Assembly (NCBI GenBank): GCA_024639905.1
Contig: JAHEGE010000008.1
Span: 12,023 to 76,022, forward strand
Direction of reading: 5' to 3'
Length of the DNA stretch: 64,000 nt
DNA from: Gammaproteobacteria bacterium
Lineage (GTDB): Bacteria; Pseudomonadota; Gammaproteobacteria; Pseudomonadales; Pseudohongiellaceae
The notes beneath the pieces were generated by a model. That model worked only from the letters and a program-made list of their open reading frames with translations. It was not told the origin of the DNA and searched no databases. The first letter of the stretch is position 1, and each line of letters opens with the position of its first letter. The position numbers and the translations under genes were made by a program. Below are positions 1-64,000 of the stretch, in pieces.

Positions 1-1395
1 TGCCGCAGGAATATCCGACAGATCGAAACGACCCAAAGACTTGTTCTGCGCGGCTTGCTTACGCTCGCCCTGCACGACGTGAATGGTTACCGCGGTTTGG
101 TTGTCGTCGGCAGTCGAGAAGACCTGCGTCTTCTTCGTTGGGATCGTCGTGTTCTTCTCGATCAACGTGCTTGCTACGCCTCCCATGGTCTCGATACCTA
201 GAGACAGAGGCGTTACGTCGAGCAGCAATACGTCGGTTACATCGCCTGACAGAACTGCCGCCTGAATCGCAGCGCCTACCGCAACCGCTTCATCGGGGTT
301 CACGTCGCGGCGCGGCTCTTTGCCGAAGAATTCAGAGACTCGCTTCTGCACCAATGGCATGCGCGTCTGGCCACCAACGAGGATGACATCGTTAATCTCG
401 CCGATCTCAAGGTCCGCGTCTTTCAGTGCCATCTTCAGAGGCTCGAGCGTGCGTTCTACCAAGTCTTCGACCAGCGACTCAAATTTCGCTCGCGTCAGCT
501 TCTGCACTAAGTGCTTTGGACCGCTTGCATCAGCGGTGATATACGGCAGATTGACCTCGGTCGCCTGCGAGGAGGACAACTCGATCTTGGCCTTCTCTGC
601 AGCCTCCTTAAGGCGTTGAAGCGCCAGCGGGTCGCTGTGCAGATCCATGCCTGAAGATTTCTTAAATTCGTCTGCGAGGTAATCGATGAGGCGCAGATCG
701 AAATCTTCGCCGCCGAGGAACGTGTCGCCGTTAGTCGAGAGCACTTCGAACGTGTGCTCGCCATCGGTCTCTGCGATTTCGATGATCGAGATATCGAACG
801 TGCCGCCACCAAGGTCATACACCGCGATGGTGGAGTCGCCCGCCTTCTTGTCCATGCCGTAAGCGAGTGCTGCTGCCGTTGGCTCGTTGATAATGCGCTT
901 AACATCCAAGCCTGCGATACGGCCGGCGTCTTTCGTCGCCTGACGCTGAGCATCGTTGAAGTAAGCAGGCACGGTCACCACCGCCTCAGTCACTGTCTCG
1001 CCGAGGAAGTCTTCCGCCGTCTTCTTCATCTTCTTCAGCGTCTGTGCCGAGATCTGAGGAGGCGACATCTTTTCACCGTTTACCTCAACCCAGGCGTCGC
1101 CGTTGTCTGCTTTGGTGATCTTGTAAGGCACCATTTTGATGTCTTTCTGCACGACATCGTCGGCGAACTGGCGGCCAATGAGGCGCTTGATCGCAAACAG
1201 CGTGTTGTCGGGGTTAGTCACCGCCTGGCGCTTAGCAGGCTGGCCTACCAACACCTCGCCATCGCTTGCGTAGGCAATGATGGAAGGAGTGGTGCGATCG
1301 CCTTCAGCGTTTTCGATGACCTTCGCCTCGCCACCGTCCATCACTGCGACGCAGGAGTTGGTGGTACCGAGGTCTATTCCTATGATTTTACCCAT
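1..1395 (-). CDS. dnaK: Molecular chaperone DnaK (Hsp70), N-terminal ~465 aa; the 3' end runs off the window
   Basis: Reverse translation from the ATG at 1395 gives [22 protein letters not shown]...[13 protein letters not shown]...[11 protein letters not shown], canonical Hsp70 motifs. A GGAG RBS lies upstream. It is absent from the ORF track because it is open at the window edge. Confidence 0.97.
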
Positions 1396-1455
1396 TTTCC
1401 TAATCTCCATTTACCCGTCAGCACGGCTGGGGGTCTTAAGTCTGTCTTGGCATTA

Positions 1456-1485
1456 AATATTGGCGCGAAACCTATAAATTCAAGG
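1456..1485 (-). promoter_or_regulatory. Candidate sigma-32 heat-shock promoter of dnaK
   Basis: The minus strand reads CCTTGAAT-N14-CCAATATT, close to the sigma-32 consensus CTTGAA-N13-15-CCCCATNT. It lies 60-90 nt upstream of the dnaK ATG. Confidence 0.6.
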
Positions 1486-1499
1486 TGTGCGCTAGCGAT

Positions 1500-2093
1500 T
1501 TATTTGGATACCATCACCATAGCGGGGCGAATCACGCGGCCATGCAGCGTGTAGCCCTTCTGCATCACGGCTATAACTGTGTTGGGCTCTGCATCGGGGC
1601 TCTCTTGAATTGACATTGCCTGGTGCAGCTGCGGGTCGAAGGGCTCGCCCATGGGATCCACCGCGTCGATGTTGAAGCGCTTAAAGCAGTCTGCGAAGCC
1701 TTTGAGCGTGAGTTCCACACCCTCTTTAATCGCCTTTACTGCCTCGTCTTCGCTGGCCTCAGCAGCCGCCGCCGAACGCTCGAGGTTGTCCATTACCGCC
1801 AATAGCTCAACACTAAACTTCTCTTGGCCGTATTTGTGCGCTTTCTCGATATCTTGCTCAGTGCGCCTGCGCAGATTCTGCATCTCGGCCTGCACTCTGA
1901 GGAGCTCGTCGCGCGCCATGCCGACATTAGCCTCGGCCGCCTCTAGCTGCTCACGCAGCTGGTCGAGCTCGGATACAGGCTGGTCACTAGACTCTGCTGC
2001 GCTCTCAATATCGCTCTCCATAGCGCTCTCCGTAGCGCTGGTCTGCGCTTCTTCTTCCTGTTCGGGGGTGTTATCGGGCGTCTGCTCGCTCAT
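1500..2093 (-). CDS. grpE: Nucleotide exchange factor GrpE
   Basis: 197 aa with an acidic N-terminus and a C-terminus ...VIAVMQKGYTLHGRVIRPAMVMVSK typical of GrpE. It lies immediately upstream of dnaK. Confidence 0.95.
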   Translation of the reverse strand: MSEQTPDNTPEQEEEAQTSATESAMESDIESAAESSDQPVSELDQLREQLEAAEANVGMARDELLRVQAEMQNLRRRTEQDIEKAHKYGQEKFSVELLAVMDNLERSAAAAEASEDEAVKAIKEGVELTLKGFADCFKRFNIDAVDPMGEPFDPQLHQAMSIQESPDAEPNTVIAVMQKGYTLHGRVIRPAMVMVSK

Positions 2094-2137
2094 AGCTTCC
2101 TCTTACTGGTCTGGTGTTAGTGACGACGATGGCGTGT

Positions 2138-2165
2138 ATATGGGGCCTTTCCTGAGACATTCAAG
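2138..2165 (-). promoter_or_regulatory. Candidate sigma-32 heat-shock promoter of grpE
   Basis: The minus strand reads CTTGAA-tgtctcaggaaagg-CCCCATAT, a near-perfect sigma-32 -35/-10 pair, about 45 nt upstream of the grpE ATG. Confidence 0.7.
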
Positions 2166-2284
2166 CGAGCGTTGCCGCCTGCCGAAGAGCCGCAGGACGT
2201 CCAGAGAATTTGAAGATTTCGTGCATACCGCCTATCCGATCCCCTATACTTGAAAAGACGCACCCAGACCGCGGAACCCCGACT

Positions 2285-4009
2285 ATGCTCCTTCAGCTCA
2301 CCATCCAGAACTACGCCACGGTAGACAGCCTCGAGATTGATTTCGGGCCGGGGATGATAGCGATTAGCGGCGAAACCGGTGCGGGCAAGTCGATTATGCT
2401 CGACGGGCTAGGGCTCACGCTCGGCGACCGCGCAGACAAGAGCATCGTTCGCAGCGGCGCGCGCAAGGCGGAGATCTGCGCCGTGTTCGATATTTCTCAC
2501 ATCCCGGCAGCAGAGCAATGGCTCGATGATCACGAGCTTAAGGATGACAACGAGCCCGATCGCTGTCTCTTGCGCCGCGTGGTGGGAGACGATGGCCGCT
2601 CGAAGGGGTTTATCAACGGCTCCCCCGCGACACTAGGTGACATGACCGCCCTGGGCGAGATGCTGATCGATATACACAGCCAGCACGAGCATCAGTCACT
2701 ACTGCAACGTGCTACCCATCAGCGCATGCTCGACGAATTCAGCGTCGACGCCGCGTCATCCCAAGGACTAGCCGATGCCTATAAGGCATGGCACAAAAAT
2801 AGCCAACGTATTACCGCGCTCAGCGAGTCGCGGGCGGATGACTCAGCGCAGGTTCAGCTACTCAGCTACCAGCTTGCTGAGCTAGATGAGCTGGCCCTGG
2901 CCGACGAGGAGTTCGAGGCACTCGAGGCGGAGTTCAAAATACTCAACAGCGCCGACGATACTTTAGGCGCGGCACAGGCGGTGCTCGACTGCTGCAGCGG
3001 GAATGGCGACGAGGCGAGTGCCGCCGATTTGCTAACCAAGGCGCACGGCTTACTCGCCGCGCTGGCTAGCAAAGGCTCGAGGCTCGGGAATGCCGCGTCA
3101 CTCATCGAATCGGCTGCGATCCAGCTTGATGAAGCGATTGACGATCTGCGCCTGTTCGTCGATGGCTTCGAGGCAGACCCCGAACGCCTAGAACAGGTGA
3201 ACGAGCGCCTAGGATTGCTGCACGCGATCGCGCGCAAGCACAAGATCAAACCACAAGCGCTGCCCGCCTTCACCGCAGACATGCGTGCACAGCTTGAAAG
3301 CATAGCCAACAGCGACCAAGAGCTTGAAACACTGCGCGCTGCCGATGCCGCACTGCGCACCGCCTTTAGTAGCGCCGCAGCTAAGGTAAGCAAGCAGCGT
3401 AAGACCGGCGCCCAATGCCTCGCCAAGCGCGTCAACGAACAGCTGCTGAGCCTTGGCATGCCCCATGCGCGCCTCGAAGTCGCACTCTCGCCTGCGTCAG
3501 CTGAGAGACCCACTATGCAGGGCGCCGAGTCTGTCGAGTTCCTAGTCAGCACGAACCCAGGTGTCGAGGCCAAGCCCTTGATCAAGATCGCGTCGGGTGG
3601 CGAGTTATCGCGTATCAGCCTCGCGATACAGGTGGTCACCGCCCAAACTTCTCGCACGCCGAGCCTCGTGTTCGATGAAGTCGATGTGGGCATAGGCGGC
3701 GGCGTCGCAAAAATAGTCGGCGAGCTGTTGCGGCAACTCGGCGCCACGAGCCAAGTGCTCTGCGTGACGCATCAGGCACAGGTTGCTGGTCAGGGCCACA
3801 GCCATTATTTCGTGAGCAAATCTGTCGCAACCGGCGCCGCGGGCGATGCGACGCTAACTCGAATAGAGCGGCTGGATGATGCGGCGCGCCTTAAGGAAGT
3901 CGCGAGGATGCTAGGCGGCGATGACTACAGCGCCGAATCGCTAGCCCACGCGAAGAAGATGCTGGTGCTGGAGACTAAGGCGAAAGCGAGCAAAAAGCGC
4001 AGCGCCTAA
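2285..4009 (+). CDS. recN: DNA repair protein RecN
   Basis: Starts MLLQLTIQNYATVDSLEIDFGPGMIAISGETGAGKSI (Walker A) and has C-terminal ASGGELSRISLAIQV plus LVFDEVDVGIGG (SMC signature / Walker B). The internal ATG at 2285 is preferred over the track start at 2210. Confidence 0.95.
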   Translation: MLLQLTIQNYATVDSLEIDFGPGMIAISGETGAGKSIMLDGLGLTLGDRADKSIVRSGARKAEICAVFDISHIPAAEQWLDDHELKDDNEPDRCLLRRVVGDDGRSKGFINGSPATLGDMTALGEMLIDIHSQHEHQSLLQRATHQRMLDEFSVDAASSQGLADAYKAWHKNSQRITALSESRADDSAQVQLLSYQLAELDELALADEEFEALEAEFKILNSADDTLGAAQAVLDCCSGNGDEASAADLLTKAHGLLAALASKGSRLGNAASLIESAAIQLDEAIDDLRLFVDGFEADPERLEQVNERLGLLHAIARKHKIKPQALPAFTADMRAQLESIANSDQELETLRAADAALRTAFSSAAAKVSKQRKTGAQCLAKRVNEQLLSLGMPHARLEVALSPASAERPTMQGAESVEFLVSTNPGVEAKPLIKIASGGELSRISLAIQVVTAQTSRTPSLVFDEVDVGIGGGVAKIVGELLRQLGATSQVLCVTHQAQVAGQGHSHYFVSKSVATGAAGDATLTRIERLDDAARLKEVARMLGGDDYSAESLAHAKKMLVLETKAKASKKRSA

Positions 4010-4018
4010 GAAAACACC

Positions 4019-4435
4019 CTAGCCCTGGCACTGTTTGCACAGCCCATAGAGATAGAGGCTGTGGTCGGTGATCTTGAATTCATATTTACGCGCGATCTTT
4101 TCTTGCTGCTCTTCGATGACCTCGTCGTAAAATTCCTGCACCTGCCCGCATTTGTTACACACGATGTGATCATGGTGGTGTTCGGTGCTGAGTTCGAACA
4201 CCGACGAGCCGCCTTCAAAGTGGTGGCGCGTGACCAAGCCCGCCGCCTCGAACTGAGTAAGTACGCGGTAAACCGTCGCCAGCCCCGTGTCCTCATTGGC
4301 TTCGAGCAGCATCTTGTATACGTCTTCGGCAGAAACGTGTTTGGTTTCGGAACTCTCGAGCACTTGAAGGATCTTAACCCGTGGGTGGGTCACCTTAAGG
4401 CCTGCATCCCGCAGTTCTTGGTTTTCTGAGCTCAT
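4019..4435 (-). CDS. fur: Ferric uptake regulator Fur
   Basis: 138 aa with [15 protein letters not shown]...[15 protein letters not shown]...[12 protein letters not shown]...CKQC, the Fur DNA-binding helix and metal sites. Confidence 0.95.
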
Positions 4436-4546
4436 GTGAGGTTTCTCGCGGCGCTAGGGGAATCGCGGTTCGTGATCGCCGCTCATCTGAGTTACCATTA
4501 TGCCCTGTCGCTAGATTGCAGGCAAAACAAGGAAAGACACAGCACC

Positions 4547-4903
4547 ATGCACTACTTCAAGCACGCTCTCATACTCGCCGCGATTCCCTTCCTCGCCGCT
4601 TGTAAAAACTTCGGCTCGATGGATTTTCCGGGTGTTTATAAGATTTCCATCCCTCAGGGCAACATCATTACCCAAGATATGGTCGACCAGCTGCGGCCGG
4701 GTATGACGAAGAGGCAGGTGATTTTCGTGATGGGGACCCCGCTGGTGCGCGACCCCTTCCACCAAGACCGTTGGGATTATGTCTACAACTTCCAGCCCGG
4801 CGGTGGCGTGCGCGGCCAAGAACGGCTAGCCGTCTTCTTCGAAGACGACCAGCTCGTCAGCTTTAGCGGCGACTTTGAGCCGTCGACGCCCGAGGACTCC
4901 TAA
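4547..4903 (+). CDS. bamE: Outer membrane protein assembly factor BamE (OmlA/SmpA)
   Basis: [19 protein letters not shown] lipobox followed by [50 protein letters not shown], a BamE signature. The internal ATG at 4547 is preferred. Confidence 0.9.
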
Positions 4904-4913
4904 TCCACAGTGA

Positions 4914-7052
4914 TTAGAAGTTAAATCGCAGGCCGAGCTCCCATGACCTGCCCGCTGCCGGCGCGATTTCCTTCAAGAAGGACGGATGCTCACGGATTTC
5001 TTCATCGAGCAGATTAGTCCCCCGCAGGAATACCAACGCCTCATTATCACCGAAGTCCACATGCCAATCGGCGTAGGCGGTGAGCAGGCTGTAACCTGCG
5101 CTGGGCAACTCGCCGAACGCCACATCGTCCTGTTTTTGCACTTCCTGCCAACGCAGTTTGGCCTGCCAGTGCACATGGGAATGCTTGATCTCGACGCCGG
5201 CACGTAGTGGCGGAATGCGGGGCACATCGCCGCTTCTGTCTAGCTCGGCATTCACGTAATCGGCAAAAACCGACACTTCGGTGAGATGATCTCCACTGCG
5301 ACGCAGCGGCGCGCTGAGCTGCGCCTCGACGCCCATAAACCGAGCATCTTCTTGCCGGTAGCGCGCAACGGTAACCTCGTCCACTTCGACGGCTGTGTCC
5401 GCAAGGTAGATGTAATCAGCGATGTCGTTGTAGAAGAAGTTCAACTCACCGGTCACGTCGCCCGCATGCTTACGCAAACCTAGCTCGATATTGGTGGCGC
5501 TCTCTTTCTCCGCATCAGGAAGACCCACTTCAAGCCTTTGAGTCGCGACGTGAGGTATGAGCATCTCGAGTGGGAGCTCGCTGCAGTCAGTTCGAATATT
5601 CGAATAGCGTTCGTCGACTGTTGCGGCGCGCTGCGAATGTGACAGTGAGAAAATTGCGTTGCTGTCATCTCTGAAACGCCACAGCGCGGAGCCGCTAGCA
5701 CTCCAACTGGATTCCGTGTCGTCGCAGCTGCCGCCTTGCTGATCCAGAGTCTGCTGCTCGAACCGTGCGCCGGCCTCATAAAGCATCACACCCGTATCTA
5801 AGCTCTGCACCGTGAACAGCGCGAGTGTGCCGATATCTGTGGTTGGGATAAATGCCTCACTGCCCAGTGCCGCGAATTCACGCGTAGAGCCCTGAAATCC
5901 AATGATGCCCTGACGCCCATCGCGTTCCACCTGATGCAAAGCGAAGCGACCCTCAATGCCAGACTGGGTATAGCGCGTACCGATTTCCACACCCTCTATC
6001 TCGACATGTTCATAGTCGACTACACCGACACGGCCGTGCACCTCGTCAAAAAAACCCGTTAACGGCAGTTGGAACTCCATGTCGTAGCGATCCTGGCGCA
6101 TGTCGATGCGCACATCTTCTTCGCCATGATCATCGTCATGGTCCTCATCGTGATGCTCATCGTGGTCGTCATGGTGCGCATGCGATCCTGCAGGAATGCC
6201 GTATTCGTTATCGAGTCGGTTATAGGACACGCCGATATACCCTTCATCGAATACCCAAGAGGCCCCGACAGACTGCGCATCGGAACGGGCATCTGTGTTG
6301 CGCACAACGCCCTGGCTTTCCATCAGTTCTTCGCGCGCCTCAGCATCATTCAGATCAACGAGCGCGGGATTCTGCGCGAAGCCAGGAATGTCGAGATCGT
6401 TACTCTCACGGTAAACGCCATCGATGTGCCAGGCAATATTGCCGACAGAGCCTTCAAGAAGGCCAACGCTGACCTGCTGGTCACTCGCACTATTGTGGCG
6501 TGTCTCGAGCATTGCGTTTGGACTATCTAGCAGCTTGGTAGGAATTCGATTGTCGATGACATTGACCACGCCGCCAATCGCGCCGTTACCGTAAAGCAGC
6601 GTTGCTGGGCCGCGCACGACTTCAATGCGATTGGCCAGCGCAGGCTCGAGACTGTTCGCATGGTCAGGGCTCACGGCAGAGGCATCGATATTGCCAATGC
6701 CGCCCTGCAATACCTGTACGCGATTCGCGCTCTGGCCGCGAATAACCGGCGCACCAACACCCGGGCCGAAGCTCGCCGAGTTAACGCCTACCTGCTCCGA
6801 AAGCGTCGTTCCCAGAGTCGCGCCTATTTGCTCGCGGAGCTCCTCTCCAGCCAGCAGATTTACTGGGAGCACCGTGTCCGCACGGCTGCGATGCAGCGTA
6901 GCTGTCACGACTATCTCTTCTACATTTTCTTCGCGGTGCTCTAACTCTTGCCCCACTGCGGCTGTGCTCGCGAGAGCCACAGCGAGGGAGAGTGTGCGGG
7001 GTAATACGCCATGGTGGCGCTTGAGACTTATGCTCGAATTCATAATTAGCAT
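4914..7052 (-). CDS. TonB-dependent outer membrane receptor with a His/Asp-rich loop (ZnuD-like metal receptor)
   Basis: 712 aa with a signal peptide, a plug (EEIVVTATL, RVEVVRGPATLLYGNGAIGGVVNVI) and a terminal ...LGLRFNF. The loop HAHHDDHDEHHDEDHDDDHGEED is encoded at 6114-6182. Confidence 0.9.
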   Translation of the reverse strand: MLIMNSSISLKRHHGVLPRTLSLAVALASTAAVGQELEHREENVEEIVVTATLHRSRADTVLPVNLLAGEELREQIGATLGTTLSEQVGVNSASFGPGVGAPVIRGQSANRVQVLQGGIGNIDASAVSPDHANSLEPALANRIEVVRGPATLLYGNGAIGGVVNVIDNRIPTKLLDSPNAMLETRHNSASDQQVSVGLLEGSVGNIAWHIDGVYRESNDLDIPGFAQNPALVDLNDAEAREELMESQGVVRNTDARSDAQSVGASWVFDEGYIGVSYNRLDNEYGIPAGSHAHHDDHDEHHDEDHDDDHGEEDVRIDMRQDRYDMEFQLPLTGFFDEVHGRVGVVDYEHVEIEGVEIGTRYTQSGIEGRFALHQVERDGRQGIIGFQGSTREFAALGSEAFIPTTDIGTLALFTVQSLDTGVMLYEAGARFEQQTLDQQGGSCDDTESSWSASGSALWRFRDDSNAIFSLSHSQRAATVDERYSNIRTDCSELPLEMLIPHVATQRLEVGLPDAEKESATNIELGLRKHAGDVTGELNFFYNDIADYIYLADTAVEVDEVTVARYRQEDARFMGVEAQLSAPLRRSGDHLTEVSVFADYVNAELDRSGDVPRIPPLRAGVEIKHSHVHWQAKLRWQEVQKQDDVAFGELPSAGYSLLTAYADWHVDFGDNEALVFLRGTNLLDEEIREHPSFLKEIAPAAGRSWELGLRFNF

Positions 7053-7210
7053 TCCTAAAACCGACCGCGAGGCGATCGTAATACGCGTTGTCTCACAGCT
7101 AAATATGCGGCTATCGCAGCAGGCGAGAGCGCATCAATCAAAGGCCGCTTCGTGCAATTAGCACGCACACAGCAGAGTCATCAGCGAGACGGTTAATTAA
7201 GCGACGTGTC

Positions 7211-7552
7211 TTAGGATAGCGGTGGCGCGCGGGCGTGGCGGGCAAGCTTCAGCGTGCCGAGAACAGGCTCGGCAGCAGGTTGGCTGTGCAGGAAAGCCTG
7301 CGGGGGTTCAATAAGCAATGCGCTAGCGGTCAGCGCGTGCCCAAGAGTTCCGGTGACAAGACAGATATCACAGTCGAACTGCGACTGCAGGTCTCCGTCG
7401 TGATTATGGGAGAGATCGATACCCTGCCCGAACAGCAAGACCGCGGAGAACAACCACATAGCAGCGAGGCTGCGCAGCTTAGTCGGCCTGAGCAAGCTGG
7501 GTGCACACAAACCACGCCAAACCGGCGCCAGCTTTACGGAGGCGCTTCTCAT
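7211..7552 (-). CDS. Small hypothetical membrane/exported protein with an HNHDGD...DCDIC motif
   Basis: ORF immediately upstream of the His-rich receptor on the same strand. It has one hydrophobic segment (LAAMWLFSAVLLFG), then His/Asp and a CxxC. The start is uncertain (7552 or 7594). Confidence 0.45.
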   Translation of the reverse strand: MRSASVKLAPVWRGLCAPSLLRPTKLRSLAAMWLFSAVLLFGQGIDLSHNHDGDLQSQFDCDICLVTGTLGHALTASALLIEPPQAFLHSQPAAEPVLGTLKLARHARAPPLS

Positions 7553-7769
7553 CTTATTGCTAAGAAATCGGCTAAAGGTTGAGTGGGCGTCCATAGTCTT
7601 AAACCTGGAAATATTTGGGATTTATAGCTAGTCCGCTTGGCTTCTGCAAGTCATTTCAACCTAGCGAATCACAACGATAGATAAACCCGTTTTCGCGGAA
7701 CTGACGCCGCGGCTGACAATGCCAGAGGATTTGGGGAAAAAATGCATCGATGAAAGACCTGACCCCGGG

Positions 7770-8801
7770 TTAGAGGTTTGCGGCTAGGGTGGTGAGAGCT
7801 GGGACGCCAACGATGTCTTGGGCGAGCAGGAAGAGGTCGTGGCGTGGGAGGCCCGGCAGGGCTTTGCTCAGCAGATCCAGGTGTGCCTGCTCCTGCTCGT
7901 GGCGCGCGCGCATGAACTCGCCGCCATCGGCAGGCGAGCGCTTATTGACCACCAACGCTGCCACATTCACATTCGCAGCCTTAAGCTGCGCATGTAACTC
8001 TATCGTTTCGAGTACCGGCAAGCGTTCTGCGGCGAGCACGATGACGAACGCCGTAGTCGCGTGATCAGCGAGTGTGTCCCGCAGCGTCGTGAAGCGCAGT
8101 TTACGGCGATGCAAAATGCCGCGAATGCCGGACTCGCGCATCTTCTCTACGTCTTTTGAATCTGCACTGAAGGTCTTTTCTTCCATCGATGAGTCTCGGC
8201 TCAGGTCTTTCACTACCTGTGCGAAGCCGTCAGCCTTCTCTTGCCGCTTAATCAGGCCTTCCGTCCAAGCCGACATCATCTCCGGCAGCGCCATTAACCG
8301 GGCGGTATGCCCAGAGGGCGCCGTGTCGAACACCACGAGGTCGTATTCCTTTACGCCCTGCTCCACCACCTCGGCAATGCGTTCCATCAGTGCCGCTTCC
8401 TGCATGCCTGGCGCGTCCTTACTCAACGCCATGTGCTTGTCGACTTCGCCGCGCAAATGAATAGGCATGAGTTTGTGCAGAGAGTTGGTAATCTCTTTCA
8501 TGTGCAGCCGCACGGTCTCCTCGGGGTCAAGCTCCAAGCCGTCTAGCCCGGATGCGAGCCGCACCGGGCTGGAGCCGATCGGCCTGTCGAATAAGTGGCC
8601 AAGATTGTGCGCTGGGTCGGTAGATACCAACAACACCTTGCCGCCCGCCTGCGCACGCGCCAGCGCCGCCGCTGCGGAGACAGTCGTTTTTCCCACCCCG
8701 CCCTTACCGCCGAAGAAGATAATTTTTTTGTCTTGCGCGAGTTCTAGCAGCAATGTACGTGATCCAATGGCGAGCGCTCCATGCCCATACGAGTATGCCA
8801 C
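7770..8801 (-). CDS. ArsA/GET3-family P-loop ATPase, single-domain and cysteine-free
   Basis: GGKGGVGKTTVSAAAA deviant Walker A and the DTAPSGHTARLM signature (ArsA DTAPTGHT). 343 aa and no Cys anywhere. An alternative TTG start at 8753 would reduce the overlap with the upstream gene. Confidence 0.85.
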   Translation of the reverse strand: MAYSYGHGALAIGSRTLLLELAQDKKIIFFGGKGGVGKTTVSAAAALARAQAGGKVLLVSTDPAHNLGHLFDRPIGSSPVRLASGLDGLELDPEETVRLHMKEITNSLHKLMPIHLRGEVDKHMALSKDAPGMQEAALMERIAEVVEQGVKEYDLVVFDTAPSGHTARLMALPEMMSAWTEGLIKRQEKADGFAQVVKDLSRDSSMEEKTFSADSKDVEKMRESGIRGILHRRKLRFTTLRDTLADHATTAFVIVLAAERLPVLETIELHAQLKAANVNVAALVVNKRSPADGGEFMRARHEQEQAHLDLLSKALPGLPRHDLFLLAQDIVGVPALTTLAANL

Positions 8802-9040
8802 TCGTGGAAGCGATCATAGACTATAGGGAGAAGCTCCATCGTATAAAATGCAGCGGGGTTTGGAATGCCGAGCGTCTCTGCAAAGATAAGCAGCATGAAC
8901 AGATCCTCTTCATCGCGCTGCGCGCGAGCGAACGATCGTCTGTAGGGCGTTACGTAAAACTCATGTAGCCCGCTCTCTACCCGCGCAAGAATGTCACGCA
9001 GCGCATCGAGCGCTTTGGCTTTTTTCTCTGAGTCTGTCAT
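8744..9040 (-). CDS. Small protein (98 aa) ending HEWHTRMGMERSPLDHVHCC-stop, partner of the ArsA-like ATPase
   Basis: Its only two Cys are the last two residues, in a His-rich tail. Its stop overlaps the ATPase start region by 10-58 nt. From memory it resembles the family NCBI names cory-CC-star protein; this could not be verified. Confidence 0.6.
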   Translation of the reverse strand: MTDSEKKAKALDALRDILARVESGLHEFYVTPYRRSFARAQRDEEDLFMLLIFAETLGIPNPAAFYTMELLPIVYDRFHEWHTRMGMERSPLDHVHCC

Positions 9041-9041
9041 C

Positions 9042-9431
9042 TCACGCCTTTGGGTTGTTGTTACGCGCGTGCTGACGAGCGGCCTTTTTACTGTCGCGCG
9101 CCGCTTCTCGTGCTACACGCTTTTCCTCTGCCCGCGCGAGCCGCGCCTGCATAGGGTCTATCGTCAGCGGTCGATAAATTTCCACGCGATCGTCCTCTTC
9201 CACCACATACTCATGCGGCAACGGCCTGCCTTTGCCATCTAGCGGCAGGGAAAAAATGCCGAGGTCGAGAGGCGCGGATTCTATCTCAGGAAAAAGCTGT
9301 ACGATGCCTGACAACTCCACAGCCTGTGCAGCGGTGGTGCCTCGTGGGACCGACAGCTCCAAAAGCTTTTGTTCGCTAGGCGAGGCATAAACGACTTCGA
9401 TTGTGACTGAGTCGACGGATGACTGTGACAT
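9042..9431 (-). CDS. rnfH: RnfH family ubiquitin-like protein (RatB/YfjF)
   Basis: IEVVYASPSEQKLLELSVPRGTTAAQAVELSGI...DDRVEIYRPL matches the RnfH/UPF0125 pattern. It lies downstream of ratA as in enterics and pseudomonads. The internal ATG at 9431 is preferred. Confidence 0.8.
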   Translation of the reverse strand: MSQSSVDSVTIEVVYASPSEQKLLELSVPRGTTAAQAVELSGIVQLFPEIESAPLDLGIFSLPLDGKGRPLPHEYVVEEDDRVEIYRPLTIDPMQARLARAEEKRVAREAARDSKKAARQHARNNNPKA

Positions 9432-9462
9432 AGTAAAACTCGCTGCACTAGCAGTACTAGCG

Positions 9463-9894
9463 CTATCCATAAACCAGCTTGGCGCGATCAACGAGTGTGT
9501 CGACAAGGCTGTTTGCTGCACCGCTCACGAGTTTTCCCACCGTCATGTCTAGCAACGAATTGCTGAAGGCAAAACTCATTTCGAACCGCACTTTGCAGGC
9601 ACTCTCGGTGAGCGAGTCGAAATACCACACCGCCGAAAAATGAGAGAAATTGCCTTCCTGCAGCTGCATATCGATAGACTTTGGCGCATCGAGTACATTG
9701 CGCGTCGTGAAGGTTTGCGTAATGCCCGCCTTCGCCAGGCTCAACTCACCAACCATCTCGGTTGGCGACGAAGACACTACCCGCGCCGCTCGGCAGCCCT
9801 GCATGAATTGTGGATACTGCTCGATATCGTTAACGAGGTCGAACATTTGCTGTGCCGAATAGCCGATAAGTGCGCTACGTGAAATCTGTGCCAT
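9463..9894 (-). CDS. ratA: SRPBCC/RatA family ribosome-association toxin (Coq10-like)
   Basis: 143 aa, MAQISRSALIGYSAQQMFDLVNDIEQYPQFMQGC..., typical YfjG/RatA. The conserved neighbourhood includes rnfH and smpB. Confidence 0.85.
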   Translation of the reverse strand: MAQISRSALIGYSAQQMFDLVNDIEQYPQFMQGCRAARVVSSSPTEMVGELSLAKAGITQTFTTRNVLDAPKSIDMQLQEGNFSHFSAVWYFDSLTESACKVRFEMSFAFSNSLLDMTVGKLVSGAANSLVDTLVDRAKLVYG

Positions 9895-9897
9895 CGT

Positions 9898-11301
9898 CTA
9901 AAAGTAGATCTGCGATACAGTGCTAACGAACACCGCGAATAACACTAGGGGTATTACCGTGCCCAAAGCAAAATTCATGTAGCGCTGAAGCAACGAGCCT
10001 TCGTAGCTGTCATCGCCAATCACCAGTTCCGATGTCAGCCCACTCATCTTCCAGCGATACGCCGTAAACAAGCACACCGTAAAGCCCACCAGTGGCAAGA
10101 TAGTCTCGTAGAACACGTCATACACCACGTCGAAGAAGGATTTGCTCATCCCGCCATAGCTCGTAAAGCCGGTGAAGAATTCCGACATGCCGAACGACAG
10201 CGTCGCCGGGATCGCAAATACCGTTAACAGACAAGCCTGCGTAATCACCGCCTTGCGGCGCGACATCTTGTACTCGTCTATCCAATAAGAGATGGGTATT
10301 TCAATGATCGACACCAGCGAGGTGAGCGCGGCAAAAAACACGAGCAGGAAGAACACAATCGCCACAACAGAGGCGCCGAGATACCCCACCGCCGCCTGCA
10401 TAGACAGGAAGATTTTTGGCAAAAACGAGAAGATCAGGCCGACGCTGCTAGTCGAGAGATCGTCGGTATTCGTGCTTGGGTCAAACGCGAAAATAGCCGG
10501 CAGAATGAGCAGGCCGGCGAAGAACGCAATGCTCGTATCCATTACCGCCACCATGCGCGCAGAACCCGGAATGCTGTCTTCGCGGCTAAAGTAGGAGCCG
10601 TAGGTAATCAGTATGCCCATACCAAGAGAAAGGGAGAAAAATGCCTGACTCAGCGCGCCATTAACCGTCGATAGATTCATCTTCGAAAAATCGGGTATGA
10701 GATAGTAGGCGATGCCGGCGCTTGCGCCATCGAGTGTGAGGACGAAAAGAGTGAGCGCAACTAGCATTACCGCAAGCGTTGGCATTAACACCCGCGCAAG
10801 ACGCTCGATCCCGCCTTTTACGCCCCCAGATAGAATCAGAAATACGCCTATAAGCAGCGCAATGGCATAGCCGAACAGCGACGGCGCAGCGACGATTTCG
10901 CCGAACGTCGCCTCCTGTGATAACCGCTCTAGCCCTCCCGAGGCTAGCTCCTTGAGATACACCACCAACCACACGGTGATCACCGTATAGAACACTGCGA
11001 TCATGAAGGGCGTGATGATGGCCAACATGCCAGTCAGCCGCCACTTGGCCGAGCCACCCGCGATGGTATCGAATGCACCTACTGGATTAAGTTTAGAGCG
11101 TCTGCCCATGGCGATCTCAGCCATCATCACTGGGTAGCAAATGAAGGCCACAAAGAGCAGATAGATAATCAGGAAAGCGGCGCCACCGTTCTTCGACGCC
11201 ATGACCGGGAAGGCGACGAGATTGCCAAGCCCCACCGCCGAGCCGGCGGCCGCGAGGATAAATCCCAATTTGGAGCTGAACTGTCCGCGTGCTTGCGCCA
11301 T
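9898..11301 (-). CDS. Sodium-dependent transporter, neurotransmitter:sodium symporter (SNF) family
   Basis: N-terminus FSSKLGFILAAAGSAVGLGNLVAFP and about 11-12 hydrophobic segments. The internal ATG at 11301 is preferred. Confidence 0.9.
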   Translation of the reverse strand: MAQARGQFSSKLGFILAAAGSAVGLGNLVAFPVMASKNGGAAFLIIYLLFVAFICYPVMMAEIAMGRRSKLNPVGAFDTIAGGSAKWRLTGMLAIITPFMIAVFYTVITVWLVVYLKELASGGLERLSQEATFGEIVAAPSLFGYAIALLIGVFLILSGGVKGGIERLARVLMPTLAVMLVALTLFVLTLDGASAGIAYYLIPDFSKMNLSTVNGALSQAFFSLSLGMGILITYGSYFSREDSIPGSARMVAVMDTSIAFFAGLLILPAIFAFDPSTNTDDLSTSSVGLIFSFLPKIFLSMQAAVGYLGASVVAIVFFLLVFFAALTSLVSIIEIPISYWIDEYKMSRRKAVITQACLLTVFAIPATLSFGMSEFFTGFTSYGGMSKSFFDVVYDVFYETILPLVGFTVCLFTAYRWKMSGLTSELVIGDDSYEGSLLQRYMNFALGTVIPLVLFAVFVSTVSQIYF

Positions 11302-11491
11302 GGAATCCCCTTCCTTGGAGGCAGCTATGCTGCCGAGGTGCGTCACTAAGACGCTGTTTTTCTTGTTAAAGGCAGCATTGATGAGGGCCGCTGATGAGTC
11401 GAGATTCTAGCAGCGGCTCTGGGGTAGCACAATGCAGCCGCACGCGATGATTAGCGAGCTAGCGCCACAGGGAAGCTGCTATACTCCGCAC

Positions 11492-11971
11492 ATGGCAAAG
11501 AAAAAATCCAATCTCCCCGACGGCACCATCGCGATCAACAAGAAGGCGAAACACGATTACTTCCTCGAAGAGAGCTTCGAGGCGGGTGTCGTGCTCGAGG
11601 GCTGGGAAGTCAAAAGCCTGCGCATGAAAAAAGTGCAGCTTATCGACAGCTATGTGCTGCTCAAAGACGGCGAGGCGTTCTTACTTGGCTGCCAAGTGAC
11701 ACCGCTAGACACTGCGAGCACCCATGTGATCGCCGACCCCACCCGTATCAAAAAGCTCCTGCTGCATAGCAAGCAGCTCGCCAAGCTGTTCGCCACTGTG
11801 CATCAAAAGGGCCACACCTGCATCGCCGTAAAGCTCTATTGGAAGGGCCATCTGGTGAAATGCCAGATCGCGCTGGCAAAGGGCAAGCAAGACCACGATA
11901 AGCGCGCAACAGAGAAAGACCGCGAGTGGGCCGTGGACAAGCAGCGCATCGTACGCCAGGCCAATCGCTAG
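11492..11971 (+). CDS. smpB: SsrA-binding protein SmpB
   Basis: [44 protein letters not shown]... is the canonical SmpB N-terminus. tmRNA lies immediately downstream. Confidence 0.95.
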
Positions 11972-12053
11972 CGCGCGGGAAGCGCCTACCATCACATCTA
12001 GCAGTAATACCGGTTCGTTGATTCAGACGATCCGTGCTATTGTATTCACATCT

Positions 12054-12414
12054 GGGGGCGATTCGGATTCGACGCCGGTATCAACACCTTAGGTGCATGC
12101 CGAGAGGGTAGTAACTCTCGTTAATCAATTACTGCAACTTTATAGTTGCCAACGACGATAGCTACGCCCTAGCAGCCTAACCGCTTGCTAGCGATTACCG
12201 CCGGGATGCCCGTAAACTGGTATTTGGTAATCGTCATCTAGAACGGGATCGCCAGTGGAACGCGCTTGACGTGAAGCGGCTAAATAGTATCAAGCTCGCC
12301 CAAATCACCCTGCCCGTCGGGCCGATACGGGTTAACTTAATAGACGACGCTATGCATGTAGAGCCGAAGGCAGCGAACTGACGGACGGGGGTTCAACTCC
12401 CCCCGCCTCCACCA
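12054..12414 (+). ncRNA. ssrA: Transfer-messenger RNA (tmRNA, SsrA)
   Basis: 5' GGGGGCGATTCGGATTCGACG and 3' GGACGGGGGTTCAACTCCCCCCGCCTCCACCA (tRNA-Ala-like acceptor / T-arm). The tag frame at 12148-12180, GCC AAC GAC GAT AGC TAC GCC CTA GCA GCC TAA, encodes ANDDSYALAA. Confidence 0.95.
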
Positions 12415-12663
12415 CTTTTTCCTCTCTTACGCCTGCCGACTGGCGCGGGGATACGCCCGATCGACAAAGCGACCCAGTTTCGGATCGTTACCGGAGAGGT
12501 GCCGCGGATACACGGCGTGAATCACCTACGAGGCCGCCAGCCTAAACCCGAGAGTGATACCTGCCTCGCCGATCTGAATAGGCCTTTTAGCCTTGGCAAT
12601 GTACTCCCTTTGAACACAGTGCAGTTGAGTTAAAATAGCCCCAGCTAATTCGAGACTCCACCC

Positions 12664-13443
12664 ATGCTCCTAGAAAAATGGCCCGCGCCGCTGCGTTCCG
12701 CACTATTCAAAATACTCGGCGTTAACTGGTCTCACCGATTCCTTAACTCGCTCGCTGAAGACAAGCCGTCGAAGCAGGTCATGCTCGAGCGGATATTCGC
12801 GCGTAATAATTTCGACGTTAAAGTGACCGGTGAGGAAAAAATACCACAGGGTCATGGCTGCGTTTTTGCGAGCAATCATCCCCATGGCCTTTTCGATGGG
12901 CTTGGGGCTATCTGGCTTGGCTGCAAATACGGCTACGACAGCCGAGCGATGGGTAGGCACTTTCTCTCGGTGTTCGAACCGATTCGCGATTGGTTCCTGC
13001 TGCTCAAAGTCGATGAGGCGCGGCGCGGGCAGGCGAGCAAACAGCTGGTTCAAGAGGCGGCTGGGTTTATCAAGGATGGCGGCAGTTTGGTAATGACTCC
13101 CGCGGCGCGGGTCGGGGTGTCGCGGCCACTGTGGTCTCCGGCACAAGACCTGCCCTGGAAGCCGGGCGTGGTTCGTTTCGCCTGTGCAGCGCAAGCACCG
13201 ATCGTGTTGATGTATATCGACGTGAATCATTCCATCGCGAGGCAGGTGGGACAGTGGCTGCACGGCGTGGTGCGCGCACTAATGCAGGTGTGGGCCTATC
13301 GCTTCGGCCGCTCGCTTAAACTGCACATGCACGTGTTGGACATAGTGTATCCGCAGCAGCTGCCCGAGGGCAGCGCGAAGCAGAAAACCGCGTGGCTGCA
13401 GGCGCATTTTGAAAAGCTGGCGGCGCAGGTAGTTAAGACTTAG
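12664..13443 (+). CDS. Lysophospholipid acyltransferase (PlsC-like) family protein
   Basis: 259 aa with a FASNHPHGLFDG acyltransferase-type block. No closer assignment is possible. Confidence 0.7.
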   Translation: MLLEKWPAPLRSALFKILGVNWSHRFLNSLAEDKPSKQVMLERIFARNNFDVKVTGEEKIPQGHGCVFASNHPHGLFDGLGAIWLGCKYGYDSRAMGRHFLSVFEPIRDWFLLLKVDEARRGQASKQLVQEAAGFIKDGGSLVMTPAARVGVSRPLWSPAQDLPWKPGVVRFACAAQAPIVLMYIDVNHSIARQVGQWLHGVVRALMQVWAYRFGRSLKLHMHVLDIVYPQQLPEGSAKQKTAWLQAHFEKLAAQVVKT

Positions 13444-14351
13444 CCGACTGCGGCTGCGGGCATTGCGGCTCCGCGAGACCAGAATAGCGACAGCGCTAAG
13501 CCGCTCACCAAATGCCACACGCCCCAAAACGCGGTGATAATCATCATGCCGCCCAGCTCTGGGAAAAAGTTAAAGACGATAATCAAGCCCAGTCCGGAGT
13601 TTTGTATCCCTACTTCAAGGGTCACCGCTTTGACTTTGTCGTACTCAAGCTTTGCAGCGCGCGCGCACGCGTAGCCGATGAGCAAAGCCACGGCATTATG
13701 CAGCACGACCAGGCCGAAGAAGTACTGGGCATAGTCCAGGAACAGCTCGCCGTTGGCGCTGAATGCGATAACAACGAATGTTAAGAACAGCAGCATCGAC
13801 AGCCAGCGAAACGGCTTGTCGGCCTTGTTCACGAACGCGGGGTTCTTCTGGCCCACGTAAACGCCCAGCACCAGGGGCACCACGAGCACCATAAAGATCA
13901 GCCGCATGACTTCGCTCGGGGCAACGGCGATGTTGGCAAGAAGGCTGCTCGTCTCAGGATTTAGACTGGCATAAAAAGCAAAATTCAATGGCGTGAATAC
14001 CAGCGCGGCTAAAGTTGAGACACCGGTCATAGAGACAGACGTGGGCAGATGTCCCCGCGCAAGCCACGTCATGATGTTGGAGAAACTGCCGCCAGGGCAG
14101 GACGCCACCAGTATCATACCCAGCACGATTGAAGCATCGACCTCAAGCAGTCGGGTTAGCGCATAGGTGAGCAATGGCAGAAGCAAGAACTGACAAACCA
14201 GTCCGAGTAAAGCCGCCTTGGGCGCGCTACTCATCGCCCTAAAGTCTGACCAGCGCACGGAAAGCGAGGCGCCAAACATCATCAGCGCTAGCAACGCATT
14301 GAGCAGCAGGAATGAATCGGGGTCGAAGTTTATCCGCAACGAATCTAACAA
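13440..14351 (-). CDS. Bile acid:sodium symporter (BASS) family transporter
   Basis: 303 aa polytopic membrane protein with SCPGGSFSNIMT... and LEVGIQNSGLGL motifs typical of the BASS/SBF family. Confidence 0.85.
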   Translation of the reverse strand: MLDSLRINFDPDSFLLLNALLALMMFGASLSVRWSDFRAMSSAPKAALLGLVCQFLLLPLLTYALTRLLEVDASIVLGMILVASCPGGSFSNIMTWLARGHLPTSVSMTGVSTLAALVFTPLNFAFYASLNPETSSLLANIAVAPSEVMRLIFMVLVVPLVLGVYVGQKNPAFVNKADKPFRWLSMLLFLTFVVIAFSANGELFLDYAQYFFGLVVLHNAVALLIGYACARAAKLEYDKVKAVTLEVGIQNSGLGLIIVFNFFPELGGMMIITAFWGVWHLVSGLALSLFWSRGAAMPAAAVG

Positions 14352-14369
14352 GCTTTTATCCTATTCTTA

Positions 14370-14405
14370 GAAAAGGGATGGGAAAAGGTGTCAGATCCCT
14401 TTTCC
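14370..14405. repeat. ~35-bp hairpin-forming repeat, copy 1 (inverted relative to copy 2)
   Basis: GAAAAGGGATGGGAAAAGGTGTCAGATCCCTTTTCC contains the stem GGAAAAGG/CCTTTTCC. The reverse complement of 14852-14887 aligns with about 80% identity. Confidence 0.5.
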
Positions 14406-14412
14406 ACTCTCT

Positions 14413-14829
14413 CTATTCGACGGCGTCAAGCCGCAAGAATCGCCGCGGCGGAAATCCTGTCCTGAAGCGAAACCCCAGTGGCATCTGGTAGTTTTCCTTC
14501 ACCATCGCCAGCTCGGAGCCCATTGGCACGACGGCGACATAGGGCTCGAAGAGGTTATCCATCTTTACCTCAATCTCAGGTGTTGCCAGCGCCTGCCGGT
14601 ACCACGCGCGCGGCCAATGCTGGGCGGCGATGTAGTTCTCGCCATCGATCTTGGTTAGCCGCACGACTCGCTCATGACGCTCGCCATCATCGAAGGTCGC
14701 GATGACGATTGTGGAGCCGCCTTGGGGCTGCAGATAGCCCAGGCGCGCCTCTGCATAGGCCACGTAGCCTGCATAGATCACCAGCAATCCACAGAGTCCA
14801 ATGAGTGTCCAGCGTGTCAGTTTTCTCAT
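14413..14829 (-). CDS. Hypothetical membrane-anchored protein (138 aa)
   Basis: One N-terminal TM segment (WTLIGLCGLLVIYAGYVAY). No family recognised with confidence. Confidence 0.5.
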   Translation of the reverse strand: MRKLTRWTLIGLCGLLVIYAGYVAYAEARLGYLQPQGGSTIVIATFDDGERHERVVRLTKIDGENYIAAQHWPRAWYRQALATPEIEVKMDNLFEPYVAVVPMGSELAMVKENYQMPLGFRFRTGFPPRRFLRLDAVE

Positions 14830-14851
14830 AGTTATTCCCTATCCGCTTGTT

Positions 14852-14887
14852 AAAAGGGGTCTGAGCCCTTTTGGATCCCTTTCCGGG
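14852..14887. repeat. ~35-bp hairpin-forming repeat, copy 2
   Basis: AAAAGGGGTCTGAGCCCTTTTGGATCCCTTTCCGGG has the stem AAAAGGG/CCCTTTT. It is an inverted copy of 14370-14405. Confidence 0.5.
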
Positions 14888-14935
14888 TAAATCCTAGTAT
14901 CATGCGGTGCAAATTTCTACAGATGAATTACCAGC

Positions 14936-16261
14936 ATGCCAACAGCTCTCAAACCCAACACCGCCGCCCTCCTACGCCAGTCCCACAGCAACATGCCAAT
15001 GGGGGTTGCCGACAGCTACCGCTACTGGGGCGAGGACAACACCGTTTTCGTGAAAAGCAGCGAAGGCTGCACGATTACCGATGCCGACGATCAGCGCTAT
15101 GTCGACTTCCGCCTCGCCTACGGGCCGATCATCCTGGGCTATCGCGATAAACGTGTGGACGAGCAGGTGATCGCTGCGATTACCGAGCGCGGTACGATGT
15201 CAGGATTCTCGACCGACCTCGACTCGGAGGTGGTGGAGCTGGTGAAGCTGATGTGCCCGAATATCGAGAAGATGCGCTTCGCAAACTCCGGCACCGAGGC
15301 GGTGCTTGGCGCTGTGCGCACGGCGCGCGGCTTCACCGGACGCAACAAGATCGTCGTGGTCGAGGGCGGTTTTCACGGCCTATACGACGAGATGATGTGG
15401 AAATCGGATGTCGATAACTGGGACGCGACCTCGGGTCAGGCGCCGGAAGTCGCCTCGTTTGGCGCGGGCATTCCCGAGGCGAGCCGCGAGCATCTAGAAA
15501 CCGTGCCCCTGAATAGCTTCGAGGCGATAGACGAGGTGTTCACCCGCGTCGGTGACGATATCGCGGCGATCGTTATCGAGCCCATCATGGGCAACTGCGG
15601 CAGCATTTCTGCCACGCCTGAATACATGCTCAAGCTGCGCGAACTCTGCACAGAGCGCGGCGCCCTGCTCATCATGGACGAGGTTAAGACAGGCTTTCGT
15701 GTTGCCGCCGGCGGGGCGCAGGAGCTTTACGGCATGCACGCAGACCTTACCACCTACGCCAAGGCGATGGGCAATGGCTACCCCGTGGCTGCCTTCGGCG
15801 GCCGCGCCGAGGTGATGGATGTCATCGGCTTCGGCAAGCGCGGCGTGACACACGGCGGCACCTACACGGCTAATATGATCGCGCTGAGCGCCGCCAAGGC
15901 GACGCTCACGCTGCTGAATGAAACCAACGCCTACACAACGATTAATCGCACCGGCGCCGCGTTTCAGCAAGCGCTGTCTCGCGTGTTCACCAAACACGGT
16001 ATCACACACCGCTTCGCCGGGCCCGACTCGATGTTCGGCATCCACTTCGGCGACATAGTGCCGAGCAATTACCGCGACTGGAAACAGACCGACAGCGCGC
16101 TGTACACTGAGTTCGCGATGAACCTTATCAAGCACGGCGTCATGCTAGAGCCAGACTCGCGCGAGCCGTGGTTTATTTGCGAAGCTCACAAGGATGTCGA
16201 CATCGACTGGCTCGAAGGCGTGGCGGATAGGTCCATGGCCGAGGCGCTAGCGGCGCGGTAG
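14936..16261 (+). CDS. Class III (aspartate aminotransferase-fold) PLP-dependent aminotransferase, GSA-aminomutase-like
   Basis: 441 aa with GTEAV...ARGFTGRNKIVVVEGGFHG, LIMDEVKTGFR (PLP-Lys region) and THGGTY. Confidence 0.85.
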   Translation: MPTALKPNTAALLRQSHSNMPMGVADSYRYWGEDNTVFVKSSEGCTITDADDQRYVDFRLAYGPIILGYRDKRVDEQVIAAITERGTMSGFSTDLDSEVVELVKLMCPNIEKMRFANSGTEAVLGAVRTARGFTGRNKIVVVEGGFHGLYDEMMWKSDVDNWDATSGQAPEVASFGAGIPEASREHLETVPLNSFEAIDEVFTRVGDDIAAIVIEPIMGNCGSISATPEYMLKLRELCTERGALLIMDEVKTGFRVAAGGAQELYGMHADLTTYAKAMGNGYPVAAFGGRAEVMDVIGFGKRGVTHGGTYTANMIALSAAKATLTLLNETNAYTTINRTGAAFQQALSRVFTKHGITHRFAGPDSMFGIHFGDIVPSNYRDWKQTDSALYTEFAMNLIKHGVMLEPDSREPWFICEAHKDVDIDWLEGVADRSMAEALAAR

Positions 16262-16263
16262 CG

Positions 16264-17082
16264 CTACAGCGAAAACCGCTCCCGCAAGAAATGCGCAATC
16301 CCGTCTTCGTGATTGTCTCCAATCACCTTGCTCGCCGCGGCCTTGATAGCAGGCTTGGCGTTAGCTGGCGCGTAGCACTCATCAGCGAGTTCGAACATGC
16401 TGAGGTCGTTGTCGCTGTCGCCGAAGCAAATGATATTGCTCGCCCCGAGCTCGTGTTTGAGCTGCATGGTGGCCGTGCCCTTGTTGGCGAGGCAGTGATG
16501 AATATCCATCCAGCGGTACTGCCCTCCCTCCATCGCCGGTCCCGAATAGGCCACCAGGTTGGGGTTGGCGTTCACCGTCTGCCCCATACCCTCCACCAGA
16601 TCGGGTGAGCCAATCATACTGATGTTAGTGACGCTGGCATTCGCAGGCAGCGCCTCGAGCGGGAACAGCGTAGCGTGGGTCAACGAGTAATGCTTGTCGA
16701 TAAGCGTGCGTTCCACTTCGTGCTGCGGCGCTGGATGATAGATGACGTGTTCGTGATGATCGATAACATGGACGAACGGCGTGATGCCGAGCCGTGCGGT
16801 TGCGGTGAGCACAGTCTTGATCTCGTCATCGCCGAGAAGGTTATCGAGTACCAGCTGCTCACTCTGCGGGTTCCAGATAGTGACGCCGTTATTGTAAACC
16901 TGCGGCAGACTGAAATCGGACTCGCCGATAATGGCCCTAGCGGACAGCATGGTGCGACCGGTTGCCACGGTGTAGGCGACATTCTTGTCGCGCATCAGGG
17001 CGAGGGTTTCGCGGGTAAAGACTGAAATCTGCGAGGAATTATTCAGCAGAGTGCCGTCTAGGTCGAAAAATACTAGGTCCAT
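16264..17082 (-). CDS. Cof-type HAD-IIB family phosphatase
   Basis: MDLVFFDLDGTLL (DxDGT), ...TGRT..., and C-terminal FGDSDNDLSMF. Confidence 0.85.
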   Translation of the reverse strand: MDLVFFDLDGTLLNNSSQISVFTRETLALMRDKNVAYTVATGRTMLSARAIIGESDFSLPQVYNNGVTIWNPQSEQLVLDNLLGDDEIKTVLTATARLGITPFVHVIDHHEHVIYHPAPQHEVERTLIDKHYSLTHATLFPLEALPANASVTNISMIGSPDLVEGMGQTVNANPNLVAYSGPAMEGGQYRWMDIHHCLANKGTATMQLKHELGASNIICFGDSDNDLSMFELADECYAPANAKPAIKAAASKVIGDNHEDGIAHFLRERFSL

Positions 17083-17231
17083 TGAATATCCATGAATCGG
17101 TCTGAGCGTCTGTCACTCTTCGGTAGCGCAATCTTGTTTAGTCGCCTTCGTTAGCGTCATTGACAGCGTGCGGACAACGCGCCTCTCCGAGGATAAAACG
17201 GGAGGGCGCGCGCCTTAGATCAGCTACAGAT

Positions 17232-18359
17232 TTACTTCTGAGGGCAAACCAAGAACTTCTGCCCTGTCGCCTTCGCGTTGTACTGTTTCATCACCTCACT
17301 ATCGAGCGCGTCGGTAAGGGAGATCTCGTGCGTGTAGTGGCTCGCGAACGTGGTCTTCAATTCACTGGCGACGCGGGCGCGCAGGCGACCAGCGACTTCC
17401 ATACCCGCCTTGGCGAGGAAGTTTGGCAGCAGCCAGCCGCCCACGCCCCACGCCATGCCGTAGCCGCGATTAAGCGTCGTTGCCGACGTATCGAGACCGC
17501 CATAGAGATAAACTTGTTTGTGCTTAACCGAGCCATAGATGCTGTAGGCGCCGGGCGTGCGCGCTGCCGCGGCTTCCATCGCCGACAGGATCGATGACGC
17601 TAGCGTGCCGCCGCCGGTTGCATCGAACGCAAGCGTTGCACCAGTCGCGTGAATCGCATCGGTGAGATCCGCCATAAACGTCTCAGCGCTGCTGTTCACT
17701 ACATACTTGGCACCCATGTCTTTAAGCAGCTGAGCCTGTTCGTCTTTACGCACGATGTTAACCAGATCCACGCCGTCGTCTTTACAAATACGATTAAGCA
17801 TCTGACCCAGGTTCGACGCAGCGGCAGTGTGCACGAGCGCGGTATGGCCTTCGCTTTTCATTGTTTCGATCATGCACAGCGCGGTCAGCGGATTGACGAA
17901 GCACGACGCGCCGTCCTTCGCGGTATGACCCTCTTGCAAGGGCAGGCAGGCCGCCGCATCGACACAGCGATACTGGCCGTACATGCCACCACCCATCGCT
18001 GCAACCACCTTGCCGTCGAGGCTCTTCGCGTAATCGCCCGATCCGGTCGCAACAACAGTGCCCGCCCCTTCGTTACCGATAGGTAGCGATTGGCCGACGC
18101 GTGCCGCCATCACCTTCATACCAGCCTCAGACACCGGCGCAGCGAGCACTGTGTCGTTGCCGCTACCTGCAGTTTTCGCGTTTGCCATATCGGCCCAGCC
18201 AAACATGACACCGAGATCTGAAGGATTAATAGGTGTCGCTTCAACGCGAATCACGACCTGATTCTCGCCCGGCGTTGGCATCTCTATCTCTTTCATTTCT
18301 AGGCGCAGTTCGCCTTCTGTGGTGAGGGTGGAGAAAAGTTGCTGGTAGCTTGTCGTCAT
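17232..18359 (-). CDS. Medium-chain dehydrogenase/reductase (quinone oxidoreductase-like) family protein
   Basis: 375 aa with VVIRVEATPINPSD, ...GNEGAGTVV and a Rossmann segment HTAAASNLGQML. Confidence 0.8.
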   Translation of the reverse strand: MTTSYQQLFSTLTTEGELRLEMKEIEMPTPGENQVVIRVEATPINPSDLGVMFGWADMANAKTAGSGNDTVLAAPVSEAGMKVMAARVGQSLPIGNEGAGTVVATGSGDYAKSLDGKVVAAMGGGMYGQYRCVDAAACLPLQEGHTAKDGASCFVNPLTALCMIETMKSEGHTALVHTAAASNLGQMLNRICKDDGVDLVNIVRKDEQAQLLKDMGAKYVVNSSAETFMADLTDAIHATGATLAFDATGGGTLASSILSAMEAAAARTPGAYSIYGSVKHKQVYLYGGLDTSATTLNRGYGMAWGVGGWLLPNFLAKAGMEVAGRLRARVASELKTTFASHYTHEISLTDALDSEVMKQYNAKATGQKFLVCPQK

Positions 18360-18441
18360 GCGGATTTCCTTTGAACTGCACTGTGTGCTGCGAGAGATAA
18401 GGTGAAATGAGCGTTAAAATCGATGGGGCATTTAAGCATAC

Positions 18442-19365
18442 TTACAACGGCAATCGTAAACCTTCGTGTGCAATGTTGTACCCTGCCTCGCGCACGCGGC
18501 GGTGCTGCGGGCTACTGTCATCTAGCAGCGGATTGCTGTGATTCATATGAATGAAAAAGACCTTGCTACGCTCCTCTGGAGTGAGCTCGTCGAACAGCGC
18601 CATGCTCTCCACAACAAAGGGATGGGGAATCTCAGCCATATCCCTGCCAGGTAATTCGTCTCCGTCGAAGAAGGTGGCGTCGAGTAACGCGTAGTCCACG
18701 CTGCGAATCTCGTCGACGATGCTGCGATTCCATAGCTCCCATTTGTTAATGTCTGGAATAAACAAGGCGCTGTGACGCGGACCGAATACTTTGAAACCCA
18801 CGGTTTCTGAGAACTCGTCGCGGTGCGGCACTAGCATGGGCGTGACACGGAGTACACCTAAAGGTTCAGTCTGATAATCGCGCAGCGGTTTGAGCGCGAT
18901 GTTGTCGAGCGCAACGAGCTGACTCCACGGCGCATTGGTTTCGAGAAACTCACGCATTCGGCGCATCGCAAATACCGGCAGCTTGTCGGTGTTCATCACC
19001 TCCCGCCCAAAATGCATGAGCCCCGTGTAGTGGCCAATGTGCGCATGGGTGAGGAAGACGCCCTTTAGCGCATAGTCGGAATCAGGTGCCGCGACATTTA
19101 ATTGGTACAGCTGCTCGGGCATAGAAGTTGACGCCTCGAACAGGTATTTCGCTTGGGCGCCGGGGTCGACCGCAGCGAGAGACGTCGCGCCGCGGCGCAG
19201 CGCCGGGTCTTCCCAGCCCGGCATACAGTGTTCGCGGTAGCAGCCCGCTTGCGGGTAGCCTGCATCTTGCACAACGCCGAGCACTAGCAGATAAGGCGTT
19301 TCTTGCGCACTCACTGTAGCGGCGATCATCACCAGCGCCGCCGACAGGAAAAATCGTTTAATCAT
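18442..19365 (-). CDS. Exported MBL-fold metallo-hydrolase (PqqB-like)
   Basis: Signal peptide MIKRFFLSAALVMIAATVSAQ, then LTHAHIGHYTGL (a variant of the HxHxDH block). 8-nt overlap with the upstream gene. Confidence 0.75.
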   Translation of the reverse strand: MIKRFFLSAALVMIAATVSAQETPYLLVLGVVQDAGYPQAGCYREHCMPGWEDPALRRGATSLAAVDPGAQAKYLFEASTSMPEQLYQLNVAAPDSDYALKGVFLTHAHIGHYTGLMHFGREVMNTDKLPVFAMRRMREFLETNAPWSQLVALDNIALKPLRDYQTEPLGVLRVTPMLVPHRDEFSETVGFKVFGPRHSALFIPDINKWELWNRSIVDEIRSVDYALLDATFFDGDELPGRDMAEIPHPFVVESMALFDELTPEERSKVFFIHMNHSNPLLDDSSPQHRRVREAGYNIAHEGLRLPL

Positions 19366-20182
19366 AGAACGCCGGCGCCATGTTCAATGTGTCGGCGAGC
19401 TCCTGATTGTGCTCAATCCAAAACGCCGCGCCGGTGTCACGCACCAGCGCTTCAATCTTGTCCATCGACTCGAAGGTTTGCGGGATGTCGGAATTAAACA
19501 TCGGCGCGCGCCGCAGCTCCCGGCTTACCTCGAAATGATAGAGATCGCCGGAGAGCACGAGTGGGCCAAAGTTTTCTAGCTCGAGGTACAAGACCTGATG
19601 TCCCGGCGTGTGCCCCGGCGCGGAGATGATTTGCACAGAGCCATCGCCGAACACATCGTGGTCGCCGTTCAACGTTACTCGAGTCAGGTTGGGGAGGTTG
19701 GAATAAAGCGGCGCTTGGAAGGCAACATTGTCTTCGGGATGATCGAAGGCGGCAGTGGCTTCGCTGTCTTGAATAAGTAGCGTCGCCTCGGAGAAAGCAT
19801 TCGCCGCCCCAACATGGTCGTAGTGCATATGCGAGAACGCAACGAAGTCGATATCGCTCGGTGTGATCGATAATGCGGCGAGTTGGTCGATGATCGAGAC
19901 TTCGTAACGGGTGGTGCCGTCATTACTGCCGACACTGGTCAGCGGCAGGCCGGCATCCCATATCATCAGGTGCTCGTCGTGCTTTACGAGATAGCAGGGG
20001 ACGAACAGTTCACGGACCGTTGTTTCTTCATTGCTAATGCCAAACGGCGCCACATTGGCTACGGAGAGATGGCCGCAGTCGAAGACTGTAAGGGAAACTT
20101 CCGCGCGCAAAGCAGAAGAAACGAGTGACGCGCCGATCAGGCCCGCGGCTAACATTAGGCCACCAATTCGCTTCTTCGCCAT
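19358..20182 (-). CDS. Exported MBL-fold hydrolase, N-acyl-homoserine-lactonase-like
   Basis: Signal peptide MAKKRIGGLMLAAGLIGASLVSSALRA, FSHMHYDHVGA (HxHxDH) and APGHTPGH. The internal ATG at 20182 is preferred over 20206. Confidence 0.75.
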   Translation of the reverse strand: MAKKRIGGLMLAAGLIGASLVSSALRAEVSLTVFDCGHLSVANVAPFGISNEETTVRELFVPCYLVKHDEHLMIWDAGLPLTSVGSNDGTTRYEVSIIDQLAALSITPSDIDFVAFSHMHYDHVGAANAFSEATLLIQDSEATAAFDHPEDNVAFQAPLYSNLPNLTRVTLNGDHDVFGDGSVQIISAPGHTPGHQVLYLELENFGPLVLSGDLYHFEVSRELRRAPMFNSDIPQTFESMDKIEALVRDTGAAFWIEHNQELADTLNMAPAFYD

Positions 20183-20195
20183 TCCGTGGAGTTGA

Positions 20196-20477
20196 CTAAT
20201 TATCACTAAAACCTACCCCCGAGCTCAGCACACCAAGCTGTTCTGCTTGCGCTGCAGTACCGTACATAGCCAACACCGTTGCACAGCGACGACGTCGAAC
20301 ACGACTAGTCGTGGTCGTGTCTTCAGAACAGACGATCATCTGCTCAATATTGCGCCCTTGGTTATACGCAGCCAACTCGGCTTCGGTCATTTTTTCAAAA
20401 TTTGGCATCCCATCATCAACAACACACGACGCTAGAACGAGCAAAGTGGCGAGCATTCCGATTGTCTTCATTTTCAT
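20196..20477 (-). CDS. Small putative lipoprotein (93 aa)
   Basis: MKMKTIGMLATLLVLASC lipobox. The internal start is preferred over the track start at 20603. Confidence 0.5.
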   Translation of the reverse strand: MKMKTIGMLATLLVLASCVVDDGMPNFEKMTEAELAAYNQGRNIEQMIVCSEDTTTTSRVRRRRCATVLAMYGTAAQAEQLGVLSSGVGFSDN

Positions 20478-20508
20478 CAATTCCGATTTGTAGGTGAGTA
20501 AAAGGTAA

Positions 20509-21738
<1,230 letters not shown>

Positions 21739-21749
21739 GACAAAGACTG

Positions 21750-22940
21750 CTAGAAGCTCTCGTCCCAGTTGAGCGCGTTGTACTTTTCTAAGATCTCGCG
21801 CACCGCGTCAATCGGCACCGCTTTGAGCTCACCGCGCGAGCTGCTCACTGTGGTGGCCTTGAGTATCGCGTTGTAAACCGCCTCGACCGTTGCCTCGGCA
21901 GTAGCTGCGAATAACGGCGAGAGCGCGTCGTTAACTAGTACGGTCGTGGCGACCGGCTCGCTACTGAAGCGCGGTTTGCGCACGGTGGGATTGGTTGAGA
22001 AGGCGATCACGTAGTCGCCGGAGCCATTGCTCGCATAAGATCCCGTGCGGCCCAAGCCGAGCATGGCGCGCATACTCAGGCGCGAAAGCCCCAGCTCGCT
22101 GAGTGGCGCATCGGTAGCCACTACAACCATGATCGAACCGTCTTCCCTGTCTGCGTTCTGCGGCAGCGTCGCGTCTTTAAACGCGTAGGTGCCGAGCTCG
22201 CGCCCAACCGGCGCGCCGTTAATGCTCATGATGCCGCCGTAGTTGGTCTGCACCAGCACGCCCACGGTGTAGCCGCCCAGAGACTCAGGCAAGACACGCG
22301 AACTCGTCCCGATGCCACCCTTCCAGCCGAACGCCTGCGTGCCAGTGCCGGCGCCCACGCTGCCCTCTTCAACCTCGCCCCCGCGTGCCTTGGCGAGCGC
22401 AGCAAACACTTCGTCGCGCTGTATCGGGTCGGCCCACATATTATTCACCCGCGCGTCGTTGGTCTCACCGACGATCGGGTTGACCGTGTGCTCGCCCATG
22501 CCGGGCTGGGTATATACCCATTCTTTGAGCGCGTTCGCCGCACTCCACACACACAGCGTGCAGGTGAGCAAAATAGGCGTTTCGATCTCGCCGAACTCGC
22601 GCACCTGGGTCTCGCCGATGAGTTTGCCATACCCGTTGCCGACGTGAATCCATGCCGGAATCGGATGCGTGTAGAGGTTGCCGGGCGCGGGAATCACCGC
22701 GGTGACGCCGCTACGAATATCGTCGCCGCGAATCACAGTAGTGTGCCCCACCTTGACCTCGCCAACGTCGGTGATGGCGTTGTTGGTGCCCGGCTCGAAG
22801 ATACCGACCACCAGACCGATGTCGCGAGCGCGCGGACGCGCCTCCTGCGCGCTAAGCGTGCCCGCCGCTAAAAGCGCAGCAGTAACAAAAGAAGCCGTGA
22901 CTACGACGCGCCGAGAAACAGAGAAAGCGGACATAAACAA
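21750..22940 (-). CDS. Exported DmpA/P1-family (S58) aminopeptidase
   Basis: Signal peptide, GHTTVIRGDDIRSGVTAVIP, GSVGAGTGT, WKGGIGTSS, typical of the L-aminopeptidase/D-esterase DmpA family. Confidence 0.8.
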   Translation of the reverse strand: MFMSAFSVSRRVVVTASFVTAALLAAGTLSAQEARPRARDIGLVVGIFEPGTNNAITDVGEVKVGHTTVIRGDDIRSGVTAVIPAPGNLYTHPIPAWIHVGNGYGKLIGETQVREFGEIETPILLTCTLCVWSAANALKEWVYTQPGMGEHTVNPIVGETNDARVNNMWADPIQRDEVFAALAKARGGEVEEGSVGAGTGTQAFGWKGGIGTSSRVLPESLGGYTVGVLVQTNYGGIMSINGAPVGRELGTYAFKDATLPQNADREDGSIMVVVATDAPLSELGLSRLSMRAMLGLGRTGSYASNGSGDYVIAFSTNPTVRKPRFSSEPVATTVLVNDALSPLFAATAEATVEAVYNAILKATTVSSSRGELKAVPIDAVREILEKYNALNWDESF

Positions 22941-22943
22941 CGC

Positions 22944-24158
22944 CTACCTCACGCCGTATTTGGTAAACGCCCCGCCTGCCTGACTGAGTGAGTTCGGCCC
23001 TTCTGCCGCGTAAACGTTACCGTCGGCATCCACCGCTACGCCCTCACCTGCCGTGCCTTGATACAGGCGATCTTCGCGTTCGAACGGCGGAATCATCGCC
23101 ATGGTGTGGTCGCTGTCGATATGACCAATACGTACACCGTTGCGCCACATGGGGTGGTTAAGCGGGCCGGACTCAGAATCGATCGCATACACCTTATCGT
23201 CATCAGTGATGAACAGCCCGCTGATGCGGCCGTAGGTGTAACGTGATTCTAAGTAGTTGCCGTCTTGGTCAAAAATCTCGATTCGATGATTGCCGCGATC
23301 GGCGACCCATAATCGGCCTTTCGAATCGAACTCCATAGCATGGGGCGTGCGGAACTCGCCATGTTCTAGCCCGAGCTGACCCCACTGTTTGATGAACGTG
23401 CCGTCGGGCGCGAATTTCATGATACGCGCCGTGTCTCCGCGCGCCCGGCCCTCGGCGAGTGCCTCGTTGGTAATCATGCCCTGACCATTGTGACCATCGC
23501 TGACATAGATGCTGCCGTCAGGCCCAACAATGACATCGTTGGGCTGATTGAAGTGCGCGCCGTCGGTACCGGTCTGGCCGGGCACGCCCAAGCTCATCAG
23601 CAACTCGCCAGTGGCACTAAACTTATGCACTTGATGTCCTTTCGTGCCCTCTGCGTTGCCAGCGAAGTCGGTGACCCACACGTTTCCCGCGGAATCCACG
23701 TCAATGCCGTGCGGCGTCATCATCAGCCCGCCACCGAAATTGGCGAGAATCTCGCCGGTGTTGCGGTCAAACTTAAAAATGGGGTCGACCGGATTGGTAT
23801 CGCAGTTAATGGGAACGCCAGAGCCAAAATTGCCTGCGCCACAACGCTCATAGGCGACAATGTTGCCATCCGTTGGATCGATATCGATACCCGCAGTTGA
23901 TCCCCACTCGCGTCCGGCCGGAAGATCACCCCAGTTCTGCGTCACAATGGGATTCGGATTAGGCATGTTCAAGCCCGAAATAGTGTCTCCGCTCATCGCA
24001 GTAACCGCAGCTGGCTCACCCATACTCATCTCAACTTTTACCTCCGGCGCGTCACAGGCGGTGAGCAGCAACGGCAGGCAAGCAAGAAGCGGCAGCGTGA
24101 AGGAACGCGTCATCGGGCGCAGGCGGAAGTGATTTAGTGTTGTCGTCTTGCTACTCAT
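22944..24158 (-). CDS. Lipoprotein with an NHL-repeat beta-propeller, peptidyl-alpha-hydroxyglycine amidating-lyase-like
   Basis: LLACLPLLLTAC lipobox. Repeated GxxxxPHGIDVDSAGNVWVTD / PNDVIVGPDGSIYVSD / PHAMEFDSKGRLWVADRGNHRIEIF NHL blades. The start at 24158 is chosen for its AGGAG RBS. Confidence 0.7.
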   Translation of the reverse strand: MSSKTTTLNHFRLRPMTRSFTLPLLACLPLLLTACDAPEVKVEMSMGEPAAVTAMSGDTISGLNMPNPNPIVTQNWGDLPAGREWGSTAGIDIDPTDGNIVAYERCGAGNFGSGVPINCDTNPVDPIFKFDRNTGEILANFGGGLMMTPHGIDVDSAGNVWVTDFAGNAEGTKGHQVHKFSATGELLMSLGVPGQTGTDGAHFNQPNDVIVGPDGSIYVSDGHNGQGMITNEALAEGRARGDTARIMKFAPDGTFIKQWGQLGLEHGEFRTPHAMEFDSKGRLWVADRGNHRIEIFDQDGNYLESRYTYGRISGLFITDDDKVYAIDSESGPLNHPMWRNGVRIGHIDSDHTMAMIPPFEREDRLYQGTAGEGVAVDADGNVYAAEGPNSLSQAGGAFTKYGVR

Positions 24159-24343
24159 AGTGGGGCTCCTGAATTTGCTTATTGTTTTGCAGAGTGTCTG
24201 CCTCATAGTACACCGACTGTGCTACATGTGAACCCCGCCGCGATTCCAGTTCTCGCGCAGCCGCGCTACTATCCAATCCAGAACCCCAAGCCAGAACCGA
24301 AAACCAGCCGTAAGACCTGGCCCTAGCAGGAACTCATTACCTC

Positions 24344-25498
24344 ATGTTTAGAACACTCAAGAATTCACACAACGTCGAAGACCTGCGCCTACTCGCCAAG
24401 CAGCGCCTGCCTGGGCCAATCTTTCACTACATCGACGGCGCCGCAGACGACGAGACAACTTACCGTCGCAATACGGCCGCCTACGCCGATTGTGACCTCG
24501 TGCCTAATGTACTGGCCGGCGTACAAGACGTAGACATGTCGGTTACGGTTATGGGCCAAAAACTGGCCATGCCAGTTTTCTGCTCGCCCACCGCCCTGCA
24601 GCGCCTGTTTCATCACGACGGCGAGCGTGCGGTGGCGAGAGCGGCGGAAAAATTCGGCACTATGTTCGGGGTCTCAGCCCTAGGCTCGGTGAAGCTCGCC
24701 GAGATTGGCGAGATGATATCCACACCCAAACTATTCCAATTCTATTTCCACAAAGACCGTGCTCTGAACGATGCCATGGTCGAGCGCGCCAAGGCCGCTA
24801 AATTCGATACGCTCGCACTCACTGTCGATACGATCACGGGCGGGAATCGCGAGCGTGACCTCTATACAGGATTCACCTCGCCGCCACGCCTGACACTCAA
24901 GAGCCTCGCGAGCTTCGCAGCGCATCCCAGCTGGGCACTCAACTATTTCCTACGGGAGAAATTCGAGCTTGCCGAACTCAAAGACTACGTAACCCAGGGT
25001 TCCAATATCGCGATCTCGATCGGTGACTATTTCGGCTCCATGCTAGACCAATCGATGAACTGGGACGACGCGGCGGAACTCAAACAAAAATGGGGCGGTC
25101 CGTTCTGCCTCAAGGGCATCATGAGCGTTGCCGACGCGCGCAAGGCGGTCGAGATAGGCGCCGATGCCATCATGGTGTCTAACCATGGCGGCCGTCAGCT
25201 AGATGGGTCTCGCTCCCCGTTCGACCAGATCGCCGAAATAGCCGACGCGGTGGGCGATGATATCGATATCATCTGCGACGGTGGCATCCGCCGAGGCACG
25301 CACGTTATCAAGGCGCTCGCCGCAGGCGCCAAGGCCTGCTCGGGCGGACGCATGTACCTCTACGCCCTCGCAGCCGCCGGCCAGCCGGGCGTCGAGAAGG
25401 CGTTGAGTAATATGCGCACCGAGATCGAACGCGACATGAAGCTGATGGGTGTGACGCGCATTGATCAGCTTAATCGGGAGATGCTGCGCTACCGCTAA
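24344..25498 (+). CDS. FMN-dependent alpha-hydroxy-acid oxidase/dehydrogenase (LldD-like)
   Basis: 384 aa with ...LPGPIFHYIDGAADDETTYRRN..., TVDTITGGNRERD, SNHGGRQLD, GGIRRGTHVIKALAAGA. Confidence 0.85.
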   Translation: MFRTLKNSHNVEDLRLLAKQRLPGPIFHYIDGAADDETTYRRNTAAYADCDLVPNVLAGVQDVDMSVTVMGQKLAMPVFCSPTALQRLFHHDGERAVARAAEKFGTMFGVSALGSVKLAEIGEMISTPKLFQFYFHKDRALNDAMVERAKAAKFDTLALTVDTITGGNRERDLYTGFTSPPRLTLKSLASFAAHPSWALNYFLREKFELAELKDYVTQGSNIAISIGDYFGSMLDQSMNWDDAAELKQKWGGPFCLKGIMSVADARKAVEIGADAIMVSNHGGRQLDGSRSPFDQIAEIADAVGDDIDIICDGGIRRGTHVIKALAAGAKACSGGRMYLYALAAAGQPGVEKALSNMRTEIERDMKLMGVTRIDQLNREMLRYR

Positions 25499-25630
25499 AC
25501 AATGGTTAACCGCTAGCTAAGACTGCCGGCGGTCACTCATGAGATTCGTATTTTTATACGAGGAGTCGCGAGAGCGCTGCAGCCAAAGTGCGATGAATAG
25601 AATCAGTGTCCTACTCAGCCTAGTTCCAGC

Positions 25631-25912
25631 CTAGTTCTTCTCATCACTGCTCTCCACTACCTTAGCGCTATCCACTTTCCGATCAGGTCCCAGCGTGTTG
25701 CGCACCGTACCTGCTAGCGGCTTCTCTTTTTCCATCTCGGTGATGAGATTGAATGTCGCTTTCAGGAAGGTGTAGCCCGCTGTCACGCCGAGCACGATCG
25801 AGAGGCGCATCACCCAAGGAATATGAATACCCGTGATGCGCTCGCCAATTTCGGCGATCGCGATCATTGTAATGAGGGCTACAAAGGTCGTCGTCCACAC
25901 GAACCTCACCAT
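25631..25912 (-). CDS. Small hypothetical two-TM membrane protein
   Basis: 93 aa with two hydrophobic segments and no recognisable family. Confidence 0.4.
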   Translation of the reverse strand: MVRFVWTTTFVALITMIAIAEIGERITGIHIPWVMRLSIVLGVTAGYTFLKATFNLITEMEKEKPLAGTVRNTLGPDRKVDSAKVVESSDEKN

Positions 25913-25954
25913 GGTTATTGCCTCCTTGTTGGAGCGTCGCGCGCCGCGACAACT

Positions 25955-26638
25955 CTATAGGTAATTATCCCCGACCGAGCACGCCGCGATGCGGCTCAGA
26001 TGCGCATAGGGTAATCCCGTTTCCTCATGCCATTCATTGAACTGCGCCTGAATGCGTTTTAGGTCGCGCTGGGTCGTGGGGTTGTCAGCAATGTCTAAAC
26101 CGATACTCTTCAGCAACACCACAACATCGCGCGCCGGGATAAAGCAGTCTTTACCCACGCGGCGCAGAAACCACAGGGCGCTCTGGCCGCCCAATCGTGA
26201 TCCGTTTTTCTTCAGATACAGCATCAGCCCTAGCTGATCATCTGTGGGCCACTGGGCGATGAACTTGCCGAACCCGCCGTGGCGGCGCGACTCGTCTTGC
26301 ACAAAGAAAACGTTCTCCTGCAGCGCCTTAATCTTCTGCCAATTGCGCACGACGCGGCGGTCGCTTGTGAAGGCCTCCCACTGCTCAGGAGAAAGATAGC
26401 TAAGCTTGCGCGTATCGAAACCAAGAAAAGCCTCCTCGAAACTGGGCCACTTGTTCTCAATCACTTTCCAACTGAAACCGGCCTGATTGATCGACTTAGT
26501 CATCATTGCCAAATAGCGATCGTCGCCGAGTTCAATAAGCTGTTTGTTCGTCGCGAGATTGGGTAATAACGCCTTGAGCTTCGCGGCTCCGCCCTTGCGC
26601 TGTTCTGCGCGGGCACGGATGTCGGAAAATTTATTAAT
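25955..26638 (-). CDS. DNA-3-methyladenine glycosylase I (Tag)-like protein; start codon unresolved
   Basis: KFSDIRARAEQRKGG...SINQAGFSWKVIENKWPSFEEAF...LGGQSALWFLRRVG resembles Tag-family proteins. No ATG, GTG or TTG lies near the expected N-terminus; the only candidate is ATT at 26638, which overlaps the stop of the upstream gene. Confidence 0.65.
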   Translation of the reverse strand: MNKFSDIRARAEQRKGGAAKLKALLPNLATNKQLIELGDDRYLAMMTKSINQAGFSWKVIENKWPSFEEAFLGFDTRKLSYLSPEQWEAFTSDRRVVRNWQKIKALQENVFFVQDESRRHGGFGKFIAQWPTDDQLGLMLYLKKNGSRLGGQSALWFLRRVGKDCFIPARDVVVLLKSIGLDIADNPTTQRDLKRIQAQFNEWHEETGLPYAHLSRIAACSVGDNYL

Positions 26639-26996
26639 GAGAAGCCCCCTTTGCCTCGGCAGCAGCGAGCGAGATCGGCTGGCCGTGAGGTGTATTGAGA
26701 TAAGCGGATTCCCAGCGCGACTTTCGACTGGCGAGTTCATCTCCAGCGATAAAGCCTTTGTCATTCGCCAGCGCTTCGAGCGCGGCGAGCCAGTGTTGGT
26801 AATAACTGTCGCCGAGGTCGGCATCGCCAGCCTTTTGCGCGCGCGTAATCGCCTTCGCGAGGCACTCTGCCCACTCGCTCCACTCAAACAGCCCGTGCTG
26901 ATGCAGAGCCAACACCAGACCAAACGCCTGCGCTTCCCAAGGCTCTTTGAAGACAGGGCCGTCTGTGTCGGTTGGTTGTAATAAGAATTCAGGCAT
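26634..26996 (-). CDS. Nitrile hydratase accessory (activator) protein
   Basis: 120 aa, ...PVFKEPWEAQAFGLVLALHQHGLFEWSEWAECL..., beta-subunit-like N-terminus typical of P14K/NhlE-type activators. 8-nt overlap with nthB. Confidence 0.8.
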   Translation of the reverse strand: MPEFLLQPTDTDGPVFKEPWEAQAFGLVLALHQHGLFEWSEWAECLAKAITRAQKAGDADLGDSYYQHWLAALEALANDKGFIAGDELASRKSRWESAYLNTPHGQPISLAAAEAKGASH

Positions 26997-27693
26997 AGCT
27001 TAGATAAGGCTCCCAGAGGTCGACAAAGACGCTGTCGCCAGGTTGGCTGACCGCACCGAAAAGCTCGACACTCGAAAATTCAACGGTGTAAAGCGGCTCG
27101 CCTACGGTGTCCGCGCCGCTCGTGCGATGCGCGTTGGCGTCGGGAAAAATGTGCACGCCGTTGTAAGCTGTAATCACACCACTCGCACCGTGCGTGTACT
27201 GAGGCGCGCGAGTATGCCCCGCCTGCGTCATCGGCAGTACGCGCACGCGCTCACCTAAGGAAAACCGGGGTACTGCATCAGTCTCCATTGCCGTCGGCCC
27301 GCCACGGCGGAGCGCTGCAGCGGCTTGCGCAGGAGTGCGGGCGGACAACCCCTCGGCGAGTTCGACCTTCGCTTGCGCGGGCATCGCTAGGGTTTCAGCC
27401 TTGGGTAACGCAGCGATTTCGTGAGGCGCAACGAGCCCCTTCTGAGCGAGCAATGTTTGCAGGCCAACCATCCACGTTTCGTAATAGCTATTGGAGAGAT
27501 ACCGATTTGGCTCTTGGTTCTCACGCGCGTGGCGCGACTCGTCGATGTTCCATTGACCAAGCATACCCGTGGCCAATGTGAGGGCAAACGCACGACGCTC
27601 CCACTCATTGTGAAAAAGAACTTCGCTAGATTCGGTGGTCACTGCAACAGAGCTAAAGCCCGCTTTCCCGCCTAGATCATGCGCGCCGATCAT
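26989..27693 (-). CDS. nthB: Nitrile hydratase beta subunit
   Basis: [13 protein letters not shown]..., [12 protein letters not shown]..., and C-terminal PLYTVEF...[12 protein letters not shown]-type 4-nt overlap with nthA. Confidence 0.9.
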
Positions 27694-28328
27694 GCACTAC
27701 TCTCCACCGGAGGAGCGCTGGCGGGTTCGACGCCGATCATCGAGTTGCGGCTTACGAGTTCCGCAAGCTGATCCTCGCTCCAGCCTTGTGTGCCAGCAGG
27801 ACGTGACGGCAGCACGAGATACCGCAACTCGGCGGTCGAATCCCAAACCCTCACCGAGGTATCGACAGGAAGCTCAGTGCCGAATTCGGCCAGCACCGCA
27901 CGCGGCTCGCTCACCGCCCGCGCACGATAAGGAGCGGACTTATACCAGCTTGGAGGTAAGCCAAGTACCGTCCACGGGTAGCAGGAGCACAGAGTGCAGA
28001 CAACGAGATTATGCGTTGTCGCGGTATTCTCGACGACTTTTAAGTGCTCTCCCTGACGCCCTTCGAAGCCGAGGCTCGCGACAGCGGCGGTGGCGTCACG
28101 CAGCAACCATTGGCGAAACTCTGCATCGACCCACGCCTTAGCAACCACCTGTGCGCCATTACGTGGACCCACGCGGTGTTCGTAGGTATCGATAAGCGCA
28201 TCTAATGTGGTTGGATCGACGAGGCCTTTCTCTACCAGTAGGCTCTCAAGAGCCTTCACTCTGAGCTCTAAATCTGAGGGCGGGTGCGTGTGCTCTTCAT
28301 CGTGGTCGTGGTCGTGGTCGTGAGCCAT
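27690..28328 (-). CDS. nthA: Nitrile hydratase alpha subunit, cobalt type
   Basis: The metal-binding claw [10 protein letters not shown] (CTLCSC encoded at 27981-27998) has Thr and Tyr variants, as in Co-type enzymes. The N-terminus is [16 protein letters not shown]. Confidence 0.93.
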
Positions 28329-28358
28329 CCGGGTCTCCCAGTGATTGACGCTCGGAGC

Positions 28359-29033
28359 TTAGCGAGCCTGCTGCGCGGGTTCTTGAATAAAGTCGAGCGC
28401 GGCGTTGCGGTAACTGGCGTCGCCAACGCTCGCAGCGACCGCCTCCATCGTCTTGAAGGGCGCGTCTATAAGGAATCTGTTTAGCATCCATGCCGGCAGG
28501 CTGGCGCCGGGATCGATATGCCCCTCACTCACCACTTCGACGCGTCCATCGCCGAGTGGCGTAAACACCCACCCAGAATCGACGCTCGGCAGCCTAACGC
28601 GGCGAGGATTTTCCGGCAACACGCCGTTCACATTGCGCACCTGGATAGTCACCGCGAGAGTATTCGGGTCCTGCTGTGTGACGAAGTTGAGCACCACATC
28701 GCGGTCTTTGACTGGAAACGGCATGTCGTTATGACGATAGACGAGTTGTTCGCTGGCGGCAATTCGCTCAACCACATAGGCCTCTGCGCAGCGCGACTCG
28801 AGTAAAGCGCAGGCGTCGGGGTCGTTAATCAGCGCTACAAGCGCGGCGAGACCCACCCCCTCTAACTCCATCTCCGTGCGCACCGCCTCGAAAGACGAAC
28901 CCGGCTGCTCACGCGTATAAACGCGGATGCCGTTATCGTCCTTGCGCAGAATCCAGCTTGGCGCGTCTTCGCTGCCAAACGCCAAAGACGTTAGCAACGA
29001 GAGGCACACAAGCATCGCGAGTCGGTGCTGCAT
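28359..29033 (-). CDS. Exported START/SRPBCC-like lipid-binding domain protein
   Basis: Signal peptide MQHRLAMLVCLSLLTSLAFG. The domain call is from general resemblance only. The internal ATG at 29033 is preferred. Confidence 0.55.
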   Translation of the reverse strand: MQHRLAMLVCLSLLTSLAFGSEDAPSWILRKDDNGIRVYTREQPGSSFEAVRTEMELEGVGLAALVALINDPDACALLESRCAEAYVVERIAASEQLVYRHNDMPFPVKDRDVVLNFVTQQDPNTLAVTIQVRNVNGVLPENPRRVRLPSVDSGWVFTPLGDGRVEVVSEGHIDPGASLPAWMLNRFLIDAPFKTMEAVAASVGDASYRNAALDFIQEPAQQAR

Positions 29034-29035
29034 GG

Positions 29036-30307
29036 CTACGCCTGAGTTAATGCCTGCTCGAGGTCCGCAAGGATGTCGTCGATATGCTCGATGCCGATGC
29101 ACAGGCGTAGCGTCTCGGGTTTAACACCGGCACGCAGCTGCTCTTCCGGCGTCAGCTGACGGTGTGTTGTCGAAGCAGGGTGACAAGCGAGAGACTTCGC
29201 ATCACCGATGTTCACCAAACGCTTAATCATACCGAGCGCATCGTAAAATTTAACGCCGGCGTCGAAGCCGCCCTTAATGCCGAATGTCAGCAGTGAGGCA
29301 GGCGTACCACCGCAGTATTTTTGTGCTAGCGCGTGGTTCGGATCGTCTTTCAAGCCACCGAAGCTCACCCACTCAACTTTATCGTGGCTCTTGAGATACT
29401 CAGCAACCGCCTGCGCGTTCTCGCAGTGACGCTCCATTCGCAGACTCAGCGTCTCGAGGCCCTGCATAATCATGAACGAGCTCATGGGCGACAGCGCCGA
29501 GCCGGTATTGCGCAGCGGTACGGTGCGCGCGCGGCCGATGAAGGCGGCTGGCCCAAGGGCATCGGTATAGACTACGCCATGGTACGACGGCTCGGGCGTG
29601 TTGAGCCCTGGGTAGCGCGCCGCATTCTCGGCCCAAGGGAACTTACCCGAGTCGACAATCACGCCACCGATGGTCGTGCCGTGACCCGCGACGTATTTGG
29701 TTAGCGAGTGCACCACAATGTCGGCGCCGAACTCGATGGGGTTACACAGTGCGGGCGAGGCGACGGTGTTGTCGACGATGACCGCAACACCGTGGCGGTG
29801 TGCTGCGGCGCAGACAGGTTCCAAATCGATGATGTTGCCGGCAGGATTGCCGATGGTCTCGCAGTACACAGCCTTGGTGTTCTCATCGATAAGCTTCTCG
29901 ATAGCCTCGGCCGAGTCGTCTTCGGCGAAGCGCACTTCGATGCCTTGGCTTGGCAGCATGTGTGCGAATAGGGTGTAGGTGCCACCATAGAGCTGAGGTG
30001 TCGAGACGATATTGTCACCTGCCTTAGCGAGCGTGAGGATCGCGTAGTTGATGGCCGCCATGCCCGAGCCGACTGCGAGGCCCGCGATGCCGCCTTCGAG
30101 CGCAGCCATGCGCTGCTCGAGCACGTCATTGGTTGGGTTCATGATGCGGCTGTAAATGTTGCCTGGCACTGCTAGGTCGAAAAGGTCGGCGCCATGCTGG
30201 GCGTTATCGAATTCGTAGGCGACCGTCTGATAAATCGGTACGGCGCAGGATTTGGTGGTGGCGTCAGTTTCGTAGCCGGCGTGGATGGCAAGGGTTTCTT
30301 TCTTCAT
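29036..30307 (-). CDS. metY: O-acetylhomoserine aminocarboxypropyltransferase (sulfhydrylase) MetY
   Basis: MKKETLAIHAGYETDATTKSCAVPIYQTVAYEF..., SLTKYVAGHGT (PLP-Lys), typical Cys/Met-metabolism PLP enzyme of about 423 aa. Confidence 0.9.
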   Translation of the reverse strand: MKKETLAIHAGYETDATTKSCAVPIYQTVAYEFDNAQHGADLFDLAVPGNIYSRIMNPTNDVLEQRMAALEGGIAGLAVGSGMAAINYAILTLAKAGDNIVSTPQLYGGTYTLFAHMLPSQGIEVRFAEDDSAEAIEKLIDENTKAVYCETIGNPAGNIIDLEPVCAAAHRHGVAVIVDNTVASPALCNPIEFGADIVVHSLTKYVAGHGTTIGGVIVDSGKFPWAENAARYPGLNTPEPSYHGVVYTDALGPAAFIGRARTVPLRNTGSALSPMSSFMIMQGLETLSLRMERHCENAQAVAEYLKSHDKVEWVSFGGLKDDPNHALAQKYCGGTPASLLTFGIKGGFDAGVKFYDALGMIKRLVNIGDAKSLACHPASTTHRQLTPEEQLRAGVKPETLRLCIGIEHIDDILADLEQALTQA

Positions 30308-30404
30308 GGGGATGAACCTGCATTGCAAAGGAATAGTGGGCGATTTATACCTTATCGTGCACGGCAGCGGCAATACACGCGCGCACTATTCGGCGACGCT
30401 ACAC

Positions 30405-31931
30405 CTATTCGAATGCGTCAGGGCACAGCGTTGCGAAGGGGGCCGAGCGGCCAATAGACGAGGTGTATAGCGGCTGCCTAACCTGCCAAACGCTCTCGGT
30501 ACGCACCGTGTTTTTAAGAGCGCTAAAACCCAGACAACCCTCTTCCCAGGGCTCTGCCAGAAACTCAAGCACCGCAGCAATCGTCTCTCGCGGCGATGTC
30601 ACCACCGACTCATAGTCTACGACGTGGATGTCCTCTGGAAACAAACTCTGCCAGTGGCGCATGAGATCTTGCTGCTGTGCGATCATATGTTTGATGGACA
30701 CTAAATCGGTCGCATAGTGCTGCCCTGGGCCGAAACGCGTTGCATAAATCGACCATGCAATGTCCCGCCAAGCTCGCTGTGTGACGAGGATTTTAGCCGA
30801 AGGAAACAGCGCTTTGATCAATCCCAAGTAGAGGAAATTGTCGGGACGCTTGTCGGTCAGGCGTAGATGGGGGCCAAATACACGTGTGGACTCGATCTGG
30901 TAATGCGCCGCCCATTCCTGTATCTGACCCGCGCTTATCGCCTCGCATCCAACCGGATAGTCCGGCAATTCTTTGGCGACAAGGCGCGCAAAAAACTCAC
31001 GCTCGCCGGCCGGCGTAAACGCGGAATGTGCCGCGAGTATTTGCTCAAGCAGCGTCGAACCCGAGCGAAACATGCCGCAGATAAAAACAGGTGCTGATCC
31101 GTCGCCTTGCTGGCGCTTTGAAAGCCAATCACTCGTAAAACATGACTTAATCGCGTCGAAATTGGCGACGACTTGAGAGGCGTCATAAGCCTCATAGCTC
31201 GCCTTGTCGACACGGTTAGCGAAATCGTAATGTGTGAGTGCAGCGGGAAAGTTGCCGCATTGCTCTAATGCCCGTGCCAACGCGAAGTGCAAATCTGGGT
31301 CATGGCTCGTTGCCGCGCGCTGTCTGAGTTGAATGAGTAGCGGTGCCTGTTCATCGCGAAAACCTTGTGCATCGACGAGTCGCGCGAGCGCAGGTTCGTA
31401 GTGAGGATCGAGCGCGAGGCAATGGGAAAAAAGCGCCGTCGCCTTCTCACGATCTCCTTGCTGTTCGGCAAGACAGCCGAGATTGAAATGTGCGGGAACA
31501 TACCCCGGGTTCAGCATCAGCGCCTGCTGTAAATGCCGTTCCGACGCGACGTCGTCGCGCAGCTGTTCTGCGTAGGCAGTGGCGATATTCAACTCGATTT
31601 CTTCGGGCCGCTCGGCCTGCAGCTCGATCGATTTCTTATAAGCCACTATCGCAGCCGCCGCATCACCAGCCCGCGATAACAAATACCCGTAGTTGTATTG
31701 TCCTATCGCAGAATGGGGGTTGCGCACTAGGTAAGCAGCATAGGCTTCTATTGCAAAGGGCAATTGCTGTGCAGTGTGGCAGCGCGCACTCAGCGCCTCA
31801 AGCACGGCCATGCTGTCGGGAAGCAAGACTGCAAGCCGACACAAGGACGCAATAGCCGCCTCAGCATTGCCCTGTGCATCGCTGGCTCGGACCAACCCCC
31901 AAAGTGACTGCAGGTCTTCCGAGTGCGTCAT
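30405..31931 (-). CDS. TPR-repeat protein fused to a sulfotransferase domain (508 aa)
   Basis: The N-terminal ~230 aa carry TPR signatures (AIEAYAAYLVRNP, AAIVAYKKSIELQ, LQQALMLNPGYVPAHFNLG). The PAPS 5'-PSB loop GMFRSGST is encoded at 31053-31076. No signal peptide. Confidence 0.8.
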   Translation of the reverse strand: MTHSEDLQSLWGLVRASDAQGNAEAAIASLCRLAVLLPDSMAVLEALSARCHTAQQLPFAIEAYAAYLVRNPHSAIGQYNYGYLLSRAGDAAAAIVAYKKSIELQAERPEEIELNIATAYAEQLRDDVASERHLQQALMLNPGYVPAHFNLGCLAEQQGDREKATALFSHCLALDPHYEPALARLVDAQGFRDEQAPLLIQLRQRAATSHDPDLHFALARALEQCGNFPAALTHYDFANRVDKASYEAYDASQVVANFDAIKSCFTSDWLSKRQQGDGSAPVFICGMFRSGSTLLEQILAAHSAFTPAGEREFFARLVAKELPDYPVGCEAISAGQIQEWAAHYQIESTRVFGPHLRLTDKRPDNFLYLGLIKALFPSAKILVTQRAWRDIAWSIYATRFGPGQHYATDLVSIKHMIAQQQDLMRHWQSLFPEDIHVVDYESVVTSPRETIAAVLEFLAEPWEEGCLGFSALKNTVRTESVWQVRQPLYTSSIGRSAPFATLCPDAFE

Positions 31932-31934
31932 GAT

Positions 31935-32696
31935 TTAAGCGTTACGCGCGTCTGCGCGCAGGCGTAGCGGTCGCCAGCACTGCATCGAATAATGCATCAG
32001 ATACATGGGGGCGAGCCAACCGTTTGAGTGCAACTCTAGGACAACCTCGGGATCCAATGCATTGAGCTTTTGCAAATTGATGCCTACATAATGAGCGAGC
32101 ACTTGCTGCTCATTAGACCCTTCGACATTGTAATTCGCCTGCATCTTATCGAGCACTTTGTGTTTCACTAACAATCGCGAAAACTCAGCGGTACGCTTGC
32201 GCTCTTCTTCGTACTCGCCAACGAACTGCATTATCGCTTTCACCTCTGCTGAGGGCTGGCTGTCGACGAAGAATGGGAAGCGCGCCTCTTCAGTGACCGT
32301 GGGCCCGGCTCGATCGAGTACCAGCGCCCTACTGCCGTTATCCTGCGACGCAAGAGCGAAGGGATAGCAACGAAGATAGGAAGGGACATAACACAGCGGG
32401 TCCCACTGACCCTGCTCATCGATAAACACATTACCGCCACCGGGCAGGCCCAACACAGCCATGGGGACAGGGTCTTCCATATTGGAAAATACGATCGGAT
32501 AGTGGCGCTGTGCGCTACTAATCTCAACCATCGTGAGAGGAATCGCTCGTTCGTCTTTCACAAAATCGAAAGGCCGCTCGTTAGGCGTGATACCCAAACT
32601 ACCGTGGTCTTCTAGAGTCAGGACTTCGGGTTGTTGATAGAGGAATTTCTGACCTGCCATCGCCGCTAGAGGATTCTTCTGGTTTTCTTCAGTCAC
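31935..32696 (-). CDS. SapC family protein
   Basis: 253 aa, ...QRHYPIVFSN...PMAVLGL...CYVPSYLRCYPFAL..., as I recall the SapC (PF07277) pattern. GTG start with an AAGGAG RBS. 3-nt gap to the downstream sulfotransferase gene. Confidence 0.8.
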   Translation of the reverse strand: MTEENQKNPLAAMAGQKFLYQQPEVLTLEDHGSLGITPNERPFDFVKDERAIPLTMVEISSAQRHYPIVFSNMEDPVPMAVLGLPGGGNVFIDEQGQWDPLCYVPSYLRCYPFALASQDNGSRALVLDRAGPTVTEEARFPFFVDSQPSAEVKAIMQFVGEYEEERKRTAEFSRLLVKHKVLDKMQANYNVEGSNEQQVLAHYVGINLQKLNALDPEVVLELHSNGWLAPMYLMHYSMQCWRPLRLRADARNA

Positions 32697-32779
32697 GCTT
32701 TACTCCTTGTGTTTCACTTGAGCAGTCTCACTGCTGTCGTCGCTAACGCTAATAAATAGTAGTGGCAGGGCTATTCCTG

Positions 32780-33505
32780 TTAGTCGGCTCGCAGCCATCC
32801 AGTTAGCGCATAGCGCGGCTTCGTGGCATACGGCGCCACATAGGAGACTTGGTGGTCGCGCGGCACCTTAAACAGGCTGCAACTGTTAAACGCGGGCACG
32901 TGGGTGTTGGTGACGCCTTGCCCGTCTAAAAATTGCAGTAGCCCACCCCAGTGAGATTCCCAGTCTTTAGTGAGATTTATCACACAGGCGTAACGCCTAT
33001 CGTCGCCGGTCGTTGAGCTGTCATTGTGCTGTTTCAAGAAATGACCCGGAGCGAAATACGTTGCTTGTAGCTCGACCTTACGAATCTTTTCATCACCGGT
33101 TAGCTCGCGAAAAAAATCGAGCGAATCTACCGCGTTTATCGCCTCGAGAATCGCGTTAAGCATCAACTGGGGCTCCCACTTATTCGTGTAGGCGTCGATC
33201 ATCGGATAGCGAAAATAGGCGAACTGATAGTCTCTCTTCGCCTGCTCCATCACCGCGCCATGAAATGCCTGGCGGTCTTCAGGAGTCATCGCCGAAAGCT
33301 GAGCGATAGTCTTGGTCATCGCCTCATCGCCGCTGCGATAAGCCATCTCCCAAGGGACCTGCTGTTCGAGACAGCTGTAGGTTTCTTCAGCTGCGAATGC
33401 TTCGAGAAAATTCGGAATCTGCACCGAGCCGGCGCTGGCGAGCTGGTCGCCCCAAGCGGCTTTATCGTTCAGCTTATTGATGAGCAGGCCCTGGAAATTG
33501 TGCAT
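32780..33505 (-). CDS. 2OG-Fe(II) oxygenase family protein (prolyl-hydroxylase-like), paralog of 36727-37500
   Basis: HxD in GHFLKQHNDS, WGGLLQF, distal His in VPRDHQVSYVAPYATKPRYALTGWL. The internal ATG at 33505 is preferred over 33589. Confidence 0.7.
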   Translation of the reverse strand: MHNFQGLLINKLNDKAAWGDQLASAGSVQIPNFLEAFAAEETYSCLEQQVPWEMAYRSGDEAMTKTIAQLSAMTPEDRQAFHGAVMEQAKRDYQFAYFRYPMIDAYTNKWEPQLMLNAILEAINAVDSLDFFRELTGDEKIRKVELQATYFAPGHFLKQHNDSSTTGDDRRYACVINLTKDWESHWGGLLQFLDGQGVTNTHVPAFNSCSLFKVPRDHQVSYVAPYATKPRYALTGWLRAD

Positions 33506-33615
33506 AACCTTTTTCTCTGGAATTTGATGCTTTTTACAAGCTGCACGATACCATATCGCCGAGAAATCAAGAACCCACGCCCAGCGCAATCGAGAGTTTA
33601 TGATAAGCTTCGAGG

Positions 33616-34806
33616 ATGGACACCACCATCGACACTATTCGCGAGCGAGTCGCCGACGCGCTTAATCAAGGCCAGCTTCCGCAAGCCCTCACGTTGCAGG
33701 CAAGTCTGTGCGATCTGTGCCCAGAGGATGCCGAGGCGTATCACCGGCTCGGGGTTCTTGAAGAGGAAGCGGGAACTTTACTCGGCGCCACCCGCGCACA
33801 CCTTCGATGTCTTGCCTTGGCTCCGACTGTCCCCAAGGGCTATCTCTATACTGGCTACTGCCTGCAACGGCTAGGCCATATCGACGCGGCCGCGGCCCTA
33901 TACTCGCTTGGTGCCGACCTCGACGAAGGCGTGCTCACTCTCTGGCGCTCGGAACAGCACTCACCCTCCTCTCGGCAACGCTCAGCCGCGGCCAATGACA
34001 CACTGCGTGCACATCTCTCTGCGCTCCACCGCGATGCTGTCGGCGCGGCTGCCACCTGCCGGCGCGTGGCAGAGGCGATTTGGACGCGGACACACGACCA
34101 GGCTTACCAATTTCCATGTGACGAACAGCGGCCCCAACTTTTTTATCTGCCGAGCCTTAGCGCGCGTCCTTTCGAAGACTCTCACCACTGGGAATGGGCC
34201 CGGCAACTACAGCGTGTTAGCTCTAATATCGCGCAAGAGCTGCACAATGCGTTGCCCCGTATCCGGAATGAAGGCCGGCCCTACTTGCCCTCCGGCACTC
34301 AGGCCGGCAGCGCCTTCACCGAACTGGTCGGTTCGTTGAACTGGACCGCGCTGGACCTCTTTATCGACGGTTATGCCAATACCGCACTGACGCCGTTCTT
34401 TCCAGAGACGCTAGCCGCGCTCGCACAGGCGCCGCTGTACGGACTAGAGGAGAGGCCGTTCGAAGTCTTTTTTTCATTGCTAAGGCCCGGGCAGCATATA
34501 AAGCCGCATTACGGCCTTTCGAACCATAGCCTCACGGTGCATCTACCACTCGTGATACCAAAGGAAAGTTGGCTGCGCGTCGGTGGCGAAAAGAGGCATT
34601 GGAAACAAGGTGAGCTCACAGTCTTCGATGACACCTTCCTACACGAAGCCTGTAACGAAAGCGAAGACGAGCGCATCGTACTCATCTTCTCCATTTGGCA
34701 TCCTGAATTAAACGAAGCGGAACGCGAGGCTATTAGGCGGTCTTTCCGAGCGAGGCAGCGGTGGCTAGCCATGCGCCGCCTTCCCAATGCCGACGACCTT
34801 AGCTAA
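33616..34806 (+). CDS. TPR-repeat protein fused to an aspartyl/asparaginyl beta-hydroxylase-type domain (396 aa)
   Basis: N-terminal TPRs (AEAYHRLGVLEEE, GYLYTGYCLQRLGHIDAA). The C-terminal LRPGQHIKPHYGLSNHSLTVHLPLVIP...VFDDTFLHEACNES...ERIVLIFSIWHP matches the Asp_Arg_Hydrox pattern. Confidence 0.8.
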   Translation: MDTTIDTIRERVADALNQGQLPQALTLQASLCDLCPEDAEAYHRLGVLEEEAGTLLGATRAHLRCLALAPTVPKGYLYTGYCLQRLGHIDAAAALYSLGADLDEGVLTLWRSEQHSPSSRQRSAAANDTLRAHLSALHRDAVGAAATCRRVAEAIWTRTHDQAYQFPCDEQRPQLFYLPSLSARPFEDSHHWEWARQLQRVSSNIAQELHNALPRIRNEGRPYLPSGTQAGSAFTELVGSLNWTALDLFIDGYANTALTPFFPETLAALAQAPLYGLEERPFEVFFSLLRPGQHIKPHYGLSNHSLTVHLPLVIPKESWLRVGGEKRHWKQGELTVFDDTFLHEACNESEDERIVLIFSIWHPELNEAEREAIRRSFRARQRWLAMRRLPNADDLS

Positions 34807-36684
34807 TCAATCGAGACAACCATTCCTCGTCAGCGCCTCAATGAGGGGCGCAAGGTGTGTTTCGAAAGGTTGCCACCGGCCAATGCGCTTCTCGGAGATC
34901 GCCTGCCTAACCTGCAACTCACTAAAGGTAAAACTCGTAGACACCTTCTTGTGGAAGTTCAAACAGTCATCACTCCAGGGTAAGCCGCAGAAGCTGGTGA
35001 TGCGCTGGCCCTGCTGCAGCGGATCGGCAACTAGCGACTCATAGGTCACATCTAACACGCGGCCCGGCGCTAGCGTCGACCAATGGTCCATAAGCCTTTG
35101 TGCTACCGCCACGGCATGGGCGAGTGACTCGAAATCGCAGGCATAGTTGTGCCCTGCGGGGAACATGCGCGTGTAGATGCTCCAACAGATATCTCTTGGA
35201 TCACGGCGCAGCTGAATTATGCGGGCGCGCGGAAACAGTGAAAGAATCATGCCCACGTGATGAAAATTTTGCGGCATCTTGTCAGTAACGAAGTGACTCG
35301 AGTCGTGTCCGATCGACGCTTCACGGTACTGCGGCGTTTTATCGTAATAGTGCTGTGCGAGCGCCTGCCATTGTCCTTGCGTCATTTCCGCAGGCGGCGG
35401 CAGCAACTTTGCCGCAACCTCGTTTCGATACTTCGAAGCCAAGAAGCCCAGCGCGTCGTTCTCGCCGCCGGCCGTTACCTGTGGCAGTTGCGCTAGCAGA
35501 CGCTCCACGAGTGTCGTCCCGGAACGCGGCATGCCGACAATAAATAGCGGTGTAGGCCGCCCTTCGTCGCTTGCACAGACGTGCCGCGCTGAGAATTGTG
35601 CAATTGCCTCCTCGCATTGCTCCGTGTGCGCGGCGATGCTGTACTCAGCGCTTGCCACCGACATGCTTGCGCGCTGCTGGGAGTTTGCCTCGCTGTAGGC
35701 GGAGAAAGCCTTATTAACATCACCTAATCGCGCACTCGCATCGCCACGCACATACTCGATGACCTGACGCTCATAGGCTGTCATCGTCGCCGTGTCTATG
35801 CTTTCTTGTAATCGGCTCAATAGCGCGCCTAGCTCATCATCCTCCGCAATTTCGAGAAGCACGCTCCACGCCTCGACATTGTTAGGTTGCCTCGCTACCG
35901 ACAATTCGCTTGCGGCGACCGCAGAGGCATAGTCACCGCGTAAACGCGCAAGTTTGGCGCACAGCAAATGGAACTCGCTGGAATCTGCGCCCACGCTTGC
36001 CGCACTCTCAAGACATTCGGCGCAGCGCTCTACTTTACGCGCAAGCAGATTAAGATCGGCGAATTTGACGTACTCGACAGCCCCTGGCGTGATGAGGCTC
36101 AGATACTGCTCATATGCCGCAATCGCTAAATCATAATCACGCAGCCTTCCCGCTGCCAGCGCCAGCTCTTGAGCGACCCGGCTGTTTTGCGGCAGCGCAT
36201 GCTGCAGTTTCCTTAACAAGGCTACTGCTCTATCCCAAGCTTCCAGCAACCCCAGAGCCTGTGCCTGCAGCAACTGGCTTTCGAGGTGCTGGTGCGGAAA
36301 GCTAACCAGCTGTGCGAGCGCCGAGTGCGGCGCATTGAGTTCTATTAGCAATCGGCTGACATTTTGCGAAAAGCCTTCATCAGTCCCCCCCGCGCGACCT
36401 GCGCGTTCGGCCATGGCGATTGCCGCAGGGAGATCGTTCGCCCCGCGTAGGCACACGGCGTAGTTGAACGCGATATCGGCAGCTTGCGGCTCACGTTCTA
36501 GCGCATCGGCAAGCAATGCTCCCGCCTCGGCGAAGCATCCCTCCTGCATTAGCAGCGTGCCCATACCATAGAGCCCATCGGCGTTATCCGGCGCTGCGGA
36601 GATGAGCTCCGCATACAGCTGTTTAGCCGTCGCGAGTTCGCCTCGGCGGTGAGCCTCTTCAGCTTGTTGGATTAAAGAGTTCAT
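34807..36684 (-). CDS. TPR-repeat protein fused to a sulfotransferase domain (625 aa)
   Basis: About 350 aa of TPRs, then GMPRSGTT (encoded at 35512-35535) and RDPRDICWSIY (3'-PB-like). No signal peptide. Its stop codon abuts the stop of the convergent gene. Confidence 0.8.
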   Translation of the reverse strand: MNSLIQQAEEAHRRGELATAKQLYAELISAAPDNADGLYGMGTLLMQEGCFAEAGALLADALEREPQAADIAFNYAVCLRGANDLPAAIAMAERAGRAGGTDEGFSQNVSRLLIELNAPHSALAQLVSFPHQHLESQLLQAQALGLLEAWDRAVALLRKLQHALPQNSRVAQELALAAGRLRDYDLAIAAYEQYLSLITPGAVEYVKFADLNLLARKVERCAECLESAASVGADSSEFHLLCAKLARLRGDYASAVAASELSVARQPNNVEAWSVLLEIAEDDELGALLSRLQESIDTATMTAYERQVIEYVRGDASARLGDVNKAFSAYSEANSQQRASMSVASAEYSIAAHTEQCEEAIAQFSARHVCASDEGRPTPLFIVGMPRSGTTLVERLLAQLPQVTAGGENDALGFLASKYRNEVAAKLLPPPAEMTQGQWQALAQHYYDKTPQYREASIGHDSSHFVTDKMPQNFHHVGMILSLFPRARIIQLRRDPRDICWSIYTRMFPAGHNYACDFESLAHAVAVAQRLMDHWSTLAPGRVLDVTYESLVADPLQQGQRITSFCGLPWSDDCLNFHKKVSTSFTFSELQVRQAISEKRIGRWQPFETHLAPLIEALTRNGCLD

Positions 36685-36726
36685 AGACCCATCTTTATCG
36701 ACTGTTCGCTATGGTAGTATTTTGCC

Positions 36727-37500
36727 ATGACAATGAAGAAACCTCTCACACTTGCACCCACCCTCTCCATATCGCCTTGGCGACAGGTCTTCGCCGATGA
36801 GGGACGAGTGCATATCCCTAACTTCCTTAGCGAGACGAGTGCGGATCAACTTTTCCAGTGCCTCGATCAGCAAGGCACATGGAATCTGGTGTGCCAGCAA
36901 GACGGGCAGCACGTGGACCTAAACGATACCATCGAATCGGTATGGAACGCAGAGCAGCTCGCACTATTCACAGAAAAGCTGCACGAGCAGGCGACGAATC
37001 GATTCCAGTATCTGTATCGGACGATCCCCCTTTACGACGTTTTTCATCAAAACCTACTGCCGGGACATTTCCTCAACGAGGTGTTTTCTTTCCTCAACAG
37101 CCCTGCGTTTCTCGATTATCTACGCGCCACGCTCGAAATGCCTAAAATCGGCTTCGCAGACGCACAGGCGACGTGTTTCAGTGGCGGGCAATTCCTCAAT
37201 AAACACGACGATAACGTGCCAGGAAAACGACGACTCGCTGCCTATGTGCTTAATCTAACCCCCTCGTGGAATACGAACTGGGGAGGGGCGCTGCAGTTCT
37301 ATGATGCGAGCGGGGCTTGCACCGAGTCTTTTTTTCCCAGTTACAACGCGCTCAATGTGTTTCGTGTGCCGCAGCCCCACGCGGTGACCTATGTGCCGCC
37401 TTTCGCTACAGGTAAGCGCTTATCGATTACAGGTTGGTTACGCGAGGGCGAAGACCCGAGCGCTGGGTCTAGTGAGGCACCACATCGAACGGCGCGGTAA
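36727..37500 (+). CDS. 2OG-Fe(II) oxygenase family protein, paralog of 32780-33505
   Basis: IPNFL, GQFLNKHDDN (HxD), WGGALQF, VPQPHAVTYVPPFATGKRLSITGWL. The 17-aa C-terminal extension overlaps the convergent gene. Confidence 0.7.
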   Translation: MTMKKPLTLAPTLSISPWRQVFADEGRVHIPNFLSETSADQLFQCLDQQGTWNLVCQQDGQHVDLNDTIESVWNAEQLALFTEKLHEQATNRFQYLYRTIPLYDVFHQNLLPGHFLNEVFSFLNSPAFLDYLRATLEMPKIGFADAQATCFSGGQFLNKHDDNVPGKRRLAAYVLNLTPSWNTNWGGALQFYDASGACTESFFPSYNALNVFRVPQPHAVTYVPPFATGKRLSITGWLREGEDPSAGSSEAPHRTAR

Positions 37501-39298
37501 GGCGATAGTCGTTTTCTGCGCCTTGAAACGCAAAAGTGCCGTGCCAAGTGTATGAAGGGAACAACACTAATTGCCCCGCCTGCGGCCGAATAATTCGCTC
37601 TACAACCTCTCGCTCGCCGAGCATCAATGCGCTTTCGCCGAATTTAATGCAGCCTGCATTCTCCTCTTGCTGCGCCAGCGTTTTAGGCAGCGTGATGTAA
37701 CAGGCAGAGCTGACCCAGCCTTCGGTATGCACATGGTTTAGGTGAAAACCCGCAGGTTTAAGCTTTACCGACCACGAGCCTGAGAAACTAAATCCACGTG
37801 AAACGCTCGCTGGCAGGCGCCGCAGAAACGGGTGTTCTGAATCTCTAGTGAATCCGCCAAGGTACTGCTCGACAACATCTGCCAACGCAGTCTTGTACGC
37901 AGCGATCACCGGGTGCGGTTTATGCAATAGGCGCCCGGGCGTTTGCGTGCCTGATTTGAGAGTCTGCCGTGAAGGAGCGAATTTGGCCTGATGCATGCCC
38001 AGCAGCACTGTATCGAGTTCGGTGAGGAAATCGCGAAGGCTTGTGTAGCCATCAGGCACTGGCAGCATGAACTCGCCGATGTGGTTGTCGTAGTCAATAA
38101 GCCAGCGGTAGCGATCGTCGCCGTTTAGCCGCCAACAGAGACTCTGCAATGCCCAGCTCAATTGATTATCTGGCGCAAACGCCAACAGCCTTTCGACCAG
38201 CCTTTGGGCTAATTCGATCTTGCCTTGAGTGATATGCAGTCGCGCGAGGTCTTGTCCGATTCTCAGATCGAAGGTCTGCCCTAACGCCCGCGTAAGCGCG
38301 GCCTCGGCCTCGTCATAGGCAAGGCGGTTAGCAGCGAGCTTACCCTGCGCATGCAGCAGCGCCGCCGTTGTATTTTCCCGCAGCGCCTCATCAACCTGCA
38401 GTTGCGCGGCCTCATCTTGGCCGGTCGCGAGCAGCGCGTTGATATACGACAATCTGAGCTCATCGTCCTTTGGCGCTCGCTGAATCGCCTGTCGATAACT
38501 ATCCTCGCTACGTGCGTGCTGGCCAGACTGCCAATAAAACTCATGCAGGGTTTCGTGCGCTAAAACAAAGCCTGGATTGCTCGTAAGGCTCGAAAGGTAG
38601 TGTTGCTCCGCTTTGTCATGTTGGCCCGTCTCGAACAAGGCATTCGCGTAATTGTAATGAATCTCCGCGCTGTCTGGTGCGAGCACCAATGCCTGTTCGT
38701 AATGTGACAAAGCGAGCGGGAGCTGATCGTTGAGTTTGTAACTCAGTGCTTGATTGTGGATGGCTGTGACATGACTGGGATTTAGTGCCAAAGCGCGCTG
38801 GTAATACTCAGTCGCTTTAGCGAACTGCTCCAAGGCTTTATGCGCATCGCCCAATCCGGTGAGCGCGACAACGTCGCTAGGCTCGAGTTCGATAGCTTGC
38901 CTAAGCGTCGCCATTGCGGAATCGGGATCGGTCGAGAGTAATAAAAGCCCCAAATTTTTTAAGGCGTCTTGAAAATTCGGCCGCAGAGCTAGGGCCTGAC
39001 GATAATGTGTCTCAGCGAGGGTACCCTCGTTAAGCTTAGCGTAAACATTCGCTAGATTATTGTGAACTTCGGGTTGATTTGGCGCACGCGCCAATGAGCG
39101 CTTTAGGAACACGATCGCATCCTTCGTGTCGCCCTGCCCGGCACTGGCTAGTCCAGCCAGATGGAGTAGGTTCGGCTCTTCTGGAATTTTTTTCAGAAGA
39201 GCCTGGATTTTTCCTAGTACGGACGGATCGCCTGCGTTCACCGCCGCGTACAACTGCCCTAGTAACTGGTTGAACTGTTGGGATTTATCTACGGCCAT
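37469..39298 (-). CDS. TPR-repeat protein fused to a 2OG-FeII_Oxy_5 (TIGR02466-like) domain (609 aa)
   Basis: About 400 aa of TPRs (AIVFLKRSLARAPNQPEVHNNLANVY...). The C-terminus has GFHLNHVHTEGWVSSACYITLP...GQLVLFPSYTWHGT. The ATG at 39298 is preferred because 39334 lies inside the upstream terminator hairpin. Confidence 0.75.
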   Translation of the reverse strand: MAVDKSQQFNQLLGQLYAAVNAGDPSVLGKIQALLKKIPEEPNLLHLAGLASAGQGDTKDAIVFLKRSLARAPNQPEVHNNLANVYAKLNEGTLAETHYRQALALRPNFQDALKNLGLLLLSTDPDSAMATLRQAIELEPSDVVALTGLGDAHKALEQFAKATEYYQRALALNPSHVTAIHNQALSYKLNDQLPLALSHYEQALVLAPDSAEIHYNYANALFETGQHDKAEQHYLSSLTSNPGFVLAHETLHEFYWQSGQHARSEDSYRQAIQRAPKDDELRLSYINALLATGQDEAAQLQVDEALRENTTAALLHAQGKLAANRLAYDEAEAALTRALGQTFDLRIGQDLARLHITQGKIELAQRLVERLLAFAPDNQLSWALQSLCWRLNGDDRYRWLIDYDNHIGEFMLPVPDGYTSLRDFLTELDTVLLGMHQAKFAPSRQTLKSGTQTPGRLLHKPHPVIAAYKTALADVVEQYLGGFTRDSEHPFLRRLPASVSRGFSFSGSWSVKLKPAGFHLNHVHTEGWVSSACYITLPKTLAQQEENAGCIKFGESALMLGEREVVERIIRPQAGQLVLFPSYTWHGTFAFQGAENDYRLTAPFDVVPH

Positions 39299-39314
39299 CG
39301 CCTTTCCCCTGATC

Positions 39315-39345
39315 AAAAAAAAACGGCGGGCCAAGGCCCGCCGTT
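39315..39345 (-). terminator. Rho-independent terminator after the TonB receptor 39371-42193
   Basis: Stem AACGGCGGGCC / GGCCCGCCGTT with a 2-nt loop, followed on the minus strand by a run of 9 T. Confidence 0.7.
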
Positions 39346-39370
39346 CTTTATACTCGCTATGACCTTTCGG

Positions 39371-42193
39371 TTACAGCTTGAAGCTCGCACCAATGAACAT
39401 GCGTGGTCCTAGCAGCGAGTAAGTAGACGGGAACGTGTTGCTTTGCTCCCCTGCAGAGCCCACTTTATCAGGCAATGCATCAGTTGCGTTCTGTACACCA
39501 ACCGTCACACGAGCGCTCTCGTTGATCTGGTAAGCAGCGCTGAGGTCGAGGTAGTAGATAGAGCCGATCCTTGGAGCCGCAAGAGTGGCTGCATCGACAG
39601 GGCCGTTCGCAATGCGATCGTCTTCTACTTCACCCAGGAAACGCAGCAAGCCCGAGACCGTCCAGTCGCCTGAAGTCAGTGTCGCACGCGTGTTCCAGCT
39701 CACGTCAGTGTAAGGCGAACCACAAGTGTTGCCGAAGCTGCCGGCACAGTTGTCGACACGATCAGCAAGAGCCGCAACAGGCGTGGTGTCGAACTTATCG
39801 AGGAACGTGCTGTTGAACGTCACGTCTAGAGTCGAACCTGCGCCACCGATACCGAAGTCGAGGTTAGTCGTATAGTTGACGTTTAAGTCAACACCGCTAG
39901 TCTCGATGAGGCCGATGTTTGAGTTCAATACGTTAACCAGGCCAACGTTGCCGTCTGGACGACGCGAGATCGCCTGACAGAATGGCGACGCGGCGTCTTT
40001 AACGACGTTGTAGCAGAGGTCGAGTACGTTAGCAGTGCTGCCGCCGAGTACGCTGATCGCGTCTTCGATTTCGATGCTGTAGTAGTCAACAGTGATATCT
40101 AGGCCGTCTAAAGGCTGGATGATCGCGCCCACGGTGAACGTGTTCGAAGTCTCTTCCTTCAGGTTAGGGTTACCACCGAAGTTGCCTTGGATTTGATCGT
40201 TAGCTTGAACGAAAACACCCACGTCAGCTGCCGCTACGCCAGTCGCCTGACACAGTGCCGCGTCGGTAGTGCCCGCGATGAAGCCGTTAGACGCACAAGG
40301 GTCAGATGCGCTTGGGAAGCCATTGCTCTGGCCCAAGAACAGCTCTGATACGTTTGGCGCACGCACCGACTCTTGGTATCCCACTCGGAAACCAACCATG
40401 TCAGTTGGCGAGTAGTTAACAGAGGCAGCGAATGAGCTCACCGGTCCAATGTTCGAGTAGTCTGACGTTCGAGCCGCAGCCCAGAAAGTCAGGTCTTGAA
40501 CCATAGGACGGTCTTGCATGATCGGCATAGAAATCTCGCCGAAGAATTCCGCAACGCTGTAGCCACCTACAGTAGGCTTACCGGCGTTGAAGCCGAGCAC
40601 GTCACCGGCAGACAGGAAGCTGTCTGGACGGAAGCTTGAGTAGTCAGCGCGGTGCTCGTAGCCGACAACAATCGCCGTTGACGCGCTAGAGCTTGGCAGT
40701 GTGAACACTTCACCCGATACGCTCGCCTGAATGACTTCTTGCTCGATGCTAGTCAGGTTAGTCGCGCCGATGTTGACGAAATCGATCGCAGCTTGTGAGA
40801 TGTTGCCGGCGCCAAAGATGTTCATTGGCGCACAGCCACCTGAAGTATCCTGACAGGCGAGGCCGTCGTCAGTCACCGACGCCGCTTGTACGAAGCGCGA
40901 CGCAGAAACGTCATTGTTCAGTACGTTGCTGTTGTCGAGGTTCGAAAGGCTGTAAGACGCATCGAACGACCAAGTGTCGCTGAGGTCGCCTGAAGTGCCA
41001 ACCAAGATGCGGAACGCGTCGCGCGTGTCGATTGACTGACGCGAACCGTTCTCAACCATGCGGCGACCGATATAGATCGGCACGTTGCCGTTCGCATCTT
41101 TAGCAGCACCATTGAACGCAGCTTGTGCGTTAGGGCCGAAGAACGCGCTGTTTGGGTTAACGAAGACTGAGGTGAAAGCAGGCGTTGGCGCCAGTTCCTG
41201 TGGCACGAGGTTGTGTGAGAAGTTCATCTCACTGTAAACACGTACTGAGTCAGTCAGGTCGTAGTGACCCATAGCAGTCATCAAGTAACGCTCCTGCGGA
41301 AGCTGCAGGAAGTTATCAGGTGCGTAGTTGAAGCGGTCGCCCGGCTCCTGCCAAGCACGGCCTTCGCCGTTGGCATCGAAGATGCCCAGAGTGTCGCCAT
41401 TAGGCAGTGTTGGGCCGCCGAATACGCGCGTACCAGGAACGCCAGATGAACCACCCGGAGTCAGAGCGGGCTTGCCGTCTACTGTGCCGTCGCCAAGTGC
41501 GAAGTTAGAGAACTCGCGTGCGTCGGAGAACAATGCCTTACGCGAGAGGTATGACGCGTAAACAACCGCATTACCGCGGCCTTCATCGAAGTTGCCACCG
41601 ATAGTGATGTCGAAGTTGTAACGCTCTGCGTCGCCTTCGCTAGTGATGTCGTAAAGGCTGGTCATTTCGACGCCTTCGAAGTCATCTACTAACTGGAAGT
41701 TAACAACACCCGCGAGGGCATCTGAACCGTATACGGCAGAAGCACCACCAGTCAGCACGTCAACCTGCTTGATTAGTGTAGAAGGGATAGTGTTGAGGTC
41801 GACAACGCCTGTCTGTGTTGCTGGGATGTAACGACGACCGTTAACCAGCACGAGCGTACGCGAAGTGCCGAGACCGCGAAGGTCGACGCGCGCAGTACCA
41901 TCACCAGGGTTGTTCGAGCTTGCGCCGAACGAAGGCACTGTTGAAGGCAGTTCGTTAAGCTTTTGCTCAACGTTCAGGATACCTGAAATCTGGAACTCTT
42001 CGCCCGATACTGTAGTGAATGGGCTTACAGCTGTGAGGTCGGCGCGCGTGATACGTGAACCGGTTACTACAACCTGCTCGATCACTGCGTCGTCTTGAGC
42101 GAAGGTGCTAGGTGCAACACCGAGGGTGCCCGCTGCGGCGATAGCGGCGAAAGCCTGACTAAAAGCCGCTGATTTGCGATTTAATTTGAACAT
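39371..42193 (-). CDS. TonB-dependent receptor (940 aa), tandem paralog 1
   Basis: Signal peptide MFKLNRKSAAFSQAFAAIAAAGTLGVAPSTFAQDD, TonB-box/plug EQVVVTGSRITR...RGLGTSRTLVLVNGRR, and a long beta-barrel. Confidence 0.92.
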   Translation of the reverse strand: MFKLNRKSAAFSQAFAAIAAAGTLGVAPSTFAQDDAVIEQVVVTGSRITRADLTAVSPFTTVSGEEFQISGILNVEQKLNELPSTVPSFGASSNNPGDGTARVDLRGLGTSRTLVLVNGRRYIPATQTGVVDLNTIPSTLIKQVDVLTGGASAVYGSDALAGVVNFQLVDDFEGVEMTSLYDITSEGDAERYNFDITIGGNFDEGRGNAVVYASYLSRKALFSDAREFSNFALGDGTVDGKPALTPGGSSGVPGTRVFGGPTLPNGDTLGIFDANGEGRAWQEPGDRFNYAPDNFLQLPQERYLMTAMGHYDLTDSVRVYSEMNFSHNLVPQELAPTPAFTSVFVNPNSAFFGPNAQAAFNGAAKDANGNVPIYIGRRMVENGSRQSIDTRDAFRILVGTSGDLSDTWSFDASYSLSNLDNSNVLNNDVSASRFVQAASVTDDGLACQDTSGGCAPMNIFGAGNISQAAIDFVNIGATNLTSIEQEVIQASVSGEVFTLPSSSASTAIVVGYEHRADYSSFRPDSFLSAGDVLGFNAGKPTVGGYSVAEFFGEISMPIMQDRPMVQDLTFWAAARTSDYSNIGPVSSFAASVNYSPTDMVGFRVGYQESVRAPNVSELFLGQSNGFPSASDPCASNGFIAGTTDAALCQATGVAAADVGVFVQANDQIQGNFGGNPNLKEETSNTFTVGAIIQPLDGLDITVDYYSIEIEDAISVLGGSTANVLDLCYNVVKDAASPFCQAISRRPDGNVGLVNVLNSNIGLIETSGVDLNVNYTTNLDFGIGGAGSTLDVTFNSTFLDKFDTTPVAALADRVDNCAGSFGNTCGSPYTDVSWNTRATLTSGDWTVSGLLRFLGEVEDDRIANGPVDAATLAAPRIGSIYYLDLSAAYQINESARVTVGVQNATDALPDKVGSAGEQSNTFPSTYSLLGPRMFIGASFKL

Positions 42194-42436
42194 TTATTGT
42201 TCCCCTTAATAGAAGAAACGCGCCTCTGACGATATGCCGAGCCGTCGTTTCCTCTTGTCTTTTATTGTGCAGCGCTCACTGCGATCTAGCGCGTCGCGGC
42301 GGAGTGTACACAAAGATGACTAAAAAGAGTACATATACGCCCGAAAAACGCCCAAAAAGACATATTTTGGCCATATTGGTCGGAGAAGCAGCGAGGAAAA
42401 TACATTAATTATTAACAAATACAGTTATTTACGCAC

Positions 42437-42464
42437 AAAAAAGGGAGCCGAAGCTCCCTTTTTT
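42437..42464. terminator. Bidirectional rho-independent terminator after the TonB receptor 42485-45550
   Basis: AAAAAA-GGGAGC-cgaa-GCTCCC-TTTTTT. Confidence 0.75.
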
Positions 42465-42484
42465 AATGCGTTACTGCTTGCTGA

Positions 42485-45400
42485 TTAGAACCTGTAAGTT
42501 GCACCAGCGAAGAAGAAGCGGCTGACGTTATACAGACCAGGGTAAGTGTTGTTGTTACCCGTGCCTGTACCTACGTTAGTTGAAAGAGGCGCGTCTTCTG
42601 CTAGCAGGTTGTTTGCACCTGCACGCAGTGTGATGTTGTCTGTGATCGCGTAGTTTGCAGACAGGTCGAGGTAGTTGCGCTCTTCCAGGTAGTCGTTCAT
42701 CTGCTCTTCACGGTTTGAAGCGGCTGCCGCGTCGAGGCCGAACAGAGTCGTCTCGCCCACGTGACGCCAAGTCATCGCAACGCCCAATCCGCTAACAGGT
42801 GTTGACCAGTTAAGCAGCGCACGGTGCGTGTACTCAGGCGTTGGCAGTCCACACTGACCCGCATAGACCTCTACGCATTCGATCGCATCCGCGCCAGAGA
42901 ACGGGGTTGCGTTGTTGGTGTCTAGCACTGTGGCTGCGTAGTCAACATTTACCGAACCAAGGTTACCGAGGTCATAGCTGTATGCAACGTTGATATCGAA
43001 ACCTTCAGTCGCTAGCGACGCGATGTTGGCATTTTGCTGGCTAATGCCGGCGATGCCGCCGCCAGGCGCGTCATTGCTAAGCCATAATGTGCCCGCTGTA
43101 TCACGCTGGATTAGGCTACAGAAAGTATCTGAGCCGGATCCGCCAGCAATACAACCGTCGAGGCTAGCTTGAGCAGGAATAGAACCGATCGCGTCTGTTA
43201 CTTCAATGTCGAAGTAGTCAATTGAGATCGAAAGGTTCTCAACAAAGCTTGGAGTGTAAACCACGCCGAATGTTGTTGTTTCGCCAGTCTCAGCCACTAG
43301 ATTAGGGTTACCACCAGTGATGATGTTGTACTGGCCTGCAGGGTTATCTTCAATGCCACCCGCGTACTGCGCAGCTGATGCGCCAGTACGAGCACAGGCT
43401 TCAGCCGATGCGGAAGGCGAAACGCCCGGTGCTGAAGCGCATGGATCGAAGAGACCGTTTTCACCAGTTGAAAGGTCTGTTAGGCCTGTGTTAATGCCCA
43501 CGTACAGGTCGAAGACGTTGGGCGCGCGGATCGCACGGGCCTGATTTACGCGGAAGCGAATGTCTTCTGTAGGTGACCAGCTCGCACCGACAAACCAAGT
43601 ATCGGCGTCGAAGCTGTTAGTCAAGCCATTGCCCATTGTTGTGTAGTCTGAATAGCGGTAGCCGGCTGAAATACCGAGCTCCTCAGCCCAAGGCTGTCCA
43701 GTCACTACTGGGATAGAGGCTTCCATGAAAATTTCGTCGACTTCAATCTGACCGGCGATCGGCAGTGTCGCACCACCTGTACCCGTAAGACCGCGGCCAC
43801 CAGATTTCTTAGAGATGTCATCAGCCAAACGCGAGAGCTTGTCTGTGCGTGATTCGAAGCCTACGAGACCAGTCACGCCGGCATCTGCGAATGGACTCTG
43901 AATACCGTAGTTAGTCAGATCGCCTTCAACAGTGCCGCCGAATACGAGCTGTTCCGTCTCACCAGTGACGATACCTGTGCCCTGAATAAAGGCAGTTTGC
44001 TCGGCAGTGATAGCAGTGCTGCCGTCAGCGTTTCGCTCGAAGATGTTCCAAGGCAAACAACCGCCGCTAGTGTCGCGACAAACGGCGTTGCCGCTCGCGT
44101 CTGTAGTTACGAACAGCGCCTGCTGCACGCGGTCGAAGTTGAGGTCACGCTGAGAGATGCGCGTACCCTCAGTGCCAGAGAACTGAGCGAAGACGTCAAA
44201 GTTGAAGTCATCACCTAGGTCACCGCGCAAACCAGCAACTGCGCGCCACGTGCTGTTCTCGTAAGTGCTGATGCGAGGACCGCCTTCGACGTTGCGGTGT
44301 GAGTTAATGAACTGCACATCTGCATCGCCGCCAGCAGCAAGAATATCGTTACAGCTGACGAAGTTACCGTCGGCGTCGAAATTGCCTGTGAAGTCTGCGA
44401 ATGAGACCGCACCGGCTCCGTTTGGTCCGCGACCCGCTTGCAGAAGAGGGTTGCTACAGTTCGTCTCAAAGGGACGGTTGAATGATGCAGACTCTGCAAT
44501 TTGCGCAGTCGTGTTGTTATTCATGTAGCTAGTGTCGGCGTAGGCTTCTAGGCCACCGTCGATCTCGTAGTAACCGCTCGCTCCAAGATTCCACCGCTCT
44601 ACTGGGCGCTGATAGTGGTTGCGGGCACCAAAGTTATAGGTTTCAGCTGCACCGCCTGCAAAAGGCGTGAGCGTACCGTCTTCCTGCTGGAAGACTGTAC
44701 CAGACACACCATTACCAAGAGTGCCGTTGAAGCGTCGGAAGTTTGAAGAACCTACGCAGTTGATAGTAGAACTTCCGCCGAGGGTACAAGCGCCCGTATC
44801 ACGGTCGCCGCCGATGAGTTCTTCTTGGTCTTCGTAGCTACCGAAGATAGTGATGTTACCTGTTCCTTGAGTGTTGTTGACACCCATCAGGAATGACATG
44901 AGGCCGGATTCGCCGCCGGTGTTGCCGCCCGGATCCGCGATGCTGTTACGTTGCAGAACGTCTGCCATAAAGCCGTTGTCATTAGGGTTTTCGTTCGCAC
45001 CGTATTGATAATCCAGTTCGAAGCCTTCGAAGTTGCGTTTGGTTATAAAGTTAACCACGCCGGCAACCGCGTCAGAACCATATACAGCCGATGCACCCGC
45101 CGTGACGACGTCTACACGCTCAACTAAGCGAGCAGGGACGAGGTCGATGTTCGCCGATGATGAGAAAGGGCTGCCGAAAGGCAAGCGCTTGCCATCGATT
45201 AGAACGAGCGTACGCTGCGAGCCGAGACCACGAAGGTTCAGCGTCGAGGTACCTGTCGCGCCGTTAGCAGTGTTCGAAGTTTGAGCTACGAAGACGTTAG
45301 GCAGAATGTTGACGACGTCCTCAATGCGAGTACCACCGCGGCTGTCGATTTCTTGAGCGCCGATCTGTACAAGCGGCACTGACGAGGTGACATTAGATCG

Positions 45401-45550
45401 CGTTAGTCGCGATCCAGTAACAACTAGTTCTTCGATTGAAGCAGTGTCGTCCTGGGCAAAAGTGCTCGGCGCAGCGCCTATGGCGCTGGCTGAAGCAATC
45501 GCCGCAAAAGCTACTTTAAAGGCAGACGCCCTGTGATTTAGTTTGAACAT
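42485..45550 (-). CDS. TonB-dependent receptor (1021 aa), tandem paralog 2
   Basis: Signal peptide MFKLNHRASAFKVAFAAIASASAIGAAPSTFAQDD, plug EELVVTGSRLTR...RGLGSQRTLVLIDGKR, terminal ...FAGATYRF. Confidence 0.92.
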   Translation of the reverse strand: MFKLNHRASAFKVAFAAIASASAIGAAPSTFAQDDTASIEELVVTGSRLTRSNVTSSVPLVQIGAQEIDSRGGTRIEDVVNILPNVFVAQTSNTANGATGTSTLNLRGLGSQRTLVLIDGKRLPFGSPFSSSANIDLVPARLVERVDVVTAGASAVYGSDAVAGVVNFITKRNFEGFELDYQYGANENPNDNGFMADVLQRNSIADPGGNTGGESGLMSFLMGVNNTQGTGNITIFGSYEDQEELIGGDRDTGACTLGGSSTINCVGSSNFRRFNGTLGNGVSGTVFQQEDGTLTPFAGGAAETYNFGARNHYQRPVERWNLGASGYYEIDGGLEAYADTSYMNNNTTAQIAESASFNRPFETNCSNPLLQAGRGPNGAGAVSFADFTGNFDADGNFVSCNDILAAGGDADVQFINSHRNVEGGPRISTYENSTWRAVAGLRGDLGDDFNFDVFAQFSGTEGTRISQRDLNFDRVQQALFVTTDASGNAVCRDTSGGCLPWNIFERNADGSTAITAEQTAFIQGTGIVTGETEQLVFGGTVEGDLTNYGIQSPFADAGVTGLVGFESRTDKLSRLADDISKKSGGRGLTGTGGATLPIAGQIEVDEIFMEASIPVVTGQPWAEELGISAGYRYSDYTTMGNGLTNSFDADTWFVGASWSPTEDIRFRVNQARAIRAPNVFDLYVGINTGLTDLSTGENGLFDPCASAPGVSPSASAEACARTGASAAQYAGGIEDNPAGQYNIITGGNPNLVAETGETTTFGVVYTPSFVENLSISIDYFDIEVTDAIGSIPAQASLDGCIAGGSGSDTFCSLIQRDTAGTLWLSNDAPGGGIAGISQQNANIASLATEGFDINVAYSYDLGNLGSVNVDYAATVLDTNNATPFSGADAIECVEVYAGQCGLPTPEYTHRALLNWSTPVSGLGVAMTWRHVGETTLFGLDAAAASNREEQMNDYLEERNYLDLSANYAITDNITLRAGANNLLAEDAPLSTNVGTGTGNNNTYPGLYNVSRFFFAGATYRF

Positions 45551-45773
45551 TAAACATTCCCCTTACTTTTTTGATAGATTCGGGCACCCATCGTGCGCGG
45601 CGCAACTTATGTCTCTATTGATTATTGTGCAACACTCCCTACGCGGAAGCGTATGAAATGGATCTTACACATAGGCGACAAAGAATAGTACAGAGGGCAT
45701 AATTTTGACAGATTTGTCTTTAAGCCGTGCAGAGCTTAAAAGTAATATTCTTAAAAATCATATAGTTGATAAA

Positions 45774-46484
45774 CTACGAAGGCCTCACTGAAAAGCGATA
45801 ACCGGCGCCACGTACCGTCTGTACGAGCTTATCGTATTCGATTGTCGCCTCAGGAATCGATGACAAAGCCTTGCGCAGACGACGGATATGGACGTCGATG
45901 GTGCGCTCTTCGAGGTAGACGTTGCCACCCCAGACCGCATCTTGGATATGATCACGACTAAACACTTTCTCTTGGTTCATCAGGAAGAATTTGAGCAGTC
46001 GAAATTCGGTGGGCCCCATGACAACGGGCTTTTCTTCGATTGTGATGCGGTGGCTCGTGGGATCTAGCTGCAGATCGAAGACCCTTAGGGCCTTGTTTTT
46101 CTGCTTGCCATCGACGCGTCTTAATACCGTTTTGATACGGGCAACAAGTTCACGGGGCGAGAACGGCTTGGTGACATAATCGTCTACACCTTCGCTCAGC
46201 CCCTGCACTTTATTGTCTTCGCTGGCTTTCGCCGTCAGCATGATGATGGGAATGTTGGCGGTAAGCTCGTCGCGGCGCAGGCGACGAGCGAGCTCGATGC
46301 CGCTGCCGCCGGGCAGCATCCAGTCCAGTAGGATGAGGTCAGGCTTTCTGTCGACGATGGCGACGTGGGCATCATGGGCGTTTTCTGCGCTCACGCTGGA
46401 GAATCCGGCGAGGTCGAGGGTGATACCCACCATGTCGCGTATTGCGGCTTCGTCATCGACTATTAGGATGGTGGATTCGAACAT
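45774..46484 (-). CDS. phoB: PhoB-type OmpR-family response regulator, with no cognate kinase in the window
   Basis: Collinear with E. coli PhoB from memory: LILLDWMLPGGSGI, DDYVTKPFSPRELVARIK, LDPTSHR, MGPTEFRLL, DVHIRRLRKAL, VQTVRGAGYRFS. Confidence 0.85.
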   Translation of the reverse strand: MFESTILIVDDEAAIRDMVGITLDLAGFSSVSAENAHDAHVAIVDRKPDLILLDWMLPGGSGIELARRLRRDELTANIPIIMLTAKASEDNKVQGLSEGVDDYVTKPFSPRELVARIKTVLRRVDGKQKNKALRVFDLQLDPTSHRITIEEKPVVMGPTEFRLLKFFLMNQEKVFSRDHIQDAVWGGNVYLEERTIDVHIRRLRKALSSIPEATIEYDKLVQTVRGAGYRFSVRPS

Positions 46485-46598
46485 AACGCTTACAGCCTCA
46501 GCTAAATCTAGCGAGCAGTCCTTTCGAGCGCAGCGACTACTGTCGCTGGTCGAGCATCGCAGGACTCTCTAAACACTGCGTGATTTAATCATCAAACT

Positions 46599-46616
46599 AT
46601 GACAATCGCGTGACAA
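46599..46616 (-). promoter_or_regulatory. Pho-box-like direct repeat upstream of phoB
   Basis: The minus strand reads TTGTCAC-GCGA-TTGTCAT (7-mers at 11-bp spacing; Pho box consensus CTGTCAT-N4-CTGTCAY). TTAAAT lies 10 nt downstream (46583-46588) and a third TTGTCAA lies at 46630-46636. Confidence 0.45.
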
Positions 46617-46677
46617 AGGCAATGTGGAATTGACAAATCTCTGCACGCGTAGTCGCATTACTTCCTTGATTTTAATT

Positions 46678-46702
46678 AAAAAATCCGGAGCACCGTACTC
46701 CG
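46678..46702 (-). terminator. Candidate terminator after the TonB receptor 46729-49227
   Basis: Stem CGGAG / CTCCG with a 7-nt loop, followed on the minus strand by 6 T. The stem is short. Confidence 0.5.
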
Positions 46703-46728
46703 CTTCCTCACTAGTGGCCGTGCTCAAG

Positions 46729-49227
46729 CTAGAACTTATATTGCGCCTGCACAGACAGTTCCCGCCCCCTAAAATAGCCGAACGTTACATGTCCTCCTTG
46801 GGTAGTAACATTGCGCTCGTTCATCAAATTGCGCGCCTTCGCTGTAATTTGCCAATGATCATTAAGCTCGCGAATAAAAACAAAGTTGAGCTCGCCGAAG
46901 CCTTCTTCGATTAGATCCGGCGCCGATTCGATCCCAACCTGATCTATTCGATCCCCGTAATAGTGGTACAACAATGTTGCAGTTGTTCCTGAAAATGGCT
47001 CATAGCCAACTTGGAAATTAAACAACCAATCGGACTGACCCTGCAAAGAGCGATCGCTGCTAGTGAGAATTCCTTGCTGCTCCTCTCCTATAGTCACGCT
47101 CGACTGGATCTTAGAGATGTTGGTCTGAACATAGAAATCTTCACCGAAGCCACCAAGGAAATCTAAACGCTTGTATAGCTCTATCTCTATGCCTGTATTT
47201 TCCGCGCTCTGCGCATTGATATAAGTAGTTCTGCGGTCGCTACCATTGAAGATCGATGCTTCGATAGGATTCAGTAGTTCTTTATAGAACAGGCCGACAG
47301 AGACATAGTCACTAAAGGCAAAATACCACTCCCAACGCAGGTCGTAGTTTTTGATGTCGGTCGGCTTTAGGTTCGGATTACCGAGCACTTCTCGACGCGT
47401 GTCCGGATTGGTGAAAGAAGAGGGTGAGAGTTCTCGGAAATCTGGGCGCGATACTGTTTCACTGTACGCTGCCCGAAACTGGTGATCGTAATGTATGTAA
47501 GTTGCATTAAGCGAAGGCAGCAGCTGCTTTGTCTTGATAGCACCGACTACCTGGGTATCGGGAGAGAAAACATCATAGGTGATGCTCTCTTGAAAAAAAT
47601 CTTCCTGCCGAGCGCCGGCAGTGAACCTAAAGCGGTCGTCGAAGTTAAATTCGACTTGGCCATAAAACGCTTCCAGCGAGTTGTTAGATGAATAGCTGTC
47701 GTTAGCTCGGGTAATCTCTCGGATCTGGAAACCGCTCGGATCTATGTTCTCAGGTGTAAATATTTCTTCTAACGGCCGTTTTAAGAGCTCTAGGTCGCGA
47801 CTCACCGCGCCTTTGAACGAAAATCCAAATCGGCGAATGTCCGACTGGCGAGTTTTTTCTGATTTCACATAGCCAATTTGGGGAGTGATGATAGCGTTAT
47901 ACGGTCCGTAGAATACGGAGGTAAAATCTAAGCCAAATTCATCTGCTTGATCCTCGAGCGTCATGAAATTGCGGATATTGCCATCTACTCGATTCGACAA
48001 CTCCCCAAAAGCCCTTTTATATCGAATATTGTCAGGCGCATTACGCGTGGCATTTATCTTGCTGTAGCGCCAATTAATCACGCTCTCATGAAAATCAGGA
48101 AAAAAGTGGTCGCCTTGTACTTGGTTTGAAATTAACTCCCGCTCGACCCACTCGATATCGGTTTGATCAAGACCATCTCCAGATTCAGTAAAGCCCGTGG
48201 TACTAGATACACGATCATCAGTTTTACGAAGCCCTAACGATGTAAAGCGAATGTTTTGATTCTGATTGAAATCGATGCCAGCAGAAAAAATCGCACTCAC
48301 ATCAATGCTGTTCTCGGTCTGGGAGGTATTCAAGCCTTTCTGTTGCTCCAAACCAGTAGTGGAAGGAACAAAATCGTTGTCTTCTATCTCTGCCAAATCC
48401 CAGCTATTTGAGTAGGAAATCGATGCGAGGTAATTAACAACCGTATCGCCAGAACCGATTTCATGGCTATTCCCAAGAGAAGTGTTCGCGCTAACGTTTG
48501 CCGGCAAAGACTCGGCAGTAGGCGTATAAACATCACGGAACTGCTCGCCGATCGACTCCAGCACTTCGGGCGATTGACCCTCTCCTGTAAATTGACTGTA
48601 GGGAGTTAGCTTAAATCCATCGCCAGTGGCAGTGACGAGCTCCGCTGATGGCTGGCGTGTGCCGTCATCTTTGCCTAACCAGTCTCGGCCCCCGCCATCG
48701 ATGCGTAAGCCGTCACTGAAATTTTCATCCTGAGTCATGCCCAGCGTTGTTGCGAAATCCCAGAAGAAACCCTCGCTAGATTTCTTTGTGCGCATCTGTA
48801 AGACGCCACCACCAAATTCTGCAGGATAACTCGCTGAATAAGTCTTCTGTACCAACACACTTTCTAGAATCGAAGTTGGGAAAAGATCCATGGGGACGAC
48901 ACGATTGATCGGCTCAGGGCTCGGCAGAATCGCTCCGTTCAGAAGAGTCGTCGAATACCTAGAGCCTAAACCACGTACGAAAATGTATTTACCTCCAACT
49001 GTGCTAAGCCCAGAAACGCGCTTGAGGCTCTCTGCGATGTTAGAATCGCCAGAACGCGTAAATTGCTCTTGCCCTACCACGTTGGCGATCTGATCAGTGC
49101 CTCGCTTCTCATCTGGGACGAATTGACCTATAACGGCAATCTCCTCGATCTGCATCGGCGGCTGAGCCGAAACAACAGGACTAAGAACGAACATCATCAG
49201 GGTGATGAAGCGGGTTTGCTTATTCAC
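46729..49227 (-). CDS. TonB-dependent receptor (about 832 aa), low-GC
   Basis: Signal peptide (M)NKQTRFITLMMFVLSPVVSAQ, plug IEEIAVIGQF...SGLSTVGGKYIFVRGLGSRYSTTLLNG, terminal ...SVQAQYKF. The GTG at 49227 with a GGAG RBS is preferred over the GTG at 49239. Confidence 0.9.
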   Translation of the reverse strand: MNKQTRFITLMMFVLSPVVSAQPPMQIEEIAVIGQFVPDEKRGTDQIANVVGQEQFTRSGDSNIAESLKRVSGLSTVGGKYIFVRGLGSRYSTTLLNGAILPSPEPINRVVPMDLFPTSILESVLVQKTYSASYPAEFGGGVLQMRTKKSSEGFFWDFATTLGMTQDENFSDGLRIDGGGRDWLGKDDGTRQPSAELVTATGDGFKLTPYSQFTGEGQSPEVLESIGEQFRDVYTPTAESLPANVSANTSLGNSHEIGSGDTVVNYLASISYSNSWDLAEIEDNDFVPSTTGLEQQKGLNTSQTENSIDVSAIFSAGIDFNQNQNIRFTSLGLRKTDDRVSSTTGFTESGDGLDQTDIEWVERELISNQVQGDHFFPDFHESVINWRYSKINATRNAPDNIRYKRAFGELSNRVDGNIRNFMTLEDQADEFGLDFTSVFYGPYNAIITPQIGYVKSEKTRQSDIRRFGFSFKGAVSRDLELLKRPLEEIFTPENIDPSGFQIREITRANDSYSSNNSLEAFYGQVEFNFDDRFRFTAGARQEDFFQESITYDVFSPDTQVVGAIKTKQLLPSLNATYIHYDHQFRAAYSETVSRPDFRELSPSSFTNPDTRREVLGNPNLKPTDIKNYDLRWEWYFAFSDYVSVGLFYKELLNPIEASIFNGSDRRTTYINAQSAENTGIEIELYKRLDFLGGFGEDFYVQTNISKIQSSVTIGEEQQGILTSSDRSLQGQSDWLFNFQVGYEPFSGTTATLLYHYYGDRIDQVGIESAPDLIEEGFGELNFVFIRELNDHWQITAKARNLMNERNVTTQGGHVTFGYFRGRELSVQAQYKF

Positions 49228-49273
49228 GGAGGACTCCACACGTATATTTGTGAGCGTAGTCTATTGCATTGAT

Positions 49274-49291
49274 ATGACAATTATATTGCAA
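49274..49291 (-). promoter_or_regulatory. Pho-box-like direct repeat upstream of the low-GC TonB receptor
   Basis: The minus strand reads TTGCAAT-ATAA-TTGTCAT, then 10 nt, then TAGACT (49258-49263). This is the same box-to-hexamer spacing as at phoB. Confidence 0.35.
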
Positions 49292-49326
49292 AGCAAGCAT
49301 TCCTGGACTTTGGCTCCCTTCCAGAA

Positions 49327-49356
49327 TAAAAAAAGAGGAGGCGCCAAAGCGCCTCC
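49327..49356 (-). terminator. Rho-independent terminator after gene 49405-51234
   Basis: Stem GGAGGCGC-caaa-GCGCCTCC followed on the minus strand by a T-rich tract. Confidence 0.7.
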
Positions 49357-49404
49357 CCTTATTTTCATGCTTTAGTACTGCGAGCAAGCTGCTCGCATGA
49401 CCTT

Positions 49405-51234
49405 TTAGCTACGTGGAGGCGTAAATATCCAGCCTTGAGTCCAATCGCTCGATGCATCTTTGATAGCACCGATGTAGTCGGTATCGTCGAAGAAAGGATC
49501 TGACAGATCGGCTGCCGGAAGTCGGTTGATCGCATTGCTGTTTGACCAGCCGAATGTGCCACCGAGATCTACAGTACCCGAACTCGTGTTGGTCTGTGCA
49601 CCGAACCAATCCGCCGTAGTCCAAGGCATTCCGCTCGACTCTTCAGTTAGTAATCCAGCACATTCAGTAGAAATGAAGCTGTTCTCCATAACCAATGTGC
49701 CATTTAGCTCTGCGATGCTTGCTCCTGACAGGGTGAACGTCGCTTCGTCACCTATTCGGATGCAACCCTCTTTCGTCTGCGGGAACGATCCTCCGACGAC
49801 AGAGTTGTACATCTTCATTCCTGTGCCTTCTTTAATTTCGAAGGCGTGACCGCCAGTGTCAGGCTGGTAGCCTACGCAGGTAAGGTTTGCAATTACGGGA
49901 ATTGACCGGGGCTCCAAGAGATTGCTCGAACTATTATTGTCGGCCTCAATACAATTATCCGTTGCCGTTGACTCGATAATGGCGTGCTGGATTCGGCCCG
50001 TGTAGCCTTCAGTCCAGTCCAAAGCATCGTCATCTATACCAGTCAGTACCAAGTGCTTAGCATCAACAGTGCCGCCGAAGAACTCGATGCCGTCGTCTGC
50101 GCCATTATGGATATGGACGTAATCAATAATCGTGCCTGAGCCTACTCCCTGTAGAGCGAGACTGTTGAGCTCATTCGTTTCAGTAAAGGGATAGCCAGCG
50201 TATTTGATTTGCGTGTAAGTAATAGCACCGCTTGAATCGGTGTCTACCGGCGCATCGGCACCACCGTATTCACCACTATCGCCTTCGCCGCTAGCAATGC
50301 CGCCAGTCGGGTTCACTGTCGCAGCGCCATTAACGACCAATCCGCCCCATTGACCAATCGTGTTAAATGCATCGAAGGAACTCGATAGATCAGTTGCCAC
50401 CGTAAATACTACCGGATGCTCTGCATTACCATTCGCGAATATTGCACCGCCGCGGTCGATAACGATTGGGGCATTGCTCTCTGCAGGAGATATTACCGTG
50501 ACTCCGGCATCAAGCGTAAACCGTGTTTTATCAGCGAGAGCCGCTGTAGTGTTAGTGCCGACTGTCATCTTACCGGTTAACAGGTAAACAAAATTGTTCG
50601 TAAGATGAAGGTCGGTTGTTACCAGCCCAGTAGGTAAGTTACAGATTGATGTTCCGTTGTAGGTACCGGAACCCGCAGTAGTCCCAGCAGGGCAAGAAGC
50701 ACTCGCCTTCTCCGCAATCTTCATCTCCATCGGCGCAGCCGTGTAGGTGATGTTAGCGGCCGCGTCAGCCGCAGCGCCTGTGTAGTAGCCAACGTAAGCT
50801 TTGATAGTGAGACCGGCGAGAGAAGTGTCGTTGCCAACGAGGCCGTCTAGCACTGTCACAGACTCGCTTGCAGCGAGCGTCTTAGTCACGGTTGGGAGAA
50901 TTGATGAGCCATCCCAAGGAATCCAGATACCGCCAGACAATTTAACGAAGTAGCCCAGGTCGCCCACTTCGGCGATCACGACGATGCTGCCAGTCTTGCC
51001 TACGTCACCGGCCGCGGGGGCTATGGTAGCAACGAGGTCAGCGGCCACTTCAGCAGGCACTTCGGCCAAGTAGCTCGCACCGCCGTTTACAGTAGCGCCA
51101 CCCATGATCTTGGCAGTAGTGGCCGCGCCGGCGACTGTGAGGCTCGGCTGTGTAGCTGCTTGCGCACCGATTGTAGCGAACGCGAGTGCCACGCCCGTTG
51201 CGATCGCGCTAGTCTTTAGTAGATCGAATTTCAT
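49405..51234 (-). CDS. Secreted hypothetical protein (609 aa), probable right-handed beta-helix, TonB-receptor partner
   Basis: Signal peptide MKFDLLKTSAIATGVALAFATIGAQA. Gly/Thr/Asn-rich repeats. Blocks WGGLVVNG, EYGG, IKYAG, DDGIEFFGGTV, DDALDWTEGY. C-terminal DYIGAIKD..DWTQGW. Confidence 0.6.
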   Translation of the reverse strand: MKFDLLKTSAIATGVALAFATIGAQAATQPSLTVAGAATTAKIMGGATVNGGASYLAEVPAEVAADLVATIAPAAGDVGKTGSIVVIAEVGDLGYFVKLSGGIWIPWDGSSILPTVTKTLAASESVTVLDGLVGNDTSLAGLTIKAYVGYYTGAAADAAANITYTAAPMEMKIAEKASASCPAGTTAGSGTYNGTSICNLPTGLVTTDLHLTNNFVYLLTGKMTVGTNTTAALADKTRFTLDAGVTVISPAESNAPIVIDRGGAIFANGNAEHPVVFTVATDLSSSFDAFNTIGQWGGLVVNGAATVNPTGGIASGEGDSGEYGGADAPVDTDSSGAITYTQIKYAGYPFTETNELNSLALQGVGSGTIIDYVHIHNGADDGIEFFGGTVDAKHLVLTGIDDDALDWTEGYTGRIQHAIIESTATDNCIEADNNSSSNLLEPRSIPVIANLTCVGYQPDTGGHAFEIKEGTGMKMYNSVVGGSFPQTKEGCIRIGDEATFTLSGASIAELNGTLVMENSFISTECAGLLTEESSGMPWTTADWFGAQTNTSSGTVDLGGTFGWSNSNAINRLPAADLSDPFFDDTDYIGAIKDASSDWTQGWIFTPPRS

Positions 51235-51491
51235 AATGACTCCTAGTCTCTTGTTCGAGAGTTTTTGTATTCGAATAGCTATGTCGTGAGTGCCCGTCTC
51301 TCGGCGGCCTGTATCGACCTGACAAGAGGGTAAAAGCTGACGCTATTTCCATAGCGAGCCACCATACTAAGGTGCGAATATTTCAGTTGTGCGACCTTCA
51401 TGTGGCATTTTTGTTACAACGGCAATTTCGCCACCGCTCTATTTAGTGACCAAACAGTCACTCCTTTGTCACAATATTGCGCTACGTTCTA

Positions 51492-52148
51492 ATGATGAAA
51501 ACAACTCTTTACCCTGTTCGCGTAAAAGCCCAGCCGCTCTCCCTGTTTGAAACACCGATCGGTATTGGGGAGCTGCACGAGGCGCAAAGTCTTCTGGACG
51601 ACCTCCGTTCAGCGATAGCGGAGAATAAAAAGCGAAGCGAAGGAATAGTTCGCTCTAATGAAGGCGGCTGGCATTCAACAACCGATATGCTGGTATGGGG
51701 TGGCGGCGCCGCGCGAAAGGTTGCCGATCTGGCGATTGGCATCGCTAAACGGTTGAGCCATTTCGAAGAGGCGACTGTCGAAGACTTTGAGTGGCGAGCG
51801 TCAATGTGGGCAAACGTTACCCAACCAGGCGGGCGCAATGCGCTGCACTCTCATCCAGGCAACCTCTGGGCGGCAGTACTCTATCTCGACATGGGTGGCG
51901 AGGGCTCACTAACAGGTGGCAACTTTTATCTTGAAGACCCACGCTTCCCGCTAGCCGCCATGCATCACACTGGCTTTCGTTTCCTAGGAGGCGACGGCAA
52001 GCCGCAGAAGTATCAAGTGGAGTTGAAACTTAAGGAGGGGAATTTAATCGTGTTCCCGGCTTGGCTGCGACACGGTGTGCGCACCTACACGGGAGACCGG
52101 GAGAGGATTTCGATTGCGATTAACATCGACGCGGTGTCGCGCCGATGA
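51492..52148 (+). CDS. 2OG-FeII_Oxy_5 / TIGR02466-like putative oxygenase (stand-alone)
   Basis: SLFETPIG..., SNEGGWHS, LHSHPGNLWAAVLYL, NLIVFPAWLRHGV. This is the same domain as the C-terminus of 37469-39298. The ATG at 51492 is preferred over the TTG at 51477. Confidence 0.7.
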   Translation: MMKTTLYPVRVKAQPLSLFETPIGIGELHEAQSLLDDLRSAIAENKKRSEGIVRSNEGGWHSTTDMLVWGGGAARKVADLAIGIAKRLSHFEEATVEDFEWRASMWANVTQPGGRNALHSHPGNLWAAVLYLDMGGEGSLTGGNFYLEDPRFPLAAMHHTGFRFLGGDGKPQKYQVELKLKEGNLIVFPAWLRHGVRTYTGDRERISIAINIDAVSRR

Positions 52149-52167
52149 GGCTCAAATCGGGCGGTGC

Positions 52168-52878
52168 TTAGAACCGCTGCGACGTGGCGCGGCGGAAGCG
52201 GTAGTTATTGATCGGGTTAAAAAGGCGCGCCAGACCGCTGGTGAAGGTCAATGGACTATCTAACACAGCGAAGCACAGACACCCCTCTTCTGTCGAAGGC
52301 TGATGCTGATCGCGCTTATTCCTTACCAAGAAGTCAGACGGCCCGTAATGTCCGAACTGATCTTCAAAGGCGCCATCCAAAACTAGGGTGACTTCATTAC
52401 CTTGATGACGGTGCACAGGCACTTGGCTGCCGGGTGTCATGTAGAGGAATTCGCACTGAGTTTCATTGTCTATCTGAACCTGCGCTTGGTTAATTCCGCC
52501 GGCCAGCTTGTTCCACTTAAGGCCGTTCGACGCTGCACGGGCCAGGACGCGTGGCAGGGTGAAGGAGCGGTCAAGCATGTGGATCTCTGAAACGGCCAAA
52601 TCGTCTGAATTCACTGGGGCAGAGTTGATCTGAGGCTCCGTTGTCAGTTGTGGCAACGCTGTAATGGTGTCGATCATTCCGCTGAAGTCGGGCTCTGAAT
52701 CGCCCTCGAGCTTCAGCCACTCCATAATCGACTCAGATTCCAACTCGCTACTGCGGGTCCTGCAGCTCGAGCACAGCTCTATGTGTGCCGAGAGCGCCAC
52801 GCTCATCCCAGTAGTTACGTTGCCCTGGGCGAAATCGCGAAGAATATCGTCGCTAGGATGGAAGTTAGCAGTTGTCAT
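52168..52878 (-). CDS. chrR: ChrR-family anti-sigma factor (ZAS N-domain plus cupin C-domain)
   Basis: HPSDDILRDFAQGNV... and HIELCSSC (HxxxCxxC zinc motif). C-terminal cupin HRHQGNEVTLVLDGAF. 4-nt overlap with the upstream sigma factor gene. Confidence 0.85.
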   Translation of the reverse strand: MTTANFHPSDDILRDFAQGNVTTGMSVALSAHIELCSSCRTRSSELESESIMEWLKLEGDSEPDFSGMIDTITALPQLTTEPQINSAPVNSDDLAVSEIHMLDRSFTLPRVLARAASNGLKWNKLAGGINQAQVQIDNETQCEFLYMTPGSQVPVHRHQGNEVTLVLDGAFEDQFGHYGPSDFLVRNKRDQHQPSTEEGCLCFAVLDSPLTFTSGLARLFNPINNYRFRRATSQRF

Positions 52879-53561
52879 TGTTCGACCCCGATCATAGTTC
52901 GTAATTTCGCCACCGCGAGGCGTAGTCGTGATTTCAGCGTTCCCAAAGGTATCGCCAGTTCAGCTGCCGCTTCTTCGTGTGTGCGATCAAAAATATAAAT
53001 TTGCTCAATCACAGCCTGCTGCGCATCGGGCAAGTGCTCGTAAAGCCTCTCAATCTGCGCCACTTCAACTGCCTGTGAACCCTGCTCTTCGTGCACGACG
53101 CTCATCTCGGCATCAGATTCCTGCGGCCAGATATCGTCGGCACTAATGGTCTGCGGTTGGCGCTTCTTCTTTCGAAGCATGTCAAAGCAGCGATTACGCG
53201 TGAGCGTGAATATCCAGCTTTGCGCTGTACCCCTGTCGAGGTCGTATAAAGGTGCTTTTGTCCAAACCGTCATCAGGGCTTCTTGCACTAAGTCTTGGGC
53301 AAGCTGCTCGTTGCGCGTGAGCTTCATGCCCATGGCGAATATGCGCTTGGAGAATCTCGCGAACAGCAGGTTGAAGGCGCGCCTGTCTTGGGAGACACCG
53401 ACTGCGAGTAGCAGCTCTTCGTCGGACGGACCGTCGTCTGTTTTCACGGATTCCACCGCAGGCTTCGACGTTACTTCTTCAATACTATTCACTACGCGCG
53501 GTCTACTCCGGTGTTGAGACCGTATCGTAATCGCTTCGAGTGCTGGTGACAAACTGGACAT
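52875..53561 (-). CDS. rpoE: ECF sigma factor, RpoE(ChrR-partner) type
   Basis: Region 2 AQDLVQEALMTVW, SWIFTLTRNRCFDMLRKKKR (compare R. sphaeroides RpoE TWIFTIARNRRIDGLRK from memory), and region 4 IPLGTLKSRLRLAVAKLR. Confidence 0.85.
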   Translation of the reverse strand: MSSLSPALEAITIRSQHRSRPRVVNSIEEVTSKPAVESVKTDDGPSDEELLLAVGVSQDRRAFNLLFARFSKRIFAMGMKLTRNEQLAQDLVQEALMTVWTKAPLYDLDRGTAQSWIFTLTRNRCFDMLRKKKRQPQTISADDIWPQESDAEMSVVHEEQGSQAVEVAQIERLYEHLPDAQQAVIEQIYIFDRTHEEAAAELAIPLGTLKSRLRLAVAKLRTMIGVEQ

Positions 53562-53568
53562 GATAGTA

Positions 53569-53596
53569 ATAACGCCCCTTCTCCCTTATTAGATCA
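53569..53596 (-). promoter_or_regulatory. Candidate autoregulatory ECF (RpoE-ChrR type) promoter
   Basis: The minus strand reads TGATC-N17-CGTTAT, ending 7 nt before the rpoE ATG. Confidence 0.45.
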
Positions 53597-53611
53597 TCTG
53601 CAATTGGCTAG

Positions 53612-53638
53612 TGATCTGCCTAGCATCGAACCTCGTAT
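53612..53638 (+). promoter_or_regulatory. Candidate ECF (RpoE-ChrR type) promoter for the divergent NTF2-like gene
   Basis: The plus strand reads TGATC-N17-CGTAT, about 57 nt upstream of the ATG at 53695. Confidence 0.5.
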
Positions 53639-53694
53639 TGGCCTTAGCGATCAACTCTTTAACACTAATTACACAAACGCTCAGAGCCGCAGAC

Positions 53695-54231
53695 ATGGAT
53701 CCATCCACAATGCCTGATCACAGTGATTCAGAAAACTTATCACCGGAAATGGTCGAGTCGGTCCAGACCGAGGGTGCCACCGACGTGGCCCGCGATAGCA
53801 GCACAGACCTCGCCGCTGCGCTAAAAGCCGCCTTCGGCAGCCTCGCTGAGGGCAATACGGCGGCCTTGGCACCGCTTTACAGTGACGACGTGTATTTCGA
53901 AGACCCCTCGCACGGCATTCAAGGTAAGGCAGCCTTGTTAGAGCGTTTCCACCAGCTGTATGGCAAAGTCGAGTCCTGCTCCTTTAAGTTTCACCAAACA
54001 CTGGACACCGGCAGCGAGATATTTCTCGCTTGGACCATGATCATGCACCCCAAGGGCACAGCCGGCAGCAGGCCTGAAACAGTGAGAGTCGAAGGCGCAA
54101 GTTTCCTCAAGGTGCGCCGCAATCGCATCTACTACCACCGCGATTATTTCGATCTCGGGGCCTTTGTTTACGAAAATGTACCCGTGTTGGGATCGATCAT
54201 TAAGCGTATCAAGCAGCGCCTAGCCAACTAG
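53695..54231 (+). CDS. NTF2/SnoaL-like family protein
   Basis: About 178 aa, LYSDDVYFEDPSHGIQGK...FLAWTMIMHPKG...FLKVRRNRIYYHRDYFD, a SnoaL-like fold pattern. The internal ATG at 53695 is preferred. Confidence 0.6.
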   Translation: MDPSTMPDHSDSENLSPEMVESVQTEGATDVARDSSTDLAAALKAAFGSLAEGNTAALAPLYSDDVYFEDPSHGIQGKAALLERFHQLYGKVESCSFKFHQTLDTGSEIFLAWTMIMHPKGTAGSRPETVRVEGASFLKVRRNRIYYHRDYFDLGAFVYENVPVLGSIIKRIKQRLAN

Positions 54232-54322
54232 GCTCCAACTCGGCATCAGGCTGGCATTCGCGGCCACACGCGCTATTATCTTGGGTCAACGCTCGCACGA
54301 GCTACCGACACAGGAACAGCGC

Positions 54323-56440
54323 ATGAGATTCCCCCTAAGAAGAATTACCCGCTCTCCATCACTCGCTAACCAGATCCAAGGTCAACGCACCACTCATGCA
54401 GGCGGCGCCCTGATTCTCTGCGCGCTGCTGAGCGCGTGCGGAGGCCAGCAACCTGACGAATCGAGCCCACGGGCTGCATCCGAACAAGCCGCTGCCGATG
54501 CCACCATGACGTTGTCTGCCCTTGGCGCGTCTGGCGACGACTGGCAGGCCTATGCGGCAGACATTGGCAGCACCAAATACTCCCCCCTCGCGGACATCGA
54601 CAAGGGCAATGTCGCGAGCCTGCAAGTTGCCTGGCGTCGCCCTGCTCTGGATGCGTTCTACACAGAGCTAAACCCGAGCCAACGCTTTTCGACCAACTAC
54701 GTCGCAGCGCCTGTGGTTATTAATGGCGTCGCCTATATACCTAATGCAGTTGGGCTGGTTGAAGCCTTCGACGCAGCGACCGGCGCCACTCTCTGGGTAC
54801 AAGCGCCTCCCGGCGGCGTAGATGGCCTGCCGGGAGCGCCCACCCGCGGCGTTGCGTACTGGCAAGCCGCCGATGAGCCAGATCGCGTGCTCGTTCAACG
54901 CGGCACTTTCCTCTACGCAATGGACGCCGAGACCGGAGAGCCCGCGGCGGGATTCGGTGTCGACGGTAGGGTCGACCTGCAGCTCATGCCGGCGGAGTTT
55001 GAGCGCTTCCGCTGGGGCGGTGTGCCGATGGTCGTGCGCGACGTCGTCGTCATCGGTCAGGCGATGTCGGATAATTTCTCTAATAAAGAAGCCTACCGTG
55101 GCGATGTGCGCGCATTCGATGTGCGCACCGGAGAGCTGCGCTGGACCTACCACACTATCCCGCAGGAAGGAGAGTTTGGCACCGATACATGGCAGGATCG
55201 GTCTTGGTCTTACACCGGCCACGCCCCCATGTGGTCGTTATTCAGCGCCGACGAGCAATTAGGGCTGGTGTATATGCCTATCTCGTCTGCAACCAACGAC
55301 ATGTACGGCGGCCATCGCCTCGGCGACAACCTATTCAGCCAGAGCCTCGTGGCGGTAAGTGCCGAGGCCGGTGAGCGCGTGTGGCACTATCAAATGGTGC
55401 ACCATGGTCTCTGGGATTATGACCCGCCCGCCGCGCCCATCGTGATGGACATCGAAGTCGATGGCGAGACGGTGCCGGCGGTGACACAGATTACCAAACA
55501 GGGCTTCGCCTTCGTCTTCAATAGACTCACCGGTGAGCCGGTATGGGAGATAGAAGAGCGCGCGGTGCCGGCATCGACAATCCCCGGCGAGGTCGCCTCA
55601 GCCACGCAGCCCTTCCCCACGAAGCCGGCGCCATTTGATCGCCAGGGCGCATTAGAAGACAACCTCATCGACTTCACGCCCGAGCTACGCGAACAGGCGC
55701 TGGCAATTTTTAATCAATACGTCACCGGCCCCCTGTTCACTCCTCCTTCACTGCGCGACGAATCCCCTGGCGGCACGCTCGGCACGATTCAGCTTCCGGG
55801 ATCGCAAGGTGGTGCCGATTTACAAGGCGCGGCTTTCGACCCTTTGTCTGGCATGCTTTACATCCCCTCCATTACGGCGCCCTTCATCGCCGACATCGAG
55901 CTCGGCGATCCCGAGGTTACCAACCTGCGTTACGTGAAGGGCGCACGGCGCTGGATCGGCGGACCGCAGGGTCTGCCCCTCTTCAAGCCGCCCTATGGGC
56001 GTATTACGGCTATAGACATGAACACCGGAGAGCATCGATGGATGGTGCCAAATGGTGTTGGGCCGGTCGACAATCCGGCCATCGCGCATTTGGGGTTGGA
56101 GAAACTAGGCGTCCCCGGCAGGCCATCGCCGCTGCTCACCCGGTCACTCTTGTTCTTAGGCGAAGGACAAACTAATCAGCGCCCCGGCGGCCGCATTCCC
56201 GCCGACATGCCCATTGCCACCGCGACCAACAGCGGCGGGCCGATGTTCCGCGCCTACGACAAAGACACTGGCGACATTCACTGGGAGGTCGCACTGGAAG
56301 CAGGCACTACCGGCGCCCCTGTGAGTTACCGCGCCGGAGGCAAACAGTTCATCGTGGTCGCAATAGGTGATCGCGAACATGCGCCGGAGCTCGTTGCATT
56401 CGCGCTGCCCGATGCTGATAATTCTGAAAAATCCGAATAA
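54323..56440 (+). CDS. PQQ-dependent dehydrogenase (quinoprotein), lipoprotein
   Basis: Lipobox ALLSAC. Repeated W-containing propeller motifs, HHGLWDYDPPAAP. About 705 aa, similar in layout to glucose/quinate-type quinoproteins. Confidence 0.85.
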   Translation: MRFPLRRITRSPSLANQIQGQRTTHAGGALILCALLSACGGQQPDESSPRAASEQAAADATMTLSALGASGDDWQAYAADIGSTKYSPLADIDKGNVASLQVAWRRPALDAFYTELNPSQRFSTNYVAAPVVINGVAYIPNAVGLVEAFDAATGATLWVQAPPGGVDGLPGAPTRGVAYWQAADEPDRVLVQRGTFLYAMDAETGEPAAGFGVDGRVDLQLMPAEFERFRWGGVPMVVRDVVVIGQAMSDNFSNKEAYRGDVRAFDVRTGELRWTYHTIPQEGEFGTDTWQDRSWSYTGHAPMWSLFSADEQLGLVYMPISSATNDMYGGHRLGDNLFSQSLVAVSAEAGERVWHYQMVHHGLWDYDPPAAPIVMDIEVDGETVPAVTQITKQGFAFVFNRLTGEPVWEIEERAVPASTIPGEVASATQPFPTKPAPFDRQGALEDNLIDFTPELREQALAIFNQYVTGPLFTPPSLRDESPGGTLGTIQLPGSQGGADLQGAAFDPLSGMLYIPSITAPFIADIELGDPEVTNLRYVKGARRWIGGPQGLPLFKPPYGRITAIDMNTGEHRWMVPNGVGPVDNPAIAHLGLEKLGVPGRPSPLLTRSLLFLGEGQTNQRPGGRIPADMPIATATNSGGPMFRAYDKDTGDIHWEVALEAGTTGAPVSYRAGGKQFIVVAIGDREHAPELVAFALPDADNSEKSE

Positions 56441-56460
56441 GCAAAAAAGGAGAAAGGCGC

Positions 56461-57033
56461 ATGACGAATTTCCAAGAACAGAGGCGGCGCCTACTCACTG
56501 GGGCATTGAGTCTCGGCGTCGGCGCCTCGTTGATCGGCTGCAGCAGCGCACTGTCGCCAAGTGCCGGCCGCATCGAGGCGCGACTGCGCACATTAGGCAT
56601 AGAGCTGCCTCCTACCCCTGCGCCGCTCGCAAACTATGTGGCGTATACCGTTGAAAATAACGTCGCCTATATCGCCGGGCAGATCCCTATGAACGCAGGG
56701 ACGCTCATGCACCCGGGAAAAGTGCCAACACAGGTATCGATTGAAGAGGCTCGGGCAGCCGCCTATCAATGTGGCCTCAATCTACTCGCAGCACTCAAAG
56801 GTGCGTGTAACGGCGACCTCGATCGCGTGAGCCGCTGTGTGCGCCTGCAAGGGTTTGTAGCCAGCGCTGATGACTTTACCGCTCAGCCAACAATTATTAA
56901 TGCCGCCTCAGATCTTTTAGTGGAGGTTTTCGGAGAAGCCGGCAAGCACACTCGCCTGGCTATCGGCACGAACGTACTGCCGTTAGACTCTTGCGTCGAA
57001 ATTTCTGCGACGTTCTCGCTCACGCCCGAATAG
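56461..57033 (+). CDS. RidA/YjgF-family protein with a Tat-type lipoprotein signal
   Basis: N-terminus MTNFQEQRRRLLTGALSLGVGASLIGC (twin-Arg plus lipobox), then YIAGQIPM...ARAAAYQCGLNLLA...LPLDSCVEISATF, a RidA-like core. Confidence 0.8.
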   Translation: MTNFQEQRRRLLTGALSLGVGASLIGCSSALSPSAGRIEARLRTLGIELPPTPAPLANYVAYTVENNVAYIAGQIPMNAGTLMHPGKVPTQVSIEEARAAAYQCGLNLLAALKGACNGDLDRVSRCVRLQGFVASADDFTAQPTIINAASDLLVEVFGEAGKHTRLAIGTNVLPLDSCVEISATFSLTPE

Positions 57034-57061
57034 CAACTAAACCCGAAGGATAGTTTCACCG

Positions 57062-58576
57062 ATGCTACAACACCGATTCTTAGACTCTGTCAGCAAGACG
57101 CCCGACAAGATCGCGTTTATAGACCGCACGACCGGCCGCGACATTAGCTTCAAGCAAGCGCGTATCGCCGGGCTAATCCTCGCTCGCCGATTCCGCAAAC
57201 TCGAACGCGGGCGCATCGGCATCATGCTTCCCACCTCGGGTGGAGGCGCACTCGCCGTCCTCGGCGCGGTTATAGCCGGCCGCACGCCGGTTATGATTAA
57301 CTACTCCACGGGCGCGAAGAAAAATTGCCGCTACGCGCAGCACCAGTGCGACTTCCATACGATTATCACCACGCGCGCACTGCTCGAGAAAACCGGCTGT
57401 CCGCAGCTGCCAGAGATGCTATTCATCGAAGACATCCTTGCATCGCTGAGCCCTATCGAAAAAGGGCTCGCTTTTGCCAAGACCTTACTGCCGACACCGC
57501 TGCTCAAAAGACTGGTGGGCCGCAACGACCTCGACCAGCCCGCCGTCATATTGTTCACCAGCGGCAGCGAGAAAGACCCTAAGGTTGTACAGCTTACCCA
57601 GCGCAACCTTCTATCCAATATCGATTCGTTCTGTGAGCATATGGAAATCTACGGCATGGACCGGCTGCTTGCAGTGCTGCCTTACTTCCATGTCTTCGGC
57701 CTCACCATCAACTTGTGGACGCCTCTGTGTCTGGGTATGACGTCTATCACGTATGCGAATCCACTCGAATACAAAACCGTCGCGCAAATAATTCGCGAAA
57801 CCAAACCGGAACTGTTGGTTGGCACGCCCGTGTTTCTAGAAGGCTATGTGCGACAGTCAGCAACCGGTGATTTTTCAAGCATTAAACTCGCCGTGTCCGG
57901 CGCAGATAAATGCCCAGAATCACTACGCCAGTTATACCGAGAAAAACACAATCTTGAGATTCACGAAGGTTACGGCACCACAGAAACCTCGCCGGTCATC
58001 TCAGCCAATCCTCGTGGCGACAATCGCCCCGGCAGCATCGGCGTGGTCATCCCGGGTACGGAAGTAAAAATCCTCAGCTATGAGAATGGCGAAGAATGTG
58101 CGCCAGGAGAAACGGGAAAAATTCTCGTGCGCGGACAAGGCGTAATGAGCGGCTACCTTAACGACGTCGAAGAGTCTTCACTCAAACTTAAGTCGGGCTG
58201 GTATGACACCGGCGATCTTGGTTATATGGACGCCGATGGCTACCTTTACCACAAAGGCCGCCTCAAGCGTTTCGTCAAAATTGGTGGCGAGATGGTGTCG
58301 CTAGTTGCGGTAGAGGAGTGCCTTAATGGCGTCACCGACATGGATTGTGAGTGCTGCGTAGTCGAGCTTCCCGATTCGAAACGCGGCTCGAAAATCGTGG
58401 CGGTCACGAGTAAAGACGTCGACCCCTCGAAAACCAACAAACGCCTCGCCGATGAGTTGCCTAACATCGCCCTACCCAAAAAATACGTTACCGTCCCGAG
58501 TTTCCCTCGTATGGGCAGTGGCAAGACCGACTTCCGCGGCCTTACCGAACACGTCTGGAAACTGGAACAAGAATAG
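57062..58576 (+). CDS. AMP-dependent synthetase/ligase (acyl-CoA or acyl-ACP synthetase-like)
   Basis: ILFTSGSEKDPKVV (AMP-binding motif), GYGTTETSP, WYDTGDLG, GRLKRFVKIGGEMVS. Confidence 0.85.
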   Translation: MLQHRFLDSVSKTPDKIAFIDRTTGRDISFKQARIAGLILARRFRKLERGRIGIMLPTSGGGALAVLGAVIAGRTPVMINYSTGAKKNCRYAQHQCDFHTIITTRALLEKTGCPQLPEMLFIEDILASLSPIEKGLAFAKTLLPTPLLKRLVGRNDLDQPAVILFTSGSEKDPKVVQLTQRNLLSNIDSFCEHMEIYGMDRLLAVLPYFHVFGLTINLWTPLCLGMTSITYANPLEYKTVAQIIRETKPELLVGTPVFLEGYVRQSATGDFSSIKLAVSGADKCPESLRQLYREKHNLEIHEGYGTTETSPVISANPRGDNRPGSIGVVIPGTEVKILSYENGEECAPGETGKILVRGQGVMSGYLNDVEESSLKLKSGWYDTGDLGYMDADGYLYHKGRLKRFVKIGGEMVSLVAVEECLNGVTDMDCECCVVELPDSKRGSKIVAVTSKDVDPSKTNKRLADELPNIALPKKYVTVPSFPRMGSGKTDFRGLTEHVWKLEQE

Positions 58577-58605
58577 TCCAGACCCTGTAGCCGTAAGGCA
58601 GGGGC

Positions 58606-59610
58606 TTAGTAGAGGTGGCAGGCTACTTGGCGGGTCAGTTCCTTTAGCGGAATAAGCTGCGGCGTGACTTGTCTGCACACATCCATCACCTTAGGGCAGC
58701 GGTTAGCGAAACGGCAGCCAGCGGGGACGTTAACCGGCGAGGGGATCTCGCCCTGAATCGCGGTTGACGGTCGGCCGCGTTCTAGTTTGGGGTCAGGCTC
58801 TGGATTAGAGCCAATCAGCACCTCCGTGTAGGGGTGTTTGGGATCGAAATACAGTTCATCCGCGCGGCCTATTTCGACCAGCGAGCCCAAATACATGACC
58901 GCCATGCGATCGCTCACATAGCGCACCATCGATAAATCATGAGCGATGAATAACAGCGTCAGTCCCATCGATTCTTTTAGCTCGCCCAACAAATTGACCA
59001 CCTGCGCCTGAACCGACACATCGAGCGCGGAGATAGGCTCGTCGCACACGACGAAATCAGGTTCGAGGATGAGCGCACGCGCGATACCGAGTCGCTGGCG
59101 TTGGCCGCCGGAAAACTCATGCGGATAACGCGACATGTGATCTGGCTGCAAGCCAACTCGGCGCAGCCATTCTGCCACGCGTTCCTTGACCTCGGCAGAC
59201 TTCAAATGGGCGTGCAGGCTCAAACCCTCGCCAACAATTTCACCTACCGTCATACGCGGATTCAATGACGAATACGGGTCTTGGAAAATCATCTGCATAT
59301 TGCCAGCTAAACGCTGATAGTCCGCCGCGCGATAATGCGCAGGCAAGGCCTCGCCGCGAAAGCGGACTTCGCCGGCGGTTTTGTCGTGCAAACCTAGCAA
59401 TGTCTTACCGAAAGTCGATTTACCAGAACCGCTCTCGCCTACCAGACCCACGATCTCCCGCTCGGCAATCGCAAGCGAGACGCCATCAACCGCATGGACG
59501 CGTTGCCCGCGACCCATGTCGAAGTATTTCGTCAGTTCGCGGGTTTTCACTAGCGGCGTTTGCATAGCGGTGCTCTGCATAGCCGCGCTCTGCTTATCTT
59601 CGTGACTCAT
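58606..59610 (-). CDS. Peptide/nickel-type ABC transporter ATP-binding protein (OppF/DppF-like)
   Basis: GESGSGKST Walker A, FSGGQRQRLGIARAL, LLFIAHDL, and a C-terminal oligopeptide-type extension with Cys residues. The ATG at 59610 is chosen for its GGAGGAGGG RBS. Confidence 0.9.
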   Translation of the reverse strand: MSHEDKQSAAMQSTAMQTPLVKTRELTKYFDMGRGQRVHAVDGVSLAIAEREIVGLVGESGSGKSTFGKTLLGLHDKTAGEVRFRGEALPAHYRAADYQRLAGNMQMIFQDPYSSLNPRMTVGEIVGEGLSLHAHLKSAEVKERVAEWLRRVGLQPDHMSRYPHEFSGGQRQRLGIARALILEPDFVVCDEPISALDVSVQAQVVNLLGELKESMGLTLLFIAHDLSMVRYVSDRMAVMYLGSLVEIGRADELYFDPKHPYTEVLIGSNPEPDPKLERGRPSTAIQGEIPSPVNVPAGCRFANRCPKVMDVCRQVTPQLIPLKELTRQVACHLY

Positions 59611-60694
59611 TACGACCCTCCTCCACAGCACTCCCGCCTTCGAACTTCTCGTTGCGAGATGCATCGCTTTCGCGAAAGAAGAGCCCCGCGGGTTTCATCG
59701 GCGACTCGTCGTGGTGTAACCAGCAATGCGCAGCATGGTCGCGCGCGCCAGTGCCGGCCAGCGGCGTCTCGGCAGGCTGGCTTTCGCAGACCACCATCGC
59801 ATGCGGACAACGCGGTGCGTAGCCACAGCCGGGCGGCGGCGCAAATAGATCAGGTGGACTGCCTTCTATGGGTTGCAGACTTTGCTTAAGCGCTGGATCG
59901 TTGCTCGGCATTGCTGCCCGTAAGCCCAGCGTGTACGGGTGCGCACTGCGATAAAAAATATCATCGACACTGCCGCGCTCGACCACTTTACCTGCGTACA
60001 TCACCGCGACAGAGTCGGCCATGCGCGCGACGACACCGAGGTCGTGGGTAATGAGTACAATCGCCATACCAGTCTCGGCCTGTAGCTCCTGCAACAGATC
60101 GAGTATCTGCGCCTGAATCGTCACGTCGAGCGCCGTGGTCGGCTCGTCGGCAATGAGTATCTCTGGTTTGCAGGCGATAGCCATGGCAATCATTGCGCGC
60201 TGCAACATACCGCCAGAAAACTCGAAGGGATATTGCTTGGCGCGCTTCGCCGCCTCGGGAATGCGCGTGACTTCTAATAAGCGTATCGCTTCGCGCGCCG
60301 CATCGGCGCGGCTAAGACCGCGGTGCACCTGCAGAGGTTCGGCAATCTGATCGCCGATCGTCATGGTCGGATTAAGTGAGGTCATCGGGTCTTGAAAGAT
60401 CATGCCGATCTGCGCACCCCGGATCTCTCGCCCATCGATGCGCGACTGGCCTAAAATTTCGTGTCCGCGCAGGCGCGCGGAGCCGCGTGTGATGCGCCCG
60501 GGCGGCATCGGAATCAAACCCATGATGCTCTGCACAGTAACCGATTTTCCGCAGCCCGACTCTCCCACGATCGCGAGCGTTTCGCCGGCTGCGACGCGAA
60601 AATCTACCCCGCGTACTGCCTGTACAACGCCACCGTAGGTGTCGAACTCGACGTTTAGATCCTCAACGACGAGTAGGTCCTTTTGCTCGCTCAT
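59594..60694 (-). CDS. Peptide/nickel-type ABC transporter ATP-binding protein (OppD/DppD-like)
   Basis: GESGCGKSVT Walker A, FSGGMLQRAMIAMAIA, LITHDLGVVA. ATGA overlap with the upstream permease gene. Confidence 0.9.
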   Translation of the reverse strand: MSEQKDLLVVEDLNVEFDTYGGVVQAVRGVDFRVAAGETLAIVGESGCGKSVTVQSIMGLIPMPPGRITRGSARLRGHEILGQSRIDGREIRGAQIGMIFQDPMTSLNPTMTIGDQIAEPLQVHRGLSRADAAREAIRLLEVTRIPEAAKRAKQYPFEFSGGMLQRAMIAMAIACKPEILIADEPTTALDVTIQAQILDLLQELQAETGMAIVLITHDLGVVARMADSVAVMYAGKVVERGSVDDIFYRSAHPYTLGLRAAMPSNDPALKQSLQPIEGSPPDLFAPPPGCGYAPRCPHAMVVCESQPAETPLAGTGARDHAAHCWLHHDESPMKPAGLFFRESDASRNEKFEGGSAVEEGRNESRR

Positions 60695-62067
60695 TCTCTA
60701 TTCCTCATGCGCGCATCCAACGCATCGCGCAGGCCATCGCCCAGCAAATTAAACGCAAGCACGGTGATCGAGATGAGCAGCGCAGGGAAAATGAGTTCGT
60801 GAGGAGTGGTCAGCATCGTCTTGATTCCCTCATTAGACATCGAGCCCCATGAGGGGGTCGGTGGCGCCACGCCCATGCCTATGAATGACAGGAATGCCTC
60901 GGTGAATATCGCGCTTGGGATCGCAAACGTGAGCGTCACTAGCACCACGCCGAGCGTGTTGGGCAGCATGTGCCGTAAGATCAAATAATGCGTCTTCGCG
61001 CCGAGCAACTGCGAGGCGCTGATATAACCCTGTTCGCGAATCTGTAATATTTGCCCGCGCACCAGGCGCGCCGTCGCTGGCCACATTAGGAGTACCAGCG
61101 CCACGAGCATAGGCAGCACACCGCTCTCTCCTGGCCCAATTCCGAAGGCGATCTTAAACAGAATCATAAACAGCAGAAAAGGCAGCGCGACGACGAAGTC
61201 GGCGAAGCGCATCATTGCAGTATCCACCCTGCCGCCGACGAAGCCCGCGACCGAACCAAAGATGACGCCAAAAAGCACGAAACACAGCGGCGCACCGATA
61301 CCAATGAAGAGAGATACGCGCGCGCCCGCCATCAAGCGCGCAAGCATATCGCGCCCCAAATAATCTGTACCCAGAGGGTGCGCCGCCAGCTCAACGCTAT
61401 CGCCGAGAGCAAGCGTCGCCTCGGCTGCCACTAAGCCGCGCTCCTGCGCCTCAGCAAGGGTCGTCACACGCTGCGCCTCAACCGTCAGCGCGGCAGTTTG
61501 ATCGGACAAACTCCCATCGGCATTGAGCCCGACAATCGTGTAGTAGTAAGTGCCAGGCTTTATATCGAGCCTATCTTCGAAAGAAAGTGTTGCGTTGTCG
61601 AAAAATTCCGCGCGCGGAATCCCATAGGCGCGCTCGGGGCCAACCGGAAAGAGGTTGCGATAAACCCGATGCCCTTGCGCGCCCGGTAACGCATCCCACG
61701 CCAGCCGCACCGCCTGCGTTGTCGCCGTCTCCGCGAGGCGCAGCCCAGTGCCAGGCGTACTGCCACCTGCCCAGGGTTCATAGGGGGCGACGATTAACGC
61801 CACGCGGTCAACACCGGGCGGCTGACTCACCTGGTCTAAGTCCTGCGCAGCAGGATTGACGCGCCACACGAGAGGGCCCACTAGCGTGAACAGCAGCAGC
61901 CCAACAACCAAGAACAGGGAAACCAACGCGCGCTTATTTGCTTTCAGTCGCAGCCAAGCGTCCTGCCAATACGACAGCGACGGGCGCGACAGTGTTTGTA
62001 CTTCTCGCGCGGAATCCAATTCAGAGAAATCGCGTGCCTGTTTGCCCGAGGCAGCGTGTTGAGTCAT
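60691..62067 (-). CDS. ABC transporter permease (OppC/DppC-like) with an enlarged first periplasmic loop
   Basis: C-terminal half HPLGTDYLGRDMLARL... plus 5 TM segments typical of OppC. An extra ~150 aa follows TM1, including a fibronectin-III-like segment. Confidence 0.85.
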   Translation of the reverse strand: MTQHAASGKQARDFSELDSAREVQTLSRPSLSYWQDAWLRLKANKRALVSLFLVVGLLLFTLVGPLVWRVNPAAQDLDQVSQPPGVDRVALIVAPYEPWAGGSTPGTGLRLAETATTQAVRLAWDALPGAQGHRVYRNLFPVGPERAYGIPRAEFFDNATLSFEDRLDIKPGTYYYTIVGLNADGSLSDQTAALTVEAQRVTTLAEAQERGLVAAEATLALGDSVELAAHPLGTDYLGRDMLARLMAGARVSLFIGIGAPLCFVLFGVIFGSVAGFVGGRVDTAMMRFADFVVALPFLLFMILFKIAFGIGPGESGVLPMLVALVLLMWPATARLVRGQILQIREQGYISASQLLGAKTHYLILRHMLPNTLGVVLVTLTFAIPSAIFTEAFLSFIGMGVAPPTPSWGSMSNEGIKTMLTTPHELIFPALLISITVLAFNLLGDGLRDALDARMRNRE

Positions 62068-62999
62068 TACTGCATCCTCACACGCGGGTCGATAAAGCCG
62101 TAAAGCACATCGACGACGATGACCATGAATACTAGAAATGCGCCGTAGAAAACCGTCGTACCCATAATCACGGTGTAATCCAATTGCTGCACCGCCTGGA
62201 CGAAGTAACGCCCGAGGCCGGGAATTGCGAATACCAACTCGACCACAAAGCCGCCGGTCGTAATTGCCGCAATTGAAGGCCCCAAAACGGTAATCACCGG
62301 CAAGATCGCATTACGCAGCTGATGCTTGGTAAAGATACGCGCCGCGGGCAGACCCTTGGCCTTAGCGGTGCGCACATAATCGGCGCTAATCACCTCGAGC
62401 ATCGACGAGCGCATAAGACGCGTGAGATACGCCATGGTGCCCATACCCAACACGAGCGCGGGCAGCAACATATGCCATAGCGTGCCCCAGCCGGCCACCG
62501 GCAGCAGCGTGACACCCAGCGCCGCATTCACGCCCACGAGCGCAAGCTGGCTCACCGCCGCGATAACGAAACTCGGCACCGAGATGCCGAGGATAACGAA
62601 AAACATAATGACGTAGTCGGGCAATCGGTTGCGATAAAGCGCGGTCAGCGCGCCCCATAACACACCGCCTGCGGCGGCAAACAAGACGGCAAGCACGCCG
62701 AGCGTAGCGGACACGGGAAAGTGCTCGCGGATGATGTCGTTTACCTCGCGATTCTCTTGCGTAAACGAGATGCCGAAATCGCCACGCACGAGGTTGCCGA
62801 GATAGATGACATATTGCTCGCCGAGCGGCTTATCGAGCCCGTATTTCGCCTCCACATTGGCACGGATCGCCGCTGTCATCGCGCGGTCGTTAAGCAGGGG
62901 GTCGCCGGGAACATTGTGCATGGCGAAGAAGGTTGCCGTGGCAATAAACCAGACGGTAATCACACCCTGCGCAAGGCGCTTGAGGATAAAACTCCACAT
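62067..62999 (-). CDS. ABC transporter permease (OppB/DppB-like)
   Basis: MWSFILKRLAQGVITVWFIATATFF..., DYVRTAKAKGL, typical of OppB/DppB. Confidence 0.9.
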   Translation of the reverse strand: MWSFILKRLAQGVITVWFIATATFFAMHNVPGDPLLNDRAMTAAIRANVEAKYGLDKPLGEQYVIYLGNLVRGDFGISFTQENREVNDIIREHFPVSATLGVLAVLFAAAGGVLWGALTALYRNRLPDYVIMFFVILGISVPSFVIAAVSQLALVGVNAALGVTLLPVAGWGTLWHMLLPALVLGMGTMAYLTRLMRSSMLEVISADYVRTAKAKGLPAARIFTKHQLRNAILPVITVLGPSIAAITTGGFVVELVFAIPGLGRYFVQAVQQLDYTVIMGTTVFYGAFLVFMVIVVDVLYGFIDPRVRMQ

Positions 63000-63051
63000 C
63001 AGCTGTCTTTCTTCCTTCGTTCGGCCTTCTCTGTGAAGCCCGGTAAATTAG

Positions 63052-64000
63052 TTACTCGTCGCCGTTCTGTGATGCACTGCGAATTTTGGCATAGGTATAG
63101 TCGACCTCGGGGCCTACTGCGCGACGGATCAGGCCGTCTAAACGTGGATCGACGACGAAAGACCAACCGCGCTCGTACATCGGCAGAATCACCACGTCCT
63201 CGTAGCTGATGCGCTGAATCTCGCCAAACGCTGCGCTACGTTTTACCGGGTCGAGTTCCGATTGCGCGATGCGTATATTCGCATCCATGTCGGCGCTATC
63301 GTAGCGTCCGCGGTTATTCAGATTCCACGACGAGAATAAGTCGCCGAATGTCAGCGCGTCATCGTAATCCGGACCCCACCCCGACAGCACGAGGTCGAAT
63401 TCGCCAGAAGTCATCTTCGCGAGTCGCTGCTTAAAAGTCTGCAGATCTATACGCACTTCTAAACCCAGATTGCGCTTGAAAAGTTCTTGGTAGTATTCCG
63501 CAGAGAGAGTCGACACGGGCGTGTCGCCGCTGAGCAAGACGATAGGCGGAAAGTCGTCCAGACCGAGTTCTTGCCGCGCCAGTTCCAAATGCTCGCGCGC
63601 TTTTGCCAGATTCATTTCATGTTTGGTCGGCGGATGTTCGCGGCGTAGCAGTTCTTGGGCGCCGCGTATCCAGCTGGGGAAAAGGCTCTCGGCAGGAATG
63701 TAGGCTGCTTCTTTTAGTACCTTGTAAACAAGCTCGGAGGGATCTTGGGCCAGCTGCATTGCCTTGCGGAAATTCTTGTTCTTGGTAACCCGCCCGTCGC
63801 GGTGATTGAACTCGAGGAAGAAGACGGTGCCATCCATGAAGCGATCGATGTGCCAGCGTCTCTCCATAGCCTCGGGCAGCATCGGTGCGACCAGATCGGT
63901 GTCGGCAATCTGCGCATCTTTAAAGAGGTTCAACTTGGCATTCACGTCGGTGGTGATGTAAGCAATATCAATTTCGTCAAGAAAGCCCTTTTCATCATTC
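63052..64000 (-). CDS. ABC transporter substrate-binding protein, family 5 (peptide/nickel); C-terminal ~315 aa, with the 5' end off the window
   Basis: The frame stays open to position 64000 (...NDEKGFLDEIDIAYITTDVNAKLNLFKD...). The C-terminal domain pattern ...LSGWGPDYDDALTFGDLF... is typical of SBP_bac_5. Confidence 0.8.
   Translation of the reverse strand, partial: NDEKGFLDEIDIAYITTDVNAKLNLFKDAQIADTDLVAPMLPEAMERRWHIDRFMDGTVFFLEFNHRDGRVTKNKNFRKAMQLAQDPSELVYKVLKEAAYIPAESLFPSWIRGAQELLRREHPPTKHEMNLAKAREHLELARQELGLDDFPPIVLLSGDTPVSTLSAEYYQELFKRNLGLEVRIDLQTFKQRLAKMTSGEFDLVLSGWGPDYDDALTFGDLFSSWNLNNRGRYDSADMDANIRIAQSELDPVKRSAAFGEIQRISYEDVVILPMYERGWSFVVDPRLDGLIRRAVGPEVDYTYAKIRSASQNGDE

What the first reader, a model, noticed from the sequence alone, without database searches (positions are those of the whole stretch)
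30405..39334. Cluster of four TPR-fused modifying enzymes (two sulfotransferases, an Asp/Asn-beta-hydroxylase type, a 2OG-Oxy_5 type), two paralogous 2OG oxygenases and SapC
Seen in the sequence: seven contiguous genes, none with a signal peptide. (1) TPR plus sulfotransferase, 508 aa, with the PAPS loop GMFRSGST at 31053-31076. (2) SapC-family protein. (3) A 2OG-Fe(II) oxygenase with HxD and a distal His. (4) TPR plus an aspartyl/asparaginyl beta-hydroxylase-type domain. (5) TPR plus sulfotransferase, 625 aa, with GMPRSGTT at 35512-35535. (6) A paralog of gene 3. (7) About 400 aa of TPR plus a TIGR02466/2OG-FeII_Oxy_5-type domain. Established knowledge: TPR arrays are peptide/protein-binding scaffolds. 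Human ASPH joins TPRs to the same hydroxylase fold to modify EGF domains. RaxST is a bacterial sulfotransferase acting on a peptide (RaxX). 2OG oxygenases recur next to TonB receptors (fiu-ybiX, piuA-piuC). SapC genes are recurrent but functionally unexplained neighbours of TonB receptors. Inference: four different catalytic domains each tethered to a TPR array suggests one shared macromolecular (protein or peptide) substrate that is hydroxylated and sulfated, functionally tied to the adjacent TonB receptors. I know of no characterised system with this composition. I found no convincing precursor-peptide gene, so the substrate is unknown. A lipid or imported small-molecule substrate remains possible, since OlsC and LpxO are the same hydroxylase family acting on lipids.
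Basis: partly seen in the sequence, partly recalled or inferred. Interest (0 to 1): 0.85.

Follow-up and report, generated by a model that had tools for sequence, protein, structure and literature searches.

The report
Receptor-linked TPR tailoring-enzyme gene cluster
A widely conserved gene cluster, apparently undescribed, in marine bacteria couples an outer-membrane TonB-dependent transporter to cytoplasmic sulfating and hydroxylating enzymes, most of them fused to a TPR protein-binding scaffold; what they modify is still unknown.

Summary
All seven genes, both PAPS-loop coordinates and all domain calls hold, and every catalytic residue tested is 87-100% conserved among homologues.

The adjacency is not chance.
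- Anchored on the TPR-Oxy5 gene: of 42 genome loci with at least 8 kb on both sides, 40 carry a TonB receptor (TBDR), 32 a sulfotransferase, 24 a methyltransferase, 20 an ASPH-type enzyme, 14 a P4H-type enzyme and 5 SapC.
- Anchored on TBDR1: 30 of 32 metagenome loci at 49% identity or more carry partner genes.

The real unit therefore includes TBDR1. Its core is TBDR plus TPR-Oxy5, and SapC is accessory. A canonical terminator lies between TBDR1 and gene 7, about 17 nt before gene 7's start. The same design occurs in 26 of 32 related loci.

The nearest solved relatives are protein-modifying enzymes:
- protein-tyrosine sulfotransferases (TPST);
- human ASPH;
- OGFOD1, PPHD and PHD2.

The predicted TPR-sulfotransferase resembles OGT/SPINDLY in architecture. 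SapC models confidently but has no solved structural neighbour.

I found no precursor peptide, exporter or Fur box, and no paper describing the cluster. A polypeptide substrate tied to the receptor is the best reading (about 0.5), but the substrate remains unidentified.

The parts
39371..42193 (-). TBDR1: TonB-dependent receptor, 940 aa, with a signal peptide.
   Evidence: Plug and barrel domains. Orthologues are 56-69% identical in loci where TPR-Oxy5 is only 36-52% identical. In the reciprocal scan, 30 of 32 loci at 49% identity or more carry partner enzymes. Only the plug matches solved receptors such as BtuB and CirA.
39315..39345 (-). Intrinsic terminator between TBDR1 and g7: stem AACGGCGGGC, loop CTTG, stem GCCCGCCGTT, then a T9 run. 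An RBS (GGGGAAAGG) and the g7 ATG at 39298 follow.
   Evidence: Read directly from the sequence. The hairpin was also listed by the scan. The same design occurs in 26 of 32 loci with TBDR directly upstream of TPR-Oxy5.
37469..39298 (-). g7: about 10-11 TPRs plus a C-terminal 2OG-FeII_Oxy_5 domain. This is the core partner of the receptor. The listed ORF starts at TTG 39334.
   Evidence: PF13759 at 64.3 bits. H534, H536, H598 and R611 are invariant in 92 homologues, giving an HxH...H plus R site. The ~600 aa architecture is fixed in nearly all of the best 150 of 534 family representatives at E<=1e-30. At least 577 matching genome loci, one genome per species.
36727..37500 (+). g6: P4H-type 2OG oxygenase on the opposite strand, nested between g7 and g5.
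   Evidence: PF13661 and PF13640. Nearest solved relatives are OGFOD1 (3.6e-5), PPHD 4iw3 (6.6e-5) and PHD2. H160, D162, H218 and R231 are invariant in 37 homologues.
34807..36684 (-). g5: TPR solenoid (residues 4-343) plus a TPST-like sulfotransferase domain (378-625).
   Evidence: Pfam. Matches TPST at 1.7e-14. AF2 model with pLDDT 93.3. Foldseek finds SPINDLY/OGT for the whole protein, and the only sulfotransferases in the top 50 are TPSTs. R387, E408, K469, R494, S502 and S588 are 88-100% conserved.
33616..34806 (+). g4: short TPR region plus an ASPH-type oxygenase domain, on the opposite strand.
   Evidence: PF05118 at 130.5 bits. Matches human ASPH at 7e-21, with its two iron-binding His and its 2OG-binding Arg aligned. 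H298, H343, R353 and S287 are invariant in 33 homologues. OlsC and LpxO models score far below their cut-offs.
32780..33589 (-). g3: P4H-type 2OG oxygenase, paralogue of g6. Its probable start is ATG 33505.
   Evidence: Pfam. 35% identical to g6. H188-N-D190 motif. From ATG 33505 the protein would be 241 aa, the median length of family ORFs.
31935..32696 (-). g2: SapC-family protein. It is an accessory member, present in 12-15% of related loci.
   Evidence: PF07277 at 184 bits. AF2 model with pLDDT 89.7 and pTM 0.85. No structural or profile match in the PDB. Frequency.
30405..31931 (-). g1: TPR plus a second TPST-like sulfotransferase. It probably belongs to a TBDR2-type module.
   Evidence: Pfam. 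Catalytic residues are present. In near relatives the orthologous ~539 aa sulfotransferase is followed by a gene whose N-terminus resembles those of TBDR1 and TBDR2. Sulfotransferases of 519-571 aa accompany TBDR2-type receptors in Woeseiaceae loci.
42485..45550 (-). TBDR2: a 31%-identical paralogue of TBDR1, of the clade found in Woeseiaceae and Kordiimonas versions of the cluster. It has its own terminator.
45774..52148 (.). Neighbourhood kept together in near relatives: a PhoB-type response regulator (45774-46484), TBDR3 (46729-49239), a secreted 609 aa protein with no family match (49405-51234) and a stand-alone TIGR02466 oxygenase (51477-52148, + strand).
   Evidence: The association is seen only in near relatives (76-88% TBDR1 identity), except that the regulator also occurs in L112 (57%). 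Membership of the system is uncertain.

Best explanation
**What it is.** The region is the enzyme half of a conserved unit whose first gene is the receptor TBDR1.

**Shown**
- TBDR1 ends in a strong intrinsic terminator placed about 17 nt before the start codon of g7. g7 can therefore be transcribed only by read-through, which should give much receptor and little enzyme.
- g1-g7 lack export signals, and their cofactors (PAPS, 2OG/Fe(II)/O2) are cytoplasmic.
- All predicted active sites are intact.

**Inferred**
- Each TPR-fused enzyme uses its TPR solenoid, as OGT, SPINDLY and ASPH do, to hold an extended polypeptide.
- That polypeptide is then modified in four ways: hydroxylation by the ASPH-type enzyme (Asp/Asn-type beta-hydroxylation); hydroxylation by the P4H-type enzymes (Pro-type); oxidation of unknown chemistry by the HxH Oxy5 enzyme; and O-sulfation by the two TPST-like sulfotransferases. 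In many relatives it is also methylated.
- The polypeptide is functionally bound to the receptor.

**Candidate substrates.** I rank two:
- (a) a peptide-like cargo that enters through TBDR1 and is tailored after import (about 0.25-0.3);
- (b) the receptor pre-protein itself, or another exported protein, modified before Sec export (about 0.2).

The broad claim, a polypeptide substrate coupled to the receptor, gets 0.5.
For: **Coupling to the receptor**
- A TBDR lies within 10 kb in 72 of 84 anchored loci, and in 40 of 42 loci with full flanks.
- It is directly adjacent in 46 loci; in 32 of these it is upstream on the same strand.
- A terminator with no room for a promoter follows it here and in 26 of 32 relatives.
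- The reciprocal scan anchored on TBDR1 gives 30 of 32 loci with partner genes.

**Polypeptide-type chemistry**
- The sulfotransferase domain's nearest solved relatives, by sequence and by fold, are protein-tyrosine sulfotransferases.
- g4's nearest solved relative is human ASPH, with its iron and 2OG ligands conserved.
- g6's nearest are OGFOD1, PPHD and PHD2, all protein prolyl hydroxylases.
- The g5 model is a TPR superhelix plus a catalytic domain. Its best whole-chain matches are SPINDLY and OGT.

**Enzymes are active types:** catalytic residues are 87-100% conserved.

**For candidate (a):** peptide importers (POT, Opp permeases) and an M2 peptidase recur near the cluster in about 10 of 85 loci, spanning Gamma- and Alphaproteobacteria.

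**For candidate (b):** the receptor is the one protein family found in nearly all loci (95% of full-flank loci). It occupies the position of a structural gene followed by a terminator.
Against: - No substrate was identified.
- No inner-membrane transporter, exporter or precursor gene is consistently linked.
- In the TPR part of g5, the invariant and near-invariant positions are Ala/Gly/Leu/Pro repeat residues plus N334. This gives no sign of a conserved specific ligand-binding groove.
- The enzyme complement varies between clades.
- In bacteria TPRs often serve protein-protein assembly rather than substrate capture (general knowledge).
- Homology to TPST, ASPH and P4H is at 20-25% identity. 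It shows the kind of chemistry, not the acceptor.
- Sulfating an imported nutrient has no precedent known to me.
- Hydroxylated or sulfated TonB receptors have never been reported, to my knowledge.
Confidence: 0.5

Rival explanations
1. Small-molecule cargo tailoring. The receptor imports a non-peptide compound. The enzymes hydroxylate, sulfate and (in relatives) methylate it for detoxification, recycling or conversion. The TPR arrays only assemble the enzymes into a complex or dock them to a transporter.
For: - Cytoplasmic enzymes next to TBDRs usually process the cargo (general knowledge: heme oxygenases, siderophore esterases, FiuC acetyltransferase, AtsK).
- Hydroxylate-then-cap logic, with sulfotransferase or methyltransferase, fits natural-product or xenobiotic chemistry.
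- The methyltransferase of relatives is nearest to small-molecule O- and C-methyltransferases.
- The TPR groove of g5 is not conserved.
- The receptor is highly conserved, which suggests one defined ligand.
Against: - All three interpretable catalytic domains are closest to protein-modifying enzymes among solved structures.
- The long TPR solenoid fused to a catalytic domain resembles the OGT/SPY design.
- No inner-membrane importer is consistently linked.
Confidence: 0.22
2. Pre-export modification of the receptor. The unfolded TBDR pre-protein, or another exported protein, is hydroxylated and sulfated in the cytoplasm before Sec translocation. This gives the surface receptor new anionic or metal-binding groups. 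It is sub-case (b) of the best explanation, listed separately because it is the most novel.
For: - The receptor is the one protein family co-encoded in nearly all loci.
- The arrangement of structural gene, terminator, then enzymes matches a design with much substrate and little enzyme.
- TPST, ASPH and P4H relatives in animals all act on secretory proteins (general knowledge).
- Cytoplasmic modification of outer-membrane proteins before export has a precedent in autotransporter heptosylation by Aah and TibC (general knowledge).
Against: - There is no direct evidence.
- Near relatives with a single upstream receptor still carry two sulfotransferases and two P4H-type genes.
- No modified TBDR has ever been reported, to my knowledge.
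- The four conserved Cys pairs of TBDR1 would be reduced in the cytoplasm, so ASPH-like recognition of a disulfide-bonded loop cannot apply (inference).
Confidence: 0.2
3. Biosynthesis of a secreted ribosomal peptide or metallophore that is recaptured by the receptor. This would be analogous to methanobactin operons, which combine the receptor MbnT with the sulfotransferase MbnS.
For: - The cluster combines a TBDR, a PAPS-type sulfotransferase and oxygenases.
- Beta-hydroxy-aspartate is a classical Fe(III) ligand (general knowledge).
Against: - No conserved small ORF was found in about 167 loci, and none is plausible in the window's intergenic regions.
- There is no exporter or peptidase-type ABC transporter in the 64 kb window.
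- No Fur box was found here, and matches in 46 related promoters are no better than in shuffled controls.
- No MbnB- or MbnC-like genes were found.
Confidence: 0.08
4. Envelope lipid or LPS remodelling: OlsC/LpxO-type hydroxylation plus sulfation of a lipid, perhaps under phosphate stress.
For: - g4 gives partial NCBIfam hits to OlsC (2.6e-17) and LpxO (7e-13).
- A PhoB-type regulator lies next to the receptors and is retained in near relatives.
Against: - Scores are far below the family cut-offs: 62.9 against 450, and 48.3 against 500.
- There are no membrane segments.
- The sulfotransferases are TPST-like.
- Pho-box-like sites occur at background frequency.
- This reading does not explain the tie to the receptor.
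Confidence: 0.04
5. Chance adjacency of unrelated genes.
For: None.
Against: Synteny is conserved across two proteobacterial classes in both directions of testing.
Confidence: 0.01

Closest known systems
Protein-tyrosine sulfotransferases (TPST1/2, tick TPST) and bacterial RaxST
   Same: - The 5'-PSB loop (GMPRSGTT).
- The 3'-PB Arg/Ser pair.
- The residues aligned to the TPST2 catalytic Glu, Lys and Ser.
- TPSTs are the nearest solved relatives by both sequence and fold.
   Different: - The enzymes here are cytoplasmic and carry an N-terminal TPR solenoid of about 270-345 residues.
- There is no RaxX-like precursor and no RaxA/RaxB transporter nearby.
- The acceptor residue is unknown.
Human aspartyl/asparaginyl beta-hydroxylase (ASPH)
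   Same: - TPR region followed by the same oxygenase fold.
- Two-His iron site plus Arg/Ser 2OG site, conserved.
   Different: - Only the oxygenase domain aligns; the TPR parts are not detectably homologous.
- There is no membrane anchor.
- No EGF-domain protein is encoded in the locus.
OGT and SPINDLY (TPR superhelix plus a protein glycosyltransferase)
   Same: Overall architecture. These are the best whole-chain Foldseek matches of the g5 model.
   Different: The catalytic domain here is a sulfotransferase or an oxygenase, not GT41. The similarity lies in the TPR part and in the design.
fiu-ybiX and piuA-piuC (TonB receptor plus a 2OG oxygenase of unknown role)
   Same: A TonB receptor paired with a cytoplasmic 2OG-type oxygenase.
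   Different: - g3 and g6 gave no hit to any NCBIfam YbiX/PiuC model.
- The constant partner here is a TPR-fused HxH Oxy5 enzyme.
- No Fur box was found.
- The comparison itself comes from general knowledge.
Methanobactin operons (MbnT receptor, MbnS sulfotransferase)
   Same: A TonB receptor co-encoded with a PAPS sulfotransferase and oxidative tailoring of a peptide (recalled, not tested).
   Different: No MbnA-type precursor, no MbnB/C and no exporter were found.
TBDR-SapC-halogenase clusters of Alteromonadales (for example Colwellia CPS_3734-3737)
   Same: A TonB receptor next to SapC and cytoplasmic tailoring enzymes of unknown purpose (bioRxiv 10.1101/2020.09.28.317438).
   Different: The enzyme set differs (a flavin halogenase there). 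SapC is only an accessory gene in the present cluster.

Membership tests
Protein-tyrosine sulfotransferase (TPST) type | 5'-PSB loop and 3'-PB Arg/Ser for PAPS binding | tested here: met
   GMPRSGTT and GMFRSGST are present. R387 and R494 are conserved in 77 of 77 homologues and S502 in 68 of 77.
Protein-tyrosine sulfotransferase (TPST) type | Catalytic Glu, Lys and Ser equivalent to TPST2 E99, K158 and S285 | tested here: met
   E408 and K469 are conserved in 76 of 77 homologues and S588 in 75 of 77. E408 aligns with the second Glu of the GEET motif in the TPST alignment. The TPST2 residue numbers are recalled.
Protein-tyrosine sulfotransferase (TPST) type | Tyrosine in an acidic peptide as acceptor | not testable with these tools
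   Needs an enzyme assay.
RaxST-RaxX system | Adjacent precursor peptide and a peptidase-containing ABC exporter | tested here: not met
   No conserved small ORF was found. No such transporter is present in the window.
ASPH family (PF05118) | Pfam gathering score and the two-His plus Arg/Ser active site | tested here: met
   130.5 bits against a cut-off of 22.6. H298, H343, R353 and S287 are invariant in 33 homologues.
LpxO / OlsC lipid hydroxylases | NCBIfam equivalog cut-off | tested here: not met
   48.3 against 500 and 62.9 against 450. No membrane segment is present.
YbiX/PiuC-type receptor-linked oxygenases | Match to the family model | tested here: not met
   g6 has no NCBIfam hit. g3 hits only YhhC, at 23.8 bits against a cut-off of 150.
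TIGR02466 / 2OG-FeII_Oxy_5 | Family cut-offs | tested here: inconclusive
   g7 passes PF13759 (64.3 against 27) but not TIGR02466 (22.6 against 62.5). The stand-alone gene at 51477-52148 passes both.
Canonical 2OG oxygenase (HxD/E...H triad) | HxD/E plus a distal His and a 2OG-binding Arg | tested here: met
   Met for g3 and g6 (H160, D162, H218, R231). g7 instead has H534-x-H536...H598 plus R611, which is a variant.
SapC (PF07277) | Pfam gathering score | tested here: met
   184.1 bits against a cut-off of 28.9.
RiPP or methanobactin-type biosynthetic cluster | Precursor gene, MbnB/C-type core enzymes, exporter | tested here: not met
Fur-regulated iron-uptake locus | Fur box upstream of the receptor | tested here: not met
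   The best match is 11 of 19 here. In 46 related promoters the matches equal those of shuffled controls. Only the E. coli-type consensus was tested.

The most novel reading that the evidence does not exclude
The cluster is a bacterial counterpart of the animal secretory-pathway modification toolkit: tyrosine-type sulfation, Asp/Asn beta-hydroxylation and prolyl hydroxylation. It would act in the cytoplasm on the unfolded TonB-dependent receptor encoded just upstream, or on another exported protein, so that a surface transporter carries sulfate and hydroxyl groups that shape ligand capture. The receptor gene plays the role of a structural gene. A leaky terminator sets a high substrate-to-enzyme ratio.
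Probability: 0.2. Interest if true: 0.9.

Novelty: new variant of a known kind. Interest (0 to 1): 0.7.

Why it matters
TonB-dependent receptors are among the most abundant proteins of marine heterotrophs. Many are flanked by cytoplasmic enzymes of unknown purpose, such as ybiX, piuC, SapC and halogenases.

This cluster is a sharply defined and very widespread example. It gave at least 577 matching genome loci (one genome per species), including Halieaceae, SAR92, Woeseiaceae, Colwelliaceae, Arenicella, Xanthomonadales, Kordiimonas and Hyphomonadaceae. Several carriers are cultured.

Its enzymes are bacterial relatives of TPST, ASPH and protein prolyl hydroxylases. Bacterial relatives of these enzymes have few identified substrates (general knowledge). 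Finding the substrate would do one of two things:
- reveal a new class of post-translational modification tied to outer-membrane transport; or
- explain what these receptor-linked tailoring enzymes do to imported compounds.

Either result would make the long-standing question of receptor-plus-oxygenase pairs directly testable.

Tried and rejected
- **Literature.** Nine full-text searches found no paper describing the cluster. They combined SapC, TonB, sulfotransferase, TPR, hydroxylase, TIGR02466, PF13759 and 'repeat-containing sulfotransferase'. Two TBDR survey papers do not mention these genes. One apparent SapC hit was a clay mineral name.
- **Rfam.** Only a tmRNA, far from the cluster.
- **Fur boxes.** None.
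- **Pho boxes.** Background frequency; one 11-of-14 site in the regulator's own promoter.
- **Promoter and terminator consensus scan.** Counts at background.
- **Precursor-peptide search.**
  - Small ORFs of 25-110 aa were clustered across about 167 loci. The largest cluster covers 9 loci and is confined to a few related loci.
  - Intergenic ORFs of the window lack plausible ribosome-binding sites.
- **SapC.** No PDB match by sequence, profile or fold, and no PHROG match.
- **Oxy5 domain.** Matches only uncharacterised structural-genomics entries, 2rg4 and 3bvc.
- **Rosetta-stone fusions of the Oxy5 domain.** None; the architecture is fixed.
- **ASPH-like Cys-loop motif in TBDR1.** I considered it and set it aside, because disulfides would not exist in the cytoplasm.
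- **Shared TGCACAATAA motif upstream of both receptors.** Not found in other loci.
- **OppD/F hits.** Discounted, because generic ABC ATPases also match; only OppA/B/C and POT were counted.
- **Technical failures.** One first set of family profiles was contaminated by TPR regions. Both were redone with domain-only profiles.

Full report
**1. Observation**

Both PAPS loops map to the exact coordinates given. Pfam confirms every domain call:
- TPR plus Sulfotransfer_3 in g1 and g5;
- SapC in g2;
- 2OG-FeII_Oxy_3/4 in g3 and g6;
- Asp_Arg_Hydrox in g4;
- a long TPR array plus 2OG-FeII_Oxy_5 in g7.

The TPR part of g4 is weak in Pfam, but residues 15-112 match consensus and OGT TPRs. g3 and g6 are 35% identical; g1 and g5 are 32% identical. 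None of the seven has a leader peptide or a membrane segment. The flanking receptors and the 609 aa protein do have leaders.

Two small corrections follow. g7 passes the Pfam family but not TIGR02466. Its real start is almost certainly ATG 39298.

**2. Anatomy beyond the given coordinates**

On the minus strand, the stop codon of the receptor TBDR1 (39371-42193) is followed by these elements in order:
- a textbook intrinsic terminator: a 10 bp GC-rich stem, a 4 nt loop and a T9 run;
- a ribosome-binding site;
- the ATG of g7.

About 17 nt separate the T-run from the ATG. That leaves no room for a promoter, so g7 must be expressed by read-through. The same hairpin plus T-run lies between receptor and TPR-Oxy5 in 26 of 32 related loci with that gene order, across Halieaceae, Arenicella, Thalassotalea and Woeseiaceae.

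g6 and g4 lie on the opposite strand, nested between the minus-strand genes. The gaps are 42 and 26 nt (110 nt if g3 starts at ATG 33505), and g6 overlaps g7 by 32 nt. This alternating order recurs in distant relatives.

**3. Is the adjacency chance?**

No. The first evidence came from five homologues of g5 at 29-46% identity. All five loci keep a receptor and TPR-Oxy5 nearby. The four gammaproteobacterial ones also keep P4H-type and ASPH-type genes, and two of them keep SapC, all with unrelated flanks.

*Forward test.* An alignment of TPR-Oxy5 proteins found at least 577 matching loci in a collection with one genome per species, from Gamma- and Alphaproteobacteria. I scored the 84 best loci with domain-only profiles.

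| Partner within 10 kb | All 84 loci | 42 loci with >=8 kb on both sides |
|---|---|---|
| TonB receptor | 72 | 40 |
| Sulfotransferase | 54 | 32 |
| Methyltransferase | 39 | 24 |
| ASPH-type | 30 | 20 |
| P4H-type | 26 | 14 |
| SapC | 13 | 5 |

The receptor is directly adjacent in 46 loci. In 32 of them it is upstream on the same strand.

*Reciprocal test.* A metagenome scan anchored on TBDR1 gave the following for loci with at least 3 kb of flank.

| TBDR1 identity | Loci with partner genes |
|---|---|
| >=49% | 30 of 32 |
| 37-42% | 22 of 26 |
| 35-36% (mostly soil or rhizosphere) | 0 of 5 |

Near relatives (76-88% TBDR1 identity) from marine metagenomes repeat the window's gene order.

*Further points.*
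- TBDR1 is unusually conserved: 56-69% identical where TPR-Oxy5 is 36-52%.
- The window lacks the methyltransferase.
- The window appears to combine two modules: TBDR1 with g7-g2, and TBDR2 with g1.

**4. The enzymes**

| Gene | Nearest solved relatives | Conserved catalytic residues |
|---|---|---|
| g5, g1 (sulfotransferases) | Protein-tyrosine sulfotransferases: 8w5z at 1.7e-14, TPST2, TPST1 | R387, R494 (77/77); E408, K469 (76/77); S588 (75/77); S502 (68/77) |
| g4 (ASPH-type) | Human ASPH, 7e-21 | H298, H343, R353, S287 (33/33) |
| g6, g3 (P4H-type) | OGFOD1, Pseudomonas PPHD, PHD2 | H160, D162, H218, R231 (37/37) |
| g7 (Oxy5) | Only the uncharacterised entries 2rg4 and 3bvc | H534, H536, H598, R611 (92/92) |

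- The AlphaFold model of g5 is confident (pLDDT 93.3). It shows about ten TPR hairpins followed by the sulfotransferase fold.
- Foldseek gives SPINDLY and OGT for the whole chain. TPSTs are the only sulfotransferases in the top 50.
- For g4, the OlsC and LpxO models score far below their cut-offs.
- The Oxy5 site is HxH...H plus Arg, not the usual HxD/E.
- The ~600 aa TPR-Oxy5 architecture is fixed in nearly all of the best 150 of 534 family representatives at E<=1e-30.

**5. SapC**

The model is confident (pLDDT 89.7, pTM 0.85). It has no structural neighbour in the PDB: best E is 1.1 and TM is 0.16 or less. It also has no sequence or profile match there. SapC is therefore not a cupin or oxygenase, and its role stays open. 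Two further SapC homologues were looked up:
- one sits in another receptor, methyltransferase and TPR-Oxy5 locus;
- the other lies next to a fur gene.

**6. What is missing, and weak extras**

Missing:
- no conserved small ORF;
- no exporter or peptidase-type ABC transporter in the window;
- no Fur box;
- Pho-box-like sites only at background frequency.

Weak recurrent neighbours:
- a POT peptide permease with an M2 peptidase, or Opp permeases, in about 10 of 85 loci;
- an ~180 aa secreted protein in 29 loci, absent here;
- a TPR-TonB_C protein and a third 2OG oxygenase type in a few loci;
- a six-gene block downstream of the cluster in Colwelliaceae and a few other Gammaproteobacteria, probably a TonB/ExbBD system; this identification was not checked against Pfam.

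**7. Mechanism**

Shown:
- a receptor-first unit with attenuated read-through into cytoplasmic enzymes;
- enzymes predicted to be active;
- co-inheritance over large evolutionary distances.

Inferred:
- the TPR solenoids hold an extended polypeptide that is hydroxylated and sulfated;
- this rests only on the nearest characterised relatives and on the OGT/SPY/ASPH-like design.

I put 0.5 on a polypeptide substrate tied to the receptor. Within that, an imported peptide-like cargo gets 0.25-0.3 and pre-export modification of the receptor or another exported protein gets about 0.2.

Rivals:
- small-molecule cargo tailoring, with TPRs as assembly scaffolds: 0.22;
- a recaptured ribosomal peptide or metallophore: 0.08;
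- lipid remodelling: 0.04;
- chance: 0.01.

**8. Comparison and novelty**

The individual families are annotated in databases. I found no paper that describes the cluster, and no characterised system has this composition. It belongs with the known but unexplained class of TonB receptors paired with cytoplasmic tailoring enzymes: fiu-ybiX, piuA-piuC and the receptor-SapC-halogenase clusters. It differs from them in its enzyme set and in the TPR fusions. I therefore rate it a new variant of a known kind. If the receptor itself proves to be the substrate, it would be categorically new.

**9. Limits**
- No signal-peptide predictor was run.
- No multimer co-folding was available.
- Model coordinates could not be inspected.
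- Locus counts are not corrected for relatedness between lineages.
- The Fur and Pho scans used E. coli consensus sequences.
- TPST2, ASPH and methanobactin details not present in tool output are recalled from general knowledge.

Noticed in passing
window 39315-39345 (- strand); L001-L083 receptor/TPR-Oxy5 junctions: A canonical intrinsic terminator lies between the receptor and the first enzyme gene, with no room for a promoter. The design is conserved in 26 of 32 related loci and implies fixed, attenuated read-through.
   Followed up: yes
window 33589-33616, 34806-34807, 36684-36727, 37469-37500: Genes alternate between strands with gaps of 26-42 nt, one abutting pair and one 32 nt overlap. 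g4 and g6 are nested antisense within the minus-strand gene series. The order recurs in distant relatives. This may allow antisense (excludon-like) control.
   Followed up: partly
window 31935-32696: SapC gives a confident AlphaFold model (pLDDT 89.7) with no structural, sequence or profile neighbour in the PDB. It may be a fold without a solved representative.
   Followed up: yes
window 37721-37738 (g7 residues 531-536) and homologues: The Oxy5 domain has an invariant H-x-H...H plus Arg site instead of the usual HxD/E...H of 2OG oxygenases.
   Followed up: partly
window 45774-46484; promoter site near 46599: An orphan response regulator passes the PhoB equivalog cut-off (321.8 against 296.2) and has no adjacent kinase. 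It is kept next to TBDR1 in near relatives. One 11-of-14 Pho-box-like site lies in its own promoter, but none lies before the receptors.
   Followed up: partly
window about 42271-42280 and 45631-45640 (- strand): The same decamer, TGCACAATAA, lies 78 and 81 nt upstream of the start codons of the paralogous receptors TBDR1 and TBDR2. It is not found in related loci.
   Followed up: partly
window 49405-51234: A secreted 609 aa protein has no Pfam, NCBIfam or PHROG match. It is encoded upstream of TBDR3, and a stand-alone TIGR02466 oxygenase is divergently transcribed. The trio is kept in near relatives only.
   Followed up: partly
L058:9319-9870, L005:18897-19460 and 27 other loci: An ~180 aa secreted protein, with a weak VasI-like N-terminal motif and a low-complexity linker, recurs beside the cluster in 29 loci. 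It is absent from the window.
   Followed up: partly
L004, L006, L009, L018, L019, L111; L007, L010, L057, L069, L085; window 58606-63945: Peptide importers recur within 10 kb of the cluster in a minority of loci: a POT permease, in four of the six loci with an M2 peptidase, or Opp permeases. The window has an Opp operon about 19 kb away.
   Followed up: partly
window 12054-12414 and 11432-11971: tmRNA (Rfam, 190 bits) lies next to smpB.
   Followed up: no
window 26989-28328 and 29036-30373: Nitrile hydratase beta and alpha subunits, and an O-acetylhomoserine sulfhydrylase, lie directly left of g1. The sulfur-assimilation neighbour may be coincidental.
   Followed up: no
window 52168-53561: An ECF sigma factor with a ChrR-type cupin anti-sigma factor lies next to the stand-alone Oxy5 gene.
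   Followed up: no
L014:3238-3551, L015:2549-2713, L016:3429-3589, L050:6012-6224, L115:5391-5578, L117:4729-4978: A stretch upstream of the cluster is conserved in all reading frames. This suggests a structured RNA or tRNA-like element.
   Followed up: no
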